NCBI GenBank assembly: GCA_045639125.1
Contig: JAZUCL010000018.1
Coordinates: 1-59,896 of the forward strand
DNA from: Eubacteriales bacterium
GTDB lineage: Bacteria > Bacillota > Clostridia > Oscillospirales > QAMX01
DNA: 59,896 nt
Direction of reading: 5' to 3'
In this document: one piece after another, positions 1 through 59,896 of the stretch
How positions within the stretch are numbered: position 1 is the first letter of the stretch
Layout of the letters: each line of letters starts with the position of its first letter
The notes under the pieces: generated by a model
Databases searched by the model: none
The model's input: the letters and a program-made list of their open reading frames with translations, nothing else
What the model was told of the DNA's origin: nothing
Made by a program: the position numbers and the translations under genes

Positions 1-142
1 CTCCGTATATTCTGTGTAATGCGGTCGCCAAACCTTTACACATTATATCACGGTGGTTTTTTATTGCATATACTAAAGTGTTTTTTCTTCCCCCAGTAGA
101 ACTGGGGGTTTATTTCCATGCCTTACAAGGCACCAACTAAAA

Positions 143-178
143 ACAAGGCGAACGCAGAATGCGTTCGCCTTGTTTTTT
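143..178. terminator. Bidirectional intrinsic terminator: GC hairpin caaggcgaacgc-agaa-gcgttcgccttg flanked by A5 and T6 runs
   Basis: Inverted repeat with a T-run on both strands. It lies downstream of the minus-strand decarboxylase genes. Confidence 0.7.
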
Positions 179-193
179 ATCGGCATAAGCCGT

Positions 194-340
194 TATTTAC
201 TCAGAGTCTTTCTTGGAGGCAGTTACCTTGTTGAGAATCATGGTAACTAACACGATTGCACCGATAACAACGAAGATACCGAGCATTCCAACGCCCATAT
301 AGTAAAGATTTGAGACAAAATTCATTGGATTGAAAGTCAT
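194..340 (-). CDS. Small single-TM membrane protein (48 aa, MTFNPMNFVSNLYYMGVGMLGIFVVIGAIVLVTMILNKVTASKKDSE), possibly an OadG-like small subunit of the Na+-translocating decarboxylase
   Basis: I translated this manually and it is not in the ORF track. It starts 24 bp downstream of the beta subunit, has one hydrophobic helix, and is followed by a terminator. Confidence 0.35.
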
Positions 341-364
341 AATTTACACAGCCTTTCTAATAAA

Positions 365-1465
365 TTAGCCGAAGAAGTTAAGAATCATGCCACCTGCGAT
401 AACGGAAGCAATCTGACCGGATACATTTACACCGATAGAGTGCATAAGCAGGAAGTTCTGAGGATCTGCCTCAAGACCAAGTTTGTGAACAACACGACCT
501 GACATTGGGAATGCAGAGATGCCTGCCGCACCAATCATTGGATTTATCTTTGTCTTTGAGAATATGTTAATTACCTTTGCGAAGATAACACCGCCTGCAG
601 TATCGAAGATAAATGCTACAAGTCCAAGTCCGAGGATAAGCAACGTGTCAATTGCAAGGAACTCTGCAGCCTGCATACGAAGTGCAATAGTGATACCAAG
701 GAAAATAGTAACGAGGTTTGCCAAAACCTTCTGTGCAGTTTCAGACAACGTATTAAGTACGCCACACTCACGAATGAGGTTACCAAACATAAGGAAGCCG
801 ATAAGTGCGACAGAGTCGGGGGCAACAAGACCTGCGATTACTGTGATAACAATCGGGAAGAGAATACGAGTAGTCTTTGTAACTTCCTTCTGAACGTAAG
901 GCATACGAATCATACGTTCCTTCTTGGTGGTGAGAAGTTTAATAACGGGAGGCTGAATGATTGGAACAAGTGCCATGTAGGAATACGCTGCAACCATGAT
1001 AGCACCGAGGTACTTAGAATTAAGTGCCTGTGCAACGACGATTGAAGTGGGGCCGTCAGCCGCACCGATGATAGCGATAGATGCTGCGTCATTAAGATCA
1101 AAGAACATAGACGCAAGGCACAGGGTAAAGAAGATACCAAACTGAGCAGCCGCACCGAAAATCATAAGTTTTGGATTTGAAAGCAAAGGGCCAAAGTCGA
1201 TCATCGCACCGATGCCAATGAACAGTATAAGCGGGAACAGTTCGTTTGAGATACCTGCTGCAAACAGTTCCTCAAGTGTTTCGATTGCACCTGAGAAAGG
1301 AAGGTTAACTAAAATCGCACCAAAGCCCATAGGCAATAAAAGTGTGGGCTCCATGTCCTTTGCGATGGCAAGATAAATGAGTATGCCACCGATTGCCCAC
1401 ATGACAAGTTGCTGCACAAGTTGCTGCCACTCAAGGGCTAAGATGTTTTCGTACAAGAATTCCAT
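365..1465 (-). CDS. Sodium ion-translocating decarboxylase beta subunit (OadB/GcdB/MmdB family)
   Basis: 366-aa polytopic membrane protein with strong family resemblance, including the GAADGPTS, NPKLMIFGAAA and PMSGR segments. Confidence 0.85.
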   Translation of the reverse strand: MEFLYENILALEWQQLVQQLVMWAIGGILIYLAIAKDMEPTLLLPMGFGAILVNLPFSGAIETLEELFAAGISNELFPLILFIGIGAMIDFGPLLSNPKLMIFGAAAQFGIFFTLCLASMFFDLNDAASIAIIGAADGPTSIVVAQALNSKYLGAIMVAAYSYMALVPIIQPPVIKLLTTKKERMIRMPYVQKEVTKTTRILFPIVITVIAGLVAPDSVALIGFLMFGNLIRECGVLNTLSETAQKVLANLVTIFLGITIALRMQAAEFLAIDTLLILGLGLVAFIFDTAGGVIFAKVINIFSKTKINPMIGAAGISAFPMSGRVVHKLGLEADPQNFLLMHSIGVNVSGQIASVIAGGMILNFFG

Positions 1466-1493
1466 AAAATTTCCCCCAAAATATTTTTTATTT

Positions 1494-3254
1494 TTAACGC
1501 ATCACTGCGTATTTTTTAAGATAAGTTTCGTATTTCTCATTGTATGAATCAGAGTCAAGACGAATACTGCGAAGTCCTTCATGGACGTTCATATTGTTAT
1601 GTGCCGTTTCCATGATACAACCTGCAATATTTGAACAGTGGTCGGAAATTCGTTCCAAACTTGTCAGCAGATCAGACCATATAAAGCCTGCATCTATTGT
1701 GCAATCGCCTTGTTGGAGTCTGCGAATATGGTTCGCTCTTAAAAGTTCCTTCAAATGGTCAATTACCTCCTCAAGCGGTTCAACATTCGTTACCGCCGTA
1801 ACATCTGTAGAAACGAAAGCGTTAAGAGTAAGATCCACGATCTCACTAACTGATGCTATAAGTGTCGCAAGTTCTTGGGTTGCAAAAGAAGAAAACACAA
1901 TTTCTTTAGAACGTAATTCCTCAATAGACTCTGCTATATCAACACTATGGTCGGATATTCGCTCAAAATCACCAATAATACGAAGAAGTTGTGCCGCCTC
2001 AGCACTTTCATTCTCATTCATTTGATGAACACTTAACTTTACAAGGTAGTTACCGATAATATCTTCATAGTGATCAGTTTCTTCTTCACGATCTTTAATT
2101 GTTTTTACAATAGACTCATCATAAGATGTAAAGAGTGAAACGCTGTCTTTTAATGCACCTATTGCACAATGTGCCATTTCAACTGCATACAGGCGGCTAT
2201 GTTCCAACGCAATAGTCGGTGTAACAAGTAAACGTTCGTCAAGTGCAGTCTTTTTCTCCGTCTCCTTTGCATCAGGAACAAGGATACAAACAAGTTTCTC
2301 TAAAAGCCCTGACATCGGAAATAGGAGAATTGTACATACCAAATTAAATATGGAGTGTGCCACTGCAATACCAAGATGGTCAGCGGCAACCGACAAGAAC
2401 GCAGGCTCAAACAACCACTTAAACAAATACAACAATATAAGCATAACTGCTGTACCGATTACGTTAAAGAAAAGATGCACATAAGCAACTCTCTTTGCGT
2501 TTCTGTTTGCACCGAAAGATGACAAAAGTGCAGTTATGCAAGTGCCGATATTCTGTCCCATAATAATAGGAAGAACTGCACCATAGGTAACTTGACCTGT
2601 AACTGTCAATGCCTGCAAAATGCCGACAGATGCAGAACTCGACTGAATAATTGCAGTCAAAATAGCACCTACAAGAACGCCAAGGATTGGATTTGTAAAC
2701 ATTAAGAACAAATCGCTAAATGCAGGAACTTCCTTTAGTCCTGATACCGCACCTGACATAGTATCCATACCAAACATCAGCGTTGCGAAACCAAGAAGAA
2801 TCATTCCCGTATCCTTTCTCTTACTTACCTTGGAAAACAAATAAAATATGATACCAATAAGGGCAAGAATTGGAGTAAAGGACGTAGGTTTTAGAAGTCT
2901 AATGAAGAAGTTATCACCTGAAATACCACCAAGGCTCAGTATCCACGCCGTGACAGTAGTTCCAATATTGGCACCCATAATCACACCGATAGACTGTTTA
3001 AGTGACATTAGTCCCGAGTTGACGAAACCAACAGCCATAACAGTCGTAGCAGAAGAACTTTGAATAACAGCAGTGACTCCTAAGCCTGTTAGGAAACCTG
3101 CAAATTTATTTGTTGTCAGTTTGCCGATGAGTGTACTAAGTTTATCTCCTGCTCGGCGTTCCAAAGCCTGTCCCATAAAATTCATACCAAACAAGAATAG
3201 ACACAAGCCACCGACAAGACTTAGTAAATCAAAAAGTAAATCAAAAAAATCCAT
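1494..3254 (-). CDS. Na/Pi cotransporter family protein with C-terminal PhoU-like domains
   Basis: NptA-like repeats (QSSSATTVMAVGF... / QSSSASVGILQAL) followed by a helical PhoU-like C-terminal half. The likely start is the internal Met (MDFFDLL) with an AAGGA RBS. The ORF-track N-terminal extension is rejected. Confidence 0.8.
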   Translation of the reverse strand: MDFFDLLFDLLSLVGGLCLFLFGMNFMGQALERRAGDKLSTLIGKLTTNKFAGFLTGLGVTAVIQSSSATTVMAVGFVNSGLMSLKQSIGVIMGANIGTTVTAWILSLGGISGDNFFIRLLKPTSFTPILALIGIIFYLFSKVSKRKDTGMILLGFATLMFGMDTMSGAVSGLKEVPAFSDLFLMFTNPILGVLVGAILTAIIQSSSASVGILQALTVTGQVTYGAVLPIIMGQNIGTCITALLSSFGANRNAKRVAYVHLFFNVIGTAVMLILLYLFKWLFEPAFLSVAADHLGIAVAHSIFNLVCTILLFPMSGLLEKLVCILVPDAKETEKKTALDERLLVTPTIALEHSRLYAVEMAHCAIGALKDSVSLFTSYDESIVKTIKDREEETDHYEDIIGNYLVKLSVHQMNENESAEAAQLLRIIGDFERISDHSVDIAESIEELRSKEIVFSSFATQELATLIASVSEIVDLTLNAFVSTDVTAVTNVEPLEEVIDHLKELLRANHIRRLQQGDCTIDAGFIWSDLLTSLERISDHCSNIAGCIMETAHNNMNVHEGLRSIRLDSDSYNEKYETYLKKYAVMR

Positions 3255-3285
3255 GCATTTTTCCTTTCGTACTATATTTATCGTT

Positions 3286-3324
3286 TTTGCATGGTAATAG
3301 TCATATGCTATTACCATGCAAAAA
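3286..3324. promoter_or_regulatory. Near-perfect 39-bp palindrome (TTTTGCATGGTAATAG-TCATATG-CTATTACCATGCAAAA) about 32 bp upstream of the Na/Pi cotransporter start codon
   Basis: 16-bp perfect arms seen directly. There is no U-tract after the hairpin in either orientation, so it is not an intrinsic terminator. It is a candidate dimeric-regulator operator or 5'-UTR structure. Confidence 0.5.
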
Positions 3325-3860
3325 CATACAAAGTAATTATATCACATTTTTTCAGAAATTACAGTAAAAATGCAAAAAATTTTGACAGAAAATCATGATT
3401 AAAATCAGTTTGTTTTCGTTGCAAACGAATGAAATATTTTGAAATAGCCGAATTTTTACTACTCCGAGTCGTTATGCATTCTGTACCCTACACCAAGTTC
3501 ATTTGAGATAATTCTGTTTTCTCCTGGTTCAATACACAATTTTTCTGATATTTGCCATATTAACTTGAAGTTTTTGGTGATTGCTTCATAACTTACACTC
3601 CAAGCGACAGTAAACCATAAATATTTACATGTCACAAGAAAATTTTACAGACAGTTGGAATTGACAATTAGATGTATAGTCGTTATCATAAACATATAGT
3701 TAAAAACACGTATTTTTTAATAAGTTTATTGAAAAACGGCAAAAAAATACCGATATGCAACTGTCAGTTGACAAAAATGTGTCCGTCAGTTGGTGGTAAA
3801 ATCGTCAAAAGTGCGTTATACTTAACGTGTAAAAAAGCATATAGTAAAGGATGATAAGTT

Positions 3861-4814
3861 ATGATTTCTGATAAAATTACATATTTGCGAAAAGAAAAAG
3901 GTTGGTCGCAAGAGGACCTTGCAGAGAAAATGGAAGTGTCCCGCCAGTCTGTATCTAAGTGGGAGGCAAACCAATCTGTACCCGACCTTGATAAAATCAT
4001 TCGCCTTTCCCAATTATTTGGAGTTACTACTGATTATCTGTTAAAAGACGATATTTCCGAGCCTGTCATGTCAGAGAAATCTAACACAGACGTTCGTATC
4101 CGCCGTGTAATGCTTGATGAAGCACAAGATTATATTGCTCTTCGCAAAAAGGCGGCGAAGAGTATTGCAGTAGGAACTTTGCTTTGTATTCTCTCACCTA
4201 TACCTATAATCCTTTTAGGTGCTTTTACAGAAATGTTATTGTTATCGGATAGCATGACTGCATTCCTTGGAATTTCAGCACTTCTTATTATGGTAGCCGT
4301 TGCCGTTGCAATTTTTATACATACAGGACTAAAAAATGCCCCATACGAATTTTTGGAGAAAGAGTCATTTGATTTGGATGCTTCAGCAGAAAAATATATA
4401 GTGTCTGAGTATAATTCATTCCGTAAGACTTTTATTCGCATGGTCATTATAGGTACTGTGCTGTGTATACTGTCTGTTTCGCCTGTATTGTCATCTGTCT
4501 TTTTCTTAAATAGTATTTTGTTGCCGATTTTAATGTTGTGTGCACTTTTTGTCTTTGTTGGAATAGGTGTACTTCTACTGATTTTAGCAGGCGTTAAAAA
4601 TGAAGCATACAAAAAACTACTTAAAATTGGAGAACATAGCAAGAATCCCCAATTGGCTACATTTGAGGCTATATATTGGCCTATTGTAGTATGTATATAT
4701 CTCCTTTGGAGTTTTTCAAGTGATGATTGGGGTATCACTTGGGTTACGTGGGTTATAGCGGCTGCTATATCAAACGCTGTGGAGGCGTACATAAAATCAA
4801 AGGACAAAAAATAA
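3861..4814 (+). CDS. Membrane-anchored XRE-family HTH transcriptional regulator
   Basis: N-terminal HTH_3 motif (LRKEKGWSQEDLAEKMEVSRQSVSKWE) followed by several hydrophobic helices. Confidence 0.75.
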   Translation: MISDKITYLRKEKGWSQEDLAEKMEVSRQSVSKWEANQSVPDLDKIIRLSQLFGVTTDYLLKDDISEPVMSEKSNTDVRIRRVMLDEAQDYIALRKKAAKSIAVGTLLCILSPIPIILLGAFTEMLLLSDSMTAFLGISALLIMVAVAVAIFIHTGLKNAPYEFLEKESFDLDASAEKYIVSEYNSFRKTFIRMVIIGTVLCILSVSPVLSSVFFLNSILLPILMLCALFVFVGIGVLLLILAGVKNEAYKKLLKIGEHSKNPQLATFEAIYWPIVVCIYLLWSFSSDDWGITWVTWVIAAAISNAVEAYIKSKDKK

Positions 4815-4868
4815 ATACGTTTTGTTATAAAAAGATACTGCCAAATTACTTGGCAGTATCTTTTAGTC

Positions 4869-5543
4869 TTATCTTGACAGCCTCTTTAGTTTTTCAATAT
4901 CACGAACAAGTACGCCGCCTCTTGATAGTGTTACAATACCCTCATCAGAGAAGTATTTAAGGACACGGCTTACAACTTCTCTTGCACTGCCAATGTACTT
5001 TGCAATTTGCTCGTGAGTCATATTAAGTTCATTTCCACCTGTCTTTGAAAGTTCATTTACAAGGAAAGTCGCAAGACGACGATCCATACTCATAAACAAG
5101 ATCTGCTGAATTGCACTCATTGCGTAGGAAAAACGCTGTGTTGCAACTTTATACGCAAATGCCTCAACATATATATTTTGTTCCATTAGCATACGAAATA
5201 CTGACGCACTCACAACCAACAACCGACAATCTTCCTCTGCGTCAATAATAACATCAAATGTGATTTCACTCAATGCACATGATACTGATAAAATACACGT
5301 ATCACCGCCATAAAGTCGATAAAGCGTTATTTCCTTTCCTTCCTCGCTTAGCATATATACACGCAGTTGTCCTTTCTGTACAAGGACTATACCACGGCAA
5401 TTTTTGTCACCATTTTGAATGTTTTCACCTTTCTTACAATTAACACTACCCACATCTTCACACAGGAGTTGTTGCTGTGACACAGATAGTTTATCCCAAA
5501 AAGGGAAAAACTCTTTAAGTATATCTTTTTTCTCACTGTCCAT
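4869..5543 (-). CDS. Crp/Fnr family transcriptional regulator
   Basis: cNMP-binding-like N-terminal domain plus a C-terminal HTH (EQIAKYIGSAREVVSRVLK), 224 aa. Confidence 0.75.
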   Translation of the reverse strand: MDSEKKDILKEFFPFWDKLSVSQQQLLCEDVGSVNCKKGENIQNGDKNCRGIVLVQKGQLRVYMLSEEGKEITLYRLYGGDTCILSVSCALSEITFDVIIDAEEDCRLLVVSASVFRMLMEQNIYVEAFAYKVATQRFSYAMSAIQQILFMSMDRRLATFLVNELSKTGGNELNMTHEQIAKYIGSAREVVSRVLKYFSDEGIVTLSRGGVLVRDIEKLKRLSR

Positions 5544-5777
5544 TTATGTTCAACTCCCTAATATAACTTTTGTGACCCTATACGACAAAATATACCACGT
5601 TTTCTCTGTCCTTTCAATATAAATCATCAAAATAGTGTAAAAAACGCAAAATTATTTTTGAATATATAGTATTTATAACAAAATTAAAAATCTGTCAAAT
5701 TTTTGTATACAATTTTGAATAGTTATGGTATACTTGTGTAAGTATATCCAAATTCTAATTTATCAGGAGTTGAAACT

Positions 5778-7337
5778 ATGAACGGAAATAGTATCCAAAT
5801 GGCTATTACCATGACAATTTATATTGCCATTGTCATTGGTATTGGTGCCTACTTCGCAAAAATTTCTAACAAAAACTCAGAAAACTTCTTCATTGGCGGA
5901 CGCACACTCGGCCCATGGGTTGCGGCAATGAGTGCTGAAGCATCTGACATGAGCGGTTGGTTGCTTATGGGTCTGCCCGGTGTCGCTTACTGGTGCGGTA
6001 TCGCTGACGCTTTCTGGACAGCAGCAGGACTTGCAGTCGGTACATATTTGAACTGGCTCATCGTATCAAAACGTCTTCGTAAATATTCTTACGTTGCAAG
6101 CAATTCAATCACAATCCCGGATTTCTTTAGTAATCGTTTTAGAGAGAACAAAAAAGTCATTATGACTATTGCAGCATTGTTTATCCTTGTATTCTTCTCT
6201 GTATATGCAGGTAGTTGTTTCGTTACTTGTGGTAAACTGTTTAATTCCATGTTCGGCATCGATTATAAAATTATGATGCTCATTGGTGCTCTCTTTGTTA
6301 TCCTTTACACCTTCCTCGGCGGTTTCCTTGCAGAAAGTGTATCTGACTTTATGCAGGCACTTCTTATGATTTTTGCACTCGTTATAGTTCTCGTTGTAGG
6401 TACATCCTACGCAGGCGGCATCTCTGCTGTATGGGCTAATATCGGTGCAATCCCCGGTTTTGCAGAATTCTTCCACATTGCTCAACCTACAGTTGTTGAC
6501 GGTGTTCAGCAGGTTGTAAACAATGCACCTGTATTTGGTGAATCTGCAGAGTACAGTTTCTTAAGTGTTGCATCCATGATGGCATGGGGCCTTGGCTACT
6601 TTGGTATGCCTCAGGTTCTCCTTCGTTTCATCGCTATCCGTAAGTCCGAGGAACTCAAATCTTCAAGAAGAATTGCTACCATTTGGTGCGTTATCTCCCT
6701 TACAGCAGCAGTATTGATCGGTCTTATCGGACGTAGTGCATTCCCCACAGAACTTTTGACAAAGTCTACCGCTGAGAATATTTTCATTCTCATGAGCCAG
6801 ACTCTTCTTCATCCCCTGTTTGCAGGTGTTATCATGGCAGGTATTTTGGCGGCTACAATCAGTTCCTCCGACTCCTACCTTCTTATCGCTGCTTCCGCAA
6901 TTTCCAAGAATCTCTATCAGGGCGTTATTAAGAAGAACGCTACCGACAAGCAGGTTATGCTCGTCAGCCGTATCACACTTCTTGTTGTTGCACTTATCGG
7001 CATCATCATCGCTCTTGATGAAAACAGCGTAATCTTTGGTATAGTAAGTTTTGCTTGGGCAGGCTTCGGTGCCACATTCGGCCCGCTCATGCTCTTCTCT
7101 CTGTTCTGGAAACGTATCAATCGTGCAGGTGCAATCGCAGGTATGCTCGGCGGCGGTTTGAGCGTATTCGTATGGAAACTTCTTATTAGCCCTCTTGGCG
7201 GTGCTTTTGCTATCTACGAACTGCTCCCCGCTTTCATCATTTCTTCAATCCTCATCGTTGGTGTTTCTCTCATTACTCCTCCTCCCTCTGCGGAGATTCA
7301 GGCAGACTTTGAGAAAGCAAAAACCGTTGATTGCTAA
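5778..7337 (+). CDS. putP: Sodium/proline symporter (SSS family)
   Basis: 519 aa with SSS-family signatures (GGRTLGPWVAAMSAEASDMSGWLLMGLPG). RBS AGGAG is upstream. Confidence 0.85.
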   Translation: MNGNSIQMAITMTIYIAIVIGIGAYFAKISNKNSENFFIGGRTLGPWVAAMSAEASDMSGWLLMGLPGVAYWCGIADAFWTAAGLAVGTYLNWLIVSKRLRKYSYVASNSITIPDFFSNRFRENKKVIMTIAALFILVFFSVYAGSCFVTCGKLFNSMFGIDYKIMMLIGALFVILYTFLGGFLAESVSDFMQALLMIFALVIVLVVGTSYAGGISAVWANIGAIPGFAEFFHIAQPTVVDGVQQVVNNAPVFGESAEYSFLSVASMMAWGLGYFGMPQVLLRFIAIRKSEELKSSRRIATIWCVISLTAAVLIGLIGRSAFPTELLTKSTAENIFILMSQTLLHPLFAGVIMAGILAATISSSDSYLLIAASAISKNLYQGVIKKNATDKQVMLVSRITLLVVALIGIIIALDENSVIFGIVSFAWAGFGATFGPLMLFSLFWKRINRAGAIAGMLGGGLSVFVWKLLISPLGGAFAIYELLPAFIISSILIVGVSLITPPPSAEIQADFEKAKTVDC

Positions 7338-7347
7338 CTAAACACTA

Positions 7348-7383
7348 AACCGCCGATATTTGAAAGTATCGGCGGTTTTCTAT
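7348..7383 (+). terminator. Intrinsic terminator after putP
   Basis: Hairpin aaccgccgata-tttgaaagt-atcggcggtt followed by TTTTCTAT. Confidence 0.7.
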
Positions 7384-7399
7384 CAAAAGGTAGGTAAAT

Positions 7400-8212
7400 A
7401 TGTTAAAAAAGATTCTTAAAATTGCTCTGTCAGTCATATTGGCAGTTGCTATCGTAATTATACTTCTCTTTGCCGAGGCTTTTTGGGGAAATCCCCTTTC
7501 CAAATACCTTGCCACAAAAACGGTTAATGAATATCTGTCTCAAACCTATGGGGATACGGACTTTTACGTTGAATCTGTCAATTATAACTTCAAGTTTGGA
7601 AACTACTATGCCCGTGTTAAATCTCCGTCGAGTATTGATACTCACTTTAATATTTCTACCGACAAGTGGGGCAACTTCCAAAGTGACACGTATGAAAGCC
7701 GTGTGCTGGGCAGATTCAATACGGCACAGCGAATTGACGAGGAGTACCTCAACCTCGCAAATACTGTGTTTGAAAGCCCCGACTTCCCCTACTGCGGTGA
7801 CATTTCTTTTGGTATAATCGAGTGTTTCCCTGAAAGTGAACTTGGTCAGTCTTATGTGCCTGAGTATGCACTCAATCAAAACAAGTTGGTTTTAGATGAA
7901 GAATATGATATTTCTGCCCTCGGTGCTAAGCACGGTCACATTGTTTTATATGTACAGAATGAGGACGTATCGGCGAAGAAATCGGCAGAAATATTACTTC
8001 ACGTCAAGGAAATTCTCGACGAAGGCGGTGTGCCTTTCTATGCCATAGATTTCGTTTTGAGAAAGCCGAAGCCTTTGGACGGTACACCTTGGAGTGACGA
8101 GCAGATATCGGTTGAAAATCTTCTTTATACCGATATTTATCCCGAAAACTTTGGTGAGCGTATTCAGCAGGCACACGATATGAAAGCAGAATCGGATAAA
8201 TTCACAAAATAA
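7400..8212 (+). CDS. Hypothetical membrane-anchored protein
   Basis: N-terminal TM helix. I recognise no family. Confidence 0.5.
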   Translation: MLKKILKIALSVILAVAIVIILLFAEAFWGNPLSKYLATKTVNEYLSQTYGDTDFYVESVNYNFKFGNYYARVKSPSSIDTHFNISTDKWGNFQSDTYESRVLGRFNTAQRIDEEYLNLANTVFESPDFPYCGDISFGIIECFPESELGQSYVPEYALNQNKLVLDEEYDISALGAKHGHIVLYVQNEDVSAKKSAEILLHVKEILDEGGVPFYAIDFVLRKPKPLDGTPWSDEQISVENLLYTDIYPENFGERIQQAHDMKAESDKFTK

Positions 8213-8401
8213 AGTTACAAAATTTAGGTATTCCCTTGACAAAAAATCCGTCTCACGATAGAATTTACTTGTGTGTGCCAAAACATTGAAAATCCTTTGA
8301 CATTATTTGCAAATGAAATGTTAATTGATTCTTCTCTGTCCTGTCGGCAGAAAGTATGGTATACTGACTACATAAAAAACAACTTAACGGAGGTCTTTCC
8401 T

Positions 8402-9442
8402 ATGAAAAAGGTAAAATGGGGTATTCTCGGTGCAGGCGGTATTGCTGACCGCCGTTCTCTCCCCGGTATGTTGCTTGCTGAAAACTGTGAAATCGTTGCA
8501 GTTATGGACATTCCCGCAGTAATCGACGGTCTTGCAGAAAAGTACAATGCAAAGGGTTACACCGATGCAGATTCTCTCCTTTCAGATGAAAACGTAGAGG
8601 CAGTATATATTGCTTCTCCTGTTGTATTCCATGCAGAGCAGGTACGCAAGGCAATTGCTGCAAACAAGCACATTCTTGTTGAGAAGCCCATTGCAAATAC
8701 TGCAGCAGAAAGTGCTGAACTTTGCCGTATGGCTGCTGAAAAGGGACTTTTGATGGCGACAGGTTTAATGATGCGTTTCAACACACATCATCAGCAGATG
8801 AAGCAACTTATCGCAGAGGGTGCTATCGGTCAACTTGTTTCTTGCCATGCACAGTTTACTTGTTGGTATCCCGACATGCCCGGCAACTGGCGTCAGTCCA
8901 AGAAAACTGCAGGCGGCGGTGCTATGACTGATATGGGTATCCACTGTCTTGACCTTATTGAGTACATCTCCGGTCAGCGTATTGCAAAGGTTGCCGGTAT
9001 GTACGACACATTCACATTTAAGTATGACGTTGAGGACTCTTGTACCGCTTTGTTCAGACTTTCCGAAAGCGGTTTTGGTACTGTTGAGGCTAACTTCAAC
9101 ATTCCTGACGAGGCTGCAAAATGGAGAATTGAGTTCTATGGCACTAAGGGACACATGTGTGCTAACGGCACTATCGGTCAGCAGGACGGTGGCGTATGCG
9201 AAGTTATGCTTACCGGCGATGACAAGGGCTACAATGCTACTCAGGACAGAAATGAGGCTGCTGCTCGTGTTCTCGACGGTGAACTTGGCAACATTTACTG
9301 CCGTGAGTTTGAGTCATTCTCTGATTCTATCCTTAACGGCTCAAAGATTGAAGTTCCCGCAACTGACGGTGCTCGTATTCAGCAGGTTATTGAGAAGATT
9401 TATCTCTCCTCTGAGACAGGTGCATTTATCGACATCGTATAA
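8402..9442 (+). CDS. Gfo/Idh/MocA family NAD(P)-dependent oxidoreductase
   Basis: N-terminal Rossmann motif (KWGILGAGGIADRR), EKP motif (ILVEKPIA), and a GGAGG RBS. The ORF-track start at 8273 is rejected as an upstream extension. Confidence 0.8.
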   Translation: MKKVKWGILGAGGIADRRSLPGMLLAENCEIVAVMDIPAVIDGLAEKYNAKGYTDADSLLSDENVEAVYIASPVVFHAEQVRKAIAANKHILVEKPIANTAAESAELCRMAAEKGLLMATGLMMRFNTHHQQMKQLIAEGAIGQLVSCHAQFTCWYPDMPGNWRQSKKTAGGGAMTDMGIHCLDLIEYISGQRIAKVAGMYDTFTFKYDVEDSCTALFRLSESGFGTVEANFNIPDEAAKWRIEFYGTKGHMCANGTIGQQDGGVCEVMLTGDDKGYNATQDRNEAAARVLDGELGNIYCREFESFSDSILNGSKIEVPATDGARIQQVIEKIYLSSETGAFIDIV

Positions 9443-9510
9443 TTAAATTACAATCCGCACATAAATCAGCGTGGGCGTTTGTAATATAACCTTTCACTGG
9501 CAAAAATCGA

Positions 9511-9550
9511 AGCCATGCCTTCAGCAAGCATGGCTTCGATTTTTATTTTA
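9511..9550. terminator. Bidirectional terminator between the oxidoreductase and the M42 peptidase
   Basis: Hairpin aatcgaagccatgc-cttcagcaa-gcatggcttcgatt flanked by A/T runs. Confidence 0.65.
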
Positions 9551-10534
9551 TATTTTCATATCGCCGTTGACAGCATTTACAAGCATTGTAGACAGACGAG
9601 TTGCATCACTTATTGATGCAATTTCCGTACCACTATGGCGATGACGTATTGCTACACCAACACTTGCGGCATATACACCGCCACGACTTGCCTGAATACC
9701 TGTCAAATCACTATTTCCTGCAAGGCGTACATCACGCTGTACTTGGTCATGGGCATAAAATTCAAGATAATTTAGTAGTTTGGGATTGGAAATGGTACTT
9801 TTATTACGCACCCTAACAACTGCTCCTCCACCAAGTTTCACATCACTTTTTTTGACTGCATCAGGTAAATCGCCACTGTCAGTCATATCCACTGCAATAC
9901 CAATCTCAGCATCTATTTCATACGAGGCACTACTTGCACCTCTAACTCCCACCTCGTGCTGTACGGAAAATACGAAGTACAAATCGTTGTCCGATTGACA
10001 TTTTGACAAAACATCAATGAGTACAGCACAACCAAGACGATTATCAAGGTACGGAGAGAAAATTCTATCACCTGAAAGGAATGTATCGCCGGAAAGTACG
10101 GCAGTATCGCCACGGTTGACTTTTTCCTTCGCCTCTGATACGTTGACAGCACCGATGTCGATATACAGATTGTGCATTGCAATATCTTTTGGCTCTACAC
10201 CCTCGTCACAGCCGATAACACCACGTACACCATTGGCAAATACTACATCTTTGCCAACAAGAGTCCACAGACTTTGCGTGCCAAGCACTCCAATACGAAG
10301 AACTCCGTTTTCTTCAAAATAAGTTACAATAAATCCTATTGTATCGCAATGTGCCATAATCATCACACGCTTACCGCTACCTGACTTTCTCACAATAAGA
10401 TTGCCCATTGCTGTCTTTGTAATTTCCTGTGCATAAGGCTTACAAAGTTCGGCAATTTTCGCTGTTATCGCAATTTCGCTTCCACTTGTACTAACCGGGG
10501 TAGCAAGTTCTTTTACAAGTTCAAATATCGTCAT
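9548..10534 (-). CDS. M42 family metallopeptidase (glutamyl aminopeptidase/FrvX-like), paralog 1
   Basis: M42 architecture with metal-binding segments (MAHCDTIGF, DNRLGC, QHEVGVRGA). Confidence 0.8.
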   Translation of the reverse strand: MTIFELVKELATPVSTSGSEIAITAKIAELCKPYAQEITKTAMGNLIVRKSGSGKRVMIMAHCDTIGFIVTYFEENGVLRIGVLGTQSLWTLVGKDVVFANGVRGVIGCDEGVEPKDIAMHNLYIDIGAVNVSEAKEKVNRGDTAVLSGDTFLSGDRIFSPYLDNRLGCAVLIDVLSKCQSDNDLYFVFSVQHEVGVRGASSASYEIDAEIGIAVDMTDSGDLPDAVKKSDVKLGGGAVVRVRNKSTISNPKLLNYLEFYAHDQVQRDVRLAGNSDLTGIQASRGGVYAASVGVAIRHRHSGTEIASISDATRLSTMLVNAVNGDMKI

Positions 10535-10552
10535 TATAATTACCTCTTTAAT

Positions 10553-11572
10553 TTACAATGAAAACTTTGCAAGGAATGTCTTTATAAACCGCAGCATATT
10601 GTCCATATCCTCAATTTTTGCTACTGATGAGGCAGAATGGATATATCTCACAGCACATGATACTGCCATAACTTTTGCACCGCCTGCATTTTTACTTATT
10701 ATTCCTGCGTCTGTACCGCCCGCAACTATGCTTTTTGTCTGATACGGGATATTTTCACTCTCGCAGATTGAAAATGCCTGCTGCCACATATCCTTTGTGT
10801 AAATTGTACCGCCATCAATTATAGGTATAACAGGCCCTGCACCAAGTTGACACGCCTTTTTTGCACCTTTTACATTTGCAAGGTCTGCTGCTGTTGTAGT
10901 TTCCAGTACGATTGCTACGTCAGGTTTAATGCGATATGATGCAACACTTGCTCCTCGCAATCCAGCCTCCTCTTGCACAGTAAATACAAACCACGTATCT
11001 ATACTTGTGCCTTCTTCAATTAGTTTCATCATCAAAGCACAGCCTATACGGTCGTCCAATGCCTTTGCCTTCAAAAATCCTTCTCCATACTCGTTAGGCT
11101 CGCTGTCAAATGCAACATAATCTCCAAGCGTTACGTATTTTTCTGCTTCTTCACGAGATGTGGCACCTATGTCAATGTACATATCCTCAAATGGCGGAAG
11201 TTTCTTTCGCTCCTCACCTTTTGTCAGATGTACCGCCTTTATTCCAATAACACCTTTAGTCTTCTTTTCACCGATGCGAACAGGACACGCAAGTACAACT
11301 TTCGGATCAATTCCTCCTGCTGTTACAAAGCGGAGAAAACCATCGTCGGTAATATCACTGACAAGAAAACCCACCTCGTCCATGTGGGCAGTAATCATTA
11401 CTGTCTTTCCACAGTTCTTCTTACCCTTTTTGAACACATAAAGGTTTCCCAATACATCTACGTACAGTTCATCAGCATTTGGCTCGACAACACTGCGAAT
11501 ATATGTGCGAACTTTATTTTCATAACTGCTTACACCGTCAATGGTACACAGCCTTTTTACTGTTTCAAGCAT
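10553..11572 (-). CDS. M42 family metallopeptidase, paralog 2
   Basis: Carries TAHMDEVGF, DDRIGC and QEEAGLRGA. Confidence 0.8.
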   Translation of the reverse strand: MLETVKRLCTIDGVSSYENKVRTYIRSVVEPNADELYVDVLGNLYVFKKGKKNCGKTVMITAHMDEVGFLVSDITDDGFLRFVTAGGIDPKVVLACPVRIGEKKTKGVIGIKAVHLTKGEERKKLPPFEDMYIDIGATSREEAEKYVTLGDYVAFDSEPNEYGEGFLKAKALDDRIGCALMMKLIEEGTSIDTWFVFTVQEEAGLRGASVASYRIKPDVAIVLETTTAADLANVKGAKKACQLGAGPVIPIIDGGTIYTKDMWQQAFSICESENIPYQTKSIVAGGTDAGIISKNAGGAKVMAVSCAVRYIHSASSVAKIEDMDNMLRFIKTFLAKFSL

Positions 11573-11622
11573 TGTTATACTTATGCCCTACAGGGCGTTC
11601 CTTTCTTCGTAATTAAAAAGTG

Positions 11623-12660
11623 TCAACTAACTTCAAACATTTCACAGATAACTTCTGCAAGGAGTCTGCCAACCGATTCAATATCCTCCGTTTTAACAAC
11701 TTCTACAGGAGAGTGCATATATCTGAGAGGTAGCGACACAAGACCTGTTGCCACACCAAAACGGACAACTTGCATAGGAGTAATATTTGTGCCGGTAAAA
11801 CCACTTACCACCTCTATTGTATGGGGAATTTCTTTTTTCTTGGCAACGGATATAATAAGGTCTGTAAATGTGCGATTAAGACTTGTGCCTTTTGTAATAC
11901 ACGCACCACTTCCTGCCTCAAATCCCTTTGTTTTAGGAACGTCCGGGGAAGTAGCATGGGTAACATCTACGGCAATAGCGTAGTCAGGGAATTGGGTATA
12001 TGTGGCAGTTATTGCTCCATAGGAGTTTCGTTCCTCACCTGAACTGCCAAGTACAATAACATCAGCACAAAGTTTCTTGTCTTTTATAAGTTCCATTGCG
12101 TATAAAATAGCGACAAAACCTGCTCTATCATCAAGACCGCAACCACCGATAAACCCGTTATTAAGTTCAAAATGTGGTGCTGCAAGGCAAATAGGTGTAC
12201 CTATTTTTATTCGTTCTTTCAACACATCGTCTGCCATACCAAAATCTATCAGCATATTTGATATAGGCACAGCCTTATCACGTTCAGACGCCGTCTGCAC
12301 GTGGGGCGGTAATGCCGTAATAATACCGTAAAAGCGTTGCCCATTATCAGTATCGGCATAGACTTCTTTTGTCTGAAGCAGACGTGGGTCAAACCCACCG
12401 CTTTGAGTAAAGCGGACAAAACCGCCCTTTTCATACCCTGATACGATGAAACCTATCTGGTCAAGATGTGCGTCAAGCAGTATTCGTGGTGGAGAGTCTA
12501 AGCCACAAGAACGAACACCTACTGCATTTGAAAGAGGTGTCGTTTCAACTATGTCACAGTAAGGTTTTAACAGTTGACAGGCATATTCTGCTACGCCCAT
12601 TTCGTAACCTGAAACGCCCAGTAAGGCACACAGGTCGAACAGTGTCTTTTTTATATCCAC
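11623..12660 (-). CDS. M42 family metallopeptidase, paralog 3
   Basis: Carries DAHLDQIGF, DDRAGF and SSGEERN. Confidence 0.75.
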   Translation of the reverse strand: MDIKKTLFDLCALLGVSGYEMGVAEYACQLLKPYCDIVETTPLSNAVGVRSCGLDSPPRILLDAHLDQIGFIVSGYEKGGFVRFTQSGGFDPRLLQTKEVYADTDNGQRFYGIITALPPHVQTASERDKAVPISNMLIDFGMADDVLKERIKIGTPICLAAPHFELNNGFIGGCGLDDRAGFVAILYAMELIKDKKLCADVIVLGSSGEERNSYGAITATYTQFPDYAIAVDVTHATSPDVPKTKGFEAGSGACITKGTSLNRTFTDLIISVAKKKEIPHTIEVVSGFTGTNITPMQVVRFGVATGLVSLPLRYMHSPVEVVKTEDIESVGRLLAEVICEMFEVS

Positions 12661-12673
12661 AAACTTTACCTCT

Positions 12674-12991
12674 TTAAGATAATTTAATAAACTCTCGGCA
12701 ACCGCAACGTGGGCAGGAAGTGTTATCAGGTGACATTACACTACCGCACACACTGCATTTAACATCGGCATTTTTACTCTTTATAAGCGTATTGATACGC
12801 TCATTTGTTGTGCGTATATCACGCTGTATCTCATCAAGTTTCGTCATTATAAACGCAAAAGCAATATACAATCCGCCTGACAGTATACCTGACAAAAGAC
12901 CTAATAAAAATCCGCCAAAGCCTATACTTATTCCACTTATGATACCAATGAGTAAATTGGCTATTGCAAGGCCAATACACACCTTTATCAT
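12674..12991 (-). CDS. Small membrane protein with a C-terminal zinc-ribbon (CSVCG...CPRCGC)
   Basis: Two hydrophobic helices followed by a CxxC...CxxC motif. Confidence 0.5.
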   Translation of the reverse strand: MIKVCIGLAIANLLIGIISGISIGFGGFLLGLLSGILSGGLYIAFAFIMTKLDEIQRDIRTTNERINTLIKSKNADVKCSVCGSVMSPDNTSCPRCGCREFIKLS

Positions 12992-13014
12992 TTTAATTAT
13001 CTCCTTTTTGCCAA

Positions 13015-14394
13015 TTAAAATTCATTGACGATCTCTTTGTATCGCTGTCCACGCTGTGCAAAGTTTTTGAATTGGTCAAATGCAGCACAGGCAGGTGACA
13101 GCGTTACAATATCTCCTGCCGTTGCAATCTCTCTTGTGTATGAAACTGCCTTTGTAAAATCGTCAAATTCAACGATAGGAAGCGTCTTTTCATTATATTC
13201 CGGGCAATCGGTTACACATTTACGTATCTTTTCAGCCGTTGCACCGCAAAGTACAAGTGCCTTTACGTGTTTTATAATTTCAGGGCCAAGTACATCAAAA
13301 GGTATGTGCTTATCGTAACCGCCGGCAATTAAAATTACCTTGCGGTCAAACGCACGAAGTCCTGCTATAACACGAGTCGGTGACGTTGCTATTGAATCGT
13401 TATAATAGCGTACTTCGTCAAGTTCTCTTACAAGTTCACAACGATGTTCAACGCCTGAAAATGTTTTTGCCACCTCAACAATATGTTCTACACCAACAAG
13501 CCCCCATACAGCACCTATTGCAGCCATATAGTTTTCTACGTTGTGAATACCGGGGATACGAATATCGGCAGTTGCCATAATTACAGTTTCATTGCCGTTT
13601 TCTCTAACAATTATTTCACCGTTACGACAGTAAACTCCATCAGCACCACTATCCATTTTAGAAAATACTACCGTTTTACCTACTGTTTCCGACACAAAAC
13701 CTGCAGTTATATCGTTGTCTGCGTTTAGCACAACACGGTTATCTTTTGACTGATTAAGAAAGATATTTTTCTTTGCCGACACATATTCCTCCATACCACG
13801 GTGCATATCAAGGTGGTTGGGAGAAAGATTAGTGATAACGGCAATATCCGGGCTTTTTTTCATAGTCATTAACTGGAAACTTGAAAGTTCCACGACAGCA
13901 AAATCGGTAGGTTTAATGTTTGGCGTATCTGCAAGGAGTGGGTGTCCAATATTACCGCCTAAGTGGCAAGTGTAACCTGCCTGAGTCAAGAGGGTATATA
14001 TAAGGGTCGTAGTTGTCGTCTTGCCGTCACTACCTGTTACAGCAATTATCGGACACGGACAGAGGTCAAAAAACACCTCAAGTTCACTTGTCACAACACC
14101 ACCTAACTCTCTCACCCGCTCCAACGCAGGCAAGTCGGGACGCATACCCGGTGAACGAAACAGCACGTCTGCAAAAAGGTTATCAAGATATCCCTCACCA
14201 AGACGAAGGGTTACTCCCTTGTCTGTAAGGTTATTTACAATATCGCCAAGTTCATCTCTATTCTTTTTATCGCATACGATAACTTTTGCCCCTGAGTCAC
14301 ACAGTATATCAATAAGTGGTCTGTTACTTACTCCAATGCCAAGAAGTGCCACCGTTTTATCTTTCAAACTTTTTATATATTCGCTAAACGTCAT
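13015..14394 (-). CDS. murD: UDP-N-acetylmuramoyl-L-alanine--D-glutamate ligase
   Basis: Mur ligase motifs (GSDGKTTTTTLI) and an N-terminal GIGVSNRP segment. Confidence 0.9.
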   Translation of the reverse strand: MTFSEYIKSLKDKTVALLGIGVSNRPLIDILCDSGAKVIVCDKKNRDELGDIVNNLTDKGVTLRLGEGYLDNLFADVLFRSPGMRPDLPALERVRELGGVVTSELEVFFDLCPCPIIAVTGSDGKTTTTTLIYTLLTQAGYTCHLGGNIGHPLLADTPNIKPTDFAVVELSSFQLMTMKKSPDIAVITNLSPNHLDMHRGMEEYVSAKKNIFLNQSKDNRVVLNADNDITAGFVSETVGKTVVFSKMDSGADGVYCRNGEIIVRENGNETVIMATADIRIPGIHNVENYMAAIGAVWGLVGVEHIVEVAKTFSGVEHRCELVRELDEVRYYNDSIATSPTRVIAGLRAFDRKVILIAGGYDKHIPFDVLGPEIIKHVKALVLCGATAEKIRKCVTDCPEYNEKTLPIVEFDDFTKAVSYTREIATAGDIVTLSPACAAFDQFKNFAQRGQRYKEIVNEF

Positions 14395-14726
14395 ACATTT
14401 GCCTCCCGTTTTGTCGATACGTCCATTATACTCAGTATACTTCTTTAAGTCAAGATTTTTCCAATATATGTAAGGCTTTAGTAGCCATATATTAAATTTA
14501 TTTTCACTGGAATTTTGTTGAAAATAAAGGGTTGAAATTATAGAAATTAGGTGTATAATATAAGTAGGTTTTTTGTTACCAATAACACTTAAAGGGGGAA
14601 CGTATTGTGTCCAGCGACAATTCAGGTCGAAGTAGAAAATTTAATACGATGGACAATGCGTTTTGCCCGATTAGTTTGATATAACGTCAGGCACTTACAC
14701 ATTTGTCCTGAAAGGAGAATGTAATA

Positions 14727-15650
14727 GTGCTAAATTATTTCAAAACTATTGATGGTCGTATGACTTCCATCGACGCTCCTGAGCAGGGTGCTTGGCTCAG
14801 TTTGATTGCCCCCACAGATGAGGAAATCAACAAAGTAAGCAAAATGTTCAACATTGAAACAGACTTTCTCCGTGCAGCCCTTGACGAAGAAGAAACATCT
14901 CGTATTGAAACTGAGGACGGATACACTCTTATCGTCATCGACGTTCCTATGGTTATCAAGGAAGATTCGGAAGTCGTATACTCCACCGCACCTATGGGTA
15001 TCATCTTAACTGATACAATTATAATCACAGTTAGTCTGCGTGAAACACCTATTCTAAAAGAATTTGCAGACGGAATGGTTAAAAACGTGCACACAGCACA
15101 AAAGACTCGTTTCGTATTCCAACTCTTATTGCGTACATCGTCAAGATACCTTCAGTACCTTAGACAAATTGAGAAGATGAGTGCATACATTGAACGTCAA
15201 CTCCATAAGTCTATGAAGAATAAGGAACTGATACAACTTCTTGCACTGCAAAAATCCCTTGTATACTTTAATGCCTCTCTAAAATCAGATGAGGTAACTC
15301 TCAAAAAACTCATGCGTGGACATATCATCAAACTCTATGATGAGGACGAGGATCTTTTAGAAGATGTACACATCGAGTTCCGTCAGGCAATGGAGATGGC
15401 TGCCATATACTCTGATGTCATGGCGGGTACTATGGACGCATTTGCATCTGTTATTTCAAACAACTTAAATATCATAATGAAAGTTATGACCTCCATTACT
15501 ATTCTACTCACTATACCTAACATTGTATTCGGTTTTTTTGGTATGAATGTTGTAGATCTTCCTGCCCCATTCACGTGGGTTACTCTTGCAATTACAGCAG
15601 TTGCTGTTACTGTGGCTGCATTTTTCCTTCGTAAAAAGGATCTTCTGTAA
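14727..15650 (+). CDS. corA: CorA-family magnesium/cobalt transporter
   Basis: GMN motif (FGFFGMNVVDLP) and two C-terminal TM helices. GTG start with an AAAGGAGA RBS. Confidence 0.85.
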   Translation: MLNYFKTIDGRMTSIDAPEQGAWLSLIAPTDEEINKVSKMFNIETDFLRAALDEEETSRIETEDGYTLIVIDVPMVIKEDSEVVYSTAPMGIILTDTIIITVSLRETPILKEFADGMVKNVHTAQKTRFVFQLLLRTSSRYLQYLRQIEKMSAYIERQLHKSMKNKELIQLLALQKSLVYFNASLKSDEVTLKKLMRGHIIKLYDEDEDLLEDVHIEFRQAMEMAAIYSDVMAGTMDAFASVISNNLNIIMKVMTSITILLTIPNIVFGFFGMNVVDLPAPFTWVTLAITAVAVTVAAFFLRKKDLL

Positions 15651-15732
15651 ATTTTCAATAGACAAGGCTTTTGTTCCCGCAATCTCTTGCGTTTTCAAAA
15701 GCCTTTTACTTTTTTTGAAAGGAGTATGCCGT

Positions 15733-18006
15733 ATGAATCCATTTTACCGATTAAGTCCGTTTATCCAAGAGTACATATATGCTAAAGGTTGGACACATCT
15801 ACGTGCAATTCAGACGGCTGCGTGTCACGTTATTTTTGAAACGGACGACAATTTGCTCCTATCGGCATCAACAGCATCAGGTAAAACAGAGGCGGCATTT
15901 TTCCCTATTCTTACACTTCTTGACGAAGATCCACCTGCAAGTGTCGGTGCATTGTATATCGGACCGCTTAAAGCCCTTATAAATGATCAATTTCTTCGTC
16001 TTAACGACTTATGTAAAGAGGCTAATATCCCTGTATGGCATTGGCACGGCGATGTGAATCAATCCCACAAGGAGCGTCTTGTGAAAAACCCGTCAGGAAT
16101 ACTTCAAATTACACCTGAATCGTTGGAAGCACTTTTAATGCGTCGTCACAACGATATTGTCCGTCTGTTTGGTGATTTGCGTTTTATCGTCATTGACGAG
16201 GTGCACTCTCTAATGAGAGGTGACAGGGGCGGACAAGTTCTCTGCCTTATGGAGCGACTTGCTCGGCTGTCGGGAGCGAACCCTCGCCGTATCGGTTTAA
16301 GTGCTACTATCGGTGATTTAGACACAGCAGGAAAATGGCTTGCAGGCGGTACAAATAGGAAAACATCTGCACCTGTCATTCCAAACACAAACAGCACATG
16401 GCGTATATCTATGGAGCATTTCTATATTTCAGACCGTAATATCTCAATTAGTGACCGCCACGCAAAATTACCTAAAAACACCAATTCAAAAAATGTATCC
16501 CCTACTCCAATTAAAATTGAGCCGACTGTTTCCTTAAATCCCATTGACTCTGCACCAAATAACACTGATTTGGGGCTTGGATATATCTTCAATCATACAG
16601 AGGGCAAAAAGTGCCTTGTATTTTGCAACTCCCGTGAGGAGTGCGAAGCAGTCACTACTACCCTACGCCGTTACTGTGACGAAAAGCATATTGCCGACCG
16701 TTTTCTTATCCATCACGGCAATTTGTCTGCATCATATCGTGAAACGGCAGAAGACCGTATGCGTGACGAGAACTCATGCCTCACTACAGTTACAACAGCC
16801 ACGTTGGAACTGGGTATCGACATTGGACGGCTTGAACGTGCATTTCAAATTGATGCACCTTTTATGGTATCGTCATTTCTTCAACGTATGGGGCGTACAG
16901 GCAGACGTGACGCACCACCTGAAATGTGGTTTGTTATCCGTGAAGATGAACTTTTACACACAGCCACACTGCCACAGACAATACCGTGGAAATTATTGCA
17001 AGGTATCTCACTCATTCAACTGTACTTGGAAGAGCGTTGGGTTGAACCTCCAAAACTTGACAGGTTGCCATATAGCCTTTTATATCATCAAACGCTGGCC
17101 ACTCTTGCATCGTGCGGTGAACTAAACCCCGCTGACCTTGCAAGACGTGTGCTTACTCTAACTCCTTTCCAAAATATATCCCAAGACGATTTTAGACTTC
17201 TTTTGTATCATCTTCTTGAAAATGAGCATATTGAGCGTACTGAAACAGGCGGTTTGATTGTAGGACTTAAAGGTGAGCGAGTAGTCAACTCATATAAATT
17301 CTATGCAGTATTTCGTGAAGATGAACTCTTTACTGTCCGTTGGCAGTCAAGGGAACTTGGTACTATCGTTATGCCTCCCCCTGTTGGTGAGCGTATCGCT
17401 TTAGCAGGTCAGGTATGGGTTGTAACAGAACTTGACTTGAAACGCAGACTCATTTTTGCAGAGCCTGTCAAGGGTCAAGTACCTGCGTTTTTTGGTCTTT
17501 GTCCGGGTGACATTCACACAAAAGTTTTAGAGCGAATGAAACGACTTTTATTTGAGGATATCGTACCTAAGTATCTTCGTCCAAATGCTGTTTCACGGCT
17601 TATGGAAGTTCGTGAAGTTATTAAAAACGCAAATTGCGACTGTACACTCGTCCACTTAGGCGGTGATATGTGGTGTCTTATGCCATGGCTTGGTACTTAC
17701 GCATTTCTTGCCTTGGAGCGATTTTTGAAACTAAAATGTGCAGGTGCGTTAGGTATGACTTCTATTGAGTCAAGCAGACCATATTTCATTCAATTTAAGA
17801 TGAAAGCGAGCCGTCAGGAGTTTATTGACACTATTCACGCCATTGCCGATGAACCTCTCGACCCTATGGAACTGATATACCACGGAGAAACACCCCTTTT
17901 TGAAAAGTACGATGAGTACGTACCCGAGGGACTTATCAGAAAAGGTTTTGCAAAGGGCATATTGGATATCAACACAATGCTTGAACGTCTTAAAGAGTTA
18001 AACTAA
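15733..18006 (+). CDS. DEVH-box superfamily-2 helicase (Lhr-like) with a long C-terminal domain
   Basis: Helicase motifs I ASTASGKTEA, II VIDEVH, III SATIGD and VI QRMGRTGRR. Start taken at MNPFYRL with an AAGGAG RBS. The ORF-track start overlaps corA and is rejected. Confidence 0.8.
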   Translation: MNPFYRLSPFIQEYIYAKGWTHLRAIQTAACHVIFETDDNLLLSASTASGKTEAAFFPILTLLDEDPPASVGALYIGPLKALINDQFLRLNDLCKEANIPVWHWHGDVNQSHKERLVKNPSGILQITPESLEALLMRRHNDIVRLFGDLRFIVIDEVHSLMRGDRGGQVLCLMERLARLSGANPRRIGLSATIGDLDTAGKWLAGGTNRKTSAPVIPNTNSTWRISMEHFYISDRNISISDRHAKLPKNTNSKNVSPTPIKIEPTVSLNPIDSAPNNTDLGLGYIFNHTEGKKCLVFCNSREECEAVTTTLRRYCDEKHIADRFLIHHGNLSASYRETAEDRMRDENSCLTTVTTATLELGIDIGRLERAFQIDAPFMVSSFLQRMGRTGRRDAPPEMWFVIREDELLHTATLPQTIPWKLLQGISLIQLYLEERWVEPPKLDRLPYSLLYHQTLATLASCGELNPADLARRVLTLTPFQNISQDDFRLLLYHLLENEHIERTETGGLIVGLKGERVVNSYKFYAVFREDELFTVRWQSRELGTIVMPPPVGERIALAGQVWVVTELDLKRRLIFAEPVKGQVPAFFGLCPGDIHTKVLERMKRLLFEDIVPKYLRPNAVSRLMEVREVIKNANCDCTLVHLGGDMWCLMPWLGTYAFLALERFLKLKCAGALGMTSIESSRPYFIQFKMKASRQEFIDTIHAIADEPLDPMELIYHGETPLFEKYDEYVPEGLIRKGFAKGILDINTMLERLKELN

Positions 18007-18040
18007 AAAACGGACGATTTTTAATAATCGTCCGTTTTTT
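18005..18040. terminator. Bidirectional terminator between the helicase and folD
   Basis: Hairpin aaaaaacggacgatt-tttaat-aatcgtccgtttttt. Confidence 0.75.
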
Positions 18041-18045
18041 ATAAT

Positions 18046-18918
18046 TTACTTTCTTCTCTCTGCCGCACGTTTTGCCGCTGTGAGAGTGTTTCTCAAAAGC
18101 ATTGTAATTGTCATTGGTCCGACACCACCGGGGACCGGTGTTATGTATGATGCTTTCTCACTTACAGATGCAAAATCAACATCACCTACGAGTTTTTCAT
18201 TGCCCTCGCTATCTGTAATACGGTTAATGCCAACGTCCATAACGACAGCACCATCTTTTACCATATCTGCTGTAACGAAATTAGGCTTACCAATAGCCGC
18301 TACAAGAATATCGGCAGATGCACACTTTTCCTTTAAGCCTTGTGTACGAGAGTGGCATACTGTTACCGTACCATTTTTGTGGAGTAAAAGCATTGCCTGT
18401 GGTTTGCCTACAATATTACTTCTGCCGATAACAACACAATCCTTACCAGAAACGTCTACACCATAAGCATCCATAAGTGCCATTACACCTGCAGGAGTAC
18501 ATGGAACGAAATCAAAGTCACCTGTCATTATCTTACCTACGTTGACAGGGTGGAATGCGTCAACGTCTTTTTTAGGGTCAATTGCAAGAAGCACAGTATT
18601 TTCATCTATATGCTTAGGCAGAGGAAGTTGTACCAAGATACCGTGTACTTCATCATTTTTGTTAAGTTCATCAATAAGTGCCAAAAGTTCTGCCTGAGTC
18701 GTTTCTTTAGGCAACTCATAACCAAAAGATTTCATACCGCACTTTTTACAGCCACGTTTCTTGTTTCTTACGTATACCTGACTTGCAGGGTCTTCACCTA
18801 CGATAATTACAGCAAGTCCTGGTGTAATACCAGATTCTTCACTAAATGCCAAAACCTCTTTTGAAATGTCCTCTCTTATCTTTTCAGATACTGCTTTTCC
18901 GTCAATCAATACAGCCAT
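18046..18918 (-). CDS. folD: Bifunctional methylenetetrahydrofolate dehydrogenase/cyclohydrolase
   Basis: 290 aa with FolD family signatures (ASQVYVRNK, GRSNIVGKP). Confidence 0.9.
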   Translation of the reverse strand: MAVLIDGKAVSEKIREDISKEVLAFSEESGITPGLAVIIVGEDPASQVYVRNKKRGCKKCGMKSFGYELPKETTQAELLALIDELNKNDEVHGILVQLPLPKHIDENTVLLAIDPKKDVDAFHPVNVGKIMTGDFDFVPCTPAGVMALMDAYGVDVSGKDCVVIGRSNIVGKPQAMLLLHKNGTVTVCHSRTQGLKEKCASADILVAAIGKPNFVTADMVKDGAVVMDVGINRITDSEGNEKLVGDVDFASVSEKASYITPVPGGVGPMTITMLLRNTLTAAKRAAERRK

Positions 18919-18934
18919 TTGTTATTCTCCTTTT

Positions 18935-19855
18935 CTATTGTTCTTCATCATCATTACGTTCGCAAGTGTTATTACACTCACATGTATCATCACAAATTTC
19001 TTCTTTTTTTGCTTTCTTTGATTCGTAGTATACCTGACCTACTATTCGCTTTTCCTTGTCAACGAATAAGTAGACGTATGCCAATATACCAACAGCAACA
19101 ATGCAACTTGCAAATGCAAGAACTTGTGATACACGAAGTCCTGTATCAAACAGATATAAACTGTCTGCACGAAGGCCCTCAATAACACCTCTGCCTAAAC
19201 CGTACCATGCAACGTACATTAAAAATATCTCACCGTTAAATTTACGGCGGTTAAAATATAAGTGAAGTAAGATAAAACCTACAATACACCAAACAGACTC
19301 GTACAAGAAAGTTGGATGTACGGAGATAGTTGTCAATGACTCAGCACTCGTAATCTCCATACGCCAAAATGACATGGTTTCGGCACCGTACGCCTCTGCA
19401 TTTACAAAGTTGCCCCAACGGCCAATTGCCTGACCGATTAAAAAACCCAACGCACCAAGGTCACACAGTACACCTATACGGATATGCTTAAATCGTGCAA
19501 CTAATACACCTGTCAAAACAGCAAATATAATTCCGCCGTAGATTGCCAGTCCCCCGTCCCATATACGATACATTGCTGCATGGTCGTAATAGTAGAGTTT
19601 GTCGTAGTTAAACAGCACGTAATACGCTCTTGCACCTATGATTGAAAGGGGTACTGCAAATATAAGGACATCTAACAAGTCATCTGTTTTCATGCCGATT
19701 TGCTTGCATCTGTTCATTGCATACCATACGGCAAGCAAAAATCCTACTGCGATAATTATTCCATACCAATAGATATTTACTGAACCAAAACTTAACGCAA
19801 TACGATTCAAGGTAAATTCCAAGCCAAGATTTGGGAATGATATGACGTGTGTCAC
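18935..19855 (-). CDS. lgt: Prolipoprotein diacylglyceryl transferase with an unusual Cys-rich acidic C-terminal tail
   Basis: Lgt signature GRWGNFVN and a polytopic membrane profile. C-terminal tail EEICDDTCECNNTCERNDDEEQ. Confidence 0.85.
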   Translation of the reverse strand: MTHVISFPNLGLEFTLNRIALSFGSVNIYWYGIIIAVGFLLAVWYAMNRCKQIGMKTDDLLDVLIFAVPLSIIGARAYYVLFNYDKLYYYDHAAMYRIWDGGLAIYGGIIFAVLTGVLVARFKHIRIGVLCDLGALGFLIGQAIGRWGNFVNAEAYGAETMSFWRMEITSAESLTTISVHPTFLYESVWCIVGFILLHLYFNRRKFNGEIFLMYVAWYGLGRGVIEGLRADSLYLFDTGLRVSQVLAFASCIVAVGILAYVYLFVDKEKRIVGQVYYESKKAKKEEICDDTCECNNTCERNDDEEQ

Positions 19856-20091
19856 TTATTATCACCTCGTATTTATTTTCCTCCCATATTTGGGAATACC
19901 GTTATATTGTACCACGAAATTTAAGTTTGGTCAATCGTAGCTACACACATATCACCACTTCTTTGAAAATATTCAAACGATGTTCACAAAAGCCCTTTAG
20001 TTTCTTAAAATACTTGCAACAACAGAAGGTGTATGATAAAATAATACATATTACTAATGACTCTAAGTTGTGTTAACAGGAGATTTATACT

Positions 20092-21267
20092 ATGAATAAT
20101 TTTGAATTTTATACACCGACAAAAGTGTATTTTGGCCGTGGAGAAGAAAAAAAGGTCGGTAAAATAATTAAAGACTATGGTTTTAGAAAAGTGCTTCTCC
20201 ACTATGGTAAAGGAAGTGTCAAAGCATCAGGTCTTTATGACACCGTAATCAATGCACTTCGTGCTGAAAATATTGAATTTTGTGAACTTGGAGGTGTCGA
20301 GCCTAACCCAAAACTTAGTATGGTAAGAAAGGGTTGTGAGGTTGTTCGTTCACAGCAAGTTGACTTCATTCTCTCGATCGGTGGCGGTAGTGCTCTTGAC
20401 TCTGCTAAGGCAATCGCCGCTGCTTCACAGCATGACTGCGACCCTTGGCAAATCTGTTCCAAGCAGGTAGTTGCTGAAAAAGCACTTCCTGTCGGTTGTA
20501 TTCTTACTTTGGCGGCTACAGGTAGTGAGATGTCCTCATCTTCTGTAATTACGAATGATGAAACTCTTACAAAACGTGGATTTAGTTCACCTTTTAATCG
20601 TCCACTGTTTTCTATTATGAATCCGGAACTTACATTTACACTTCCACCATATCAAACAGCCTGCGGTATCGTTGATATTATGATGCATACTCTCGAAAGA
20701 TATTTGACTAAGAAAGCAGAAGTTCCGTTGACTGACCGTATCGCTGAAAGTGTTCTTAAATCTGTCGTTGAGGCGGGCAAAGTGGCAATAGATAACCCTA
20801 CCGATTACGATGCTCGTGCTACGCTTATGTGGGGAGGAAGTCTTTCCCACAACGATTTGACAGGTGTTGGCAGACCGTATTTAATGGTATGTCACCAGTT
20901 AGAACATGAGATGAGTGGTCTTTATGACCATATTGCCCATGGTGCAGGTCTTGCCTGCTTATTCCCTGCTTGGGCAAAGTATACGTATCGTGAAAATCTT
21001 CCTCGTTTCTGTCAGTATGCTGTGCGTGTATGGAACTGTGAGATGGATTATGCCTGCCCTGAAAAAACTGCCCTTGCAGGTATTGAAGCAACTGAGAATT
21101 TCTTTAGATATATTGGTATGCCTGTACGCATGAGTGAACTTGGCGTTAAGGCTGAGGATATTCCTGTTATGAGCAGAAAATGTACAAACTTTGGCACACG
21201 TGTATTGTCAACTTATACCGATTACACGGAAAAAGAAATTTCTGAAGTATTCAACCTTGCACTGTAA
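20092..21267 (+). CDS. Iron-containing alcohol dehydrogenase (butanol dehydrogenase-like)
   Basis: Fe-ADH family features (GGGSALD, His-rich metal site HTLERY..., HxxxH). Confidence 0.8.
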   Translation: MNNFEFYTPTKVYFGRGEEKKVGKIIKDYGFRKVLLHYGKGSVKASGLYDTVINALRAENIEFCELGGVEPNPKLSMVRKGCEVVRSQQVDFILSIGGGSALDSAKAIAAASQHDCDPWQICSKQVVAEKALPVGCILTLAATGSEMSSSSVITNDETLTKRGFSSPFNRPLFSIMNPELTFTLPPYQTACGIVDIMMHTLERYLTKKAEVPLTDRIAESVLKSVVEAGKVAIDNPTDYDARATLMWGGSLSHNDLTGVGRPYLMVCHQLEHEMSGLYDHIAHGAGLACLFPAWAKYTYRENLPRFCQYAVRVWNCEMDYACPEKTALAGIEATENFFRYIGMPVRMSELGVKAEDIPVMSRKCTNFGTRVLSTYTDYTEKEISEVFNLAL

Positions 21268-21306
21268 AACACAAAAACCGTCAGTCCTTTGACTGACGGT
21301 TCTAAT
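21265..21306. terminator. Bidirectional terminator between the Fe-ADH and the YmdB-like gene
   Basis: Hairpin aaccgtcagtc-cttt-gactgacggtt with a T-run on the minus strand. Confidence 0.6.
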
Positions 21307-22088
21307 TATTTTATACGAAGTCTTTCAACATTAACGCACATTCCTGTATTGGCATCAAGTTCAAACAGGCAACCGCACAACATAGGATTTTCACGACACG
21401 GTTCAAATCTTACAAACTGTTCGCCCTTAAAAAATGCGATACTTTTTTCGGGGATTGTGCCAATAACGGAGGTCGCCGAGCCAGTCATACCTAAATCCGT
21501 AATATAGCCTGTCCCCTTTGGTAATATCTGTTCATCGGCGGTCTGTACGTGGGTATGTGTTCCCCACACAGCACCTACTCTGCCGTCAAGATAATATCCA
21601 AATGCTATCTTTTCACTTGTTGCCTCTGCGTGAAAGTCACAGACAATATATTTAGTTCTCTTTGACGCTTCCGTCAAAAGTTTGTCTACACAGAAAAATG
21701 GGTTGTCTGCCCCAAATGTCATATCACATCTGCCACCGAGATTTAACACGCACACTTCACCAAACGGTGTTTCAATGTATGTTATTCCTCTGCCCGGTGC
21801 AAGAGGTGAATCGTTTGCCGGACGAATTAGAAAATCCGTTTCTTCAAGACAATCTCCAATCTCTTTTTTCTTATACGCATGATTTCCAAGTGTTACAACG
21901 TCAGCACCTGCATCATGTAATGACCATGCCTGTTCCGGAGTAATACCTACAAGTGCCGTATTTTCGCCATTGACAACACACAAATCCACATTATATTCAT
22001 CTCTTATACGCCATAGACAGCGTTTTATAAAATCCAAACCGGTTGAGCCGTATACATCGCCTACTGCAAGAATACGAATTGTTGCCAT
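21306..22088 (-). CDS. TIGR00282/YmdB-like metallophosphoesterase
   Basis: N-terminal IRILAVGDVYG and GENTALVGIT segments typical of YmdB-family 2',3'-cyclic-nucleotide phosphodiesterases. Confidence 0.8.
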   Translation of the reverse strand: MATIRILAVGDVYGSTGLDFIKRCLWRIRDEYNVDLCVVNGENTALVGITPEQAWSLHDAGADVVTLGNHAYKKKEIGDCLEETDFLIRPANDSPLAPGRGITYIETPFGEVCVLNLGGRCDMTFGADNPFFCVDKLLTEASKRTKYIVCDFHAEATSEKIAFGYYLDGRVGAVWGTHTHVQTADEQILPKGTGYITDLGMTGSATSVIGTIPEKSIAFFKGEQFVRFEPCRENPMLCGCLFELDANTGMCVNVERLRIK

Positions 22089-22157
22089 ATTGCAAATCTC
22101 ACCTCAATTCTTACGTCAGTATATCATAATTTCTTTAATTTGTCTATATTTTCGTTC

Positions 22158-22187
22158 TTGACAAAGGCATTTCATTCGGTGTATACT
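22158..22187 (+). promoter_or_regulatory. SigA-type promoter for the thrS leader (TTGACA-18-TATACT)
   Basis: Consensus -35 and -10 hexamers seen directly. Confidence 0.6.
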
Positions 22188-22194
22188 GTAATAA

Positions 22195-22452
22195 AGCATT
22201 GACGGGAAGAAGTAGCGTATCACGTCTTTTCAGAGAGATTGCCCATTTGCTGCAAGGGCAGTTAAAGAAACTATACGTGAATACCCTCCCTGAGTGCCTT
22301 GCCCAACGGCATTTGCCAAGTAAGCGAGGACGTTTCCTGCGTTAAAGGACCTAAAGTGGCGACTATTGTCGCAATCAGAGTGGAACCGCGATGTTATTCA
22401 CCGCCTCTGACAAATGGGGATACCCTCATGTCGGAGGTGTATTTTTTTACTC
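22195..22452 (+). ncRNA. T-box riboswitch leader upstream of thrS
   Basis: AGAGA motif at the stem I base (cagagagatt). T-box sequence aatcagagtggaaccgcg at 22373-22390 matches AANNNGGGUGGNACCGCG. A terminator hairpin (cctctgaca...tgtcggagg) plus a T7 run lies just before the thrS RBS. Confidence 0.8.
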
Positions 22453-22484
22453 CGACAAACGAATTTGAAAGGAGCATATACACT

Positions 22485-24422
22485 ATGGAAATTAAACTTA
22501 AAGACGGAAGTATTTTGCAAGTAGAAGATGGTGCTACGTGTATGGACGCTGCGTTCACCTTGTCAGGTGGTCTTGCAAGAGCATCTTTACTTGCTGAAGT
22601 AGACGGTACTGTCTGCGAAATGAGCACTGTACTTAAATCCGGTCAATCCCTTAATATTTTGACAGGTGATAGTGAGGAAGGTCTTCGTGCATTACGTCAT
22701 ACTGCCTCCCACGTACTTGCAGAGGCTGTAAAGCGTCTGTACCCCAGTGCTAAACTTGCTATTGGCCCTGCTATTGATTCAGGTTTCTACTATGATTTTG
22801 ACTATGATGAGGGCTTCGACAACGATAAACTTGCGGCAATCGAAAGTGAAATGAAGAAAATCATCAAGGAAAATTCAAAACTTGAGCGTTTTACTTTACC
22901 TCGTGATGAGGCTATCAAGTTTATGGCTGAGAAAGGTGAGGACTACAAAGTAGAACTTATCTCCGATTTGCCCGAAGATGAAATAATTAGTTTCTACCGT
23001 CAAGGTGACTTTGTAGACTTGTGTGCAGGTCCTCATATCCCTGACACAGGCAGAATTAAGGCATTTAAGTTGCTGTCCTCAACAGGTGCATACTGGAGAG
23101 GTGACTCCTCTAAGAAAATGCTTCGCCGTATCTACGGTACAGCATATACTAAGAAAGACGAACTGCAAGCACATCTTGAGCGTTTGGAAGAGGCTAAAAA
23201 GAGAGATCATAACAAACTCGGTCGTGACCTTGAACTCTTTAACACCGTTGATATTATCGGACAAGGTCTGCCTATTCTTCTTCCCAAGGGTGCTCGTATC
23301 ATTCAGACGTTACAGCGTTGGATTGAGGACGAGGAGCAAAAGCGTGGCTATCTTTTGACAAAGACTCCCCTCATGGCAAAGCGTGACTTATATCGTGTAT
23401 CAGGTCACTGGGATCACTATCGTGACGGTATGTTTATCTTAGGCGACCCCGATGACGAAACGAAGGAGTGCTTCGCACTTCGTCCCATGACTTGCCCATT
23501 CCAGTATCAAGTATTCTTAAACAGAATGCGTTCATATCGTGATTTGCCAATGCGTCTTGGTGAAACATCCACACTCTTTAGAAATGAGGACTCAGGCGAA
23601 ATGCACGGTCTTATCCGTGTACGTCAGTTCACCATCTCTGAGGGGCATTTAATTCTCTGCCCTGAACAGTTAGAAAATGAGTTCCGTGAGTGTTTTGACC
23701 TTGCAAACTACTGTATGGAAACTCTTGGTCTTAAAGAAGACTGTACGTTCCGATTCTCCCAGTGGGATCCCAACAATACTGCAAAGTACGAGGGTACACC
23801 TGAGCAGTGGGAACACGCACAAGGCGTAATGAAGAAGATTTTGGACGACTTGAATATCGACTATAAGGTTGGTATTGACGAGGCGGCATTCTACGGCCCG
23901 AAACTTGACATTCAAATTAAGAATGTACATGGCAAGGAAGATACCCTCATCACTATCCAGATAGATATGCTTCTTGCAGAGAAGTTTGGCATGGAATATG
24001 TTGACCGTGACGGACAGAAAAAACGTCCCTACATCATTCACAGAACTTCCATGGGTTGCTATGAGCGTACTTTGGCTCTCCTTATTGAGAAATACGCAGG
24101 AGCATTCCCCACATGGCTTGCACCTGTACAGGCAAAAATTCTTCCCCTTACTGAGCGTCAGCATGGTGCGGCTTGGGAACTTGAGAAGAAACTGCGTCTT
24201 ATGGGTATGCGTATTGAAGTTGACGACAGAAACGAAAAAATCGGCTACAAAATCCGTGAAGCACAACTTGAAAAAGTTCCGTATATGCTCGTGCTTGGTG
24301 ACAAGGAAGTTGAGGAAGGCACAATTGCTGTCAGAAGCCGTAAGGACGGTTCAAACGTCACAATGCCCGAGGCTGAGTTCATTGCAAAACTTAAAGAAGA
24401 AATCGAAACAAAAGCAAGATAA
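22485..24422 (+). CDS. thrS: Threonine--tRNA ligase
   Basis: TGS, editing and class II aaRS regions are recognisable (HRDLELF..., class II motifs). Start at MEIKLKDG with a GGAGC RBS. The ORF-track start at 22299 lies inside the T-box leader and is rejected. Confidence 0.9.
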   Translation: MEIKLKDGSILQVEDGATCMDAAFTLSGGLARASLLAEVDGTVCEMSTVLKSGQSLNILTGDSEEGLRALRHTASHVLAEAVKRLYPSAKLAIGPAIDSGFYYDFDYDEGFDNDKLAAIESEMKKIIKENSKLERFTLPRDEAIKFMAEKGEDYKVELISDLPEDEIISFYRQGDFVDLCAGPHIPDTGRIKAFKLLSSTGAYWRGDSSKKMLRRIYGTAYTKKDELQAHLERLEEAKKRDHNKLGRDLELFNTVDIIGQGLPILLPKGARIIQTLQRWIEDEEQKRGYLLTKTPLMAKRDLYRVSGHWDHYRDGMFILGDPDDETKECFALRPMTCPFQYQVFLNRMRSYRDLPMRLGETSTLFRNEDSGEMHGLIRVRQFTISEGHLILCPEQLENEFRECFDLANYCMETLGLKEDCTFRFSQWDPNNTAKYEGTPEQWEHAQGVMKKILDDLNIDYKVGIDEAAFYGPKLDIQIKNVHGKEDTLITIQIDMLLAEKFGMEYVDRDGQKKRPYIIHRTSMGCYERTLALLIEKYAGAFPTWLAPVQAKILPLTERQHGAAWELEKKLRLMGMRIEVDDRNEKIGYKIREAQLEKVPYMLVLGDKEVEEGTIAVRSRKDGSNVTMPEAEFIAKLKEEIETKAR

Positions 24423-24428
24423 CAACCA

Positions 24429-24492
24429 ATACCCCTCGAAAATGAACTGCACCAGTTTGTGCAGTTCAAAAATCGAGGGGTATTTAACTTTT
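24429..24492 (+). terminator. Intrinsic terminator after thrS (long interrupted hairpin followed by a T-run)
   Basis: atacccctcga...gaactgcac-cagtt-gtgcagttc...tcgaggggtat followed by TTAACTTTTATT. Confidence 0.7.
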
Positions 24493-24592
24493 ATTAAATA
24501 CTTTTTCCCTATAAAAGTATTGTAACCAAAATAAATCCGTGATACAATGAAAGAATAGACAAAAACGGCTGTTTTGTAAAAGAGGTGAGAAA

Positions 24593-26698
24593 ATGGAGTG
24601 GGAATACGTTGATATGCCGATACAAAGGATAGAAACCTTGAATCAAATATCAGTACCCGACAACGTTTCAATTGATTTTTCCTATGATACGACACGTTGC
24701 ATTCTTTTGATGTCAATATCCGTATTAGATACTACCTGTAATTATCTTGGCAGAGGGCGTATTCGCATGGATAATTCCTGCTTTCAAATTTCTCAGTTAT
24801 CAGTTGTAGACCCGTTTCTTGTAACCAAAAGTCATATTCTTCCAAAAAACTTCAAAATATTCTTCAAGGCAATATATCCAAAACTTCTGCGTGATAAATT
24901 GCCTGTCACTTGTTTCGTTTCAATGCGTGAATTACCTGTCGTTACTATTTCCGTTTCAAGCGTTACAAATGAAGAAGTACGCTACCATATCCATTGGGTA
25001 GAACACGGACAAGATGCGAAAGATGTGGCAGGGCTTGACGGCTACGTATTTGTAGACAACATTATATTAAAAGGCAGCAGAAAGTTAATTGATTTAATGC
25101 CTCACCATACTGACGGAGAATATATATCACATGGTAACGAGGCAAAACGGCTTGGAATGTTGTGTGACGTGGCAGGCTTTATGTTCTGCGGAAAACAACT
25201 AAATGACTTACGAATACTTGGCAGAGGTCTGACACTTCAAAAAGAAAATACAATTTCGTCTTTCTCTCTTGATTTCGATAAATCTCCCATAACTGAAAAT
25301 ATAAATCAACCGACTACACCACCTGCCGAGCCTATTATTATCCACTATGACGGCCCCGCCCTTTTGTCAGTACAACTTTTGGAATCTGCCCGTGAAGCAA
25401 ACTCCATGTCTGTCCGCTTTGCTACTGAGGCAAAAAAGTATGCATCTAAAAAAGGAAGTCCCTGTGAATATATCCAACTTAAATGCTACTGGCCCACCTA
25501 TGCAGGTATGGATGAAATGCAAAAGAAGTATTTCTTCTACTTTCGCACGGCATTTATGTCGGGGCAAACTCCAAAAGCCGACTTGTCATATATTTTTATT
25601 GCGGTATATGAACTTATCAATCGTGGTTTCTCACCGTCTGAGGACAACTTTCGCATACTGCTTCGCTACTGGAGTGCATATCGTGACAAGTACCCAAAAC
25701 TTGACCTATATATGTCTAAGTGGTGCATTGACTATATTCTGACAAATGAGTTGCCTATATCACTAAGCGAAGTGGCTCTTGCTGTACCACAGGCAATATC
25801 TTACTATGCCGATTATGCCGATGCAGTTTTATCTGACTTGCTAAAAGACGGACTTCATTCACTACCCTGTGAGGCGTGGCGACTGTATTGCCGATATGAC
25901 GTTACTCAAAGCAGGCTATGGGATAGTCAGTACCGAACAGAGTACGAAATGACACTTCGACGTGTATTTACTGCACTCCAAGAATATGTAGAGGAAGTTA
26001 AAGGCGTATCACTTCTAAAACTATATAAACCAAACGTGCAAATTAAAGACTACCCTGCCTTTTGCGGTGCGGTGTGTGCAAGAGTATACAGGAAAAATAT
26101 CCGTTTGGAATACGTCCCCTATTCAAAGAGTGTTCGTCTTAATAATCTACTTGAATCTGTCGTTAAGTATACGGAGAATGCTCTTCGTATACGTCATAAA
26201 ATCATGGGTAGACTCCGTGTAGGGAATTTACCTGACAGTCTTTTGAAAGTTCTCGACCAAGCAATTATGCCCTTGCAACAAAAAGTTGAGGTGCGTGTCC
26301 CTCCGATACAAATTGACCTTTCCAAAGCACTTACACTTGAAAAAAGTTCTTGGGACAATACACGAGCAATGCTTGACGCAGTTGACAATGCCGATGAGGT
26401 AATATTTGAAATTACCACAACAGATTCACCGTCTGTAACACAAAATACCGCCACGGATAATTCCTTCTTTTCCCAACTGTCCGACACGGCAAGACTCGTT
26501 TTATGTGCAATGTTAGACGGTGCTGACAGAGTAGAAATTGACAACTTATGCTTAGCACAGTTTTCATTTTTTGACGCAGTTTGTGAGGAAATAAACGAAA
26601 AGGCAGTCGACTTATTAGGTGACATTATTTTAGATGGCGATACCCTTATTGAAGATTATATTGAACTTATAAACGTACAGAGAAAGGAGTTACCATGA
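24593..26698 (+). CDS. Large hypothetical protein (701 aa), candidate TerB-N/TerB-C-like partner of the downstream DUF2791-type ATPase
   Basis: Strong RBS (AGAGGTGAG). Its stop overlaps the next start as ATGA. No catalytic motif is recognisable. The TerB-like call comes from the conserved partnership with DUF2791 ATPases and is inference, not a motif-level match. Confidence 0.45.
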   Translation: MEWEYVDMPIQRIETLNQISVPDNVSIDFSYDTTRCILLMSISVLDTTCNYLGRGRIRMDNSCFQISQLSVVDPFLVTKSHILPKNFKIFFKAIYPKLLRDKLPVTCFVSMRELPVVTISVSSVTNEEVRYHIHWVEHGQDAKDVAGLDGYVFVDNIILKGSRKLIDLMPHHTDGEYISHGNEAKRLGMLCDVAGFMFCGKQLNDLRILGRGLTLQKENTISSFSLDFDKSPITENINQPTTPPAEPIIIHYDGPALLSVQLLESAREANSMSVRFATEAKKYASKKGSPCEYIQLKCYWPTYAGMDEMQKKYFFYFRTAFMSGQTPKADLSYIFIAVYELINRGFSPSEDNFRILLRYWSAYRDKYPKLDLYMSKWCIDYILTNELPISLSEVALAVPQAISYYADYADAVLSDLLKDGLHSLPCEAWRLYCRYDVTQSRLWDSQYRTEYEMTLRRVFTALQEYVEEVKGVSLLKLYKPNVQIKDYPAFCGAVCARVYRKNIRLEYVPYSKSVRLNNLLESVVKYTENALRIRHKIMGRLRVGNLPDSLLKVLDQAIMPLQQKVEVRVPPIQIDLSKALTLEKSSWDNTRAMLDAVDNADEVIFEITTTDSPSVTQNTATDNSFFSQLSDTARLVLCAMLDGADRVEIDNLCLAQFSFFDAVCEEINEKAVDLLGDIILDGDTLIEDYIELINVQRKELP

Positions 26699-28029
26699 GC
26701 AATTTACCACAAATTCCAAAACGCATATCCTCTGCCCTCATAAATTCCATGTCGGCAGGTGTTGTGGCTCGAACAGGTCTTGAATATATCGCAATAGGAC
26801 GGTCTGAGGAAATACGTGCTATGCTTGAAGACTATGAAACTATTTCTTCCGGCGGCTCTGCTTTTCGACTTATCTGTGGACGATACGGAAGCGGTAAAAG
26901 TTTTCTATTATCCTTAATGAGAAGTCACGCCCTTGACCGTGGTTTTGTAACTGCCGATGCAGATTTATCTCCTGAACGCCGTTTGGCAGGCTCAAAAGGT
27001 CAAGGACTTGCTACGTATCGTGAACTGATAAAAAATCTATCTACAAAAGCATCTCCCGACGGCGGTGCTTTGCCAAATATTCTCAGTAAGTGGATTTCTT
27101 CAGTCCAACTTAAAAAAGCAAAGGAACTCGGTCTTTTGCCAAACACTCCTGAACTTATAGCCGCCTCTGAAGTGGAAATTTTAGAGTCTATAACATCTCT
27201 TGAAAGCATGGTGCACGGCTTTGACTTTGCCGCCGCTGTTGTTTCATTCTATCAAGGTACTGTCAGCGGTGACGACAATCAAAAGCAAGCGGCACTTCGT
27301 TGGCTTCGTGGCGAATACACTACGAAAACTGAGGCAAAGCACGAACTGAAAGTTTCGTCAATCATTGATGACGAAAGTTGGTATGACTATCTGAAACTTA
27401 TGAGTGCTTTGATGGTGTTGGCAGGATATCAGGGGCTTATCATCTATATTGATGAGGCTGTCAACCTATACAAAATCGTGCAGAGTGTTTCCCGTGAGGC
27501 AAACTACGAGAAAATATTGACGATTTTTAATGACTGTATGCAAGGCAGGCTGTCACATCTCGGATTTATCTTTGGTGGTACACCTCAATTTGTCGAGGAT
27601 ACCCGCCGTGGACTGTTTAGTTATGAGGCACTTCGTTCTCGTTTAAGCGGCAATCGTTTTGCCGATGATAATGCGGAAAATCGCTATGGTGTAAAAGATT
27701 TTCGCACTCCTGTACTAAAACTCGCCCCTCTATCTCCAGAGGAATTACTGGCACTTCTAAAACGTGTTTCGTATATCCACTCTGTCCACTACAACTGGGA
27801 GGTTCCTGTCAGCGATGAGCAACTTGCCCTGTTTGTCTCCGACGCAGTTGGACGTATGGGTGCCGATGTTCTGTTGACTCCACGTGAAGTAGTTCGTGAC
27901 TTTATGGGACTTCTCAACATTCTCCACCAAAATCCAAATACAAGTTTTGATGCTGTGGTATCTAAACTCGTTCCAACTGACTCATCTAATTCCTCTGAAG
28001 ATGATTTATTTACAGAATTTACGTTATAA
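26695..28029 (+). CDS. P-loop ATPase, DUF2791/BrxD-like (BREX-type ATP-binding domain)
   Basis: Walker A GRYGSGKSF and Walker B LIIYIDEA. The N-terminal region resembles BrxD-family proteins. Translationally coupled to the upstream gene. Confidence 0.65.
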   Translation: MSNLPQIPKRISSALINSMSAGVVARTGLEYIAIGRSEEIRAMLEDYETISSGGSAFRLICGRYGSGKSFLLSLMRSHALDRGFVTADADLSPERRLAGSKGQGLATYRELIKNLSTKASPDGGALPNILSKWISSVQLKKAKELGLLPNTPELIAASEVEILESITSLESMVHGFDFAAAVVSFYQGTVSGDDNQKQAALRWLRGEYTTKTEAKHELKVSSIIDDESWYDYLKLMSALMVLAGYQGLIIYIDEAVNLYKIVQSVSREANYEKILTIFNDCMQGRLSHLGFIFGGTPQFVEDTRRGLFSYEALRSRLSGNRFADDNAENRYGVKDFRTPVLKLAPLSPEELLALLKRVSYIHSVHYNWEVPVSDEQLALFVSDAVGRMGADVLLTPREVVRDFMGLLNILHQNPNTSFDAVVSKLVPTDSSNSSEDDLFTEFTL

Positions 28030-28080
28030 AAGCAAACGGAGTGGTATGATTAACACCACTCCGTATTTTACTTAAATTTC

Positions 28081-28926
28081 TTATTTCGCAATTGCTTTTG
28101 TAATTTCTGCAAATACGTCTTCCGCATTCTCGCACATTACAAGTACTACCTCGCCTGTGGGAAGCACTTCAACAATTGCCTGTTTTGCAATTTCAAACTG
28201 ATCCACAAGATATGTTTCAAATGATTGCTTTTGAAGTTCTACAAAATCAAGACACGCTGTTTTTACGGTTTCTGTCTTACCCTCAGCAGGCATAAAGATA
28301 CCAAGTGCGTACGCACGTGTCATCATCAAAGTAGTGCTGTATGCAAACTCACCCAAGTCAGCATCTGTAAGACCTGCAACTTCAAGTTCCATACGAAGTT
28401 GCTCTTTAAGACTTTCAACTATTGAAAGTTTTTCAGCCTCTACTGCTTTCTTACCAATTTCGTCAATTTCTTCTTGGCTAAGTGTTACGTTTGCAATTTT
28501 TGAGTAGTGCTCCAAAACAGCCTGATTGGAGATTGCGTCAAGTTCTTCCTGTGTTTTTCCTTCCATATCCTTTACGGCATTTTCTGCAATTTCAGCACGC
28601 TCCATAAAGTCAATTGTAAATGAACCTACATTTTCCAAGTGCTTGAGTACGCCCTCAAATGCGTAGTACGCCTCGTCTTCCGGAGTCATCTCATAATTGT
28701 TATCGTCATGGAGTCTTACAAGTTCGCCGTTTTCGTTTCTACCAGTAATAGGGTTAACGTCCTCAGCATCACGAACTGCAAGAAGAATTTCCATGTAGTC
28801 CTTACTTGTAAGAGTACCCGGTGCTGTCACATCAGGAGATGTTGACGGTGTAGTCTCGCCTGCAGAGCAAGCAACTGCGGAAATTAAAAGTGCGACAATG
28901 GTCAATAGTGCAATAATTCTTTTCAT
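28081..28926 (-). CDS. Lipoprotein of unknown function
   Basis: Signal peptide with a lipobox (LLISAVACSAG). Acidic and helical body. Confidence 0.6.
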   Translation of the reverse strand: MKRIIALLTIVALLISAVACSAGETTPSTSPDVTAPGTLTSKDYMEILLAVRDAEDVNPITGRNENGELVRLHDDNNYEMTPEDEAYYAFEGVLKHLENVGSFTIDFMERAEIAENAVKDMEGKTQEELDAISNQAVLEHYSKIANVTLSQEEIDEIGKKAVEAEKLSIVESLKEQLRMELEVAGLTDADLGEFAYSTTLMMTRAYALGIFMPAEGKTETVKTACLDFVELQKQSFETYLVDQFEIAKQAIVEVLPTGEVVLVMCENAEDVFAEITKAIAK

Positions 28927-29110
28927 ATTTTTTATCCTTTCAAAATTATTTTTTTGTTTTCCAACAATTAGACGTTTGAATTTTCAATAAGTTCCATATA
29001 AATTGTAACAATGTTGTAAATATGATGTGTTATTTTGAATTGAATTATCAGTTGAATTGTGATATACTGTTGTATATAACAATTTTAAGTTACTAATTTT
29101 CATAGAGGTT

Positions 29111-30106
29111 TTGACATTGAAGACGTTTACAATTCATTTGAATATTACTAAACTCTCCGCAATTCCAACCGATGCAGTAGATAAAATCTTATCATCACGC
29201 AATAGCGATGCATCAATGTTGTTTTTATATCTTATTCGCTCAGGCGGTAGTCTTGACGAAGAAACTGTATTAACACAACTTGGATTTACCCAAAATCGCA
29301 TGGAGAGTGCTTTGTCATGCCTTATTCGCTTAGGCTGTATAACCGAAACCGGTGTAACGACACAAGCAACTTCTCAACAGATAACAAAAACTGTACTTCC
29401 TGACGTATCTGAGGCAAGTTATACGCCACAGGAATTAAAACGTGGTCTTGAATGTGACGAGCATTTTCGTTGGCTATGTAGTGAGGCTGAGTCTAAACTC
29501 GGTAGGGTTCTCAAACATCATGAGTTGGAAACTCTTTACTCTATATATGACTATCTTGGAATGTCGGCAGAGGTTGCAGTTCTTCTTATCGGTTGGCTTG
29601 CAGCACAACGTCAGTCTCGACTTGACCGTGGTTTGAACGCTCCATCGGTCAGTTTCAGGCAAATAAGCCGTGAGGCAAATGCATGGTGTGAGCAAGGTAT
29701 CGACACAACGGAAAAAGCAGATGCCCATATTCGTAACCTCACGTTACGTCAAAGTGCCGTGGGACAAGTTCTTCACGAACTCGGTATTCGTGACAGACTC
29801 CCAAGTCCCGGTGAACAGCGTATGATAAATGGTTGGCTTGACAACAACTTATCCCCTGCTCTTATTGGCAAGGCATACGATTTGACAGTACTTCAAAAAG
29901 GTACGCTTAACTGGCCGTATATGCGTTCAATTTTGAATCGTTGGCTTGAACGTGGCTATAAGACCGTTTCCGATATGGAGGCTGGCGAACATAAAAATAC
30001 AAAAGTTAAGCCATCAGAAACACATAATACAAACGTACTTGACAGCGACTACGCACAGCGGATTAAAGCCCACAAGGCACGAACAGTAAACGATAAATTT
30101 AATTAG
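29111..30106 (+). CDS. DnaD-domain replication initiation/helicase-loading protein (B. subtilis DnaB/DnaD-like)
   Basis: C-terminal DnaD-type motif (MRSILNRWLERGYKTVSDME). Paired with the downstream DnaI-like gene as in Firmicute dnaB-dnaI. The start is uncertain: TTG at 29111 or TTG at 29117, which has better RBS spacing. Confidence 0.65.
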   Translation: MTLKTFTIHLNITKLSAIPTDAVDKILSSRNSDASMLFLYLIRSGGSLDEETVLTQLGFTQNRMESALSCLIRLGCITETGVTTQATSQQITKTVLPDVSEASYTPQELKRGLECDEHFRWLCSEAESKLGRVLKHHELETLYSIYDYLGMSAEVAVLLIGWLAAQRQSRLDRGLNAPSVSFRQISREANAWCEQGIDTTEKADAHIRNLTLRQSAVGQVLHELGIRDRLPSPGEQRMINGWLDNNLSPALIGKAYDLTVLQKGTLNWPYMRSILNRWLERGYKTVSDMEAGEHKNTKVKPSETHNTNVLDSDYAQRIKAHKARTVNDKFN

Positions 30107-30154
30107 TTCCATATAGTTTCATTTTCTGCAGAGCGTTAGAAAGGGATCGATATA

Positions 30155-31138
30155 ATGACATACGATATAAAAAATTTACGTCGTGCTGAGCGAAAGCACG
30201 AGGAATTGAAAAATGCCCACGAATCTGAACTTATAAAACGCCGTGCTAAACTTCATAATGATATTCCACGTCTAGGCGAAATCGACAAAAGGCTTCGCAC
30301 GTCTGTTATAAGTGCAATTCATACTGCTCTGCGTCACGATGAAAATGCAGAAGATAAAGTTCTTGCCATTCGTGACGAGAACCTTGAACTACAACGTGAG
30401 CAGGCAGAACTTCTGACAATGAACGGCTATGCGTATAACTATCTGTCTGACGTTCCCATGTGCGATATATGTGAAGATAGTGGTTATACAGACGGAAAGA
30501 TGTGTTCTTGTCTTGCACTCCTCTACGCACAGGAGCAACGCTGTGAGTTGTCCGCATCACTTAATATTGAGAAAACTACTTTTGATAAATTCAGATTTGA
30601 CTGCTACGATACGAGCGTTGATGCAAAATTTGGCGTATCTGCCGCAGATAATATGGAATATATTTATGATACTTGTGTTGACTTCGCTGCAAACTTTGAC
30701 AGACACTCTGACAATCTTCTTCTTCAAGGAGGTTCCGGTATCGGCAAGACGTTTCTTGCAGGCTGTATCGCCAATGCAGTAATTGATATCGGTGCAAGCG
30801 TACTGTATGAGTCAGCGTGTAGCCTGTTCGCCCGTATAGACGCTGACAGGTTTCGCCGAGATGACGATATCCCTGCCGTAGATTTTGACCGCTATCTTAA
30901 TTGTGATTTGTTTATCCTTGACGATTTGGGTACTGAGTCAATGACAAACTTCGGTATAACAATGTTGTATCGTCTTATAAATACGAGAAATACAAATGGT
31001 AAGCAGACAATAGTAATCACTTCTCTTGCCTCAGATGAAATGCGGAGACGTTATGGTCCGCAAATCGCATCTCGATTGGAGGGTGAATACACTTCCCTTC
31101 GATTCTTTGGAGATGATGTGCGAAAGTTGCTTCGTTAA
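30155..31138 (+). CDS. dnaI: Primosomal helicase loader DnaI/DnaC-like AAA+ ATPase
   Basis: N-terminal zinc-binding module (CDICEDSGYTDGKMCSC), Walker A GGSGIGKTF and Walker B LFILDDLG. Confidence 0.8.
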   Translation: MTYDIKNLRRAERKHEELKNAHESELIKRRAKLHNDIPRLGEIDKRLRTSVISAIHTALRHDENAEDKVLAIRDENLELQREQAELLTMNGYAYNYLSDVPMCDICEDSGYTDGKMCSCLALLYAQEQRCELSASLNIEKTTFDKFRFDCYDTSVDAKFGVSAADNMEYIYDTCVDFAANFDRHSDNLLLQGGSGIGKTFLAGCIANAVIDIGASVLYESACSLFARIDADRFRRDDDIPAVDFDRYLNCDLFILDDLGTESMTNFGITMLYRLINTRNTNGKQTIVITSLASDEMRRRYGPQIASRLEGEYTSLRFFGDDVRKLLR

Positions 31139-31154
31139 ATAAGGAGGACACAGT

Positions 31155-31688
31155 ATGCAGGAGATGTGGGATATATATGACTCGACACGGAGACGAACAG
31201 GCAAACTACATGAGCGTGGAAAGCCTCTCGGTGTCGGTGAATACCACCTTGTAGTGCAGATTTGGATTATAAATGATGAGGGAAAATACCTTATCTCCCA
31301 ACGCCACCCGAGTAAATCCTACCCAATGTATTGGGAGGCAACAGGCGGTGCGGTAATAGCGGGAGAAAACAGTTTACATGGTGCTATTCGAGAAGTGCAA
31401 GAGGAACTTGGATTGACTCTCGACTCCTCGATGGGTCAACTTATGTTTCATGAAACCCACAGAAACGTATTTGCTGATATATGGTTATATCGGTCAAACG
31501 CTAAAATTGAGGACTTAAAGTTACAATCATGTGAGGTAGTAGACGCTAAGTGGGCAAGTGCAGAGGAAATTGAGCAGATGTGTAAAAGTAGGCAGTTTGT
31601 GGATTTATCCAATACTCGTAAACGCATCTATCAAAAAAGCGGTTATTTTCTAAAAAAAATTAAAGATAGCATAAAATGCTCCAACTAA
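31155..31688 (+). CDS. NUDIX hydrolase
   Basis: Nudix box GENSLHGAIREVQEELGL. Confidence 0.8.
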   Translation: MQEMWDIYDSTRRRTGKLHERGKPLGVGEYHLVVQIWIINDEGKYLISQRHPSKSYPMYWEATGGAVIAGENSLHGAIREVQEELGLTLDSSMGQLMFHETHRNVFADIWLYRSNAKIEDLKLQSCEVVDAKWASAEEIEQMCKSRQFVDLSNTRKRIYQKSGYFLKKIKDSIKCSN

Positions 31689-31712
31689 ACAGTTGGAGCA
31701 TTTTCAATTTAC
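31688..31712. terminator. Bidirectional terminator between the NUDIX gene and the rubredoxin gene
   Basis: Hairpin tgctccaact-aaac-agttggagca followed by TTTTC. Confidence 0.6.
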
Positions 31713-31847
31713 TTATTCCTCTGCAGAAAACTGATCCTTACCTACACCGCAAAGTTCACAGGTGAATGTTTCGTCAAGATCTTCCCACTTAACGCCCTGC
31801 TCGTCCTCGTCATAGACCCAGCCGCATACGTTACAGATATACTTCAT
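31713..31847 (-). CDS. Rubredoxin (44 aa)
   Basis: Manually translated as MKYICNVCGWVYDEDEQGVKWEDLDETFTCELCGVGKDQFSAEE. It has the CxxCG ... CxxCGVGKDQF rubredoxin signature. Not in the ORF track because it is under 60 aa. Confidence 0.75.
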   Translation of the reverse strand: MKYICNVCGWVYDEDEQGVKWEDLDETFTCELCGVGKDQFSAEE

Positions 31848-31940
31848 AAACTAACATCCTTTCATATAAAAGTCAAACGTAGTGTTTGCTCACTTTCCTT
31901 AATTATACAAAACCATATTCTAACTGTCAAGAGAAAAAGG

Positions 31941-32270
31941 TTATTGCAAAGAACGAAGATATATGTCAAGAAGAGATAATGCCGTTTCTTTTTCATGTGG
32001 ACTGCATGCATCTAAACGTCGAAATAACTCTTCCTTACGCAAAGAAATAGGAGTTTCTTCATTTATGAACAACTCGTCGGGAGTAATTTGAAATGCTTCA
32101 CAGATACGCAAAACTGTATCAACACGCATATTCACCGTACCGCGTTCAATATCTGCATACGTGCGGTCAGACAAACCTGCAAGTTCAGCAACTTCAGATT
32201 GTGTCAATCCACGACGTTTTCGAATTGCGTGAAGTTTATCCCCTATCGTTCGAAAATCAAAAATAAGCAT
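31941..32270 (-). CDS. XRE-family HTH transcriptional regulator
   Basis: HTH_3 motif RKRRGLTQSEVAELAGLSDRTYADIERG. Confidence 0.75.
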   Translation of the reverse strand: MLIFDFRTIGDKLHAIRKRRGLTQSEVAELAGLSDRTYADIERGTVNMRVDTVLRICEAFQITPDELFINEETPISLRKEELFRRLDACSPHEKETALSLLDIYLRSLQ

Positions 32271-32415
32271 TTTACTTCCTCCTATCTTTTCTATATAAGA
32301 ATTATACTTCCGATTTTCGTTGACAAACAGGAACTATAATGGTATAATATAGGAAGATTAAATCCTATTTTGCCGTTTTTTGCAAAATAATAAAAATGAT
32401 TGGGGAAGATAAAAT

Positions 32416-32820
32416 ATGGATAACACAAATGCTGTAAACACTACACCGACAAATATGATGAAATTCTGTAAATTTTGCGGAGGAAAAATTCCTGAAGATG
32501 CGGTATTGTGTACTCTTTGCGGTCGTCAAGTTGAAGAAACAAAAAAGACTGAACAGCCAAGCATCATCATCAATAATAGCAACCAAAATACCAATTCCAA
32601 TGTAAATACCATTGGTGCCGCTCTCGGACTCAGACCAAAGAATAAATGGGTTTCGTTCGTGCTGTGCTTATTCCTCGGATATTTGGGTGCACACAAATTC
32701 TACGAAGGACGCATAGGTTTAGGTTTACTGTACTTATTTACCGGCGGAATATTCGGCATTGGCTGGTTTATTGACTGTATTTCGTTGCTCTTTAAGCCTA
32801 ATCCCTACTATGTACGATAA
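32416..32820 (+). CDS. TM2 domain protein with an N-terminal zinc-ribbon
   Basis: CKFCGG...CTLCG zinc ribbon, then a TM2-like pair of helices (FLGYLGAHKFYEGRIGLGLLYLFTGGIFGIGWFID). Confidence 0.65.
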   Translation: MDNTNAVNTTPTNMMKFCKFCGGKIPEDAVLCTLCGRQVEETKKTEQPSIIINNSNQNTNSNVNTIGAALGLRPKNKWVSFVLCLFLGYLGAHKFYEGRIGLGLLYLFTGGIFGIGWFIDCISLLFKPNPYYVR

Positions 32821-32837
32821 TTGTTTATCCTAACTGC

Positions 32838-32916
32838 AAAAAAAGGAAGTCTATAAAGACTTCCTTTTTTTGTGTAACGAAAAGTTATCGCCTCTCCTTT
32901 CAGAGAGGCGATAACT
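32838..32916. terminator. Two back-to-back hairpin terminators between the convergent TM2 and SLH-protein genes
   Basis: aaaaaggaagtc-tataa-agacttccttttttt and agttatcgcctctc-ctttc-agagaggcgataact. Confidence 0.65.
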
Positions 32917-32931
32917 CAGTTAGATCGTAAA

Positions 32932-35900
32932 TTACTCATACTTTGTCCAATCGGGAACTTCCCTGAGAGAAGTCCATTTTTCAAAATTATGATCCTTCAT
33001 ATAGTAATTATGACTGTTTGTTGCCTCTTGAACTGCAAGATAATACCAAGCCGATTTGTCGCTATTATCAGGCCATTTTATCATATCAGCAAGCAAATCA
33101 TCTGCTGTTTCAGGAATACGATTAAGTACCCTGTTAATCATCGTCATTGCCTCTGCACGAGTGATAAATTGGTCTGGCTTGAATGTTCCGTCATCATAAC
33201 CCTTTATCCAACCATGTGCTGCTGCTTCGTGAATTTCTGCTTCTGCCCAATGACCATCAATATCTGTAAAGTTATCAATGATCGTATATTCAGAATCATC
33301 AAATCTTGCACAAATTGCCGCAAATTCAGCACGAGTAATAAACTCTGTAGGAGCAAAAACATCTACCGTTCTTCCTTCTACAATACCCAACTTTGTCATA
33401 GTTGAAATTGCCGTATTATACCATGCATTTTCATCTACGTCCTTATAGTTGTTCCAAGTTGTGAGGTTATTCTCTCTTAATTCAGCAGGCTTTAACAATC
33501 TAAAGAAGATTGTAGTAACTTCAGCACGGCTTATGTTGGCATTTGGTCTGACTGTTCCGTCAGCAAAACCAACAATATATGCAAAGTGATCCTCTGCGTT
33601 GAGTTGAGAAGGTGTTTCATATCCACTGTTTATGTCTTCATTAATCTTTATCCATGAAGCATATACAGTGATATTCTTGTTCATCACAACGCTACTTACA
33701 TCTTCGATAAGAGTTCTGTCAATGTGCCAACCATCGAAAATGTAACCTTCTCTTACAGGAACTTTTACAAGGTCAACAATTGTACCGGCAGCATATATTT
33801 CACTGTCTATCTTGTTTCCGCCGTTTGTTTCGTAGGTGAGAGTGTATATTGTTATGTCACTGCCACCGCTGCCAGGCGTTCTTTCAAACGAATAAGTGTA
33901 GGTAACTGTATCTGTGCCGGTAACCGTAGAAGGTAAAGTTACGTCCCATGTTCCGTTACCATAGCCATAGTTTGCTTTCATTCCTGTAGGAACATAACCC
34001 GTTATATCTGCTTGACCCGTCTTACTATAGTTTCCGTTTTCGTCAAGAAGATTCACAACATTTACAATGTCTGCAGTTGTATTGTCTGCCCATGTTCCGT
34101 TTACAACCTTAAAGATGACTTTTTTCTGGAATACGTCTGCAACATCGTCACCATCATCAGGATCTATGGTACCAATTTTATCTTCTTCCCATTGCGCAGT
34201 GTAAACGTGAACTATTTCACCTGTGCCATTGGTCTTTTCCCAACCCATGAACACGTAACCGTCTCTTGTTGGCGTTCCAAGGTCAATATTTGCTTTAAGT
34301 TCAATTGTTTGCACTGTTGTATGACTTTGTCCGTTATAGTTCCATACACCACCATTTGGATCAACCTGTATCTTCTCGTTTTCAGCATATTCTTCAGACT
34401 GAGGAGTCGGTTCAGGCTCATCTTCATTATATTCATCATACAAAACATCAGGAGTCTTATAGAAAACGAATGTATAAACAACAGGTTCTGTTCCGCTTAC
34501 CGTTGCCGGAGGAGTTTCTCTCCATTCACCTGGGGTATCGTGGTCAGGTGCTGCTACTGCTTTAGATACATTTGGAATAATGTTTGATATGTCAGATGTA
34601 CCTGTTTTGCTGTGAACTCCACCTTCAAGGAGATCGACTACCTTGACAATATCCGTATTTGATACTCCGTCCCAAGTTCCATTTATAATTCTAAATGTAA
34701 TCTTCTTCTGGTAAATATCAGGAATATTGTCTCCTTCATCAGGATCCTGTCCGCCACCAATAACATCTACATCATAGTAAAGTTTAAGTGTAACAATATC
34801 AGCAGGAGTTTTTATTTCCACAAGAGTTGCTGACTTTGTAGGATTCGATATTACCTCGTCTACACAATAGTTTTCATAATCGCCACCCGTTTTTGCTACT
34901 GCTGTTACCTTTTCGCCTATTTTATCTATTTTTGTTTCAGTATCGTTCGGTGTGGTTGGATATTCGCCGTTTGTGTTTACTCTGTAATGCTCAACAATGT
35001 ACTTTACCAAAACTGGTGTTATTACTGATGGGTCAGTCTCAATTCTTTCATACTGTGCTACAAGGGTAATAGATGTAACATTTTCTGCCCCTGCAAGTTC
35101 ACCGTAGGACTTAGTATTATCGACAACTACATCGCCCTTTTTCCAGCCTGTAAATTTGAATTGGTCTTTAACCGGATCGCTAATAGGTGTGCCCTGTCTG
35201 TCACAAAGAAGGTTTGCATCTGTATAATCTACAATTTTAGGTGAAATCGTCATATTTCCACCAATGTTGCCGCCTGCAAGATCGTAGTTTACAAGATACG
35301 GAGCCTTTTGGTTTGTAAATACAATTTGTGTTTCTGTGCCATTGATATTATTTATTGTGCCGTTAGAATAAACTGCATATCTTGCATCATCGTAAATCCA
35401 TGTGGAATTACCACTGTCATGAACCTCGTAAACATATATCGGATCTCCGCTATTAAAACGAGCATACTCCAATCCGGTAAGAGACACTTCTATCGGAGAG
35501 CCTTGTTTCTCTATATCGTTAGCACCAAGTATTATTGTACTTTCACCAATTACTCGTTCATGGAATACCGCTCTGAATGTAAAGGCTACTTCTGCTCCGT
35601 TTGCTTCTGGTTCCCCGACTGAATTCAAAAGTTTCTTTGTAAGTGTTCCGGTCGTTGGAATGATAAAGGTTTGATCGGGATTCTTTTCCCAGAAAGCGTG
35701 ATATACAACATCTTTTGCCGGCATTGCAATTTCAGAAAGGTTGACAACTCCTGCGAATTCTGAATTCTTATATGTTTCAAACCAGCCTTTTAATGTGTAC
35801 CCGAGTTTCGAGTTTGTATCTACTGCCGGCATCGGTAGTGCTGAGCCAAATTCTACATCAGAATAGGTTTCCTGTTCTAAATTAAGTTCTACAAATGTGC

Positions 35901-38670
35901 CATTATCCTGCTGCTGATAATACTTATATGTAACGTCATATTTTCTCTTAACCGATGTTACAATTACACTGTGGTCTGATTGTTTTGAAAGATGAACATC
36001 GCCACTTAAAATTCCATCACCATCTATTGTAAGATTAAATAATGTCGTGTTGGAAAGCATCATCGACGCATCATATTCATATCCGTCAACCCAAACAGAA
36101 CTTATCGAATAACCTTCATTAGCCTTAAAGAAAACCTCCAGTATTTCAGTATCATGGTGAGAATACCTTGTTCCGTCCATAATGATACTTCCATCGTCGT
36201 GGGCTGTTGTAAGGGTATAAACGATAGGTCTTGTATACACCTCAATTGCATGTCCCGACTGTACATTTGTAACCTGGAATATATATGAGCCGTCCGCCTC
36301 AAATGACACATTGTTGACCCCATTTTCCAAATCATACAAAGGTGTTCTTATGTCAAGCGGAGAATCATGACTTGAAGATGTAACGTGTATAATTTCAGAG
36401 ATTTCATAACCTGGATTAGCCTTGAAAACCATCTTTGCTGTATCAATACCGGCAGTAACCTCTTCACGATATGTATTTCCTATATGAATACCAGGAACAA
36501 TACTGCCTTCTACTGCAGGTTCAACTGTGAGAGTACCACCCTCATCTATTATACCACCAACAATATGAACGTTTTCGTTAACCATCTCAACATCCAAGTA
36601 AGAAGATTTAACTAAATTGATTTGGTAATCATTTTTATTTTGAAGGACGCAATCAAGCCTAAACATTGCCTCAGCGATGTTTTCTCCACTATTGATAGTG
36701 AGAGTTTTTTCTGCATTAGCAATATTGGCAAGAGTCCAGTTATCAAAATTGGTTACGTCAATGCTTTGTCCGGGATTAACTGAAAGCATTGCAATCACGG
36801 TATCGTCGTTTGTATCATTGGACAAGTTAGTATCGACAAGATAATACGCCATTGATACGCCTTCATTTCTAAAGCCATTAGGTCTTGAGAATGAAGGAAT
36901 CATATTCGCAAGGACTGCATTAAGAGTTGTAGCATTATAACTTAAGGTGTAACTTGTTTCTGTACCGATATGTTGCCACATTTCATCGTTAAGAAGGTTG
37001 TACCTCAAAGAAACGTTTTCATACTTATTTTCAGCAGTTATTACAGGCGTTGTTGACTCTGCATTCTGATAAATACCTGCACCATTGTTAGTGGGAAGAT
37101 ATCCTCCAAAAGTATCAGCATTTTCGTCTTCAACTATTGGTATGTAGATAACAAGTTTTCTGCCGTAATCTGTACCTCCCTGGCTATCCTTCGGACTTTC
37201 TGTTACACAGTGATATCCAAAGTTAAAGCCTGTTACATTGATAGTTTTGCCTTCCTTTATTTCTACTGTTGCTGTAGTGAAAGGTTTTTCTTCCAAAGCC
37301 CAACCGTTTGCCATTTTGTCAACGGTATAAACTGAAATTTGTTCACGGTTATATTCATATCCGTTTGACACCGGCAGACGGAATCCTTCTGAAATAGTAT
37401 CTGTAACAACAGATTTTTCGTCCAAAGTTGAATTTGATGTGATTGAGAATGCAATATCATGGAATACATTTGTTACCGCACTACCCTGTGTATGTGCAGA
37501 ATAATATGAGTCGGCAAACTTTGTACCAAGCGTGTTATAGTCAGTTGCATTTGGATAGTTGCTGGATAGTGCCTGAAGGAAGTTCACTGAATTTGAAGAA
37601 GGTGTTCCGAGATACATCGAGAAAATGTGTGTATTACTATCCTTCATTGCTTTTGCAGCAGAAATAGCGTTGTTTGCAACAGTTACATTAAAGTCTGTTT
37701 GTGTTGTCGGCACGCCGTCTGTGATAACAACTACTATTTTCTTACGATTTGCATACGTGCCTGCAGACTGACTGTCAAATATTTGTTTTGCCATTTGCAT
37801 ACCAAGATCGGTTCTCGTTGCGCCTTCTCCGTCAAGTTGAGTTATTGCCTCTGCTATTACACCACCGGTTGTAATATTGGCATATGTACAATTTACAAAT
37901 GCATCTGCATAGTTGTTATTTGTAAGTGAACCGTAAGAAATTCCAGGGGTTGTTGCAGGAACATTGTTTGTAACTGTTACACGTTCATAGATAGCGGTGC
38001 TTTGGATGTTAACCTTATCACCAACAGTAAAAGATCCATTTGTATACCAACCGGCATCACCATACACAGGAGTAAACCAATTATAATCTATCACTGGATT
38101 TTCATAATAATCAATAGAACTATATTCGTTTCCCGACTGAATATAATAGGTCTTAGATGTATCCAGAGTTGTTATGTCAGTTATCCTACTATAGTTAACA
38201 CTTGTTATAGTCTGGGTATTATAAACTGTAAGAATTTCCGTGTTATCGCCATAACCCGACTCACTTGCAAATCCTACAATTGCCAAACGGTAAGAATCAT
38301 CGTTTAATGTGTTAAAACTTGCCACTTCTGAGACGAATGAATTAACAGCATTTTTCATAATATTAAGTTTTGTTGTACCGTTTATAGATTCGTCCATAGA
38401 GCCGGACTGGTCAAGCACCAATACAATATCTGCCGGCATGGTAGATTGCGTTGTGCTTGTAGCACCGGTAGCGTAAGCCTCAAGTTTGATTTTTGCCGGT
38501 TGACCTAATGCCGCCGGCAAAAACTCCTTGGTAAATACAACAGGATCCGTTGCTCCAAAGGTTTCTATAGGAGCAAAATCTGTTGCCATAGAGGTTGTGA
38601 TTGAGGCAGGAAGCAAAGTCACAAACATTGCAATTGCCATAAAAATTGCCATAATTCTTCTTTTTTTCAT
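32932..38670 (-). CDS. Giant cell-surface protein (1912 aa): signal peptide, vWFA domain, multiple Listeria-Bacteroides (Flg_new) repeats and three C-terminal SLH domains
   Basis: Signal peptide MKKRRIMAIFMAIAMFVTLLPA. MIDAS motif VLVLDQSGSM. Repeats GYTLKGW, FKFTGWKKGD, YVFMGWEK and YIFDGWH. C-terminal SLH motifs (FADGTVRPNANISRAEV, ITRAEFAAICARF, ITRAEAMTMINRVL). Confidence 0.85.
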   Translation of the reverse strand: MKKRRIMAIFMAIAMFVTLLPASITTSMATDFAPIETFGATDPVVFTKEFLPAALGQPAKIKLEAYATGATSTTQSTMPADIVLVLDQSGSMDESINGTTKLNIMKNAVNSFVSEVASFNTLNDDSYRLAIVGFASESGYGDNTEILTVYNTQTITSVNYSRITDITTLDTSKTYYIQSGNEYSSIDYYENPVIDYNWFTPVYGDAGWYTNGSFTVGDKVNIQSTAIYERVTVTNNVPATTPGISYGSLTNNNYADAFVNCTYANITTGGVIAEAITQLDGEGATRTDLGMQMAKQIFDSQSAGTYANRKKIVVVITDGVPTTQTDFNVTVANNAISAAKAMKDSNTHIFSMYLGTPSSNSVNFLQALSSNYPNATDYNTLGTKFADSYYSAHTQGSAVTNVFHDIAFSITSNSTLDEKSVVTDTISEGFRLPVSNGYEYNREQISVYTVDKMANGWALEEKPFTTATVEIKEGKTINVTGFNFGYHCVTESPKDSQGGTDYGRKLVIYIPIVEDENADTFGGYLPTNNGAGIYQNAESTTPVITAENKYENVSLRYNLLNDEMWQHIGTETSYTLSYNATTLNAVLANMIPSFSRPNGFRNEGVSMAYYLVDTNLSNDTNDDTVIAMLSVNPGQSIDVTNFDNWTLANIANAEKTLTINSGENIAEAMFRLDCVLQNKNDYQINLVKSSYLDVEMVNENVHIVGGIIDEGGTLTVEPAVEGSIVPGIHIGNTYREEVTAGIDTAKMVFKANPGYEISEIIHVTSSSHDSPLDIRTPLYDLENGVNNVSFEADGSYIFQVTNVQSGHAIEVYTRPIVYTLTTAHDDGSIIMDGTRYSHHDTEILEVFFKANEGYSISSVWVDGYEYDASMMLSNTTLFNLTIDGDGILSGDVHLSKQSDHSVIVTSVKRKYDVTYKYYQQQDNGTFVELNLEQETYSDVEFGSALPMPAVDTNSKLGYTLKGWFETYKNSEFAGVVNLSEIAMPAKDVVYHAFWEKNPDQTFIIPTTGTLTKKLLNSVGEPEANGAEVAFTFRAVFHERVIGESTIILGANDIEKQGSPIEVSLTGLEYARFNSGDPIYVYEVHDSGNSTWIYDDARYAVYSNGTINNINGTETQIVFTNQKAPYLVNYDLAGGNIGGNMTISPKIVDYTDANLLCDRQGTPISDPVKDQFKFTGWKKGDVVVDNTKSYGELAGAENVTSITLVAQYERIETDPSVITPVLVKYIVEHYRVNTNGEYPTTPNDTETKIDKIGEKVTAVAKTGGDYENYCVDEVISNPTKSATLVEIKTPADIVTLKLYYDVDVIGGGQDPDEGDNIPDIYQKKITFRIINGTWDGVSNTDIVKVVDLLEGGVHSKTGTSDISNIIPNVSKAVAAPDHDTPGEWRETPPATVSGTEPVVYTFVFYKTPDVLYDEYNEDEPEPTPQSEEYAENEKIQVDPNGGVWNYNGQSHTTVQTIELKANIDLGTPTRDGYVFMGWEKTNGTGEIVHVYTAQWEEDKIGTIDPDDGDDVADVFQKKVIFKVVNGTWADNTTADIVNVVNLLDENGNYSKTGQADITGYVPTGMKANYGYGNGTWDVTLPSTVTGTDTVTYTYSFERTPGSGGSDITIYTLTYETNGGNKIDSEIYAAGTIVDLVKVPVREGYIFDGWHIDRTLIEDVSSVVMNKNITVYASWIKINEDINSGYETPSQLNAEDHFAYIVGFADGTVRPNANISRAEVTTIFFRLLKPAELRENNLTTWNNYKDVDENAWYNTAISTMTKLGIVEGRTVDVFAPTEFITRAEFAAICARFDDSEYTIIDNFTDIDGHWAEAEIHEAAAHGWIKGYDDGTFKPDQFITRAEAMTMINRVLNRIPETADDLLADMIKWPDNSDKSAWYYLAVQEATNSHNYYMKDHNFEKWTSLREVPDWTKYE

Positions 38671-39106
38671 AAAATCATTCCTTTCAACTTTTATAATTAT
38701 TACTATAAAAAAGTGATTTAAGTTATGTAATATACAACATAAAATTATACCGCGTTTGCAAAATTATTTGATTTTATTCATTTAACTATTCTGTGAACTG
38801 CCCCAACTTGTGCCAACAGCATAAAAAACAAGATTTTCACTACGCAAATACCACGTATCTGTACCTCAAAAAAACGTATTAAACCCGGCTTCTCGATTAA
38901 CGATAATGCAGGCTAAAGGCACACTTATTATGTATGTTAAATTTTAACATAGATGTAATTAAAATGTCAACAGAATACAATAATTTTTAGTCGTAGACTC
39001 TTCACAGTAAGTATTATTTATGGTTGATCCTTTAACTCTATAAACACAACTTTTTCTTAAAAATCTTAAAGAAAAACAATCAAAAATACATATTATACAT
39101 CATATA

Positions 39107-39222
39107 AAAATAGGACTTACCGTAACTTCGGTAAGTCCTATTATCTTTCATACTATTTGCCGTTCATAATTTCGGAATAATATCCATAATCTTATCGTGA
39201 CAGCCACCACAGCCTGTCGAGC
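39107..39222. repeat. Direct repeat copy 1 (116 bp): duplicated 3' end plus terminator hairpin of the BFD-like gene, with a 1-nt deletion, so it is a non-coding pseudo-fragment
   Basis: Identical to 40436-40552 except for one missing A in the GGAAATAA run. Diverges sharply after ...CCTGTCGAGC. Confidence 0.85.
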
Positions 39223-39345
39223 CTCGGCATTTTTATCAAGTTGATATTATCAGTTTAATATTGAGATTGTAAGAAAAACTCCCCTGTCCCCAAACTGTTA
39301 AAGAGATTTATTTGTATAGTTAAAAATACTGCTCAATGGCAGTCT

Positions 39346-39594
39346 TTAATCATTATCAACATCTACTAATTTACTTACTGGAACACCTAAAACCTTGCTT
39401 ATCTTAAACAGAGATTTCAAGGAAGGAACATAGGGAGCAGAAGGACCTTCTAACTGTGAAATAAAGTTCAGGGACATACCACTACTTTCACTTAACTGTT
39501 CTTGTGTCATATTTGCTAGTCTTCTATAATAACCAACTTTCAACCCAACTTTTATTATAAACATTTGATATTCTTTTTCATTATAATAGTTCAT
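39346..39594 (-). CDS. Small XRE-family HTH protein within the repeat-flanked AT-rich cassette
   Basis: HTH_3-like QEQLSESSGMSLNFISQLE. AT-rich codon usage compared with the flanks. Confidence 0.55.
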   Translation of the reverse strand: MNYYNEKEYQMFIIKVGLKVGYYRRLANMTQEQLSESSGMSLNFISQLEGPSAPYVPSLKSLFKISKVLGVPVSKLVDVDND

Positions 39595-39728
39595 AAATTA
39601 CACCTTTTTCAATAAATACTCTCTGTATGTAATTATAAACTATTTACAAATAAGATATTATTATGTATAATAAAATAAAACTTCTGTGTCAAGGAAGTTT
39701 TTTAATAAATATTATTTTAGGAGTAATT

Positions 39729-40205
39729 ATGCAAGAGATTAAAAGGTGTTGTTTTTGCGGACACAGTGATATCACTTATGATACAGAAACAAGAGATAAA
39801 ATAAAAGCAATAGCAGAAGATTTGATTTTAAACCATAAAGTAAAAGAATTTTGGGTTGGGCACTATGGCACATTTGATGGTTGTTGTTCTTCTGTTATAA
39901 GAGAACTGCAAAAGACTTATGCAGATATAAAATTAGAATTGGTTATACCATACATGACCAAAGGTATCAATGAGTATAGGGAATTATACTATAAAGATTA
40001 TGATAATATTCTTATAGCAGATATACCCTTAAATACTCCCCAAAAGTTTCAAATTATAAAAGGAAATGAATACGTTGTAGACAACTGTGATTTTGTCATC
40101 TGCTACATTGAAAGATACTATGGGGGAGCATACAGAACCTTCACTTATGCAAGAAGAAGAAAAAGAGAAATTTTTAATTTATCTCCAAAAGCAATAACAG
40201 ATTAA
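39729..40205 (+). CDS. YpsA/DUF1273-like SLOG-superfamily protein (about 158 aa), hypothetical
   Basis: Begins MQEIKRCCFCGHS. The strand-helix-strand pattern (CCFCGH ... IKAIAEDLI ... EFWVGHYGTFDGCCSSVIREL ... LELVIPYM) parallels YpsA (ISGYK ... IKKAI ... EWFIFGGQLGFEYWA ... IAAIFPF). The ORF-track N-terminal extension is rejected. Confidence 0.45.
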   Translation: MQEIKRCCFCGHSDITYDTETRDKIKAIAEDLILNHKVKEFWVGHYGTFDGCCSSVIRELQKTYADIKLELVIPYMTKGINEYRELYYKDYDNILIADIPLNTPQKFQIIKGNEYVVDNCDFVICYIERYYGGAYRTFTYARRRKREIFNLSPKAITD

Positions 40206-40435
40206 TCATTAATTGTTTAAAAGTCAGTGGCTTTTTATAATTTGACAGGAACAGTTTTGGGACGGGCAGTTTTTGTGCATTTAATTACATGTTTGAATTA
40301 TTTATTGACTTTCATAATTCTTAAAGGCTTTCAAAAGATAAACTGCCAGTTTTGGCAAAAATCTTAAAAATTAAGCGTCACAAACTTCAAATTTTGCCAT
40401 TATGGTTTATACGGTTCACAAGATAAAAAGTGCAC

Positions 40436-40470
40436 AAAATAGGACTTACCGTAACTTCGGTAAGTCCTAT
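40436..40470 (-). terminator. Intrinsic terminator of the rbr/BFD-like operon (inside repeat copy 2; also present in copy 1)
   Basis: Perfect hairpin aggacttaccg-taac-ttcggtaagtcct with a U-rich tract on the minus strand. Confidence 0.65.
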
Positions 40471-40552
40471 TATCTTTCATACTATTTGCCGTTCATAATT
40501 TCGGAAATAATATCCATAATCTTATCGTGACAGCCACCACAGCCTGTCGAGC
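40436..40552. repeat. Direct repeat copy 2 (117 bp): overlaps the intact 3' end of the BFD-like gene and its terminator hairpin (aggacttaccg-taac-ttcggtaagtcct)
   Basis: See copy 1. This copy carries the complete hairpin and the intact coding 3' end. Confidence 0.85.
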
Positions 40553-40688
40553 AGGAGGTCATAAGTTGTACCTGTGCAAATTCACTCTCAACATCTGAAA
40601 ATAAGGTATGCTGTTTAAGTGCATTCTCAATCGCTCCAAATGTTACGTTTTTGCACTTGCAAATCACTTGGTTTGTTTCATACTTCAT
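40482..40688 (-). CDS. BFD-like [2Fe-2S]-binding domain protein (68 aa)
   Basis: Cys pattern CKCK ... CSTGCGGC typical of bacterioferritin-associated-ferredoxin-like domains. Immediately downstream of the rubrerythrin gene. Confidence 0.6.
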   Translation of the reverse strand: MKYETNQVICKCKNVTFGAIENALKQHTLFSDVESEFAQVQLMTSCSTGCGGCHDKIMDIISEIMNGK

Positions 40689-40693
40689 GGCAA

Positions 40694-41281
40694 TTACCCA
40701 AAATATCTCTTTAAGAGACCCTCTAAACCACGACCGTGTCTTGCCTCGTCACGAGCCATCTCATGCACGGTATCATGGATTGCGTCAAGACCATTCTTCT
40801 TAGCACAAAGAGCAAGGTCAAACTTACCCTGAGTAGCACCGTACTCACAATCAACACGCCAAGCCAAATTGGACTTTGTGCAAGCCTTCATGTTGGACTC
40901 AAGATCCTCACCAAGAAGTTCTGCAAACTTAGCAGCATGCTCTGCCTCCTCGTATGCTGCCTTCTCCCAGTACAGGCCAATCTCAGGATAGCCTTCACGA
41001 TGTGCAATACGTGCCATGCAAAGATACATACCAACTTCTGCACACTCACCGTTAAAGTTTGCCATCAACTGCTCAAAGATATATGCCTTATCTTCAGCAG
41101 AAATGTCAGGGTTATTCTTTACTGTCTTTGCATAAACGCCATACTCATGCTCTGCAGCAAGTTTCATCTCGCCCTCGGCAACGGTGAACTTTGAACCGGG
41201 AGCCTTACATGTGGGGCAAAACTCAGGAGCAGCATCACCTGTGTGAACATAACCACATACCGGACACACAAACTTTTTCAT
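40694..41281 (-). CDS. rbr: Reverse rubrerythrin (N-terminal rubredoxin-like domain plus ferritin-like diiron domain)
   Basis: CPVCG...CPTCK at the N-terminus, then diiron ligand helices (ExxH motifs: [20 protein letters not shown]). Start at MKKFVC with a GGAGGA RBS. Confidence 0.8.
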
Positions 41282-41434
41282 AATTATTTCCTCCATACAT
41301 TAACTTTAATTCTGATTTATTTTTCTCTTATCAGTAATCACTACTGTTTACAGTTATAAGTATACTCGATTCTAAAAGAAAACGCAATGCAATTATTCTA
41401 CAAAATTTTATGTTGTTTGCAGTCGTAAAATGTG

Positions 41435-42877
41435 CTATTTGACTAATTTTTGTCTAATAATTGCCACTTCTTCTTTAATTTCACCGCTAAAGTATAAGAT
41501 TGCAACGTATAATATGCCGCCAACTATAATTGATATTAAAAGTCCTAAAATATTAGACGGTATAATGTATGCTACAAGGAAAGCACTAATGCCACAAATT
41601 ACTGCAGATATTGTAATACGAATGATGCGTATAAATGGAATTTGGAAAAGCATTATTCTGCGTACACGTAATGCAGAGAGGATAAAGTAAAAACAAAAGG
41701 CAAGCATTGAGCCGAGTGCGGCACCTGAAAAGTCAAGGAGAGGTAAAAGTATTACACTTAAAATCACTTTTACCGCAAGTGCCATAAGTGCATTTTGCAT
41801 AATTGGTTTTGTGTTGCCGTTCATTTCCCAACCTTTAATAGCGTACTCAGTCAGGCCTGTAAAGAACATTGCAAAAGCGGTCAATCCGATTACCGACGCA
41901 CCTATTTCATATCCATCAGCAAACAGAACACGGCTTAAAACTTGTGAAACGCCGCAAAGTCCTGTTGCGGCAGGGAGTGCCACCAGCAGATACAGCCTTG
42001 CTCCTGTACCGACTACAGGTTTTGCTCCCTCAAAACCACTTTTGCGGTATGCCTCAAGGGCAGGTGGATATACAGCACGCATTATACCGACCATAAGCAT
42101 ATTAAATACCGCTGTGGCTATTGAGTTATTTGCCGAATAAATTCCAAAATCTGCATCAAATAGAATAAGTATAAATCTATCTACGAAATTCAAAAGCCCA
42201 ACTGACAAACTTACTCCCAAAAGAGGAAATCCGTAGTCGAAGAATTTCTTCATCATCGGTGACGAGAATCCGTTTAACCGTACAAAATGCGGTAGTTTTA
42301 GAACTGCAACAGCGATAACACCTGCAAGAAGTTCTGACAACATATAACCAAGAACCGCAGGTAAAATACTGTCTGCAGTGCCACCTGATGCCATAAGATA
42401 GCAAGTAAAAAATATCACCAAAGGTTTCGTTACGGCAGACAAAAGTGACAGTATGACGCTTGCAAGACGTTTTCCTGTCTGCACAAGCATATTAAGACAG
42501 ATTTGGTAAATACTTGTGGCAGTGAGCATGGCACACGCCCAAAACCATAGTGTAGTCCCTGTGGCAAGATACACGCCGCCTGCCACCACATAGGCAACAA
42601 GATTGATAACAAGCCACAGTGCCGTTGATGTTGAATAAAATGCACTGTTCTCCCGCTCGTCACCGACATATCTGTTTGTTGCATTACCAAGCCAACCCAT
42701 AAGTAAGAGATATGCAAATACAACTACTGTATTCACAGTGGCAAAATCATCATACGCACTTTTTGTCAAGGCGTGGGTAAGGTATGACAATGTGACAATG
42801 CCGATTGCTCCCTCAAGTATTTTTGACGGCAAAAACATCAGCGTACTACCCCATGTTCCTGAAAATCGCTGTTTCAA
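41435..42877 (-). CDS. Oligosaccharide/polysaccharide flippase (MOP superfamily, Wzx/CsaA-like)
   Basis: 480 aa and about 12-14 TM helices. Sits next to a CsaB-type pyruvyl transferase, as in csaAB. Confidence 0.7.
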   Translation of the reverse strand: MKQRFSGTWGSTLMFLPSKILEGAIGIVTLSYLTHALTKSAYDDFATVNTVVVFAYLLLMGWLGNATNRYVGDERENSAFYSTSTALWLVINLVAYVVAGGVYLATGTTLWFWACAMLTATSIYQICLNMLVQTGKRLASVILSLLSAVTKPLVIFFTCYLMASGGTADSILPAVLGYMLSELLAGVIAVAVLKLPHFVRLNGFSSPMMKKFFDYGFPLLGVSLSVGLLNFVDRFILILFDADFGIYSANNSIATAVFNMLMVGIMRAVYPPALEAYRKSGFEGAKPVVGTGARLYLLVALPAATGLCGVSQVLSRVLFADGYEIGASVIGLTAFAMFFTGLTEYAIKGWEMNGNTKPIMQNALMALAVKVILSVILLPLLDFSGAALGSMLAFCFYFILSALRVRRIMLFQIPFIRIIRITISAVICGISAFLVAYIIPSNILGLLISIIVGGILYVAILYFSGEIKEEVAIIRQKLVK

Positions 42878-43042
42878 AGGAAAACTCCTTTCATATTTTA
42901 CTGTCGGGTACGGTTTTTACTTCCCGTCTCTTGACCGTAAAAGCGTTATAATATATAATATCATTATAAACTATTCTAAGCCTTTACACAATGGCGATTT
43001 TCGCTTTTTTTGAATTGGTTTTGAAATGAAAGGATTGATTAA

Positions 43043-45238
43043 ATGAAAATCATCCATCTTATAAGCGGTGGTGACGTTGGCGGTGCAAAAACTCATGTCC
43101 TTACACTACTTAGTGAACTAAAAAAAGAAGCAGAGGTAACACTCGTCTGCTTCTGTGAAGGGCAGTTTGCCGATGATGCTCGCAAATTAGGGATTGACAC
43201 CCTTGTATTTTCCTCTACATTTCGCTCTCTTTCTAAATTACGTCGGCTTTTATCACACTATGACGTTATTCATTGTCATGGTACAAAGGCAAACGTCATT
43301 ATATCGTGCCTTAAGCCGTTTTTGACAGCACCGGTTGTTACAACTATACATAGTGACTATCGTTATGACTATATGGGCAGACCGCTGCGTCAAATAACTT
43401 TTGGTAATGCAAACGCCATTGCACTCCACGCTATTGACTGGTATATTCCTGTATCATCCAATTTACGTGACGTGATGATTGAAACAGGCTATCCTCCACA
43501 GCGTATGCTTAGTGTTAAAAACTCAGTTGATTTTGACACAGTTGACGAGCCTTGCGACAGACAGGAATTTTTCAAAAGATATAACTTTCCTGTAGCCGAC
43601 ACAGACATTGTTGTTGGCTTCGCAGGACGTTTAACGCCTATTAAAGACCTTTCAACTATGCTTCGTGCCGTGGCGATTGCACGAAAGAGTTGTAAAAACC
43701 TCAAACTGTTCTTAGCAGGTGAGGGTGAGGATATGCAAAAACTCAAATCACTTGCCGCAGAACTTGGAATTTCAGATGCGGTATGCTTTGGCGGTTGGCT
43801 TCAAAATGCTCGTGAGATGTTTTCGTGCGTTGACATATCTGCAATGAGTTCAAAAAGTGAGGGCTTCCCCTACGCTATATTGGAGGGTGTCATATACAAA
43901 AAAGCGACGGTATCATCTCGTGTCGGCGGTATTCCTGACCTTATAGAAGATGAGCAGACAGGCTTTTTATTCCCTCCAGGTGACGCCGATGCACTTGCTG
44001 AAATTTTTGTACGTCTTGTAACCGACAGTGCCCTTCGTATTCGTCTTGGTGAGGCGGTATACGAAAAGGCAAAGAAAGAATATTCTCTTTCTGCCATGCG
44101 ATGCGACCAACTTGAAATCTACAGCATGATGTTATCACATAACAAACGTCCAAAACGTGACGGAATAGTCATCTGCGGTGCTTATGGTAAAGGAAACGCA
44201 GGCGATGATGCTATTTTGGAAGCAATTATTTCTGAAATGCGTAGCATTGATAATAATATGCCAATTACAGTTATGTCCAAAAGCCCAAAGACAACCCGTC
44301 TTGAGCACCGTGTAGATTCCATATTCACTTTCAATATACCGAAGATGATGTCGGTATTCCGCCGTGCAAAACTCTACATCAACGGCGGTGGATCTCTAAT
44401 CCAAGACGTTACATCTTCAAGAAGTCTGTACTTTTATCTATCTACTTTGAAAATGGCAAAAAAACTTGGCTGCAATGTTATGATGTACGGCTGTGGTATC
44501 GGACCGCTTCGCCATGACTTTAACGCTCGTGTTGCCACAAAAGTTCTTAATAAATATGTAGATACCATTACTCTCCGTGAAGATGAGTCCCTTAATACAC
44601 TCCGCTCAATGCAAGTCAATGGCCCTCAAATTTTCATGACAGCAGACCCTGCCTTGACACTTAAACCGTCAAGCAATAAGAGAATAGAAGAGATTATGAA
44701 AAAGGAACAGTTGACGACTACACATCCTATGCTCTGTCTGTCAATGCGTCCATGGGACGGCTTTGAAGATATTGCACAGGCAGTTGCTTACTGTGCAGAT
44801 TATGCATGGGACACTTATGGTTTGGAAACTGTACTTCTTCCTATCGAATTGCCTCGTGACTTGCCTGCCGCTGAACGTGTTGCATCGTATATGCGTCACA
44901 CTCCCCATATCGTACGTACACGCTATACAGCCAGTGAAACCATAGGCATAATGTCAAAAATGCGTGCAGTTATCGCTATGCGTCTTCACGCCCTTGTATT
45001 TGCCGCTACTACCGGTGTACCGATTGCAGGTATTGCATACGACAAAAAAGTACGTGGCTTTGTAGAGTACTTAGGTCAATCCCTTTGTACATCTATTGAT
45101 GAGGCAACAAGAGAAAAACTGTGTGGATTTGTAGATTCGTTGGTGGCAATGCCACCCGATGCCCTTTGTGAAAATGCAGACAGATTGCGTGCTTTAGAGG
45201 CAATCAACGTAGTAAAGGCAGAAAATCTTCTTGTATAA
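43043..45238 (+). CDS. Fusion protein: GT4-family glycosyltransferase (N-terminal) plus polysaccharide pyruvyl transferase CsaB (C-terminal)
   Basis: N-terminal GT4 motifs (EGFPYAILEG, EDEQTGFLFPPGD). C-terminal CsaB-like region (IVICGAYGKGNAGDDAILEA, YINGGGSLIQD). Confidence 0.75.
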   Translation: MKIIHLISGGDVGGAKTHVLTLLSELKKEAEVTLVCFCEGQFADDARKLGIDTLVFSSTFRSLSKLRRLLSHYDVIHCHGTKANVIISCLKPFLTAPVVTTIHSDYRYDYMGRPLRQITFGNANAIALHAIDWYIPVSSNLRDVMIETGYPPQRMLSVKNSVDFDTVDEPCDRQEFFKRYNFPVADTDIVVGFAGRLTPIKDLSTMLRAVAIARKSCKNLKLFLAGEGEDMQKLKSLAAELGISDAVCFGGWLQNAREMFSCVDISAMSSKSEGFPYAILEGVIYKKATVSSRVGGIPDLIEDEQTGFLFPPGDADALAEIFVRLVTDSALRIRLGEAVYEKAKKEYSLSAMRCDQLEIYSMMLSHNKRPKRDGIVICGAYGKGNAGDDAILEAIISEMRSIDNNMPITVMSKSPKTTRLEHRVDSIFTFNIPKMMSVFRRAKLYINGGGSLIQDVTSSRSLYFYLSTLKMAKKLGCNVMMYGCGIGPLRHDFNARVATKVLNKYVDTITLREDESLNTLRSMQVNGPQIFMTADPALTLKPSSNKRIEEIMKKEQLTTTHPMLCLSMRPWDGFEDIAQAVAYCADYAWDTYGLETVLLPIELPRDLPAAERVASYMRHTPHIVRTRYTASETIGIMSKMRAVIAMRLHALVFAATTGVPIAGIAYDKKVRGFVEYLGQSLCTSIDEATREKLCGFVDSLVAMPPDALCENADRLRALEAINVVKAENLLV

Positions 45239-45265
45239 CTTTGTCACACAGAAAGGATAAAAACT

Positions 45266-45766
45266 ATGAAGCAATATATGGAAACAGGAAAAATCGTCAA
45301 CACTCATGGTATTCGTGGCGAGTTGAAAGTTGAGGCATGGAGTGACTGTCCTGAATTTCTCTTGGAACTTGAGCGTGTATATATCGACAAGGTAGAATAT
45401 ACAGTTGAAAATTCAAGAGTTCATCAAAATTTTGTACTGATGAAACTTTCAGGAATTGACTCTATTGACGATGCAATGAGATACAAAAACAAAGTTATAT
45501 TTTTTGACCGTGACGATATAGAATTGGAAGATGACGCATACTATATCCAAGATTTACTTGGTTTTTCAGTGTACGATATTCGTCAGAATAAAATAATTGG
45601 AAAACTGACAAATGTGGAAGAATACCCCGCAAGTACAATGTATATTGTAAAAAAGGACGGCGTAACTCACATGATTCCACAAGTGTTTCTTAAAGAGATT
45701 GACATTGAAAAAAGTACGGTTACCATTGAAACCATTGAAGGCTTAGGCGAGGTAGAAAATGAGTAA
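45266..45766 (+). CDS. rimM: 16S rRNA processing protein RimM
   Basis: GKIVNTHGIRGELKVE start typical of RimM, with a PRC-barrel C-terminal domain. Confidence 0.85.
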   Translation: MKQYMETGKIVNTHGIRGELKVEAWSDCPEFLLELERVYIDKVEYTVENSRVHQNFVLMKLSGIDSIDDAMRYKNKVIFFDRDDIELEDDAYYIQDLLGFSVYDIRQNKIIGKLTNVEEYPASTMYIVKKDGVTHMIPQVFLKEIDIEKSTVTIETIEGLGEVENE

Positions 45767-46532
45767 TGTACAGATGAAAATTGATATTATGACGCTTTTT
45801 CCCGACATGGTAGACGGCGTAATGCACTCATCCATTATGGGCAGAGCGATGCAAAGAGGTCTTATTGACATAAAAAGTACAAATATCCGTGACTTTGCTC
45901 CAAGCCGTAACCGCCGTACAGACGATTATCCATACGGTGGTGGAAAAGGACTCGTTATGCTTGCAGAGCCTCTTTACCAGTGTCATAAGCACTTATGCGG
46001 TGATGCACATATCCACACAGTTTTAATGAGTCCCCAAGGAAAAACTTTCGATCAAGAAAAGGCAAAAGAACTTCTTGAAAAAAAACACATCATTTTAGTC
46101 TGCGGTCACTACGAGGGTATTGATGAGCGTTTTATTGACGAATGTATTGACGAGGAGTTGTCAATAGGTGACTTTGTTTTAACAGGCGGAGAAATACCTG
46201 CTATGGCTATGGCAGACTGTATCTGTCGAATGGTACCCGGTGTGCTTAGTGAGGAAACATGCTTCACAGAGGAAAGCCATTGGTCTGGCGTACTTGAATA
46301 CCCTCAGTATACACGACCTGAGGAATGGCGAGGTCGCCGTGTTCCTGAAGTGCTTTTGTCAGGACACCACGCCAATATCAAAAAATGGCAGCGTAAACAG
46401 GCATTGTTACGCACACAATTAAGACGTCCTGAAATGCTCAACAAAGCAGAATTAAGTCACGATGATGCTGATTTTTTGGCAGAATTATCTCTGCGTCTTT
46501 CACGAGACGAGGACATAACGGAATCTGTATAA
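45759..46532 (+). CDS. trmD: tRNA (guanine37-N1)-methyltransferase
   Basis: MKIDIMTLFPDM, the SPOUT fold and a GGGKG-like loop. Overlaps the end of rimM. Confidence 0.9.
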   Translation: MSNVQMKIDIMTLFPDMVDGVMHSSIMGRAMQRGLIDIKSTNIRDFAPSRNRRTDDYPYGGGKGLVMLAEPLYQCHKHLCGDAHIHTVLMSPQGKTFDQEKAKELLEKKHIILVCGHYEGIDERFIDECIDEELSIGDFVLTGGEIPAMAMADCICRMVPGVLSEETCFTEESHWSGVLEYPQYTRPEEWRGRRVPEVLLSGHHANIKKWQRKQALLRTQLRRPEMLNKAELSHDDADFLAELSLRLSRDEDITESV

Positions 46533-46620
46533 CTTTTACCGATATGTAACTATTTTGTCATTGTATACGTCTGTTATTCGTGATATATTAAGGTCGTAAA
46601 AAACAAAAAGGAGGCGTACC

Positions 46621-47250
46621 ATGAGCGAATTTTGGAACACACTGTCCCTTGTGCAAAAAGTTTTCTATTTTATTGCCGTTCCTTCAACTGCAATTTTAAT
46701 TTTTCAGACTATTTTGACAGTTATCGGATTTGGTAATAACGAACTTGACGATTCAACGTCCTTCGACAGTGGTGACTTTTCAGATACAGAGTTTGACATA
46801 GACGGTCCTGACGGTGACCCTGTAACTGAAAGCGGTTTTCGTCTTTTTACAATCAAAGGCCTTGTAGCGTTCTTTGCAATCTTCGGCTGGACCGGCATTG
46901 TAATTCTTGCAAATGGCGGTACAACTCTTACAGCGTCACTCGTAGCCTTTGTGGCGGGTCTTGCCGCAATGGCAGCCGTCGGTGCGATTCTCTATTCCTT
47001 TTCAAAACTTGAGGCTGACGGAACACTTAATGTCCGTAACGCAGTCGGCCATACTGCCACAGTTTATATCCCAATCCTTCCAAACAGAAAACCCGGTGGT
47101 AAAGTTCAACTGATACTACAAGAACAACTGCGTGAATTGCCCGCCGTCACTGACTCTGCTGAAATCATTCCTTACGGAACATCTGTAACAGTCGTATCCG
47201 TGGATAAAAATGACGTACTTGTTGTATCCCCGATCAAAGTAAACGTATAA
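46621..47250 (+). CDS. NfeD-family membrane protein (flotillin partner)
   Basis: N-terminal TM helices plus a C-terminal OB-fold beta region. Immediately upstream of the flotillin gene. Confidence 0.65.
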   Translation: MSEFWNTLSLVQKVFYFIAVPSTAILIFQTILTVIGFGNNELDDSTSFDSGDFSDTEFDIDGPDGDPVTESGFRLFTIKGLVAFFAIFGWTGIVILANGGTTLTASLVAFVAGLAAMAAVGAILYSFSKLEADGTLNVRNAVGHTATVYIPILPNRKPGGKVQLILQEQLRELPAVTDSAEIIPYGTSVTVVSVDKNDVLVVSPIKVNV

Positions 47251-47282
47251 ACAAAAATACATAAAATAATGGAGGTAAATCT

Positions 47283-48701
47283 ATGGAACCTTTAGTTCTC
47301 GTCACAGTTATAGCACTTATTCTCTTCTCCCTGTTAATTCTCTTTTTCTCCCGATACAAAAAATGTCCGTCCGATAAGATTATGGTAGTCTACGGTAATG
47401 TTGGCAAGAACGCACAAGGTGCGGCTCGTACAGCCAAGTGTATCCACGGCGGTGCGGCTTTCGTTTGGCCTGTTATCCAGTCCTACGAATTTATGAGTCT
47501 TACTCCCATTTCCATTGAAGTTGCACTTCGCAGTGCATTGTCAAAGCAGAATATCCGTATTGACGTACCATCTCGGTTTACAGTAGGTATCTCCACCGAG
47601 CCCGGTATCATGCAAAATGCGGCAGTTCGTCTGCTCGGACTGAAGATGACGGCCATTGAAGAGATTGCAAAGGATATTCTGTTCGGTCAACTTCGTCTTG
47701 TAGTTGCAACTATGGATATTGAGGAAATCAATACCGACCGTGACAAGTTCCTTGAAGCAATTTCCGCAAACGTAGAAACAGAACTTAATAAAATCGGTCT
47801 TCGTCTTATCAACGTAAACGTAACCGACATCAACGACGAGTCAGGATACATTGAGGCTCTCGGTAAGGAAGCAGCGGCTAAGGCAATAAACGATGCGAAG
47901 AAGAATGTTGCCGAGAAGAACCGTGACGGTTCCATCGGTGAGGCAAACGCACAGCGTGACCAACGTATCGAAGTTGCAAGTGCAAACTCCAAGGCAATCG
48001 AGGGTGAAAACACCGCAAAGATTGCAGTTGCTCAGTCTGAAGCATTACGCCGTGAGCGTGAGGCTGAAGCACTCAGAAGTGCAACCGCAGCAGAGAAAGT
48101 TCAAGCGGCTAAGGCAATGGAAGAGGCATACTCTGCACAGAAAGATGCAGAACTTGCTCGTGCAGCACGTGAGCGTGCAACTCAAGAGGCTGACGTACTT
48201 GTTAAGGCTGAAATTGAAAAACGCCGTATTGAAATTGCCGCAGAAGCAGAAGCAGAGCAGGCTCGCCGTATAGCACGAGGTGAGGCAGATGCTATCTTTG
48301 CTGAAATGGAAGCAAAGGCACGAGGTTTACAAGAAATGCTTTCTGCACAGGCAAAGGGCTTTGAAGATATTATTGCAGCAGCAGGCGGCAACGCAAACGA
48401 TGCACTTCGCATGATGATCGCCGACAAGTTAGAAAACCTTGTTCGTACCCAAGTTGATGCAATCTCAAATCTCAAAATTGACAAAGTTACTGTCTGGGAC
48501 AACGGCGGCAACGGTGATAAGACAGCAACGGCGAATTTTGTGTCAGGAATGATGAAATCAATCCCTCCCATGCAAGAACTATTCGACATGGCAGGCATGA
48601 ATCTCCCTGAATTTTTAGGCAAGCCTAAGACTGACACAGTATTAACTTCAGATACTGCCGTAGAGGCAAATGTAGTTGAGAATACTGACACAGTCGAATA
48701 G
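47283..48701 (+). CDS. Flotillin-family SPFH domain protein (FloT/YuaG-like)
   Basis: N-terminal TM helix, an SPFH/band-7 domain, then Ala/Glu-rich flotillin repeats. Confidence 0.8.
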   Translation: MEPLVLVTVIALILFSLLILFFSRYKKCPSDKIMVVYGNVGKNAQGAARTAKCIHGGAAFVWPVIQSYEFMSLTPISIEVALRSALSKQNIRIDVPSRFTVGISTEPGIMQNAAVRLLGLKMTAIEEIAKDILFGQLRLVVATMDIEEINTDRDKFLEAISANVETELNKIGLRLINVNVTDINDESGYIEALGKEAAAKAINDAKKNVAEKNRDGSIGEANAQRDQRIEVASANSKAIEGENTAKIAVAQSEALRREREAEALRSATAAEKVQAAKAMEEAYSAQKDAELARAARERATQEADVLVKAEIEKRRIEIAAEAEAEQARRIARGEADAIFAEMEAKARGLQEMLSAQAKGFEDIIAAAGGNANDALRMMIADKLENLVRTQVDAISNLKIDKVTVWDNGGNGDKTATANFVSGMMKSIPPMQELFDMAGMNLPEFLGKPKTDTVLTSDTAVEANVVENTDTVE

Positions 48702-48714
48702 TAAATCAAAATCT

Positions 48715-48751
48715 TCTCCCTCCCTATTTTTTCGGGAGGGAGATTTTCTTT
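48715..48751 (+). terminator. Intrinsic terminator after the flotillin gene
   Basis: tctccctccc-tatttttt-cgggagggaga followed by TTTTCTTT. Confidence 0.75.
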
Positions 48752-48840
48752 ATTTCATTTACGTAAAACACTTCAAAAATCCACGAAATACGCAGATATT
48801 CTTAGCAAACGAGAGATAAATCAATTCATTCATTTTTCAA

Positions 48841-48921
48841 AGGTCAAAGAAAGTCAAAATCAAAGTTGATATAAATAATCTTTAGGTGTATACTGTAGCC
48901 ATAAGGTCAAAGAAAGTCAAA
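48841..48921 (+). promoter_or_regulatory. ctsR promoter with two CtsR operators (AGGTCAAAGAAAGTCAAA direct heptad repeats) flanking the TTGATA-17-TATACT promoter
   Basis: Box 1 at 48841-48858 and box 2 at 48904-48921 match the CtsR consensus (A/GGTCAAANANA/GGTCAAA). The -35 is at 48865-48870 and the -10 at 48888-48893. Confidence 0.85.
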
Positions 48922-48945
48922 GTCAATTTTGAAAGGATTGGTTCT

Positions 48946-49422
48946 ATGCGACTTAGTGATTTAATTGCCGATTTTATTCTAAGTGGTTTGTCTGATGGTG
49001 GTGAAGTAGAGTTACAGCGAAGCGAACTTGCTGACCGCTTTAATTGTGTGCCAAGTCAGATAAATTACGTTATTTCCACTCGATTTGCCCCTGAACATGG
49101 CTACCTTGTGGAGTCACGTCGTGGCGGTGGCGGATACATTCGTATATCCCGCCTTGAAACTGATAGACCCAGTGTGCTTATGCATACGGTCAATGCCATT
49201 GGCGACAGCCTTAGTTTTCGTTCTGCAGTTGTCTTTATACAAAATCTGTTGTCTTATGGTGCTATCTCTGAGGAAAATGGTAAACTTATTTTATCAGCAG
49301 TATCGGAAACAGCACTTGCTTCTGCTGACGTAACTATCCGTCCACGTCTGCGTGCGTCAATTATGAAACAATGTCTGCTCAGTTTACCCAAATATATGCA
49401 TAATTCAACAAATACTAAATGA
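48946..49422 (+). CDS. ctsR: Class III stress gene repressor CtsR
   Basis: MRLSDLIADFILS... and the glycine-rich loop RRGGGGYIR are diagnostic of CtsR. Start at the internal ATG after the operators. The ORF-track start at 48886 is rejected. Confidence 0.9.
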   Translation: MRLSDLIADFILSGLSDGGEVELQRSELADRFNCVPSQINYVISTRFAPEHGYLVESRRGGGGYIRISRLETDRPSVLMHTVNAIGDSLSFRSAVVFIQNLLSYGAISEENGKLILSAVSETALASADVTIRPRLRASIMKQCLLSLPKYMHNSTNTK

Positions 49423-49445
49423 TATAATATAGTGAGGTGTTTTAT

Positions 49446-49949
49446 ATGCTGTGTGATAAATGTCAAAAAAACAATGGGACAATATATATAAAGAGTATTG
49501 TCAACAATAAGGTACACGAATTACATCTGTGTCCTGAATGTGCCAACATGTTAGGGTATAGCGAAACTCTTGACAATCCATTTCATGCTTTTGGTGCTTT
49601 TGATCCGTTTACTAACCTCTTTGCAGTTTCGCCAAGACAAGAAAATAGTAAAAAAATCGTGCGTTGCAGTGTATGTAACACCGATATAACAGATATTCGC
49701 AGAACCGGACGTGTCGGCTGTGCCCATTGTTATACCCTTTTCAACTCGACAATGGAGCCAATTATTAAGAAAATACATGGCTCTGCTGTTCATACCGGCA
49801 GTATTCCAAAATCTGCAGGAGCAAAACTGTCTGCAAAGCGAATATTGGACGAAAAGCGAGAGAAACTTCGCAATGCCGTAAGTAATGAAGATTACGAAAC
49901 AGCGGCAAAACTTCGTGATGAAATTCGCAATTTGGAAGCGAATGAGTAA
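49446..49949 (+). CDS. mcsA: McsA (zinc-finger plus UVR domain activator of McsB)
   Basis: CDKCQ...CPEC and CSVC...CAHC zinc fingers, and a C-terminal UVR motif (EDYETAAKLRDEIRNLE). GAGGTG RBS. Confidence 0.85.
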   Translation: MLCDKCQKNNGTIYIKSIVNNKVHELHLCPECANMLGYSETLDNPFHAFGAFDPFTNLFAVSPRQENSKKIVRCSVCNTDITDIRRTGRVGCAHCYTLFNSTMEPIIKKIHGSAVHTGSIPKSAGAKLSAKRILDEKREKLRNAVSNEDYETAAKLRDEIRNLEANE

Positions 49950-49969
49950 CGGCAGAAAGGGGAATATTT

Positions 49970-50983
49970 ATGAAATGGTATGAGAAAAGCGGTACGGACT
50001 CTGATGTAGTTATCTCAACTCGTGTACGTCTTGCTCGAAATGTATTGGACCTACCCTTCCCTGACCGAATTAGCGAGAATGAGGCGAAAGAACTTATTGA
50101 ACGTGTCCAATCAGCACTCGACGCATCTGCACTGGGAGCAAACTTTACCCGATACGATTTTGACAAAATTAGTGAAATAACTCGTGGTATACTCGTTGAG
50201 CAATATGCCGCATCAAAGGAATTTGCATCAGGGTCTCTGCCTCGTTCACTCCACCTGTCAGACGATGCACATATTGCTATCATGGTAAATGAGGAAGACC
50301 ATCTAAGACTTCAGGTAATGGGTACAGGTCTTTGTATTGATGAGTGTATGGAGGACGGAAAAAAACTTGACTTACTCATGGACGAGCGACTTGGCTATGC
50401 ATTTGACGAAAGACTTGGTTATCTTACAGCCTGTCCGACCAATCTCGGCTGTGGACTTCGTCTGTCAGTTATGCTGCACTTGCCAGCATTGACAGAAAAT
50501 GGTGCAATAAACTCAATTATCACCCAAGCAAGCAAACTCGGATTTGCGGTACGTGGTATCTATGGTGAGGGAACTCGTGCAGAGGGTTCCATGTATCAGT
50601 TGTCAAACGCATTGAGTCTTGGCAGGACGGAAGAAGAAACGGCGGCTCGTCTTAAAGATATTACAATGCGTATAATTGAAACGGAGCGTTCATTACGCCG
50701 TCGTATTACAGACACAAACAGAGTGTATTTAGAGGACAGAATATATCGTGCTCTCGGCACGTTGCAAAATGCCCGTATTCTCTCCTCTGATGAGGCAATA
50801 CGTCTATTATCGGAAGTGAGAATGGGCGTTGGAATTTTGACAGATATAACGGCAGAATCTATTGACAGACTTATGTGTGAGATACGTCCGTATCACATAC
50901 TAAATCGTATCGGCACAGATACTGCCGAGCCGTCTAAACGAGATATAACTCGTGCCGACCTATGCCGTAATAGACTTAATTAA
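49970..50983 (+). CDS. mcsB: Protein-arginine kinase McsB
   Basis: Phosphagen-kinase-like domain (CPTNLGCGLR, RGIYGEG). Confidence 0.9.
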   Translation: MKWYEKSGTDSDVVISTRVRLARNVLDLPFPDRISENEAKELIERVQSALDASALGANFTRYDFDKISEITRGILVEQYAASKEFASGSLPRSLHLSDDAHIAIMVNEEDHLRLQVMGTGLCIDECMEDGKKLDLLMDERLGYAFDERLGYLTACPTNLGCGLRLSVMLHLPALTENGAINSIITQASKLGFAVRGIYGEGTRAEGSMYQLSNALSLGRTEEETAARLKDITMRIIETERSLRRRITDTNRVYLEDRIYRALGTLQNARILSSDEAIRLLSEVRMGVGILTDITAESIDRLMCEIRPYHILNRIGTDTAEPSKRDITRADLCRNRLN

Positions 50984-51015
50984 CACGTTTTTACATCAGC
51001 GAAAGGAGAAATAAA

Positions 51016-53469
51016 ATGTCTGAAAACAAATATACAGAGCGTGCGGAACGTGCATTTCGTCTTGCTCATGAAGCGGCTGCCGAACTTGGCCATAGCCATG
51101 TGGGTAGCGAGCATATTTTACTTGGACTTTTACGTGAGGGCAGCGGAGTTGCAGCAAAAGCACTCTCCTCTGCCTCTGTATCAGCCGAAAAAGTCAAAGA
51201 GATGATTGTGGAGTCAATTGGTGTCGGTACTCCGGGTAGCATCACACCGCAAGGATTGACACCACGTACAAAACGAATAATCGGTCTTGCAACAGATGAA
51301 GCAAATAGACTCGGTCACAACTACATCGGTACAGAACATCTGCTTATGGGCCTTTTAAGAGAAAGTGATTGTATCGCTTGCCGTATTCTAATCGCAAGCG
51401 GTATCGATTTGCAAAAACTGTACCAAATGACAGTTAGTATGTTATCACCTCAGCCAAACGCATCAGATACACCTTACGAACCAAATAAGAAGTCACAGCG
51501 TGGTGGCAGTGATACACGTACACTTAACCAATACGGCAAGGATTTAACGCAAGCGGCACGTGATGGAAAACTTGATCCCGTCATCGGAAGAGGGCAGGAA
51601 ATAGACAGAGTCATTCAAATTCTCTCTCGCCGTACAAAGAATAATCCTGTACTAATCGGCGAGCCCGGTGTAGGAAAGACTGCAATCGCTGAGGGGCTTG
51701 CACAGTTAATATCTTCCCAAAATGTTCCGGATACTCTTCGTTTGAAACGACTTGTAACCCTCGATTTGTCCGGTATGTTGGCTGGCACAAAGTATCGTGG
51801 TGATTTTGAGGAACGTATAAAAAATATTCTTGACGAGGTAAAGAAAGCAGGCAACGTAATCTTGTTCATTGACGAACTTCACACACTTGTAGGTGCAGGT
51901 GCGGCAGAGGGTGCTATTGATGCTGCGAACATCTTAAAACCAATGCTTTCTCGTGGTGAATTACAAGTTATCGGTGCTACTACTATTGACGAGTATAAGA
52001 AATATATTGAAAAAGATGCGGCGTTGGAACGAAGATTTCAGCCTGTAACAGTTGGTGAGCCAAGTGAAGAGGACGCAGAGGAAATACTAAAGGGATTACG
52101 TGACAAGTACGAGGCACACCACGGATTAAAAATCACAGACGAGGCAATTCATGCCGCAGTCACTCTGTCTTCACGATACATCTCCGACAGACGCCTTCCC
52201 GACAAGGCAATCGACCTGATAGATGAGGCAGCATCAAAACTCCGTATGAAGAAATTGACAGCACCGCCTGACCTTAAAGCCATAGAGGATTCTATTTCCA
52301 AGATAACAGCAGAACTTGAGGAGGCTGTTGCCGCACAAGATTTTGAAAAGGCTGTTACTCTCCGTGATAAGAAGAACGAGCAGACAAAAAAGCTTGAAAT
52401 ACAGCGTAAAGAGTGGCAGGAAAAGTCAGGCATGTCGGGAGATGAAGTTAATTCAAACGATGTGGCAGAGGTAGTTGCCGGCTGGACAGGAATCCCTGCT
52501 CAAAAGTTGACTCAATCAGAGGGAGAACGTCTATTACAGTTGGAGGAAACACTTCACAATAGAGTAATTGGGCAAGACAAGGCTGTAACGGCTATTGCAC
52601 GAGCAATTCGCCGTGGCAGAGTCGGACTAAAAGACCCAAAACGTCCTATCGGCTCATTTATCTTCCTTGGTCCTACAGGTGTCGGTAAAACGGAACTTTC
52701 CAAAGCATTGGCAGAAGTTATGTTTGGCGATGAAAATGCCATGATTCGTGTAGATATGTCAGAGTATATGGAAAAGCATGCCGTTTCACGTCTTGTAGGT
52801 TCACCTCCGGGATATGTGGGCTATGACGAGGGCGGTCAGTTGACGGAAAAGGTACGTAGAAAGCCCTACTGTGTCATACTGTTTGACGAAATTGAGAAGG
52901 CACACCCAGACGTATTTAACGTAATGCTCCAAATTCTTGAAGATGGTATGCTTACCGATTCACAAGGTAGACGTGTAGATTTTAAGAATACAGTTATTAT
53001 TATGACATCAAATATCGGAGCAAGACTCATTACGGAAACAGGCAGAAAAACTCTCGGTTTCCAGACTGGTGAAACATCGAATTCGTCATTTGAGGAGATT
53101 AGCGAAAACGTACTTGGTGAGTTGAAAAAGGCGTTTCGCCCTGAATTTCTTAACCGTGTCGATGAGATAATCGTATTCCACCGCCTTGACCGTGACAACA
53201 TTCGTCAAATTGCATCTCGTATGCTTTTAGACGTATCAAAGCGTATGAACGGAATGGAACTTAATCTGACATGGACAGACGAGGTTCTTGACAAGTTGAC
53301 GGATATAGGATTTGACCCTGTCTATGGTGCAAGACCGCTACGCCGTGCCATTCAATCAGTTGTTGAGGACAGTGTTGCAGAACTTATGTTGTCAGGTGTG
53401 CTCCTTTCAGGAGATACAGCCAAGTTATACGTTTCAGACGACAAAGTACAAGTCAAAAAGGCAGATTGA
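51016..53469 (+). CDS. clpC: ATP-dependent Clp protease ATP-binding subunit ClpC
   Basis: Clp N-domain repeats, two AAA+ modules ([16 protein letters not shown]) and a UVR linker. Confidence 0.95.
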
Positions 53470-53472
53470 CAC

Positions 53473-53506
53473 AAAAAACAGACTGAATATTCAGTCTGTT
53501 TTTTTG
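53473..53506. terminator. Bidirectional terminator between clpC and rarA
   Basis: aaaaaacagactgaat-attcagtctgttttttt. Confidence 0.75.
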
Positions 53507-54778
53507 TCAATTATCGTCTATCTGTCCTTTTACACTGTCCCAATACTGCTTTGCAAGTTGTTCCGTCTTATTTACGCCAAAGTTATAGTACCTCTTATTT
53601 TTGATTGCATCAGGTAAATACTGCTGTGGCACATAACTTGACGGGTAGTCGTGCGGGTACTTATATGTAAGACCTCTGCCGAGTTTCGATGCACCTGAAT
53701 AATGGGCATCTTTCAGATGTACCGGCGGTTCTCCGCCTACACCATTTTTAACGTCTGACATTGCCGCCCATATTGCCATAGCGGAAGTATTTGACTTTGG
53801 TGCAGTTGCCAAAAGTATAGCCGCTTCACCGAGTGGCAGTTGTGCCTCAGGAAGTCCCAACTGTAATGCACTGTCAACGCATGACTTTACTATTGTGGTT
53901 GCTTGAGGGTACGCAAGTCCAACATCCTCGGCGGCTATAACTAAAAGTCGGCGGCATGCACTTTGTAAGTCACCGCCGGTTAGAATACGAGCAAGGTAAT
54001 ACACCGCTGCATCTGGGTCTGAACCTCGTATGGACTTTTGAAAAGCAGATAAAAGGTCGTAGTGAGCATCACCATCTCGGTCATACCTCATAGCACTCTT
54101 TTGTGCCACTTCTAATGCATCTTCCAGTGTAACAGTACCGCCATTTTGTGGTAAGGTGGCACAGAGAAGTTCTACTGCATTTATCGCCTTACGCACGTCA
54201 CCTCCACAAGCCGTTGCTATATGAGTAACAACTGCGTCGTCAGCAAAAATAGGTGCTTTAATTTTCTTCTCCATACACAAAAAAGCACGTTCAACGGCAG
54301 GTTTCATCTCCTGGGGTGTAATCTGCTTGAATTCAAAAACGGTACTTCGAGATAAAATCGCATTGAATATGTAAAAGTACGGATTTTCAGTTGTCGATGC
54401 GATTAAGGTAATACGTCCGTCCTCGATAAATTCCAACAAAGACTGCTGTTGCCTTTTGTTGAAGTACTGAATTTCGTCAAGGTATAAAAGTATGCCATTC
54501 ATACCGCTAAAGCCGTCTAACTCACTCACAACTGCACGGATATCCGATGTAGATGCAGTAGTAGCGTTCAGTCTACACAGTTTACGTTTCGTCTTAGCGG
54601 CAATTATATTTGCCACCGTCGTCTTGCCTGTGCCGGACGGACCGTAAAAAATCATATTTGGAATATGTTCTCCCTCAATAATCCGACGTAGGAGTTTATC
54701 TTTACCGAGAATATGGGTTTGTCCCACTACCTCGTCAAGATTTGTCGGACGTATCTCGTCTGCAAGGGGCTGATACAT
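53507..54778 (-). CDS. rarA: Replication-associated recombination protein A (AAA+ ATPase RarA/MgsA)
   Basis: Walker A GPSGTGKTT, RarA-specific helical lid and C-terminal region. Confidence 0.9.
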   Translation of the reverse strand: MYQPLADEIRPTNLDEVVGQTHILGKDKLLRRIIEGEHIPNMIFYGPSGTGKTTVANIIAAKTKRKLCRLNATTASTSDIRAVVSELDGFSGMNGILLYLDEIQYFNKRQQQSLLEFIEDGRITLIASTTENPYFYIFNAILSRSTVFEFKQITPQEMKPAVERAFLCMEKKIKAPIFADDAVVTHIATACGGDVRKAINAVELLCATLPQNGGTVTLEDALEVAQKSAMRYDRDGDAHYDLLSAFQKSIRGSDPDAAVYYLARILTGGDLQSACRRLLVIAAEDVGLAYPQATTIVKSCVDSALQLGLPEAQLPLGEAAILLATAPKSNTSAMAIWAAMSDVKNGVGGEPPVHLKDAHYSGASKLGRGLTYKYPHDYPSSYVPQQYLPDAIKNKRYYNFGVNKTEQLAKQYWDSVKGQIDDN

Positions 54779-54892
54779 AAAATACCTCCCGATTAAAATT
54801 CCGATACCATTTTATCATATTTATATTCAAATTGGAACATAAAACACAAAAAAAGTCGGAGAAATTACTTCTCCGACTTTCTGTTGCTATTA

Positions 54893-55837
54893 TTAGTCCT
54901 CGTACTCGTCCATGAACTTCAAAATATCAGCCATGGGCTTTATGCCTGATGATGCTCCTGCCATCATAACACAGTGAGTACCAACAGCATTTGCAAACTT
55001 AGCACACTTTACAATGTCCCAGCCTTGACTAAGACCAGCCAAGAATCCTGAACAGAATGAGTCACCTGCACCGGTTGCATCAACTGCTTTTATCTTCATG
55101 TATGTAGGCACTTCATATCTCTCGCCACTCTTTGTCTTAATAAGGCAACCTTTCTTGCCCAATTTAAGAACGACAGTGTGTGGGCCCATTGTTAAGAACT
55201 TATCAGCAATTTCGTCCGGGTCAGTCAAACCGCCTGACAACTCAATCGCCTCGTCAATAGATGGCATAAAGTAGTCAATATACGGCATAGACGGCCCAAC
55301 AAGATCCATCCAACGTCCTTTATCGTCCCAACATACGTCATAGGCGGTAGTCTTGCCCATTTCCTTACACTTTCTAAGGAATGTTGCACACTCGTCACCG
55401 TCAAATTCAGGCATTAAAAGACCGCCTGTTACGAATACGATATTCGTGTCAGCAATTACGCCATAGTCAATGTCACACTCTTTGAAGTGTCCATTTGCAC
55501 CTGTGCAATGAATAAAACTACGTTCACCATCGGGAGATACAAGTACAAGAGATGCTGAGGTGCCATACTCCTTGTCAATAGAAACGCCCTTAGTTTCAAC
55601 ACCTTTTGCCTGCAACTCAGATGCCATGAAACGACCAAAGCCGTCATCACCCAACTTGCCGAGAACTGCTGATTTAAGGCCAAGTTTTGATACGTTAATA
55701 GCACAAGTAGCGGCATTACCGCCTGTGTAAAGATTGATAGACTCTACAAGGCCGAGTTTGCCCTTTTCAGGAATAGACGCAACAGGCTTTGCCATTGCAT
55801 CTGCAACTAAAATACCTACGCTGACAACATCATACAT
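54893..55837 (-). CDS. PfkB-family carbohydrate kinase (2-dehydro-3-deoxygluconokinase-like)
   Basis: Ribokinase-fold signatures (GGNAATCA, DATGAGDSF). Confidence 0.75.
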   Translation of the reverse strand: MYDVVSVGILVADAMAKPVASIPEKGKLGLVESINLYTGGNAATCAINVSKLGLKSAVLGKLGDDGFGRFMASELQAKGVETKGVSIDKEYGTSASLVLVSPDGERSFIHCTGANGHFKECDIDYGVIADTNIVFVTGGLLMPEFDGDECATFLRKCKEMGKTTAYDVCWDDKGRWMDLVGPSMPYIDYFMPSIDEAIELSGGLTDPDEIADKFLTMGPHTVVLKLGKKGCLIKTKSGERYEVPTYMKIKAVDATGAGDSFCSGFLAGLSQGWDIVKCAKFANAVGTHCVMMAGASSGIKPMADILKFMDEYED

Positions 55838-55849
55838 GATTTTATCCTC

Positions 55850-57091
55850 CTAAACTATCTTTTTCGGTGCAAGAAGTGCTTTTTTATTTGCCTCTGCTGC
55901 TGCAAGTAAAGCGTTCATATCTGCACCATTTTTAAGAAGGTCATAATACTGCTTGATATATCCAAAACTCTTTGAGTTAACATCAAGTTCCATGTGCTTT
56001 GTAAGTACTGCATCAACACCCTCGCTGTCGAGAATGCCTTTAACATAGGCGGTACCCTCGTCATTTTCGCACTCAAAGTAAAGAGCCGCTGCTGCACCAA
56101 TTGCGATATATGCACAGCCGTAACCCTCTGCCTCGCACATTTTAAGTGCTCCTGCAAAGCGGTCAGATGCACTAAGTTTACGCTTTGTGTCCTTACCAAC
56201 ACGTGCAACAGTATCGCCAAGAGCAACATTTGTAAAGCGGATAAGCAAATCCTCAATATGCTCCAAAAGTTTCATTGTATCAAAATTAAAGTGTGATGAC
56301 AGAGCCATTGCACTTTCAAGCATTGCACGTTGTGCAATAAGTTTAACGCTCGGGTTTGCAACTGCCTGCCAAATATACTCTACGTTATTTAAGTTACCTA
56401 AATATGCACAAAGAGCGTGACCCATATTATGTAAGTATAACTTTCTTTTGATATACATTTCAAACGGCTTGAATGGGTGAAGTCCCTCAATATTTGCAAG
56501 TTCACCTTTCCATGCTCCACCATCAACCGGCAACTGGCAATATTCCTCTACACATACACGGAGATTGTCGCCTTTTCGCATAGCATCTGTCATAACAGGT
56601 ACCATACGTCCGATACTTGCCTCAACAAGACCTACTGTCTTATCAAACTTCTCTTTCTGTGCATCGTCAAGTTCATCGAAGATCAACTTGTGCATAAGTT
56701 TATCAGCATCAATTAAGTTCTCACAGATGATAATATTAAATGGTGTAAAGTTACCCTGTTCCCAGCGGCGTTTGATACCTGCTGTAATAAGAGGTACAAT
56801 TCTTGGCATGATATTTACACCCACTGCAGTTGCCATTGCGTCTGCACTTGCAATCGCAGAAATTACAGCCTCTTTATCCATACCATTGATACCGCCGACA
56901 TTTTCAATTACAACGTCACGGCTACCCTCGCTTGATACAATCTCAACAGGGTAAGACCCACGATCATTAAGTGCATTTATAAGTTCCATGTTTACATCTA
57001 CAAAGTCAACTTTGTAACCTGCCTGAGAGAACAATGCACCAATAAAGCCTCTGCCGATATTACCAGCACCATACTGAACAAAATACTTCAT
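55850..57091 (-). CDS. Mannitol dehydrogenase family oxidoreductase (MtlD/UxuB/UxaB-like)
   Basis: N-terminal Rossmann motif YGAGNIGRGF and long-chain mannitol-DH family architecture. Adjacent to a KdgK-like kinase, which suggests hexuronate metabolism. Confidence 0.7.
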   Translation of the reverse strand: MKYFVQYGAGNIGRGFIGALFSQAGYKVDFVDVNMELINALNDRGSYPVEIVSSEGSRDVVIENVGGINGMDKEAVISAIASADAMATAVGVNIMPRIVPLITAGIKRRWEQGNFTPFNIIICENLIDADKLMHKLIFDELDDAQKEKFDKTVGLVEASIGRMVPVMTDAMRKGDNLRVCVEEYCQLPVDGGAWKGELANIEGLHPFKPFEMYIKRKLYLHNMGHALCAYLGNLNNVEYIWQAVANPSVKLIAQRAMLESAMALSSHFNFDTMKLLEHIEDLLIRFTNVALGDTVARVGKDTKRKLSASDRFAGALKMCEAEGYGCAYIAIGAAAALYFECENDEGTAYVKGILDSEGVDAVLTKHMELDVNSKSFGYIKQYYDLLKNGADMNALLAAAEANKKALLAPKKIV

Positions 57092-57193
57092 TAAAAAATC
57101 TCCTTTGTGTCTTCCTTAGAAATATCTTCCTCTATTATACGCTTTTATTTGCAAATATGCAAGTAAATAAATCAATATAATTTAATAATATTA

Positions 57194-57910
57194 CTATTTA
57201 AGAAGTAATATCGGTATATCGTCACCCATAGCCTCAATATCTTTTTGGGATTTTGCTTTTAAGCGAACGTATGCACCGCAATCACCGCATTTTACTTGTA
57301 AATAACCGTTCAAAAATGCAAGTTCAAACCGTTTTGATCCGCACGGACAAGCGATTTTTTCCGCATGGAGTAAGTCCTCTGCTGTGCAAAGTGCTGACAA
57401 TATGAGATTTGCCTCGTCAAGCATTCCGTCACCTGTTTTTACAAGAACGCCCTCATCTTCTCTACCACAATGGTGGTCGTTTTTACTAAGTTTTCGTGCC
57501 ATCGTGTCAAGTGCCTCGTGGTAACCTTGTACTGCACGTTCCACTCTACGTCTATCCCCTGCGTATGCACAAACAAGTTTTGTTTTTCCGCAAACAAGTT
57601 CACTTAAACTATCATGAAGTAAATCGCATAACGGCATACAGTACACGTGAGTTAAACTGCAATATGGACAGTGTAGTTCTACTGTGGCTACTCCGCCGTC
57701 AACACTTAGGTACATTGTTGAACGATTACACGAGCAAGTACACTTCCTACTTTCCGCCGACAAACTAAATGCGTCAAATGTGTGGACTCTCGCTTCTGCA
57801 CAGGCACTACACTTAAATGCAAAACTAATCTCAGGTTTTATGAGCAAATCAAATCCCTCCGCAAACCATAAATACGCTTTAGTATATGCCACACGGCTTG
57901 TTTTAATCAA
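57194..57910 (-). CDS. Hypothetical Cys-rich protein with two zinc-ribbon-like modules
   Basis: CSAC...CTCSC, CPYC...CMPLC and CPCG...CGDCG clusters. No recognised family. Confidence 0.45.
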   Translation of the reverse strand: MIKTSRVAYTKAYLWFAEGFDLLIKPEISFAFKCSACAEARVHTFDAFSLSAESRKCTCSCNRSTMYLSVDGGVATVELHCPYCSLTHVYCMPLCDLLHDSLSELVCGKTKLVCAYAGDRRRVERAVQGYHEALDTMARKLSKNDHHCGREDEGVLVKTGDGMLDEANLILSALCTAEDLLHAEKIACPCGSKRFELAFLNGYLQVKCGDCGAYVRLKAKSQKDIEAMGDDIPILLLK

Positions 57911-58038
57911 AGAGGGACAAATTGAAATTTTTTTGGTGTGAAAAGTAGTGAGTATATTATAAACAATTTGGACTTGTATGCCATTTATAGAATAAAATCT
58001 GCCAAATCGTTCAAAATACTCAAAAGAGGTGTTTTGAT

Positions 58039-58194
58039 TTGGAAGAAAAGATACGTACGATTAAGGTTGGAAATGTATATGCACAACTTGTCTATTCACA
58101 GGAAAGTGACACTCTCAAAGAAGTTATAGAAAAGTATATTGGTAACATTTTGCCATTGCCCTCATCGTTACAAGACGATAAAATAAGGTTATGA
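58039..58194 (+). CDS. Small ORF (51 aa, TTG start) translationally coupled (ATGA) to the serine recombinase; possible accessory or directionality factor
   Basis: AAGAGG RBS 6 nt upstream of the TTG. The stop TGA overlaps the recombinase ATG. Translation: MEEKIRTIKVGNVYAQLVYSQESDTLKEVIEKYIGNILPLPSSLQDDKIRL. Confidence 0.35.
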   Translation: MEEKIRTIKVGNVYAQLVYSQESDTLKEVIEKYIGNILPLPSSLQDDKIRL

Positions 58195-59759
58195 AACAGT
58201 TATATAACGCAGCACTGTATATCCGTCTTAGTCGTGAGGACGGCGATGGTATAGAGTCAAACTCCGTTGCAAATCAGCGACAACTTTTAAGAGAGTTTGC
58301 CGACAATGATATAAATATCGTATCAGTGCATGAATTTGTTGATGACGGATACACAGGTACAGATCTCAACAGACCCTCTTTTCAGAAAATGATGGAGAAA
58401 GTAAATGACGGTACAATCAACTGTGTAGTGGTCAAAGACTTATCACGACTTGGCAGAAACTATATTGAACTTGGTCGTCTGACGGAGATTGTGTTCCCTC
58501 AAAAGCGTGTACGATTTGTTGCATTAAGTGACGGTATTGACACCCTCCGACCACAGTCAGCATCTACGTCTATTATTGTACCATTCAAAAATCTTCTAAA
58601 TGATGAATACAGCCGTGACATATCCTCTAAAATCCGCACGGCACTTGACACACGGCGAAAAAACGGTGCGTTTATCGGCTCATTTCCATCGTATGGATAT
58701 AAAAAAGATGAAAAAGATACGACACGGCTCATTATAGATGAGCAAACAGCACCTATTGTTCGCAGAATTTTTGATATGTATATTGACGGTATGGGTAAAC
58801 ACACTATTGCTCGCACACTAAACGCAGAGGGGATTTTATCACCATCTGCATATAAAAAGAAGGCATATCCGTCATATCGTTGTCCAAACCAAAATGCATC
58901 TTCCCTTTGGAGTTTTTCCTCAGTAGATAGAATTTTGAAAAATGAGATATATGTAGGCGACATGGTTCAAGGCAAGACGCAAATGATGTCCCATCGTATC
59001 CATACTCCAATTAAAAAGGATAGAGACGATTGGATAGTAGTTAAAAATACCCATGATCCGATAATTACAAGAGAGCGTTTTATTGCCGCAGCAAACATTG
59101 ATAAGGCAACATCACGAACCGATACTTGTGGTAATACTCATGTACTTTCAGGATTGGTGCGATGTGGAAGTTGCGGAAAAAGTCTTAACCGCCGCAGTAT
59201 AAAGCAAAGTTACGGCACGTATAACTACTACTTTTGCCCAACGTATCGTCAATCAAAAACAGCCTGCACAAAGCACTCTATAAGAGTAGAGGCTGTGGAG
59301 CAGGCAGTGCTTGGCAGTATATGTGATGAACTTCGCCGTGCCGCAGATTTTACTGCCCTGTACGAAAAATACAAGGATAAAAAAGTATCGTTTGACGGTG
59401 AGCGTACATCTCTTTTGCGTGAAATAGACAGTTGTAAAAACCTAAAACGCTCAGTATATGAGGATTGGAAAAATGACATACTGACGAAAGAGGAATATTT
59501 AGAGTACAACCAAATCTACGCAGATAGATTAACTGCTCTAAATAATCGGTTAAATTCTCTATCAGAGAAATCCACAAGTATAAATCCATGGCTTGTACGC
59601 CTTAGTGCATTGGAGCATCCAAGCAAATTAAGCCGTGAACTTGTAACTACATTGATTGACCGTGTGGAAGTCTTTTCAGAAACGCAAATACGTATACATT
59701 TCACATTTGCAGACGCTTTACAAAAAGCAGAAACCGAGTTAAAACAGTACGGAACATAA
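58191..59759 (+). CDS. Large serine recombinase (resolvase/invertase N-domain, recombinase domain and zinc ribbon)
   Basis: Catalytic-Ser N-domain (ALYIRLSREDGDG...VVKDLSRLGRN), recombinase domain, and a CGSCG...C zinc-ribbon with a coiled-coil tail. Confidence 0.9.
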   Translation: MKQLYNAALYIRLSREDGDGIESNSVANQRQLLREFADNDINIVSVHEFVDDGYTGTDLNRPSFQKMMEKVNDGTINCVVVKDLSRLGRNYIELGRLTEIVFPQKRVRFVALSDGIDTLRPQSASTSIIVPFKNLLNDEYSRDISSKIRTALDTRRKNGAFIGSFPSYGYKKDEKDTTRLIIDEQTAPIVRRIFDMYIDGMGKHTIARTLNAEGILSPSAYKKKAYPSYRCPNQNASSLWSFSSVDRILKNEIYVGDMVQGKTQMMSHRIHTPIKKDRDDWIVVKNTHDPIITRERFIAAANIDKATSRTDTCGNTHVLSGLVRCGSCGKSLNRRSIKQSYGTYNYYFCPTYRQSKTACTKHSIRVEAVEQAVLGSICDELRRAADFTALYEKYKDKKVSFDGERTSLLREIDSCKNLKRSVYEDWKNDILTKEEYLEYNQIYADRLTALNNRLNSLSEKSTSINPWLVRLSALEHPSKLSRELVTTLIDRVEVFSETQIRIHFTFADALQKAETELKQYGT

Positions 59760-59762
59760 ATC

Positions 59763-59896
59763 AAAACCACCAGTGAAACTGGTGGTTTGCACAGCCCCTA
59801 TAAGGGGCAAATACAGGCTTCATCCCTAAAAGGGACCACTGAAGTTTGACACCGCATTACACTCACAGGCAGCCGCTCACGTGCGGCTGTCTTTTT
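59763..59896 (+). terminator. Two hairpin terminators downstream of the recombinase (aaaccaccagtgaaactggtggttt and cagccgctcacgtgcggctgtcttttt)
   Basis: Inverted repeats. The second is followed by a T-run at the window edge. Confidence 0.55.

Follow-up and report, generated by a model that had tools for sequence, protein, structure and literature searches.

The stretch of DNA analyzed here (59,896 nucleotides, hereafter the window) most probably encodes a complete Shango system whose three genes once formed a sngA-sngB-sngC operon. A chromosomal rearrangement would have split this operon, leaving sngC unlinked but still the cognate helicase gene. Shango protects E. coli and P. aeruginosa against phages (Millman et al., 2022, bioRxiv 10.1101/2022.05.11.491447; Johnson et al., 2023, PMC10250203). 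The systems of E. coli and P. aeruginosa PA14 comprise the same three families as the window, namely a TerB_N/TerB_C protein (SngA), a DUF2791 P-loop ATPase (SngB), and a DEAD/DEAH SF2 helicase (SngC), and the PADLOC Shango models align with the window proteins almost end to end. The canonical sngA-sngB order and coupling are kept. In described Shango loci sngC lies right after sngB, whereas in the window it lies 6.6 kb upstream of sngA, beyond five unrelated genes (sngC stop at 18006, sngA start at 24593). All three Shango proteins are encoded in the window, but not as adjacent sngA-sngB-sngC genes. The system itself is known; new are the separation of its helicase gene and the extension of SngA. 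Each of the three genes is intact and under constraint.

Organization of the locus

The features of the locus are listed in Table 1. The stop codon of sngA and the start codon of sngB overlap in an ATGA (26695–26698) that is preceded, 7 nt upstream, by AAGGAG. Upstream of sngAB, thrS shows Pfam matches to tRNA-synt_2b, HGTP_anticodon, and TGS, and follows a T-box leader (RF00230, 22190–22411, 113.8 bits). On the 3′ side of sngB, the opposite strand carries a gene for a DUF4358 protein with a lipobox (LISAVAC), beyond which are found a DnaB_2/DnaD-like gene, a gene for a DnaI-like IstB-type ATPase, and a NUDIX gene. An original prediction on this DNA had given the two ORFs and their ATGA overlap at exactly these positions, and the flanks it had named (thrS, an opposite-strand lipoprotein gene, and a DnaD-like/DnaI-like pair) were recovered as described through the Pfam matches and the lipobox.

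Table 1. Features of the split Shango locus (positions in the window)
Feature	Position	Strand	Sequence or basis
Hairpin and T-run lying 3′ of the corA stop codon and 5′ of the sngC ribosome-binding site	15664–15705	+	AAGGCTTTTG...CAAAAGCCTT then TTTACTTTTTTT
sngC, 757-aa Lhr/Ski2-like SF2 helicase, third Shango gene, unlinked from sngAB	15733–18006	+	PADLOC, Pfam
16-bp stem terminator common to sngC (+) and folD (−)	18004–18041		Terminator scan
Spacer of five housekeeping genes splitting sngC from sngAB: folD (−), lgt (−), Fe-ADH (+), ymdB (−), T-box-thrS (+)	18046–24422		Pfam; RF00230
thrS terminator hairpin	24432–24480	+	CCCCTCGA...TCGAGGGG then TATTT, read from sequence
Putative sngAB promoter	24520–24548	+	TTGTAA, 17-nt spacer, TG-n-TACAAT (extended −10); consensus scan, putative function
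sngA, 701-aa TerB_N/TerB_C protein	24593–26698	+	Pfam, PADLOC
Extra N-terminal domain of SngA, aa 1–212 (about 210 aa)	24593–25228	+	
sngB, 444-aa P-loop ATPase of the DUF2791/BrxC_BrxD family, with translational coupling to sngA (ATGA)	26695–28029	+	Pfam, PADLOC
SngB Walker A, aa 62–70	26878–26904	+	GRYGSGKSF
SngB Walker B, aa 248–255	27436–27459	+	LIIYIDEA
12-bp stem hairpin, bidirectional terminator where sngB and the DUF4358 lipoprotein gene converge	28036–28064		Terminator scan

SngA and SngB form a Shango module

SngA contains a TerB_N domain (aa 271–406, 4e-16, 59.8 bits against a Pfam cut-off of 25) and a TerB_C domain (aa 563–686, 5e-7, 30.5 bits against a cut-off of 26.3), and the PADLOC SngA model matches aa 205–693 (1.4e-51, 174.7 bits). 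Both domains had been predicted for the 701-aa protein, and both lie above the Pfam cut-offs and far beyond chance. The TerB domain proper (PF05099) is absent, SngA matching TerB_N and TerB_C only (Pfam, E ≤ 1). We rejected a Ter (tellurite-resistance) stress cluster, as PF05099 is missing and no TerD, TerZ, TerC, or TerA neighbors were found: across the 37 other window ORFs that reach 200 aa, the top-25 summary lists no Ter family, and direct scans of the genes between 13 and 39 kb gave none either.

SngB matches PF10923 over 410 of the 414 profile positions (6.9e-155, 516.5 bits) and the PADLOC SngB model at 3.8e-176 (584.5 bits). The PADLOC BrxD model scores well below the latter (6.5e-49, 165 bits), and NCBIfam BrxD (NF033438; 3.5e-49, 168 bits) remains below its cut-off of 350. 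The DUF2791 family and the Walker motifs expected of the ATPase are thus confirmed, the motifs being intact, and the proposed assignment of the pair to a Shango-type SngA/SngB module holds.

In type 2 BREX/Pgl, reportedly described by Goldfarb and colleagues in 2015, BrxD and BrxHI form a homologous pair, again a DUF2791 ATPase and an Lhr-like helicase. With the BrxD matches of SngB and the BrxHI match of SngC (see below), the genes could be read as type 2 BREX remnants, that is, accessory brxD and brxHI genes left after loss of the core. We find this reading hardly credible. With 584 bits for SngB and 876 bits for SngC, the Shango models outscore those of BREX by a wide margin, and PADLOC detected no PglX, PglZ, BrxC, BrxA, BrxB, or BrxL among the 37 other ORFs of the above size. 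PglW is likewise missing from the window, and the partner is instead a TerB_N/TerB_C protein, which marks Shango and not BREX.

SngA carries an extra N-terminal domain

Canonical SngA proteins (about 500 aa) lack the N-terminal domain carried by the window SngA, and a variable Pro-rich linker (aa 213–252) comes after it. This domain is present in only 15 of 1.84 billion representative proteins. Its AF2 model reached a pLDDT of only 39 with a four-sequence alignment and became confident (pLDDT 92) once 11 homologues found by HMMER were added. Structural comparison of the N-domain model returned no significant match and no recognizable fold. SngA is only 48% identical to the orthologue of the relatives, compared to 80% for SngB, and its rate of evolution is about threefold that of SngB and SngC.

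The third Shango gene is located upstream of thrS

The PADLOC SngC model matches the helicase encoded upstream at 5.4e-264 (876.3 bits, model positions 5–716 of 720), while the next best model, BrxHI, reaches 1.7e-126 (421 bits). Its motifs are intact (GKT at aa 50–52, DEVH at aa 155–158, SAT, and motif VI QRMGRTGRR). This full-length match overturns two elements of the original prediction, which had presented sngAB as a minimal, helicase-less, undescribed two-component variant and the upstream helicase as probably housekeeping: sngC is present, and its product shares 69% identity with SngC from L176, an operon whose three genes are contiguous.

The Lhr and MrfA (YprA) repair helicases have a DExH SF2 core in common with SngC. 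The solved structures nearest to SngC by sequence (5v9x, 7lhl, and 6znp, of the Lhr/MrfA type) align at about 1e-24 with aa 25–209 only, so that the likeness is limited to the first RecA domain. Pfam detects only DEAD, Helicase_C, Cas3-like_C_2, and ResIII in SngC (E ≤ 1e-3), and none of the Lhr winged-helix, DEAD_assoc, or MrfA DUF1998 C-terminal domains. The C-terminal 330 aa are SngC-specific. More than 8000 homologues were found at E < 1e-50; the best 120 clusters listed are 67–81% identical to SngC, nearly all of them 67–69%. The exact 757-aa product is already on record; exact-sequence look-ups with the SngA and SngB contigs of the window matched nothing.

Split and contiguous operons in relatives

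Of the 76 related loci that are informative, 73 have sngC immediately after sngB (start within 700 nt). A relative about 80% identical presents the same split, its corA-sngC and thrS-sngA-sngB segments being found on two different contigs. The corA-sngC arrangement was found in L085 and L086 (81%) and the thrS-sngAB arrangement in L002 and L003 (81%), both pairs coming from the same two JGI samples. From these common samples and the equal divergence, we infer that the L085 and L002 contigs belong to one organism. SngC is 81% identical to the orthologue beside corA in L085, and SngB is 80–81% identical to those of L001–L003. More generally, relatives with a ThrS 76–80% identical to that of the window keep thrS-sngA-sngB.

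Contiguous operons whose SngA belongs to the subfamily with the N-domain (P0135, P0143), as in the window, were found in uncultured Clostridia (L176/L177 and L175). SngB and SngC of L176 are 66% and 69% identical to those of the window, with 27 and 38 nt between successive genes; the values for L175 are 64% and 69%, with gaps of 320 and about 200 nt. In the window clade this linkage has been lost. In canonical loci SngB is only 49–55% identical to the window SngB, and SngC identity to the contiguous loci L004 and L089 is 44% and 68%. Because SngB identity spans only 49–55% over the 61 contiguous loci, the rank correlation between SngB and SngC was replaced by a comparison of nearest neighbors. 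Outside the clade, the closest relatives of both the window SngB and the window SngC are the contiguous operons with the N-domain. This coincidence of the SngA N-domain with the closest SngB and SngC argues for a cognate helicase.

A different reading, in which sngAB is an autonomous two-gene defense module devoid of helicase and the upstream gene encodes an unrelated housekeeping enzyme, is unlikely in our opinion. It would agree with the putative promoter and the terminator that sngAB has of its own, not being co-transcribed with the helicase gene, and with loci where the two parts occur separately. In L172, an N-domain sngAB is followed by zip, sua5, and other genes, and no sngC is found in 8 kb; L115 has sngAB and no sngC in 9.8 kb; and in L087, from assembly GCA_965347885.1, the helicase gene stands alone beside lgt-folD, with no sngAB within 10 kb. 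However, the helicase fits SngC best (876 bits, BrxHI reaching 421), lacks the accessory domains of Lhr and MrfA, and resembles these enzymes in the first RecA domain only, and its nearest relatives in contiguous operons are from the same SngA/SngB subfamily. Moreover, the relative with the 81% identical helicase also retains sngAB. We therefore keep to a split but complete Shango system. Given L172, L115, and L087, the sngAB and sngC modules might nevertheless work independently.

Conservation and genomic context

On the contig pair with corA-sngC, identities to the window are 81% for SngC, 74% for CorA, 67% for the Mur ligase, 62% for Lgt, and 82% for Fe-ADH. On the thrS side, they are 80% for SngB, 76% for ThrS, 66% for DnaI, 70% for NUDIX, 56% for the DnaD-like protein, and 48% for SngA. 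The window Shango lies in a housekeeping context and not in a defense hotspot or island: the neighbors are housekeeping or metabolic genes, with almost no PADLOC matches, both here and at 44 non-redundant loci related to it. We found no GC shift, tRNA, flanking repeats, or mobile-element genes in the window, and no relatives of the system in a scan of IMG/VR viral contigs. The thrS-dnaI interval had been considered a plausible insertion hotspot, an idea that finds no support in view of this lack of mobile-element signs and of the retention of thrS-sngA-sngB in relatives.

A search for orthologous thrS-dnaD regions yielded no empty site, and in 80 genomes at greater distance the synteny is missing altogether. 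These 80 species-representative ThrS loci (64–73% identical, the window's own species not being among the matches) carry no sng gene at less than 10 kb from thrS.

The three proteins could also be a vertically inherited system for chromosome or RNA maintenance, or for stress, in gut Clostridia, not directed against phages and core-like, so that gene order is free to drift. SngB and SngC are indeed conserved like ThrS, CorA, and Fe-ADH, and the abundance of close helicase homologues, the housekeeping neighborhoods, and the lack of viral relatives point in the same direction. Against this, homologous three-gene systems guard E. coli and P. aeruginosa from phages, and the arrangement is not universal, since the 80 nearest species representatives bearing ThrS have no sng genes around it. 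In addition, the rapid divergence and domain swapping of SngA fit a sensor engaged in an arms race, and sngB is pseudogenized in L171, from assembly GCA_017532755.1. We judge a maintenance role to be quite improbable.

Proposed mechanism and significance

As the literature searched gives no mechanism for Shango, we infer each of the following steps. Translational coupling would supply SngA and SngB in fixed proportion to form a sensing and ATPase module. SngA is likely the specificity or sensor subunit, because it evolves fastest and has variable domains, and its added N-domain may bind nucleic acid. Once infection is sensed, the SngA-SngB module would engage SngC supplied in trans, and SngC, as a 3′–5′ SF2 translocase, would have phage nucleic acid or intermediates of replication as its target. 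No recognizable nuclease or toxin domain was found in SngA, SngB, or SngC.

The split could go further than gene order: in this SngA subfamily the N-domain would make SngA-SngB a sensor able to stand alone and to recruit SngC, expressed constitutively from an unlinked gene and itself doubling as a housekeeping Lhr-like repair helicase. We regard such a functional split as rather unlikely. If true, Shango would be a modular system made of a sensor and a borrowed helicase, and defense finders based on colocalization would systematically miss trans-acting systems in core chromosome regions.

For a split but complete Shango, too, catalogues such as PADLOC and DefenseFinder depend on gene adjacency, and when five genes come between the helicase gene and the rest, a complete system is readily recorded as missing, or as a two-gene system that is incomplete or novel, as happened in the original prediction. 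The locus offers a natural test of SngC acting in trans. It also suggests which subunit confers specificity, namely SngA, which has gained a domain. Finally, Shango of gut Clostridia has housekeeping genes as neighbors and is as conserved as these, which is unusual for a defense system and bears on the real role of Shango.

Transcription signals

The hairpin upstream of sngC is probably the corA terminator, and an equivalent hairpin occupies the same position in L085 and L086. With this hairpin in place, little room is left for a separate sngC promoter. sngC appears to have no promoter of its own and may be transcribed by read-through from corA, so that co-regulation with sngAB is not evident. 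As a common regulatory motif upstream of sngC and sngA, we retrieved a single 9-mer (AATAGACAA), which was rejected, about 0.1–0.3 being expected by chance and the 9-mer not being kept in relatives. Hairpins equivalent to the thrS terminator are found 3′ of thrS in L001 and L002, and the promoter elements (TTGTAC, spacer, TGGTAGAAT) are kept upstream of sngA in L001, L002, and L003.

Three Shango components in the window

The start codon of sngB overlaps the stop codon of sngA (ATGA) and is preceded by AAGGAG, and SngB has both a Walker A (GRYGSGKSF) and a Walker B (LIIYIDEA) motif; ORFs, overlap, motifs and neighbors are all as stated in the original prediction. The family assignments that it proposed were likewise recovered. 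Pfam places TerB_N at residues 271–406 (4e-16) and TerB_C at residues 563–686 (5e-7) of SngA, and SngB matches PF10923 (BrxC_BrxD, formerly DUF2791) over its full length (6.9e-155). PADLOC identifies the two proteins as SngA (1.4e-51) and SngB (3.8e-176), its BrxD model scoring far lower on the latter (6.5e-49), and SngB does not reach the NCBIfam BrxD equivalog (168 bits vs. a cut-off of 350).

The large ORFs of the window were then screened against the PADLOC models. The DEVH helicase encoded upstream matches SngC with 876 bits (5.4e-264, positions 5–716 of 720), twice the score of the next-best model, BrxHI, and its motifs GKT, DEVH, SAT and QRMGRTGRR are all intact. Likeness to the Lhr and MrfA repair helicases is confined to the first RecA domain, and their accessory domains are absent. 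Since the helicase fits the SngC model and keeps its motifs, all three Shango components are encoded in the window. The locus is thus Shango, as predicted, but not a minimal, helicase-less form of it: it is a complete, split system that differs from Shango as known by its separated sngC and its extended SngA. No nuclease or toxin domain was detectable in SngA, SngB or SngC, and no other defence systems or BREX core genes were found among the other window ORFs of 200 aa or more.

The sngC gene precedes sngA by 6.6 kb in the same orientation, and the spacer holds five housekeeping genes: folD(−), lgt(−), Fe-ADH(+), ymdB(−) and thrS(+). A T-box leader 5′ of thrS places the true thrS start at about 22470–22490, and not at the TTG (22299) of the ORF finder. 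Downstream of sngB, a DUF4358 gene whose product has a lipoprotein signal (LISAVAC) runs convergently and is followed by DnaB_2/DnaD-like, DnaI-like and NUDIX genes.

Features of the window and of related loci
Feature	Location	Strand	Description
M42 aminopeptidases	9548-12660	−	three tandem paralogues
Mur-ligase/M42 block	9548-14394		neighbor of corA-sngC
sngC	15733-18006	+	DEVH helicase
SngC insert	16410-16570	+	aa ~228-280; ~45-aa low-complexity SDRNISISDRHAKLPKNTNSKNVSPTPIKIEP... between the two RecA lobes; not present in SngC of related locus L004
T-box leader	22190-22411	+	RF00230, 113.8 bits
Palindrome	24497-24521		perfect 9-nt: AATACTTTT, 7-nt spacer, AAAAGTATT; abuts −35 of sngA promoter
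sngA	24593-26698	+	701 aa, TerB_N/TerB_C protein
sngB	26695-28029	+	444 aa, PF10923 ATPase
Surface protein	32932-38670	−	1912 aa, SLH/VWA/Flg_new
mcsB-clpC-like pair	49970-53469	+	AAA+ protein gives spurious PADLOC matches (PDC-M37B, DolB)
Related locus L087	10001-14395		lone SngC-type helicase
Related locus L115	7756-17551		sngAB, no sngC across 9.8 kb downstream
Related locus L121	3722-8034		sngB and sngC separated by other ORFs (4.3 kb)
Related locus L171	5252-6551		N-domain sngA, sngB in two frames
Related locus L172	215-10949		N-domain sngAB and Mur-ligase/M42 block

An additional N-terminal domain in SngA

Canonical SngA proteins measure about 490–570 aa, and residues 1–200 of the window protein are unmatched in most of the 44 aligned SngA sequences. 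In a full HMMER search of 1.84 billion representatives, residues 1–215, which span this N-domain, matched only 15 proteins, at or close to their N-terminus; 12 of these are 700–764 aa long, and TerB_N was found in all seven scanned, four of which also have TerB_C. No Pfam family covers the N-domain. An AlphaFold2 model built on the 15-sequence alignment confidently predicts a two-lobed alpha/beta fold (pLDDT 92.3, pTM 0.80).

The N-domain is not strictly tied to the split operon. It occurs with a contiguous operon in loci L175 and L176, and without contiguity in the window and its closest relatives, in L172 (no sngC in 8 kb) and in L171. In L171, which has no sngC, the N-domain sngA is followed by sngB in two frames (frameshift or assembly error), and this locus may represent a copy in decay.

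The split is rare and conserved

Eighty metagenomic loci centered on SngB relatives were examined, of which 76 were informative. sngC starts less than 700 nt past sngB in 73 of them and further away in two (0.9 and 4.3 kb), while one has no sngC within 9.8 kb.

Two JGI samples each contain a corA-sngC contig on which sngAB is absent for 10 kb around sngC (identities to the window: SngC 81%, CorA 74%, Mur ligase 67%, Lgt 62%, Fe-ADH 82%), and also thrS-sngA-sngB contigs (ThrS 80%, SngB 81%, SngA 48%); the two contig types probably come from one organism. In the ENA contig L001, thrS-sngA-sngB is followed by an inverted NUDIX-dnaI-dnaD-like block. The split is not an assembly artefact confined to one contig; as these relatives have both halves undamaged at the same two sites, it has been kept across about 20% protein divergence. 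SngB (80–81%) and SngC (81%) are conserved on par with ThrS, CorA and Fe-ADH, whereas SngA reaches just 48%, with 57–62% in the TerB_N region, 50% in the N-domain and 15–22% in two linkers.

Contiguous sngA-sngB-sngC operons of uncultured Clostridia hold helicases 68–69% identical to the window SngC. Examples are L089 (neighbors tsaD/tsaE, lon and tuf), L176/L177 and L175, and both L176 and L175 share the unusual SngA type. Outside the clade with the window's arrangement, SngB is closest to L176 (66%) and L175 (64%), with 61 other contiguous loci at 49–55%. Over the first 310 aa, SngC ranks L085 (a corA-sngC relative, 80%) before L087 (70%), L175 (69%) and all others (≤67%); L176, added later and left out of this ranking, has a full-length SngC identity of 69%. 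SngB and SngC agree in their affinities, as expected if one ancestral operon was split.

In L087 and L088, the lone helicase (69–70% identical) lies between cvpA and lgt-folD; gdpP, rplI and dnaB come next, and sngAB is absent within 10 kb. This sngC-lgt-folD linkage recurs, inverted, in the window, which points to either an orphan helicase or a split of earlier date. In L172, sngAB is a few genes upstream of the Mur-ligase/M42 block that neighbors corA-sngC in the window, which hints at an ancestral sngABC operon beside this block.

The thrS junction as a suggested insertion site

The thrS-dnaI region, first suggested as a plausible insertion hotspot, shows no sign of a recent insertion. The GC content of the sngAB region matches that of its flanks, no tRNAs or flanking repeats were found, no integrase, transposase or phage gene is among the window's 37 other ORFs of 200 aa or more, and the thrS-sngAB junction is kept in relatives. 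The supposedly conserved thrS-dnaI neighborhood holds in close relatives but not in the 80 nearest species representatives retrieved with ThrS (Oscillospirales MAGs, ThrS 64–73% identical), where sng genes and dnaD/dnaI are absent near thrS; these therefore offer no empty site for comparison.

The conserved junction includes the sngA promoter (TTGTAA, 17-nt spacer, TG-n-TACAAT). L001 and L002 have a different palindrome, TCGAAAATTTGTTCGA, at the position equivalent to that of the window, and the palindrome beside the −35 may be an operator for a regulator.

Genomic setting and possible function

Inspection of 111 ORFs flanking 44 non-redundant contiguous loci (among L091–L170) showed nearly only metabolic or regulatory genes (acetate kinase, ThrE, LysR, GNAT, dockerin proteins) and hardly any defence-gene matches, the isolated exceptions being single instances of a type III restriction enzyme, PDC-S01 and a UvrD-like protein. 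Shango lies outside defence islands in these Clostridia-type contigs. A scan of IMG/VR viral contigs yielded no relatives. The housekeeping-like surroundings and the slow evolution of both SngB and SngC leave some room for a minority reading in which the system has a core maintenance or stress function in these bacteria.

In the literature searched, the protection that Shango gives E. coli and P. aeruginosa is modest and broad, a “membrane surveillance” role has been put forward on the TerB association, and no mechanism is established. For an antiphage role, we propose that the translationally coupled SngA and SngB would act together as sensor and ATPase switch, SngA being the subunit that confers specificity. 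SngC, an Lhr/Ski2-like translocase that presumably moves 3′–5′ like its family, would be the effector on phage nucleic acid, and would be provided in trans in the window lineage.

Two SngC homologues labelled Victivallaceae (P0080 and P0081) are 67% identical to the window SngC, reflecting either cross-phylum transfer or MAG mis-binning.

Follow-up and report, generated by a model that had tools for sequence, protein, structure and literature searches.

In Campbell's model of phage 21 and e14, which integrate in icd of E. coli, the element carries its own replacement for the 3' end of the target gene. In Streptococcus thermophilus, Pavlovic et al. in 2004 and Bellanger et al. in 2011 reportedly described CIME derivatives of ICESt1/ICESt3 at the 3' end of fda. 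A CIME has kept attL and attR and has lost its recombination genes (PMC5704250).

Here we compare with these systems a cassette of 1.2 kb that lies within a 59,896-nt stretch of DNA, all of which was analysed and which we call the window. The cassette is probably the miniaturised remnant of a tyrosine-integrase integrative element belonging to a family of about 10.7 kb. Like the CIMEs of ICESt1/ICESt3, it has attL/attR repeats that span the 3' end of a protein gene, it has lost integrase and excisionase, and it is an internal deletion of a larger element that kept few accessory genes. It differs from them in its size (1.2 kb, two genes) and in its long, perfect repeat (116 nt); its parent family is not a known ICE, with no conjugation genes seen, it lies in a secondary target, bfd, and not in the usual rbr, and its mobilisation is predicted only. 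As with phage 21 and e14 in icd, the target gene is intact, the far junction retains its displaced end as a pseudogene fragment, and the duplication is about 100 nt long. Unlike in those cases, the targets are rubrerythrin and bfd genes, the element is not a phage insofar as it has no structural genes, the integrase is gone from the window, and the two copies of the duplicated end are identical rather than diverged.

The repeat pair at the 3' end of bfd

Features of the locus, in window coordinates:

39107-39222, minus strand: left (distal) repeat copy, attL-type junction, from alignment
39109-39142: copy of the terminator hairpin, within the left repeat copy
39153-39222, minus strand: displaced bfd 3' fragment with one A deleted, within the left repeat copy
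39215-39225, minus strand: GAGGCTCGACA, the sole window match to the core GARGCTCGNCA by pattern search (0.13 expected window-wide)
39223-39278, no strand: spacer of about 56 nt from the core to the left arm motif, in the position of the ~60-nt spacer of L093/L111 and not homologous to it in sequence
39279-39299, no strand: left G/C-rich arm-like motif CTCCCCTGTCCCCAAACTGTT, by analogy to the GCCCACC repeats at the left ends of L093/L111
39300-39323, plus strand: remnant of the element's 332-362-aa gene (its last 7 codons, KEIYLYS, and the stop), where homology to full-length elements starts
39346-39594, minus strand: XRE-family HTH regulator, 82 aa (HTH_3 37.5 bits, Pfam cut-off 23)
39595-39728, no strand: divergent control region, conserved in L081
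39729-40205, plus strand: single-domain SLOG protein of the YpsA clade, 158 aa, from structure, Pfam and profile comparison
40242-40277, no strand: right deletion junction, with TTGACA microhomology at 40242-47, and right arm-like motif AACAGTTTTGGGACGGGCAGTTTTTGTG
40278-40435, no strand: rest of the element side, from the right arm to the replacement 3' end of bfd, no homologue found
40436-40552, minus strand: right (proximal) repeat copy, attR-type junction, with the functional bfd 3' end (40482-40552) and hairpin
40438-40471: terminator hairpin with a 14-bp stem, within the right repeat copy
40482-40688, minus strand: BFD-like [2Fe-2S] gene, intact, 68 aa (Pfam Fer2_BFD 47.3 bits, cut-off 26)
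40694-41296, minus strand: rubrerythrin gene (rbr), upstream of bfd, the usual target of the element family

Comparison of 39107-39222 with 40436-40552 gave a direct repeat of 116/117 nt with 0 substitutions. The match is 100% over 71 nt between 39107-39177 and 40436-40506 and over 47 nt between 39176-39222 and 40506-40552, and the spacing shifts from 1329 to 1330 between the two blocks, so one A is missing from the left copy (GGAATAA vs GGAAATAA). In pairwise alignments that included the flanks, homology ended abruptly on both sides. A first-pass annotation of this DNA had placed the direct repeats at these positions, had noted a single-nucleotide deletion in the upstream copy and had proposed that the copies be aligned; the alignment bears out its coordinates and the deletion, and gives the repeat sharp limits. 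A similarity of 35 nt to the left of each copy was rejected as weak, AT-rich alignment noise.

The same annotation had allowed that the repeat might belong to a widespread repeat family. A 29-nt piece of it was found only 2 times in the 59,896-nt window with up to 3 mismatches allowed (0.00 expected), so this is not a dispersed repeat family. What is duplicated is the final 71 nt of the BFD-like gene together with its terminator: bfd is complete as a 68-aa open reading frame and its displaced 3' fragment lies at the distal junction. For annotation, the left bfd fragment is thus to be taken as a displaced gene end and not as a pseudogene left by gene decay.

XRE and SLOG are the only genes of the interior by ORF and Pfam analysis, and the interior contains no integration, excision or transfer genes. 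When the window was searched by tblastn with 14 element proteins, only XRE and SLOG were found. A tblastn search with the L093 integrase found no integrase gene in the window, and a Pfam scan found none among its 20 mid-size ORFs, all of which were housekeeping genes; this agrees with the earlier statement that no integrase lies inside the cassette, and relatives of the element do carry one. The GC content is 0.24-0.31 over the interior vs 0.42-0.47 in rbr/bfd, and nearby host intergenic DNA is also AT-rich (0.28-0.30), so that only the contrast with coding sequence is informative. The interior had been described as more AT-rich than its flanks, a contrast that applies to rbr/bfd coding DNA.

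A family of elements that targets rubrerythrin genes

The XRE-SLOG block of the window (39300 to ~40250) is about 86% identical at the DNA level to L081 and L097, which belong to a family of elements of about 10.7 kb found in gut and rumen Clostridia metagenomes. In L081/L097 the XRE-SLOG pair lies within elements that encode a 401-406-aa integrase (PHROG 1, E 5e-55) and an excisionase-like gene. The backbone order of the family is variable cargo, integrase, HTH_17 excisionase-like gene, a 346-aa gene, a 332-aa integrase-like gene, XRE, SLOG, a 141-aa gene and a 190-aa DnaD-like gene.

Close to the 3' end of rbr, the E-A-R-H-G codons contain the family core, GARGCTCGNCAYGG, and 2 complete relatives insert there. 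In L093 the intact rbr ends in DEARHG, KAFEGFLNRFFK and the stop, followed by a terminator, while 10.7 kb off, at the opposite end of the element, GAGGCTCGTCATGG... encodes a 17-residue displaced rbr end with a host ferritin gene directly after it. L111 has the same layout, and its 17-residue displaced rbr end stands directly before a 68-aa bfd gene, so its host has an rbr-bfd operon like that of the window. In both L093 and L111 the original rbr 3' end survives at the opposite end of the element as a dead fragment; because these relatives carry a substitute gene end with terminator, the target gene stays intact. A 26-bp perfect direct repeat in L093 (TTTGCCCACCAACTGCCCACCTTTTC) was considered as the att core and rejected, as the displaced rbr 3' fragments lie outside the repeats, which are better read as arm-type repeats.

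We derived the core pattern GARGCTCGNCA from the junctions and rbr sites of these relatives. Its single occurrence in the 59,896 nt of the window falls on the left repeat boundary, which supports reading the repeat as an integration scar. There, GAGGCTCGACA straddles the boundary: its GAG lies on the element side and its GCTCGACA on that of bfd. One layout is common to the window, L093 and L111: after a G/C-rich double motif, a spacer of 53-60 nt leads to the core, and the displaced gene end comes next. The junction architecture of the relatives recurs in the window one gene further along the operon, in bfd. The junction sequences of the mini-element locus are CCTGTCGAGCCTCGGCATTTTTATCAAG and GATAAAAAGTGCACAAAATAGGACTTACC.

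In the window the sequence of the rbr E-A-R-H-G site, GAGGCAAGACACGG (40734-40747), is no match to the family core, whereas the C-S-T-G codons of bfd, TGCTCGACAGG, resemble it; these bfd codons (GCTCGACAGG) mimic the core that the window rbr lacks. Among unrelated genes, GARGCTCGNCAYGG is carried by only 7 of 45 rbr genes, and GCTCGNCA was present at the C-S-T-G site of 0 of 80 bfd genes. Variants of the rbr E-A-R-H-G site include GAGGCTCGACACGG, vs GAGGCAAGACACGG in the window. An integrase beside bfd in L022 is on the 5' side of that gene, in an unrelated arrangement, and was set aside.

None of the papers listed by a literature search on rubrerythrin as an integration target mentions the protein. 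The family is apparently undescribed: small integrative elements of gut and rumen Clostridia that target a conserved metal-site codon block of rbr (E-A-R-H-G) and repair the gene with a 3' end of their own.

Origin of the 1.2-kb cassette

The cassette is best read as a CIME-like remnant in bfd, at a secondary site that resembles the core, with replacement of the bfd 3' end. Its att-type direct repeats, present in 2 copies, have the core on their boundary. Derivation by deletion is indicated by the ~86% backbone identity, the 24-nt gene remnant and the junction microhomology, the direct ancestor itself not having been found. The first-pass annotation had read the repeats as the attL/attR scar of a decayed or minimal element, a reading that gains support from the integrase and excisionase-like gene of the homologues, the architecture of L093/L111, the core at the left boundary and the failure to detect an integrase gene in the window.

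The integrating copy would have carried 117 bp of the bfd 3' end with its terminator as a replacement segment, most likely acquired when an element that had earlier inserted at a secondary site in a conspecific excised aberrantly. With a 117-bp bfd end borne by the element, integration gives two identical copies and leaves bfd intact; on the integrase model the right copy would be the one supplied by the element. Two internal deletions, either before or after integration at bfd, would then have removed all but the arm-like end motifs and the XRE-SLOG pair. A short microhomology (5-7 nt, in AT-rich DNA) accompanies each proposed deletion, TTAAAGA at 39297-39303 on the left and TTGACA on the right. 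The cassette should not be self-mobile, and excision is expected only by a cognate integrase acting in trans, or in cis from an incoming relative. The predicted empty site is ...CATCATAT + one 117-bp repeat + AGGAGGTCATAAG..., the predicted circular junction is ...AAGATAAAAAGTGCAC + 117 bp + CTCGGCATTTTTATCAAG..., and attP can be reconstructed as ...GTGCAC + 117 bp + CTCGGCATTTTT..., with the crossover expected within GCTCGACA.

The ancestor is an inference, since the searches recovered no full-length element with either GGGGAC-type arm motifs or a replacement end for bfd. Metagenome contigs gave 0 matches to a gapped pattern specific for the empty site and 0 to a 22-mer of the terminator hairpin, and no exact copies of the window BFD, SLOG, XRE or rubrerythrin proteins are on record. 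In the genome contigs the best bfd homologue has 70% protein identity. The best rbr homologue (P0092, 89% protein identity) is encoded in a syntenic flippase-rbr locus without bfd, which hence cannot serve as an empty site. An empty-site allele, a circular junction and a second copy of the mini-element were likewise not found in the collections searched, which do not include the window's species.

Since the perfect identity over 117 bp also allows RecA-dependent integration at bfd, a circle bearing XRE-SLOG and the 117-bp bfd end could have entered by a single crossover without an integrase. We consider this unlikely. The copies, identical over 116 nt, would suffice for homologous recombination, and the window is free of integrase genes by the tblastn and Pfam searches above; but the gene-side end of the identity is the family core, completed by the element-side GAG, and the arm-like motifs stand at the family-typical distance from it. 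Such a circle would still need to come from an integrative element, so that only the last step differs from the remnant reading. Also to be weighed is a small mobile or invertible XRE-SLOG cassette, bounded by 14-nt inverted repeats, that landed in an unrelated att shell. The 14-nt inverted pair AACAGTTTKGGGAC, with exact matches only at 39286-39299 and 40250-40263, does stand immediately outside the block homologous to full-length elements, exactly at the limits of homology to L081/L097. Comparable units exist: in L104-L107 a 58%-identical SLOG gene and a small RHH partner are flanked by inverted repeats of ~255 bp, and SLOG homologues occur in an unrelated serine-recombinase element. However, no such repeats surround XRE-SLOG in L081, L097 or other full-length elements, the 14-nt motif is absent from 112 of 112 loci, and the motifs resemble the end arm repeats of L093, L111 and L081 in composition, orientation and distance to the core. 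Deletion fits better than cassette capture, given that 24 nt of the upstream gene survive along with the promoter of the gene downstream, and we regard the cassette-capture alternative as quite improbable.

At the right end of L097/L111, the first of the GGTGGGCA repeats aligns weakly with the right arm-like motif (score 30 for L097), and a sensitive blastn search with 39223-39299 and 40251-40435 gave no significant match in full-length elements. An assembly artefact or a local tandem duplication of the bfd 3' region, with strain variants mis-joined, is highly improbable: the window may be metagenome-assembled, and the related contigs L085 and L087 break at module borders, but each junction is consistent in itself, the interior is foreign DNA with clear mobile-element homologues, the left junction carries the family core, and independent assemblies of relatives share the architecture.

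On its own, the 1.2-kb scar favoured here, a deleted integrative element, is neat but ordinary. The locus is a concrete example of the use of a secondary site with a captured replacement end, which we propose as a route of target switching. A bolder reading, to which we give a small chance, is that the 1.2-kb unit is a functional, non-autonomous miniature integrative element whose ends, the arm motifs and the 117-bp bfd replacement, are still recognised by the integrase of a full-length relative. If so, XRE-repressed SLOG would be a minimal module that elements need or hosts select, with a growth or division brake, an addiction-type function or DprA-like DNA processing as candidate roles for SLOG. 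It would also explain the recurrence of stand-alone, repeat-flanked pairs of a small regulator and SLOG, as in L104-L107, and would make the locus a snapshot of a switch of target from rbr to bfd via a captured 3' end.

The XRE-SLOG pair

The HTH_3 match of the 82-aa protein supports the earlier identification of a small XRE protein inside the cassette. Its gene has a terminator-like hairpin at 39328-39343, and the protein is 97.6% identical to the copy in L097 (dN/dS 0.016-0.06). XRE and SLOG are both intact and under purifying selection when compared with copies in full-length elements (dN/dS 0.016-0.14, dS 0.4-0.8). A promoter-like site on the plus strand (39643-39671, TTTACA-17-TATAAT) lies upstream of the SLOG gene, which is transcribed divergently from XRE and is probably repressed by it.

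YpsA founds the YpsA clade of the SLOG superfamily, which includes a prophage paralogue, YoqJ, and YpsA-type proteins have GxD/E as a conserved substrate-binding signature (PMC6459960). The 158-aa protein had been guessed to resemble YpsA/SLOG proteins. The fold agrees: an AF2 model (pLDDT 92.6, pTM 0.88) had B. subtilis YpsA, 2NX2, as its best Foldseek match (E 1.4e-7, TM 0.71), followed by DprA, ShosA and ThsA. The Pfam assignment fell short for this member, which scored 21.9 bits against YpsA (PF06908; E 1.9e-4), under the cut-off of 27.7, while most of its homologues have a precomputed PF06908 match; a profile search against PDB sequences found 2nx2 at E 0.077. Invariant residues of the family are G44, Y46, G47, F49 and D50, and G132-G133-A134..T137; D50 aligns near the acidic residue of YpsA, with the spacing GxxD and not GxD. 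As judged from the model, the 158-aa protein is a putative YpsA-clade nucleotide- or ligand-binding protein of the element backbone.

The protein shares with B. subtilis YpsA a single-domain Rossmann-like SLOG fold and the glycine-rich motifs GGA..T and G..FD. Unlike YpsA, to which it is 16% identical, it has an N-terminal CCF[AC]GHS motif and is encoded on a mobile element beside a small repressor, and cell-division inhibition is without evidence here. Coupling to gpsB was absent: in every context seen, SLOG has XRE, bfd and element genes as its neighbours. The SLOG domains of ThsA (Thoeris) and ShosA (Shosta) are among the structural matches (8zva, E 1.2e-5; 8wc0, E 3e-3), but these systems couple SLOG to SIR2 or TM domains or to partner genes (ShosT), whereas the window protein consists of SLOG only and has XRE as its sole partner.

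The suggestion that the cargo might be a defence or toxin module gained no direct support. The SLOG protein had no PADLOC match at E<=0.1 and no PHROGs match, XRE matched only generic HTH/control-protein models in the PADLOC search, and in 5 of 5 full-length variants the place of SLOG in the element is constant and lies in the conserved portion, not at the variable cargo end. The gene thus looks like element backbone and not like recognisable defence cargo; any part that SLOG might play in controlling growth or division, or in processing DNA in the element life cycle, would be a guess.

A search with the SLOG profile of viral contigs returned 4 loci, none from this rbr-targeting element family. 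The SLOG subfamily comprises 2122 cluster representatives at E<=1e-10 and is a widespread YpsA-like group that is backbone-encoded on mobile elements, always stands beside a small repressor and outlives element decay. Phage and plasmid collections held distant homologues only (<=38% identical), one of which is annotated as 'SLOG family protein'.

The duplicated bfd end and the cassette it encloses

A repeat search of the window found two adjoining perfect direct-repeat blocks (39107-39177 matching 40436-40506, and 39176-39222 matching 40506-40552) whose spacing shifts from 1329 to 1330 nt and which sum to one 116/117-nt repeat, a single A being absent from the left copy. The first-pass annotation had described a duplication of the 3’ end and terminator of the BFD-like [2Fe-2S] gene (bfd), and this is borne out. 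Aligned together with 150 nt of adjoining sequence on either side, the two copies have zero substitutions and their identity ends abruptly on both sides; such likeness would reflect either recent integration or gene conversion keeping the copies alike. A 29-nt stretch of the repeat has just two matches in the window with 3 mismatches allowed (none expected), which makes the repeat local rather than a dispersed family.

Features of the bfd locus
39109-39142: hairpin, left repeat copy, same as at 40438-40471; this copy also holds the last 70 nt of bfd coding sequence
39346-39594, minus strand: XRE regulator, 82 aa (HTH_3, 37.5 bits), between the repeat copies
39729-40205, plus strand: YpsA-type SLOG ORF, 158 aa, between the repeat copies
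40438-40471: strong hairpin after bfd, right repeat copy
40482-40688, minus strand: bfd, intact 68-aa ORF (Fer2_BFD, 47.3 bits); its 3’ end and the hairpin make up the right repeat copy
40694-41296, minus strand: rubrerythrin gene (rbr), 200 aa, directly upstream of bfd

The interior had been called more AT-rich than its flanks, which holds against rbr and bfd (24-31% versus 42-47% GC) but not against nearby host intergenic DNA, which is as AT-rich as the interior. The displaced bfd fragment (39153-39222), with its one-base deletion, would read ...DIISEL and stop in place of ...DIISEIMNGK and stop, a difference that may go back to allelic variation in the host’s original gene end rather than to post-insertion decay. 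The duplicated terminator (39109-39142, minus strand) has a better T-run after the left copy than after intact bfd. With the XRE gene on one side and the promoter region of a 1912-aa SLH/vWA gene on the other, it keeps that gene transcriptionally insulated despite the insertion.

Related full-length elements and their rubrerythrin target

For gene context, the nearest SLOG homologues (83-87% identical) were followed back to their contigs, and every one lies inside an element of about 10 kb. In the conserved order of these elements, a variable end of small genes or restriction-modification cargo comes before the tyrosine integrase (401-406 aa) and an HTH_17 excisionase-like gene; next are a gene of 346 aa, an integrase-like gene of 332-362 aa, XRE, SLOG, a gene of 141 aa and a DnaD-like gene of 190 aa. 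Window DNA at 39300-40205 is 86% identical to two of them (L081 and L097), and the XRE proteins of the window and L097 are 97.6% identical. A tblastn of 14 element proteins against the 60-kb window matched XRE and SLOG alone and no integrase, in agreement with the earlier reading of the cassette, and 20 of its mid-size ORFs proved to be ordinary genes of the chromosome. By these sequence comparisons the cassette appears to be a piece of a larger integrative element. A CIME is defined as retaining attL and attR and having lost its recombination genes (PMC5704250); the cassette falls within this definition, fits the classical 3’-end-replacement model and belongs to already known kinds of structure. 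The more interesting by-products are an rbr-targeting element family, an apparent target switch to bfd and a persistent regulator-SLOG module.

The element was immediately downstream of rbr in 4/4 host contexts, two of which (L093 and L111) contain both element ends. In L093 the intact rbr reads ...GAC GAG GCT CGA CAC GGC, then KAFEGFLNRFFK with a stop and its own terminator, while at the far end, 10.7 kb away, GAGGCTCGTCATGG and codons for 12 residues run directly into a host ferritin gene. In L111 the intact rbr terminates ...EARHG KAFQGFLDRMFK and stop, and the distal junction carries GAAGCTCGCCACGG and codons for 12 residues, then a 68-aa bfd gene. The displaced rbr 3’ ends outside the elements (L093 1400-1442; L111 about 780-835) encode 17 residues each. 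These junctions place the recombination point of this element type within the E-A-R-H-G codons of rbr; a substitute C-terminus and terminator come from the element, and the original rbr end is displaced. The replacement C-terminus reads KAF(E/Q)GFL(N/D)R(F/M)FK and stop. The core consensus of six junctions is GARGCTCGNCAYGG, and the exact core is present in only 7/45 unrelated rbr genes. G/C-rich repeats inside each element end (GGTGGGC/GCCCACC in L093, L097 and L111; TTGGGAA/TTCCCAA in L081), about 60 nt from the distal core, are by analogy putative arm-type integrase sites. A 26-bp perfect repeat in L093 was rejected as the crossover site, being part of the arm repeats. Among the papers searched, none reports rubrerythrin as an integration target.

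In L097 the variable left end (341-2603) has a GmrSD_N/HNH gene and an EcoRI-type methylase, which places defence cargo at that end, away from XRE-SLOG. Full-length elements also contain an internal direct repeat of about 180 nt (L093 2947-3126 and 10511-10691; L097 3221-3400 and 10510-10689; up to 94% identical), one copy just after SLOG, that is absent from the window; recombination between its copies would delete the integrase half. Two independent metagenome contigs, L085 (position 3) and L087 (position 1), end at module borders, right at the counterpart of window 39300 and within the spacer of XRE and SLOG, which suggests population-level variation at these borders.

Window junctions and the origin of the duplication

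In gene orientation the left junction reads ...aaaaatgcc GAG up to the repeat boundary and GCTCGACAGG ctgtggtggc... beyond it, with bfd to the right. Against 0.13 matches expected across the window, the pattern GARGCTCGNCA has one, which falls precisely on this boundary (39215-39225); with the 86% identity to integrase-bearing elements, this family core strengthens the proposal that the repeats are an integration scar. The bfd C-S-T-G codons (TGCTCGACAGG) give GCTCGACA, and GCTCGNCA was found at that site in 0/80 other bfd genes. At the family target site (40734-40747, minus strand) the window rbr reads GAGGCAAGACACGG, without the core, its Ala-Arg codons being GCA-AGA versus GCT-CGN. Moving inward from the left junction, a double G/C-rich motif, CTCCCCTGTCCCCAAACTGTT (39279-39299), follows after 56 nt; its inverted partner, AACAGTTTTGGGAC (40250-40263), is on the other side of the cassette. 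Elsewhere in the window this 14-mer inverted pair has no exact copy, and none of the 112 loci retrieved contains it. Alignment of the right motif to the arm repeat that comes first at the right end of L097 and L111 is weak. The junctions fit the family’s integration scheme, but in bfd.

Homology to full-length elements begins at 39300, where the final seven codons of the 332-362-aa gene remain together with its stop codon, and ends at about 40250, just past the promoter region of the 141-aa gene; both limits abut the arm motifs. At the right junction, TTGACA is present a single time in the window, and L097 has it in two places, behind SLOG and immediately ahead of the right arm. At the left junction, TTAAAGA comes after the final arm motif in L093, and in the window it stands ahead of the gene remnant. 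A full-length ancestor that underwent two microhomology-mediated deletions, either before or after integration at bfd, would yield the present structure.

An rbr-type element inserted plainly at the bfd site would truncate bfd, yet bfd is intact with its own terminator after it, so the integrating copy must have carried the bfd end as a replacement segment. We infer that the element would have entered bfd as a secondary site, captured the adjacent host 3’ end by aberrant excision and re-integrated bearing the captured end, by analogy with models of gene-end-targeting phages and islands, in which this is the standard route. On its outer side the repeat ends sharply, directly behind the terminator (40435/40436), as expected of a capture junction. 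RecA-dependent crossing-over within these 117 bp would leave an identical arrangement, and we regard it as an improbable route to it. Exact-protein look-ups of window proteins found none on record, the best genome match for bfd was 70%, and metagenome contigs gave zero matches to the empty-site pattern and to a terminator 22-mer; bfd is missing from the syntenic locus that holds the nearest rbr homologue (89%), and no conspecific sequence was found among the collections searched.

The SLOG protein and its DNA-binding partners

The 158-aa protein had been likened to YpsA; the Pfam YpsA profile does match, but at 21.9 bits, under the 27.7-bit cut-off. A profile of 32 homologues had B. subtilis YpsA (2NX2) as its sole match among PDB sequences (E 0.077). 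The AlphaFold model from the same alignment is confident (pLDDT 92.6, pTM 0.88), and Foldseek against the PDB placed 2NX2 first (E 1.4e-7, TM 0.71), followed by DprA, ShosA and ThsA, all SLOG folds. The model upholds the likeness at the level of the fold, and we consider the protein a YpsA-clade SLOG protein. Residues G44/Y46/G47/F49/D50 and G132-G133-A134..T137 are invariant in the family and the N-terminal motif CCF[AC]GHS almost so; PADLOC and PHROGs gave no match to the protein. The wider family has 6499 cluster representatives at E<=1e-3 and 2122 at E<=1e-10. YpsA is described as a SLOG protein that binds a nucleotide or ligand; overproducing it blocks cell division, and it has a prophage paralogue, YoqJ (PMC6459960).

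The position of SLOG is fixed in the backbone of 5 element variants while their left-end cargo differs, which argues for an element function rather than swappable cargo. In the contexts examined it always has a small DNA-binding partner.

Partners of SLOG
82-aa XRE, divergent: window, L081, L097
107-112-aa XRE, co-directional: L091, L093, L111
64-aa RHH-like protein, divergent: stand-alone module, L104-L107

This constant pairing suggests that tight repression of SLOG matters. Putative roles are YpsA-like modulation of growth or division, nucleotide-signal binding and DprA-like DNA handling. XRE and SLOG of the cassette are both intact, with dN/dS of 0.016-0.14 and dS of 0.4-0.8 against full-element copies.

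A 65%-identical SLOG homologue lies within an unrelated element (L100 3483-17293) with three serine recombinases, D5_N primase-like, Amidoligase_2 and GATase genes. The L104-L107 homologue (166 aa, 58% identical) is divergent from the RHH-like gene, and the module, just upstream of hrcA-grpE-dnaK, has two different left-hand contexts. Inverted repeats of about 255 bp (L104 9394-9649 and 10512-10763, also in L105-L107; 92-99% complementary) flank the pair, which could be a two-gene module able to invert or to move.
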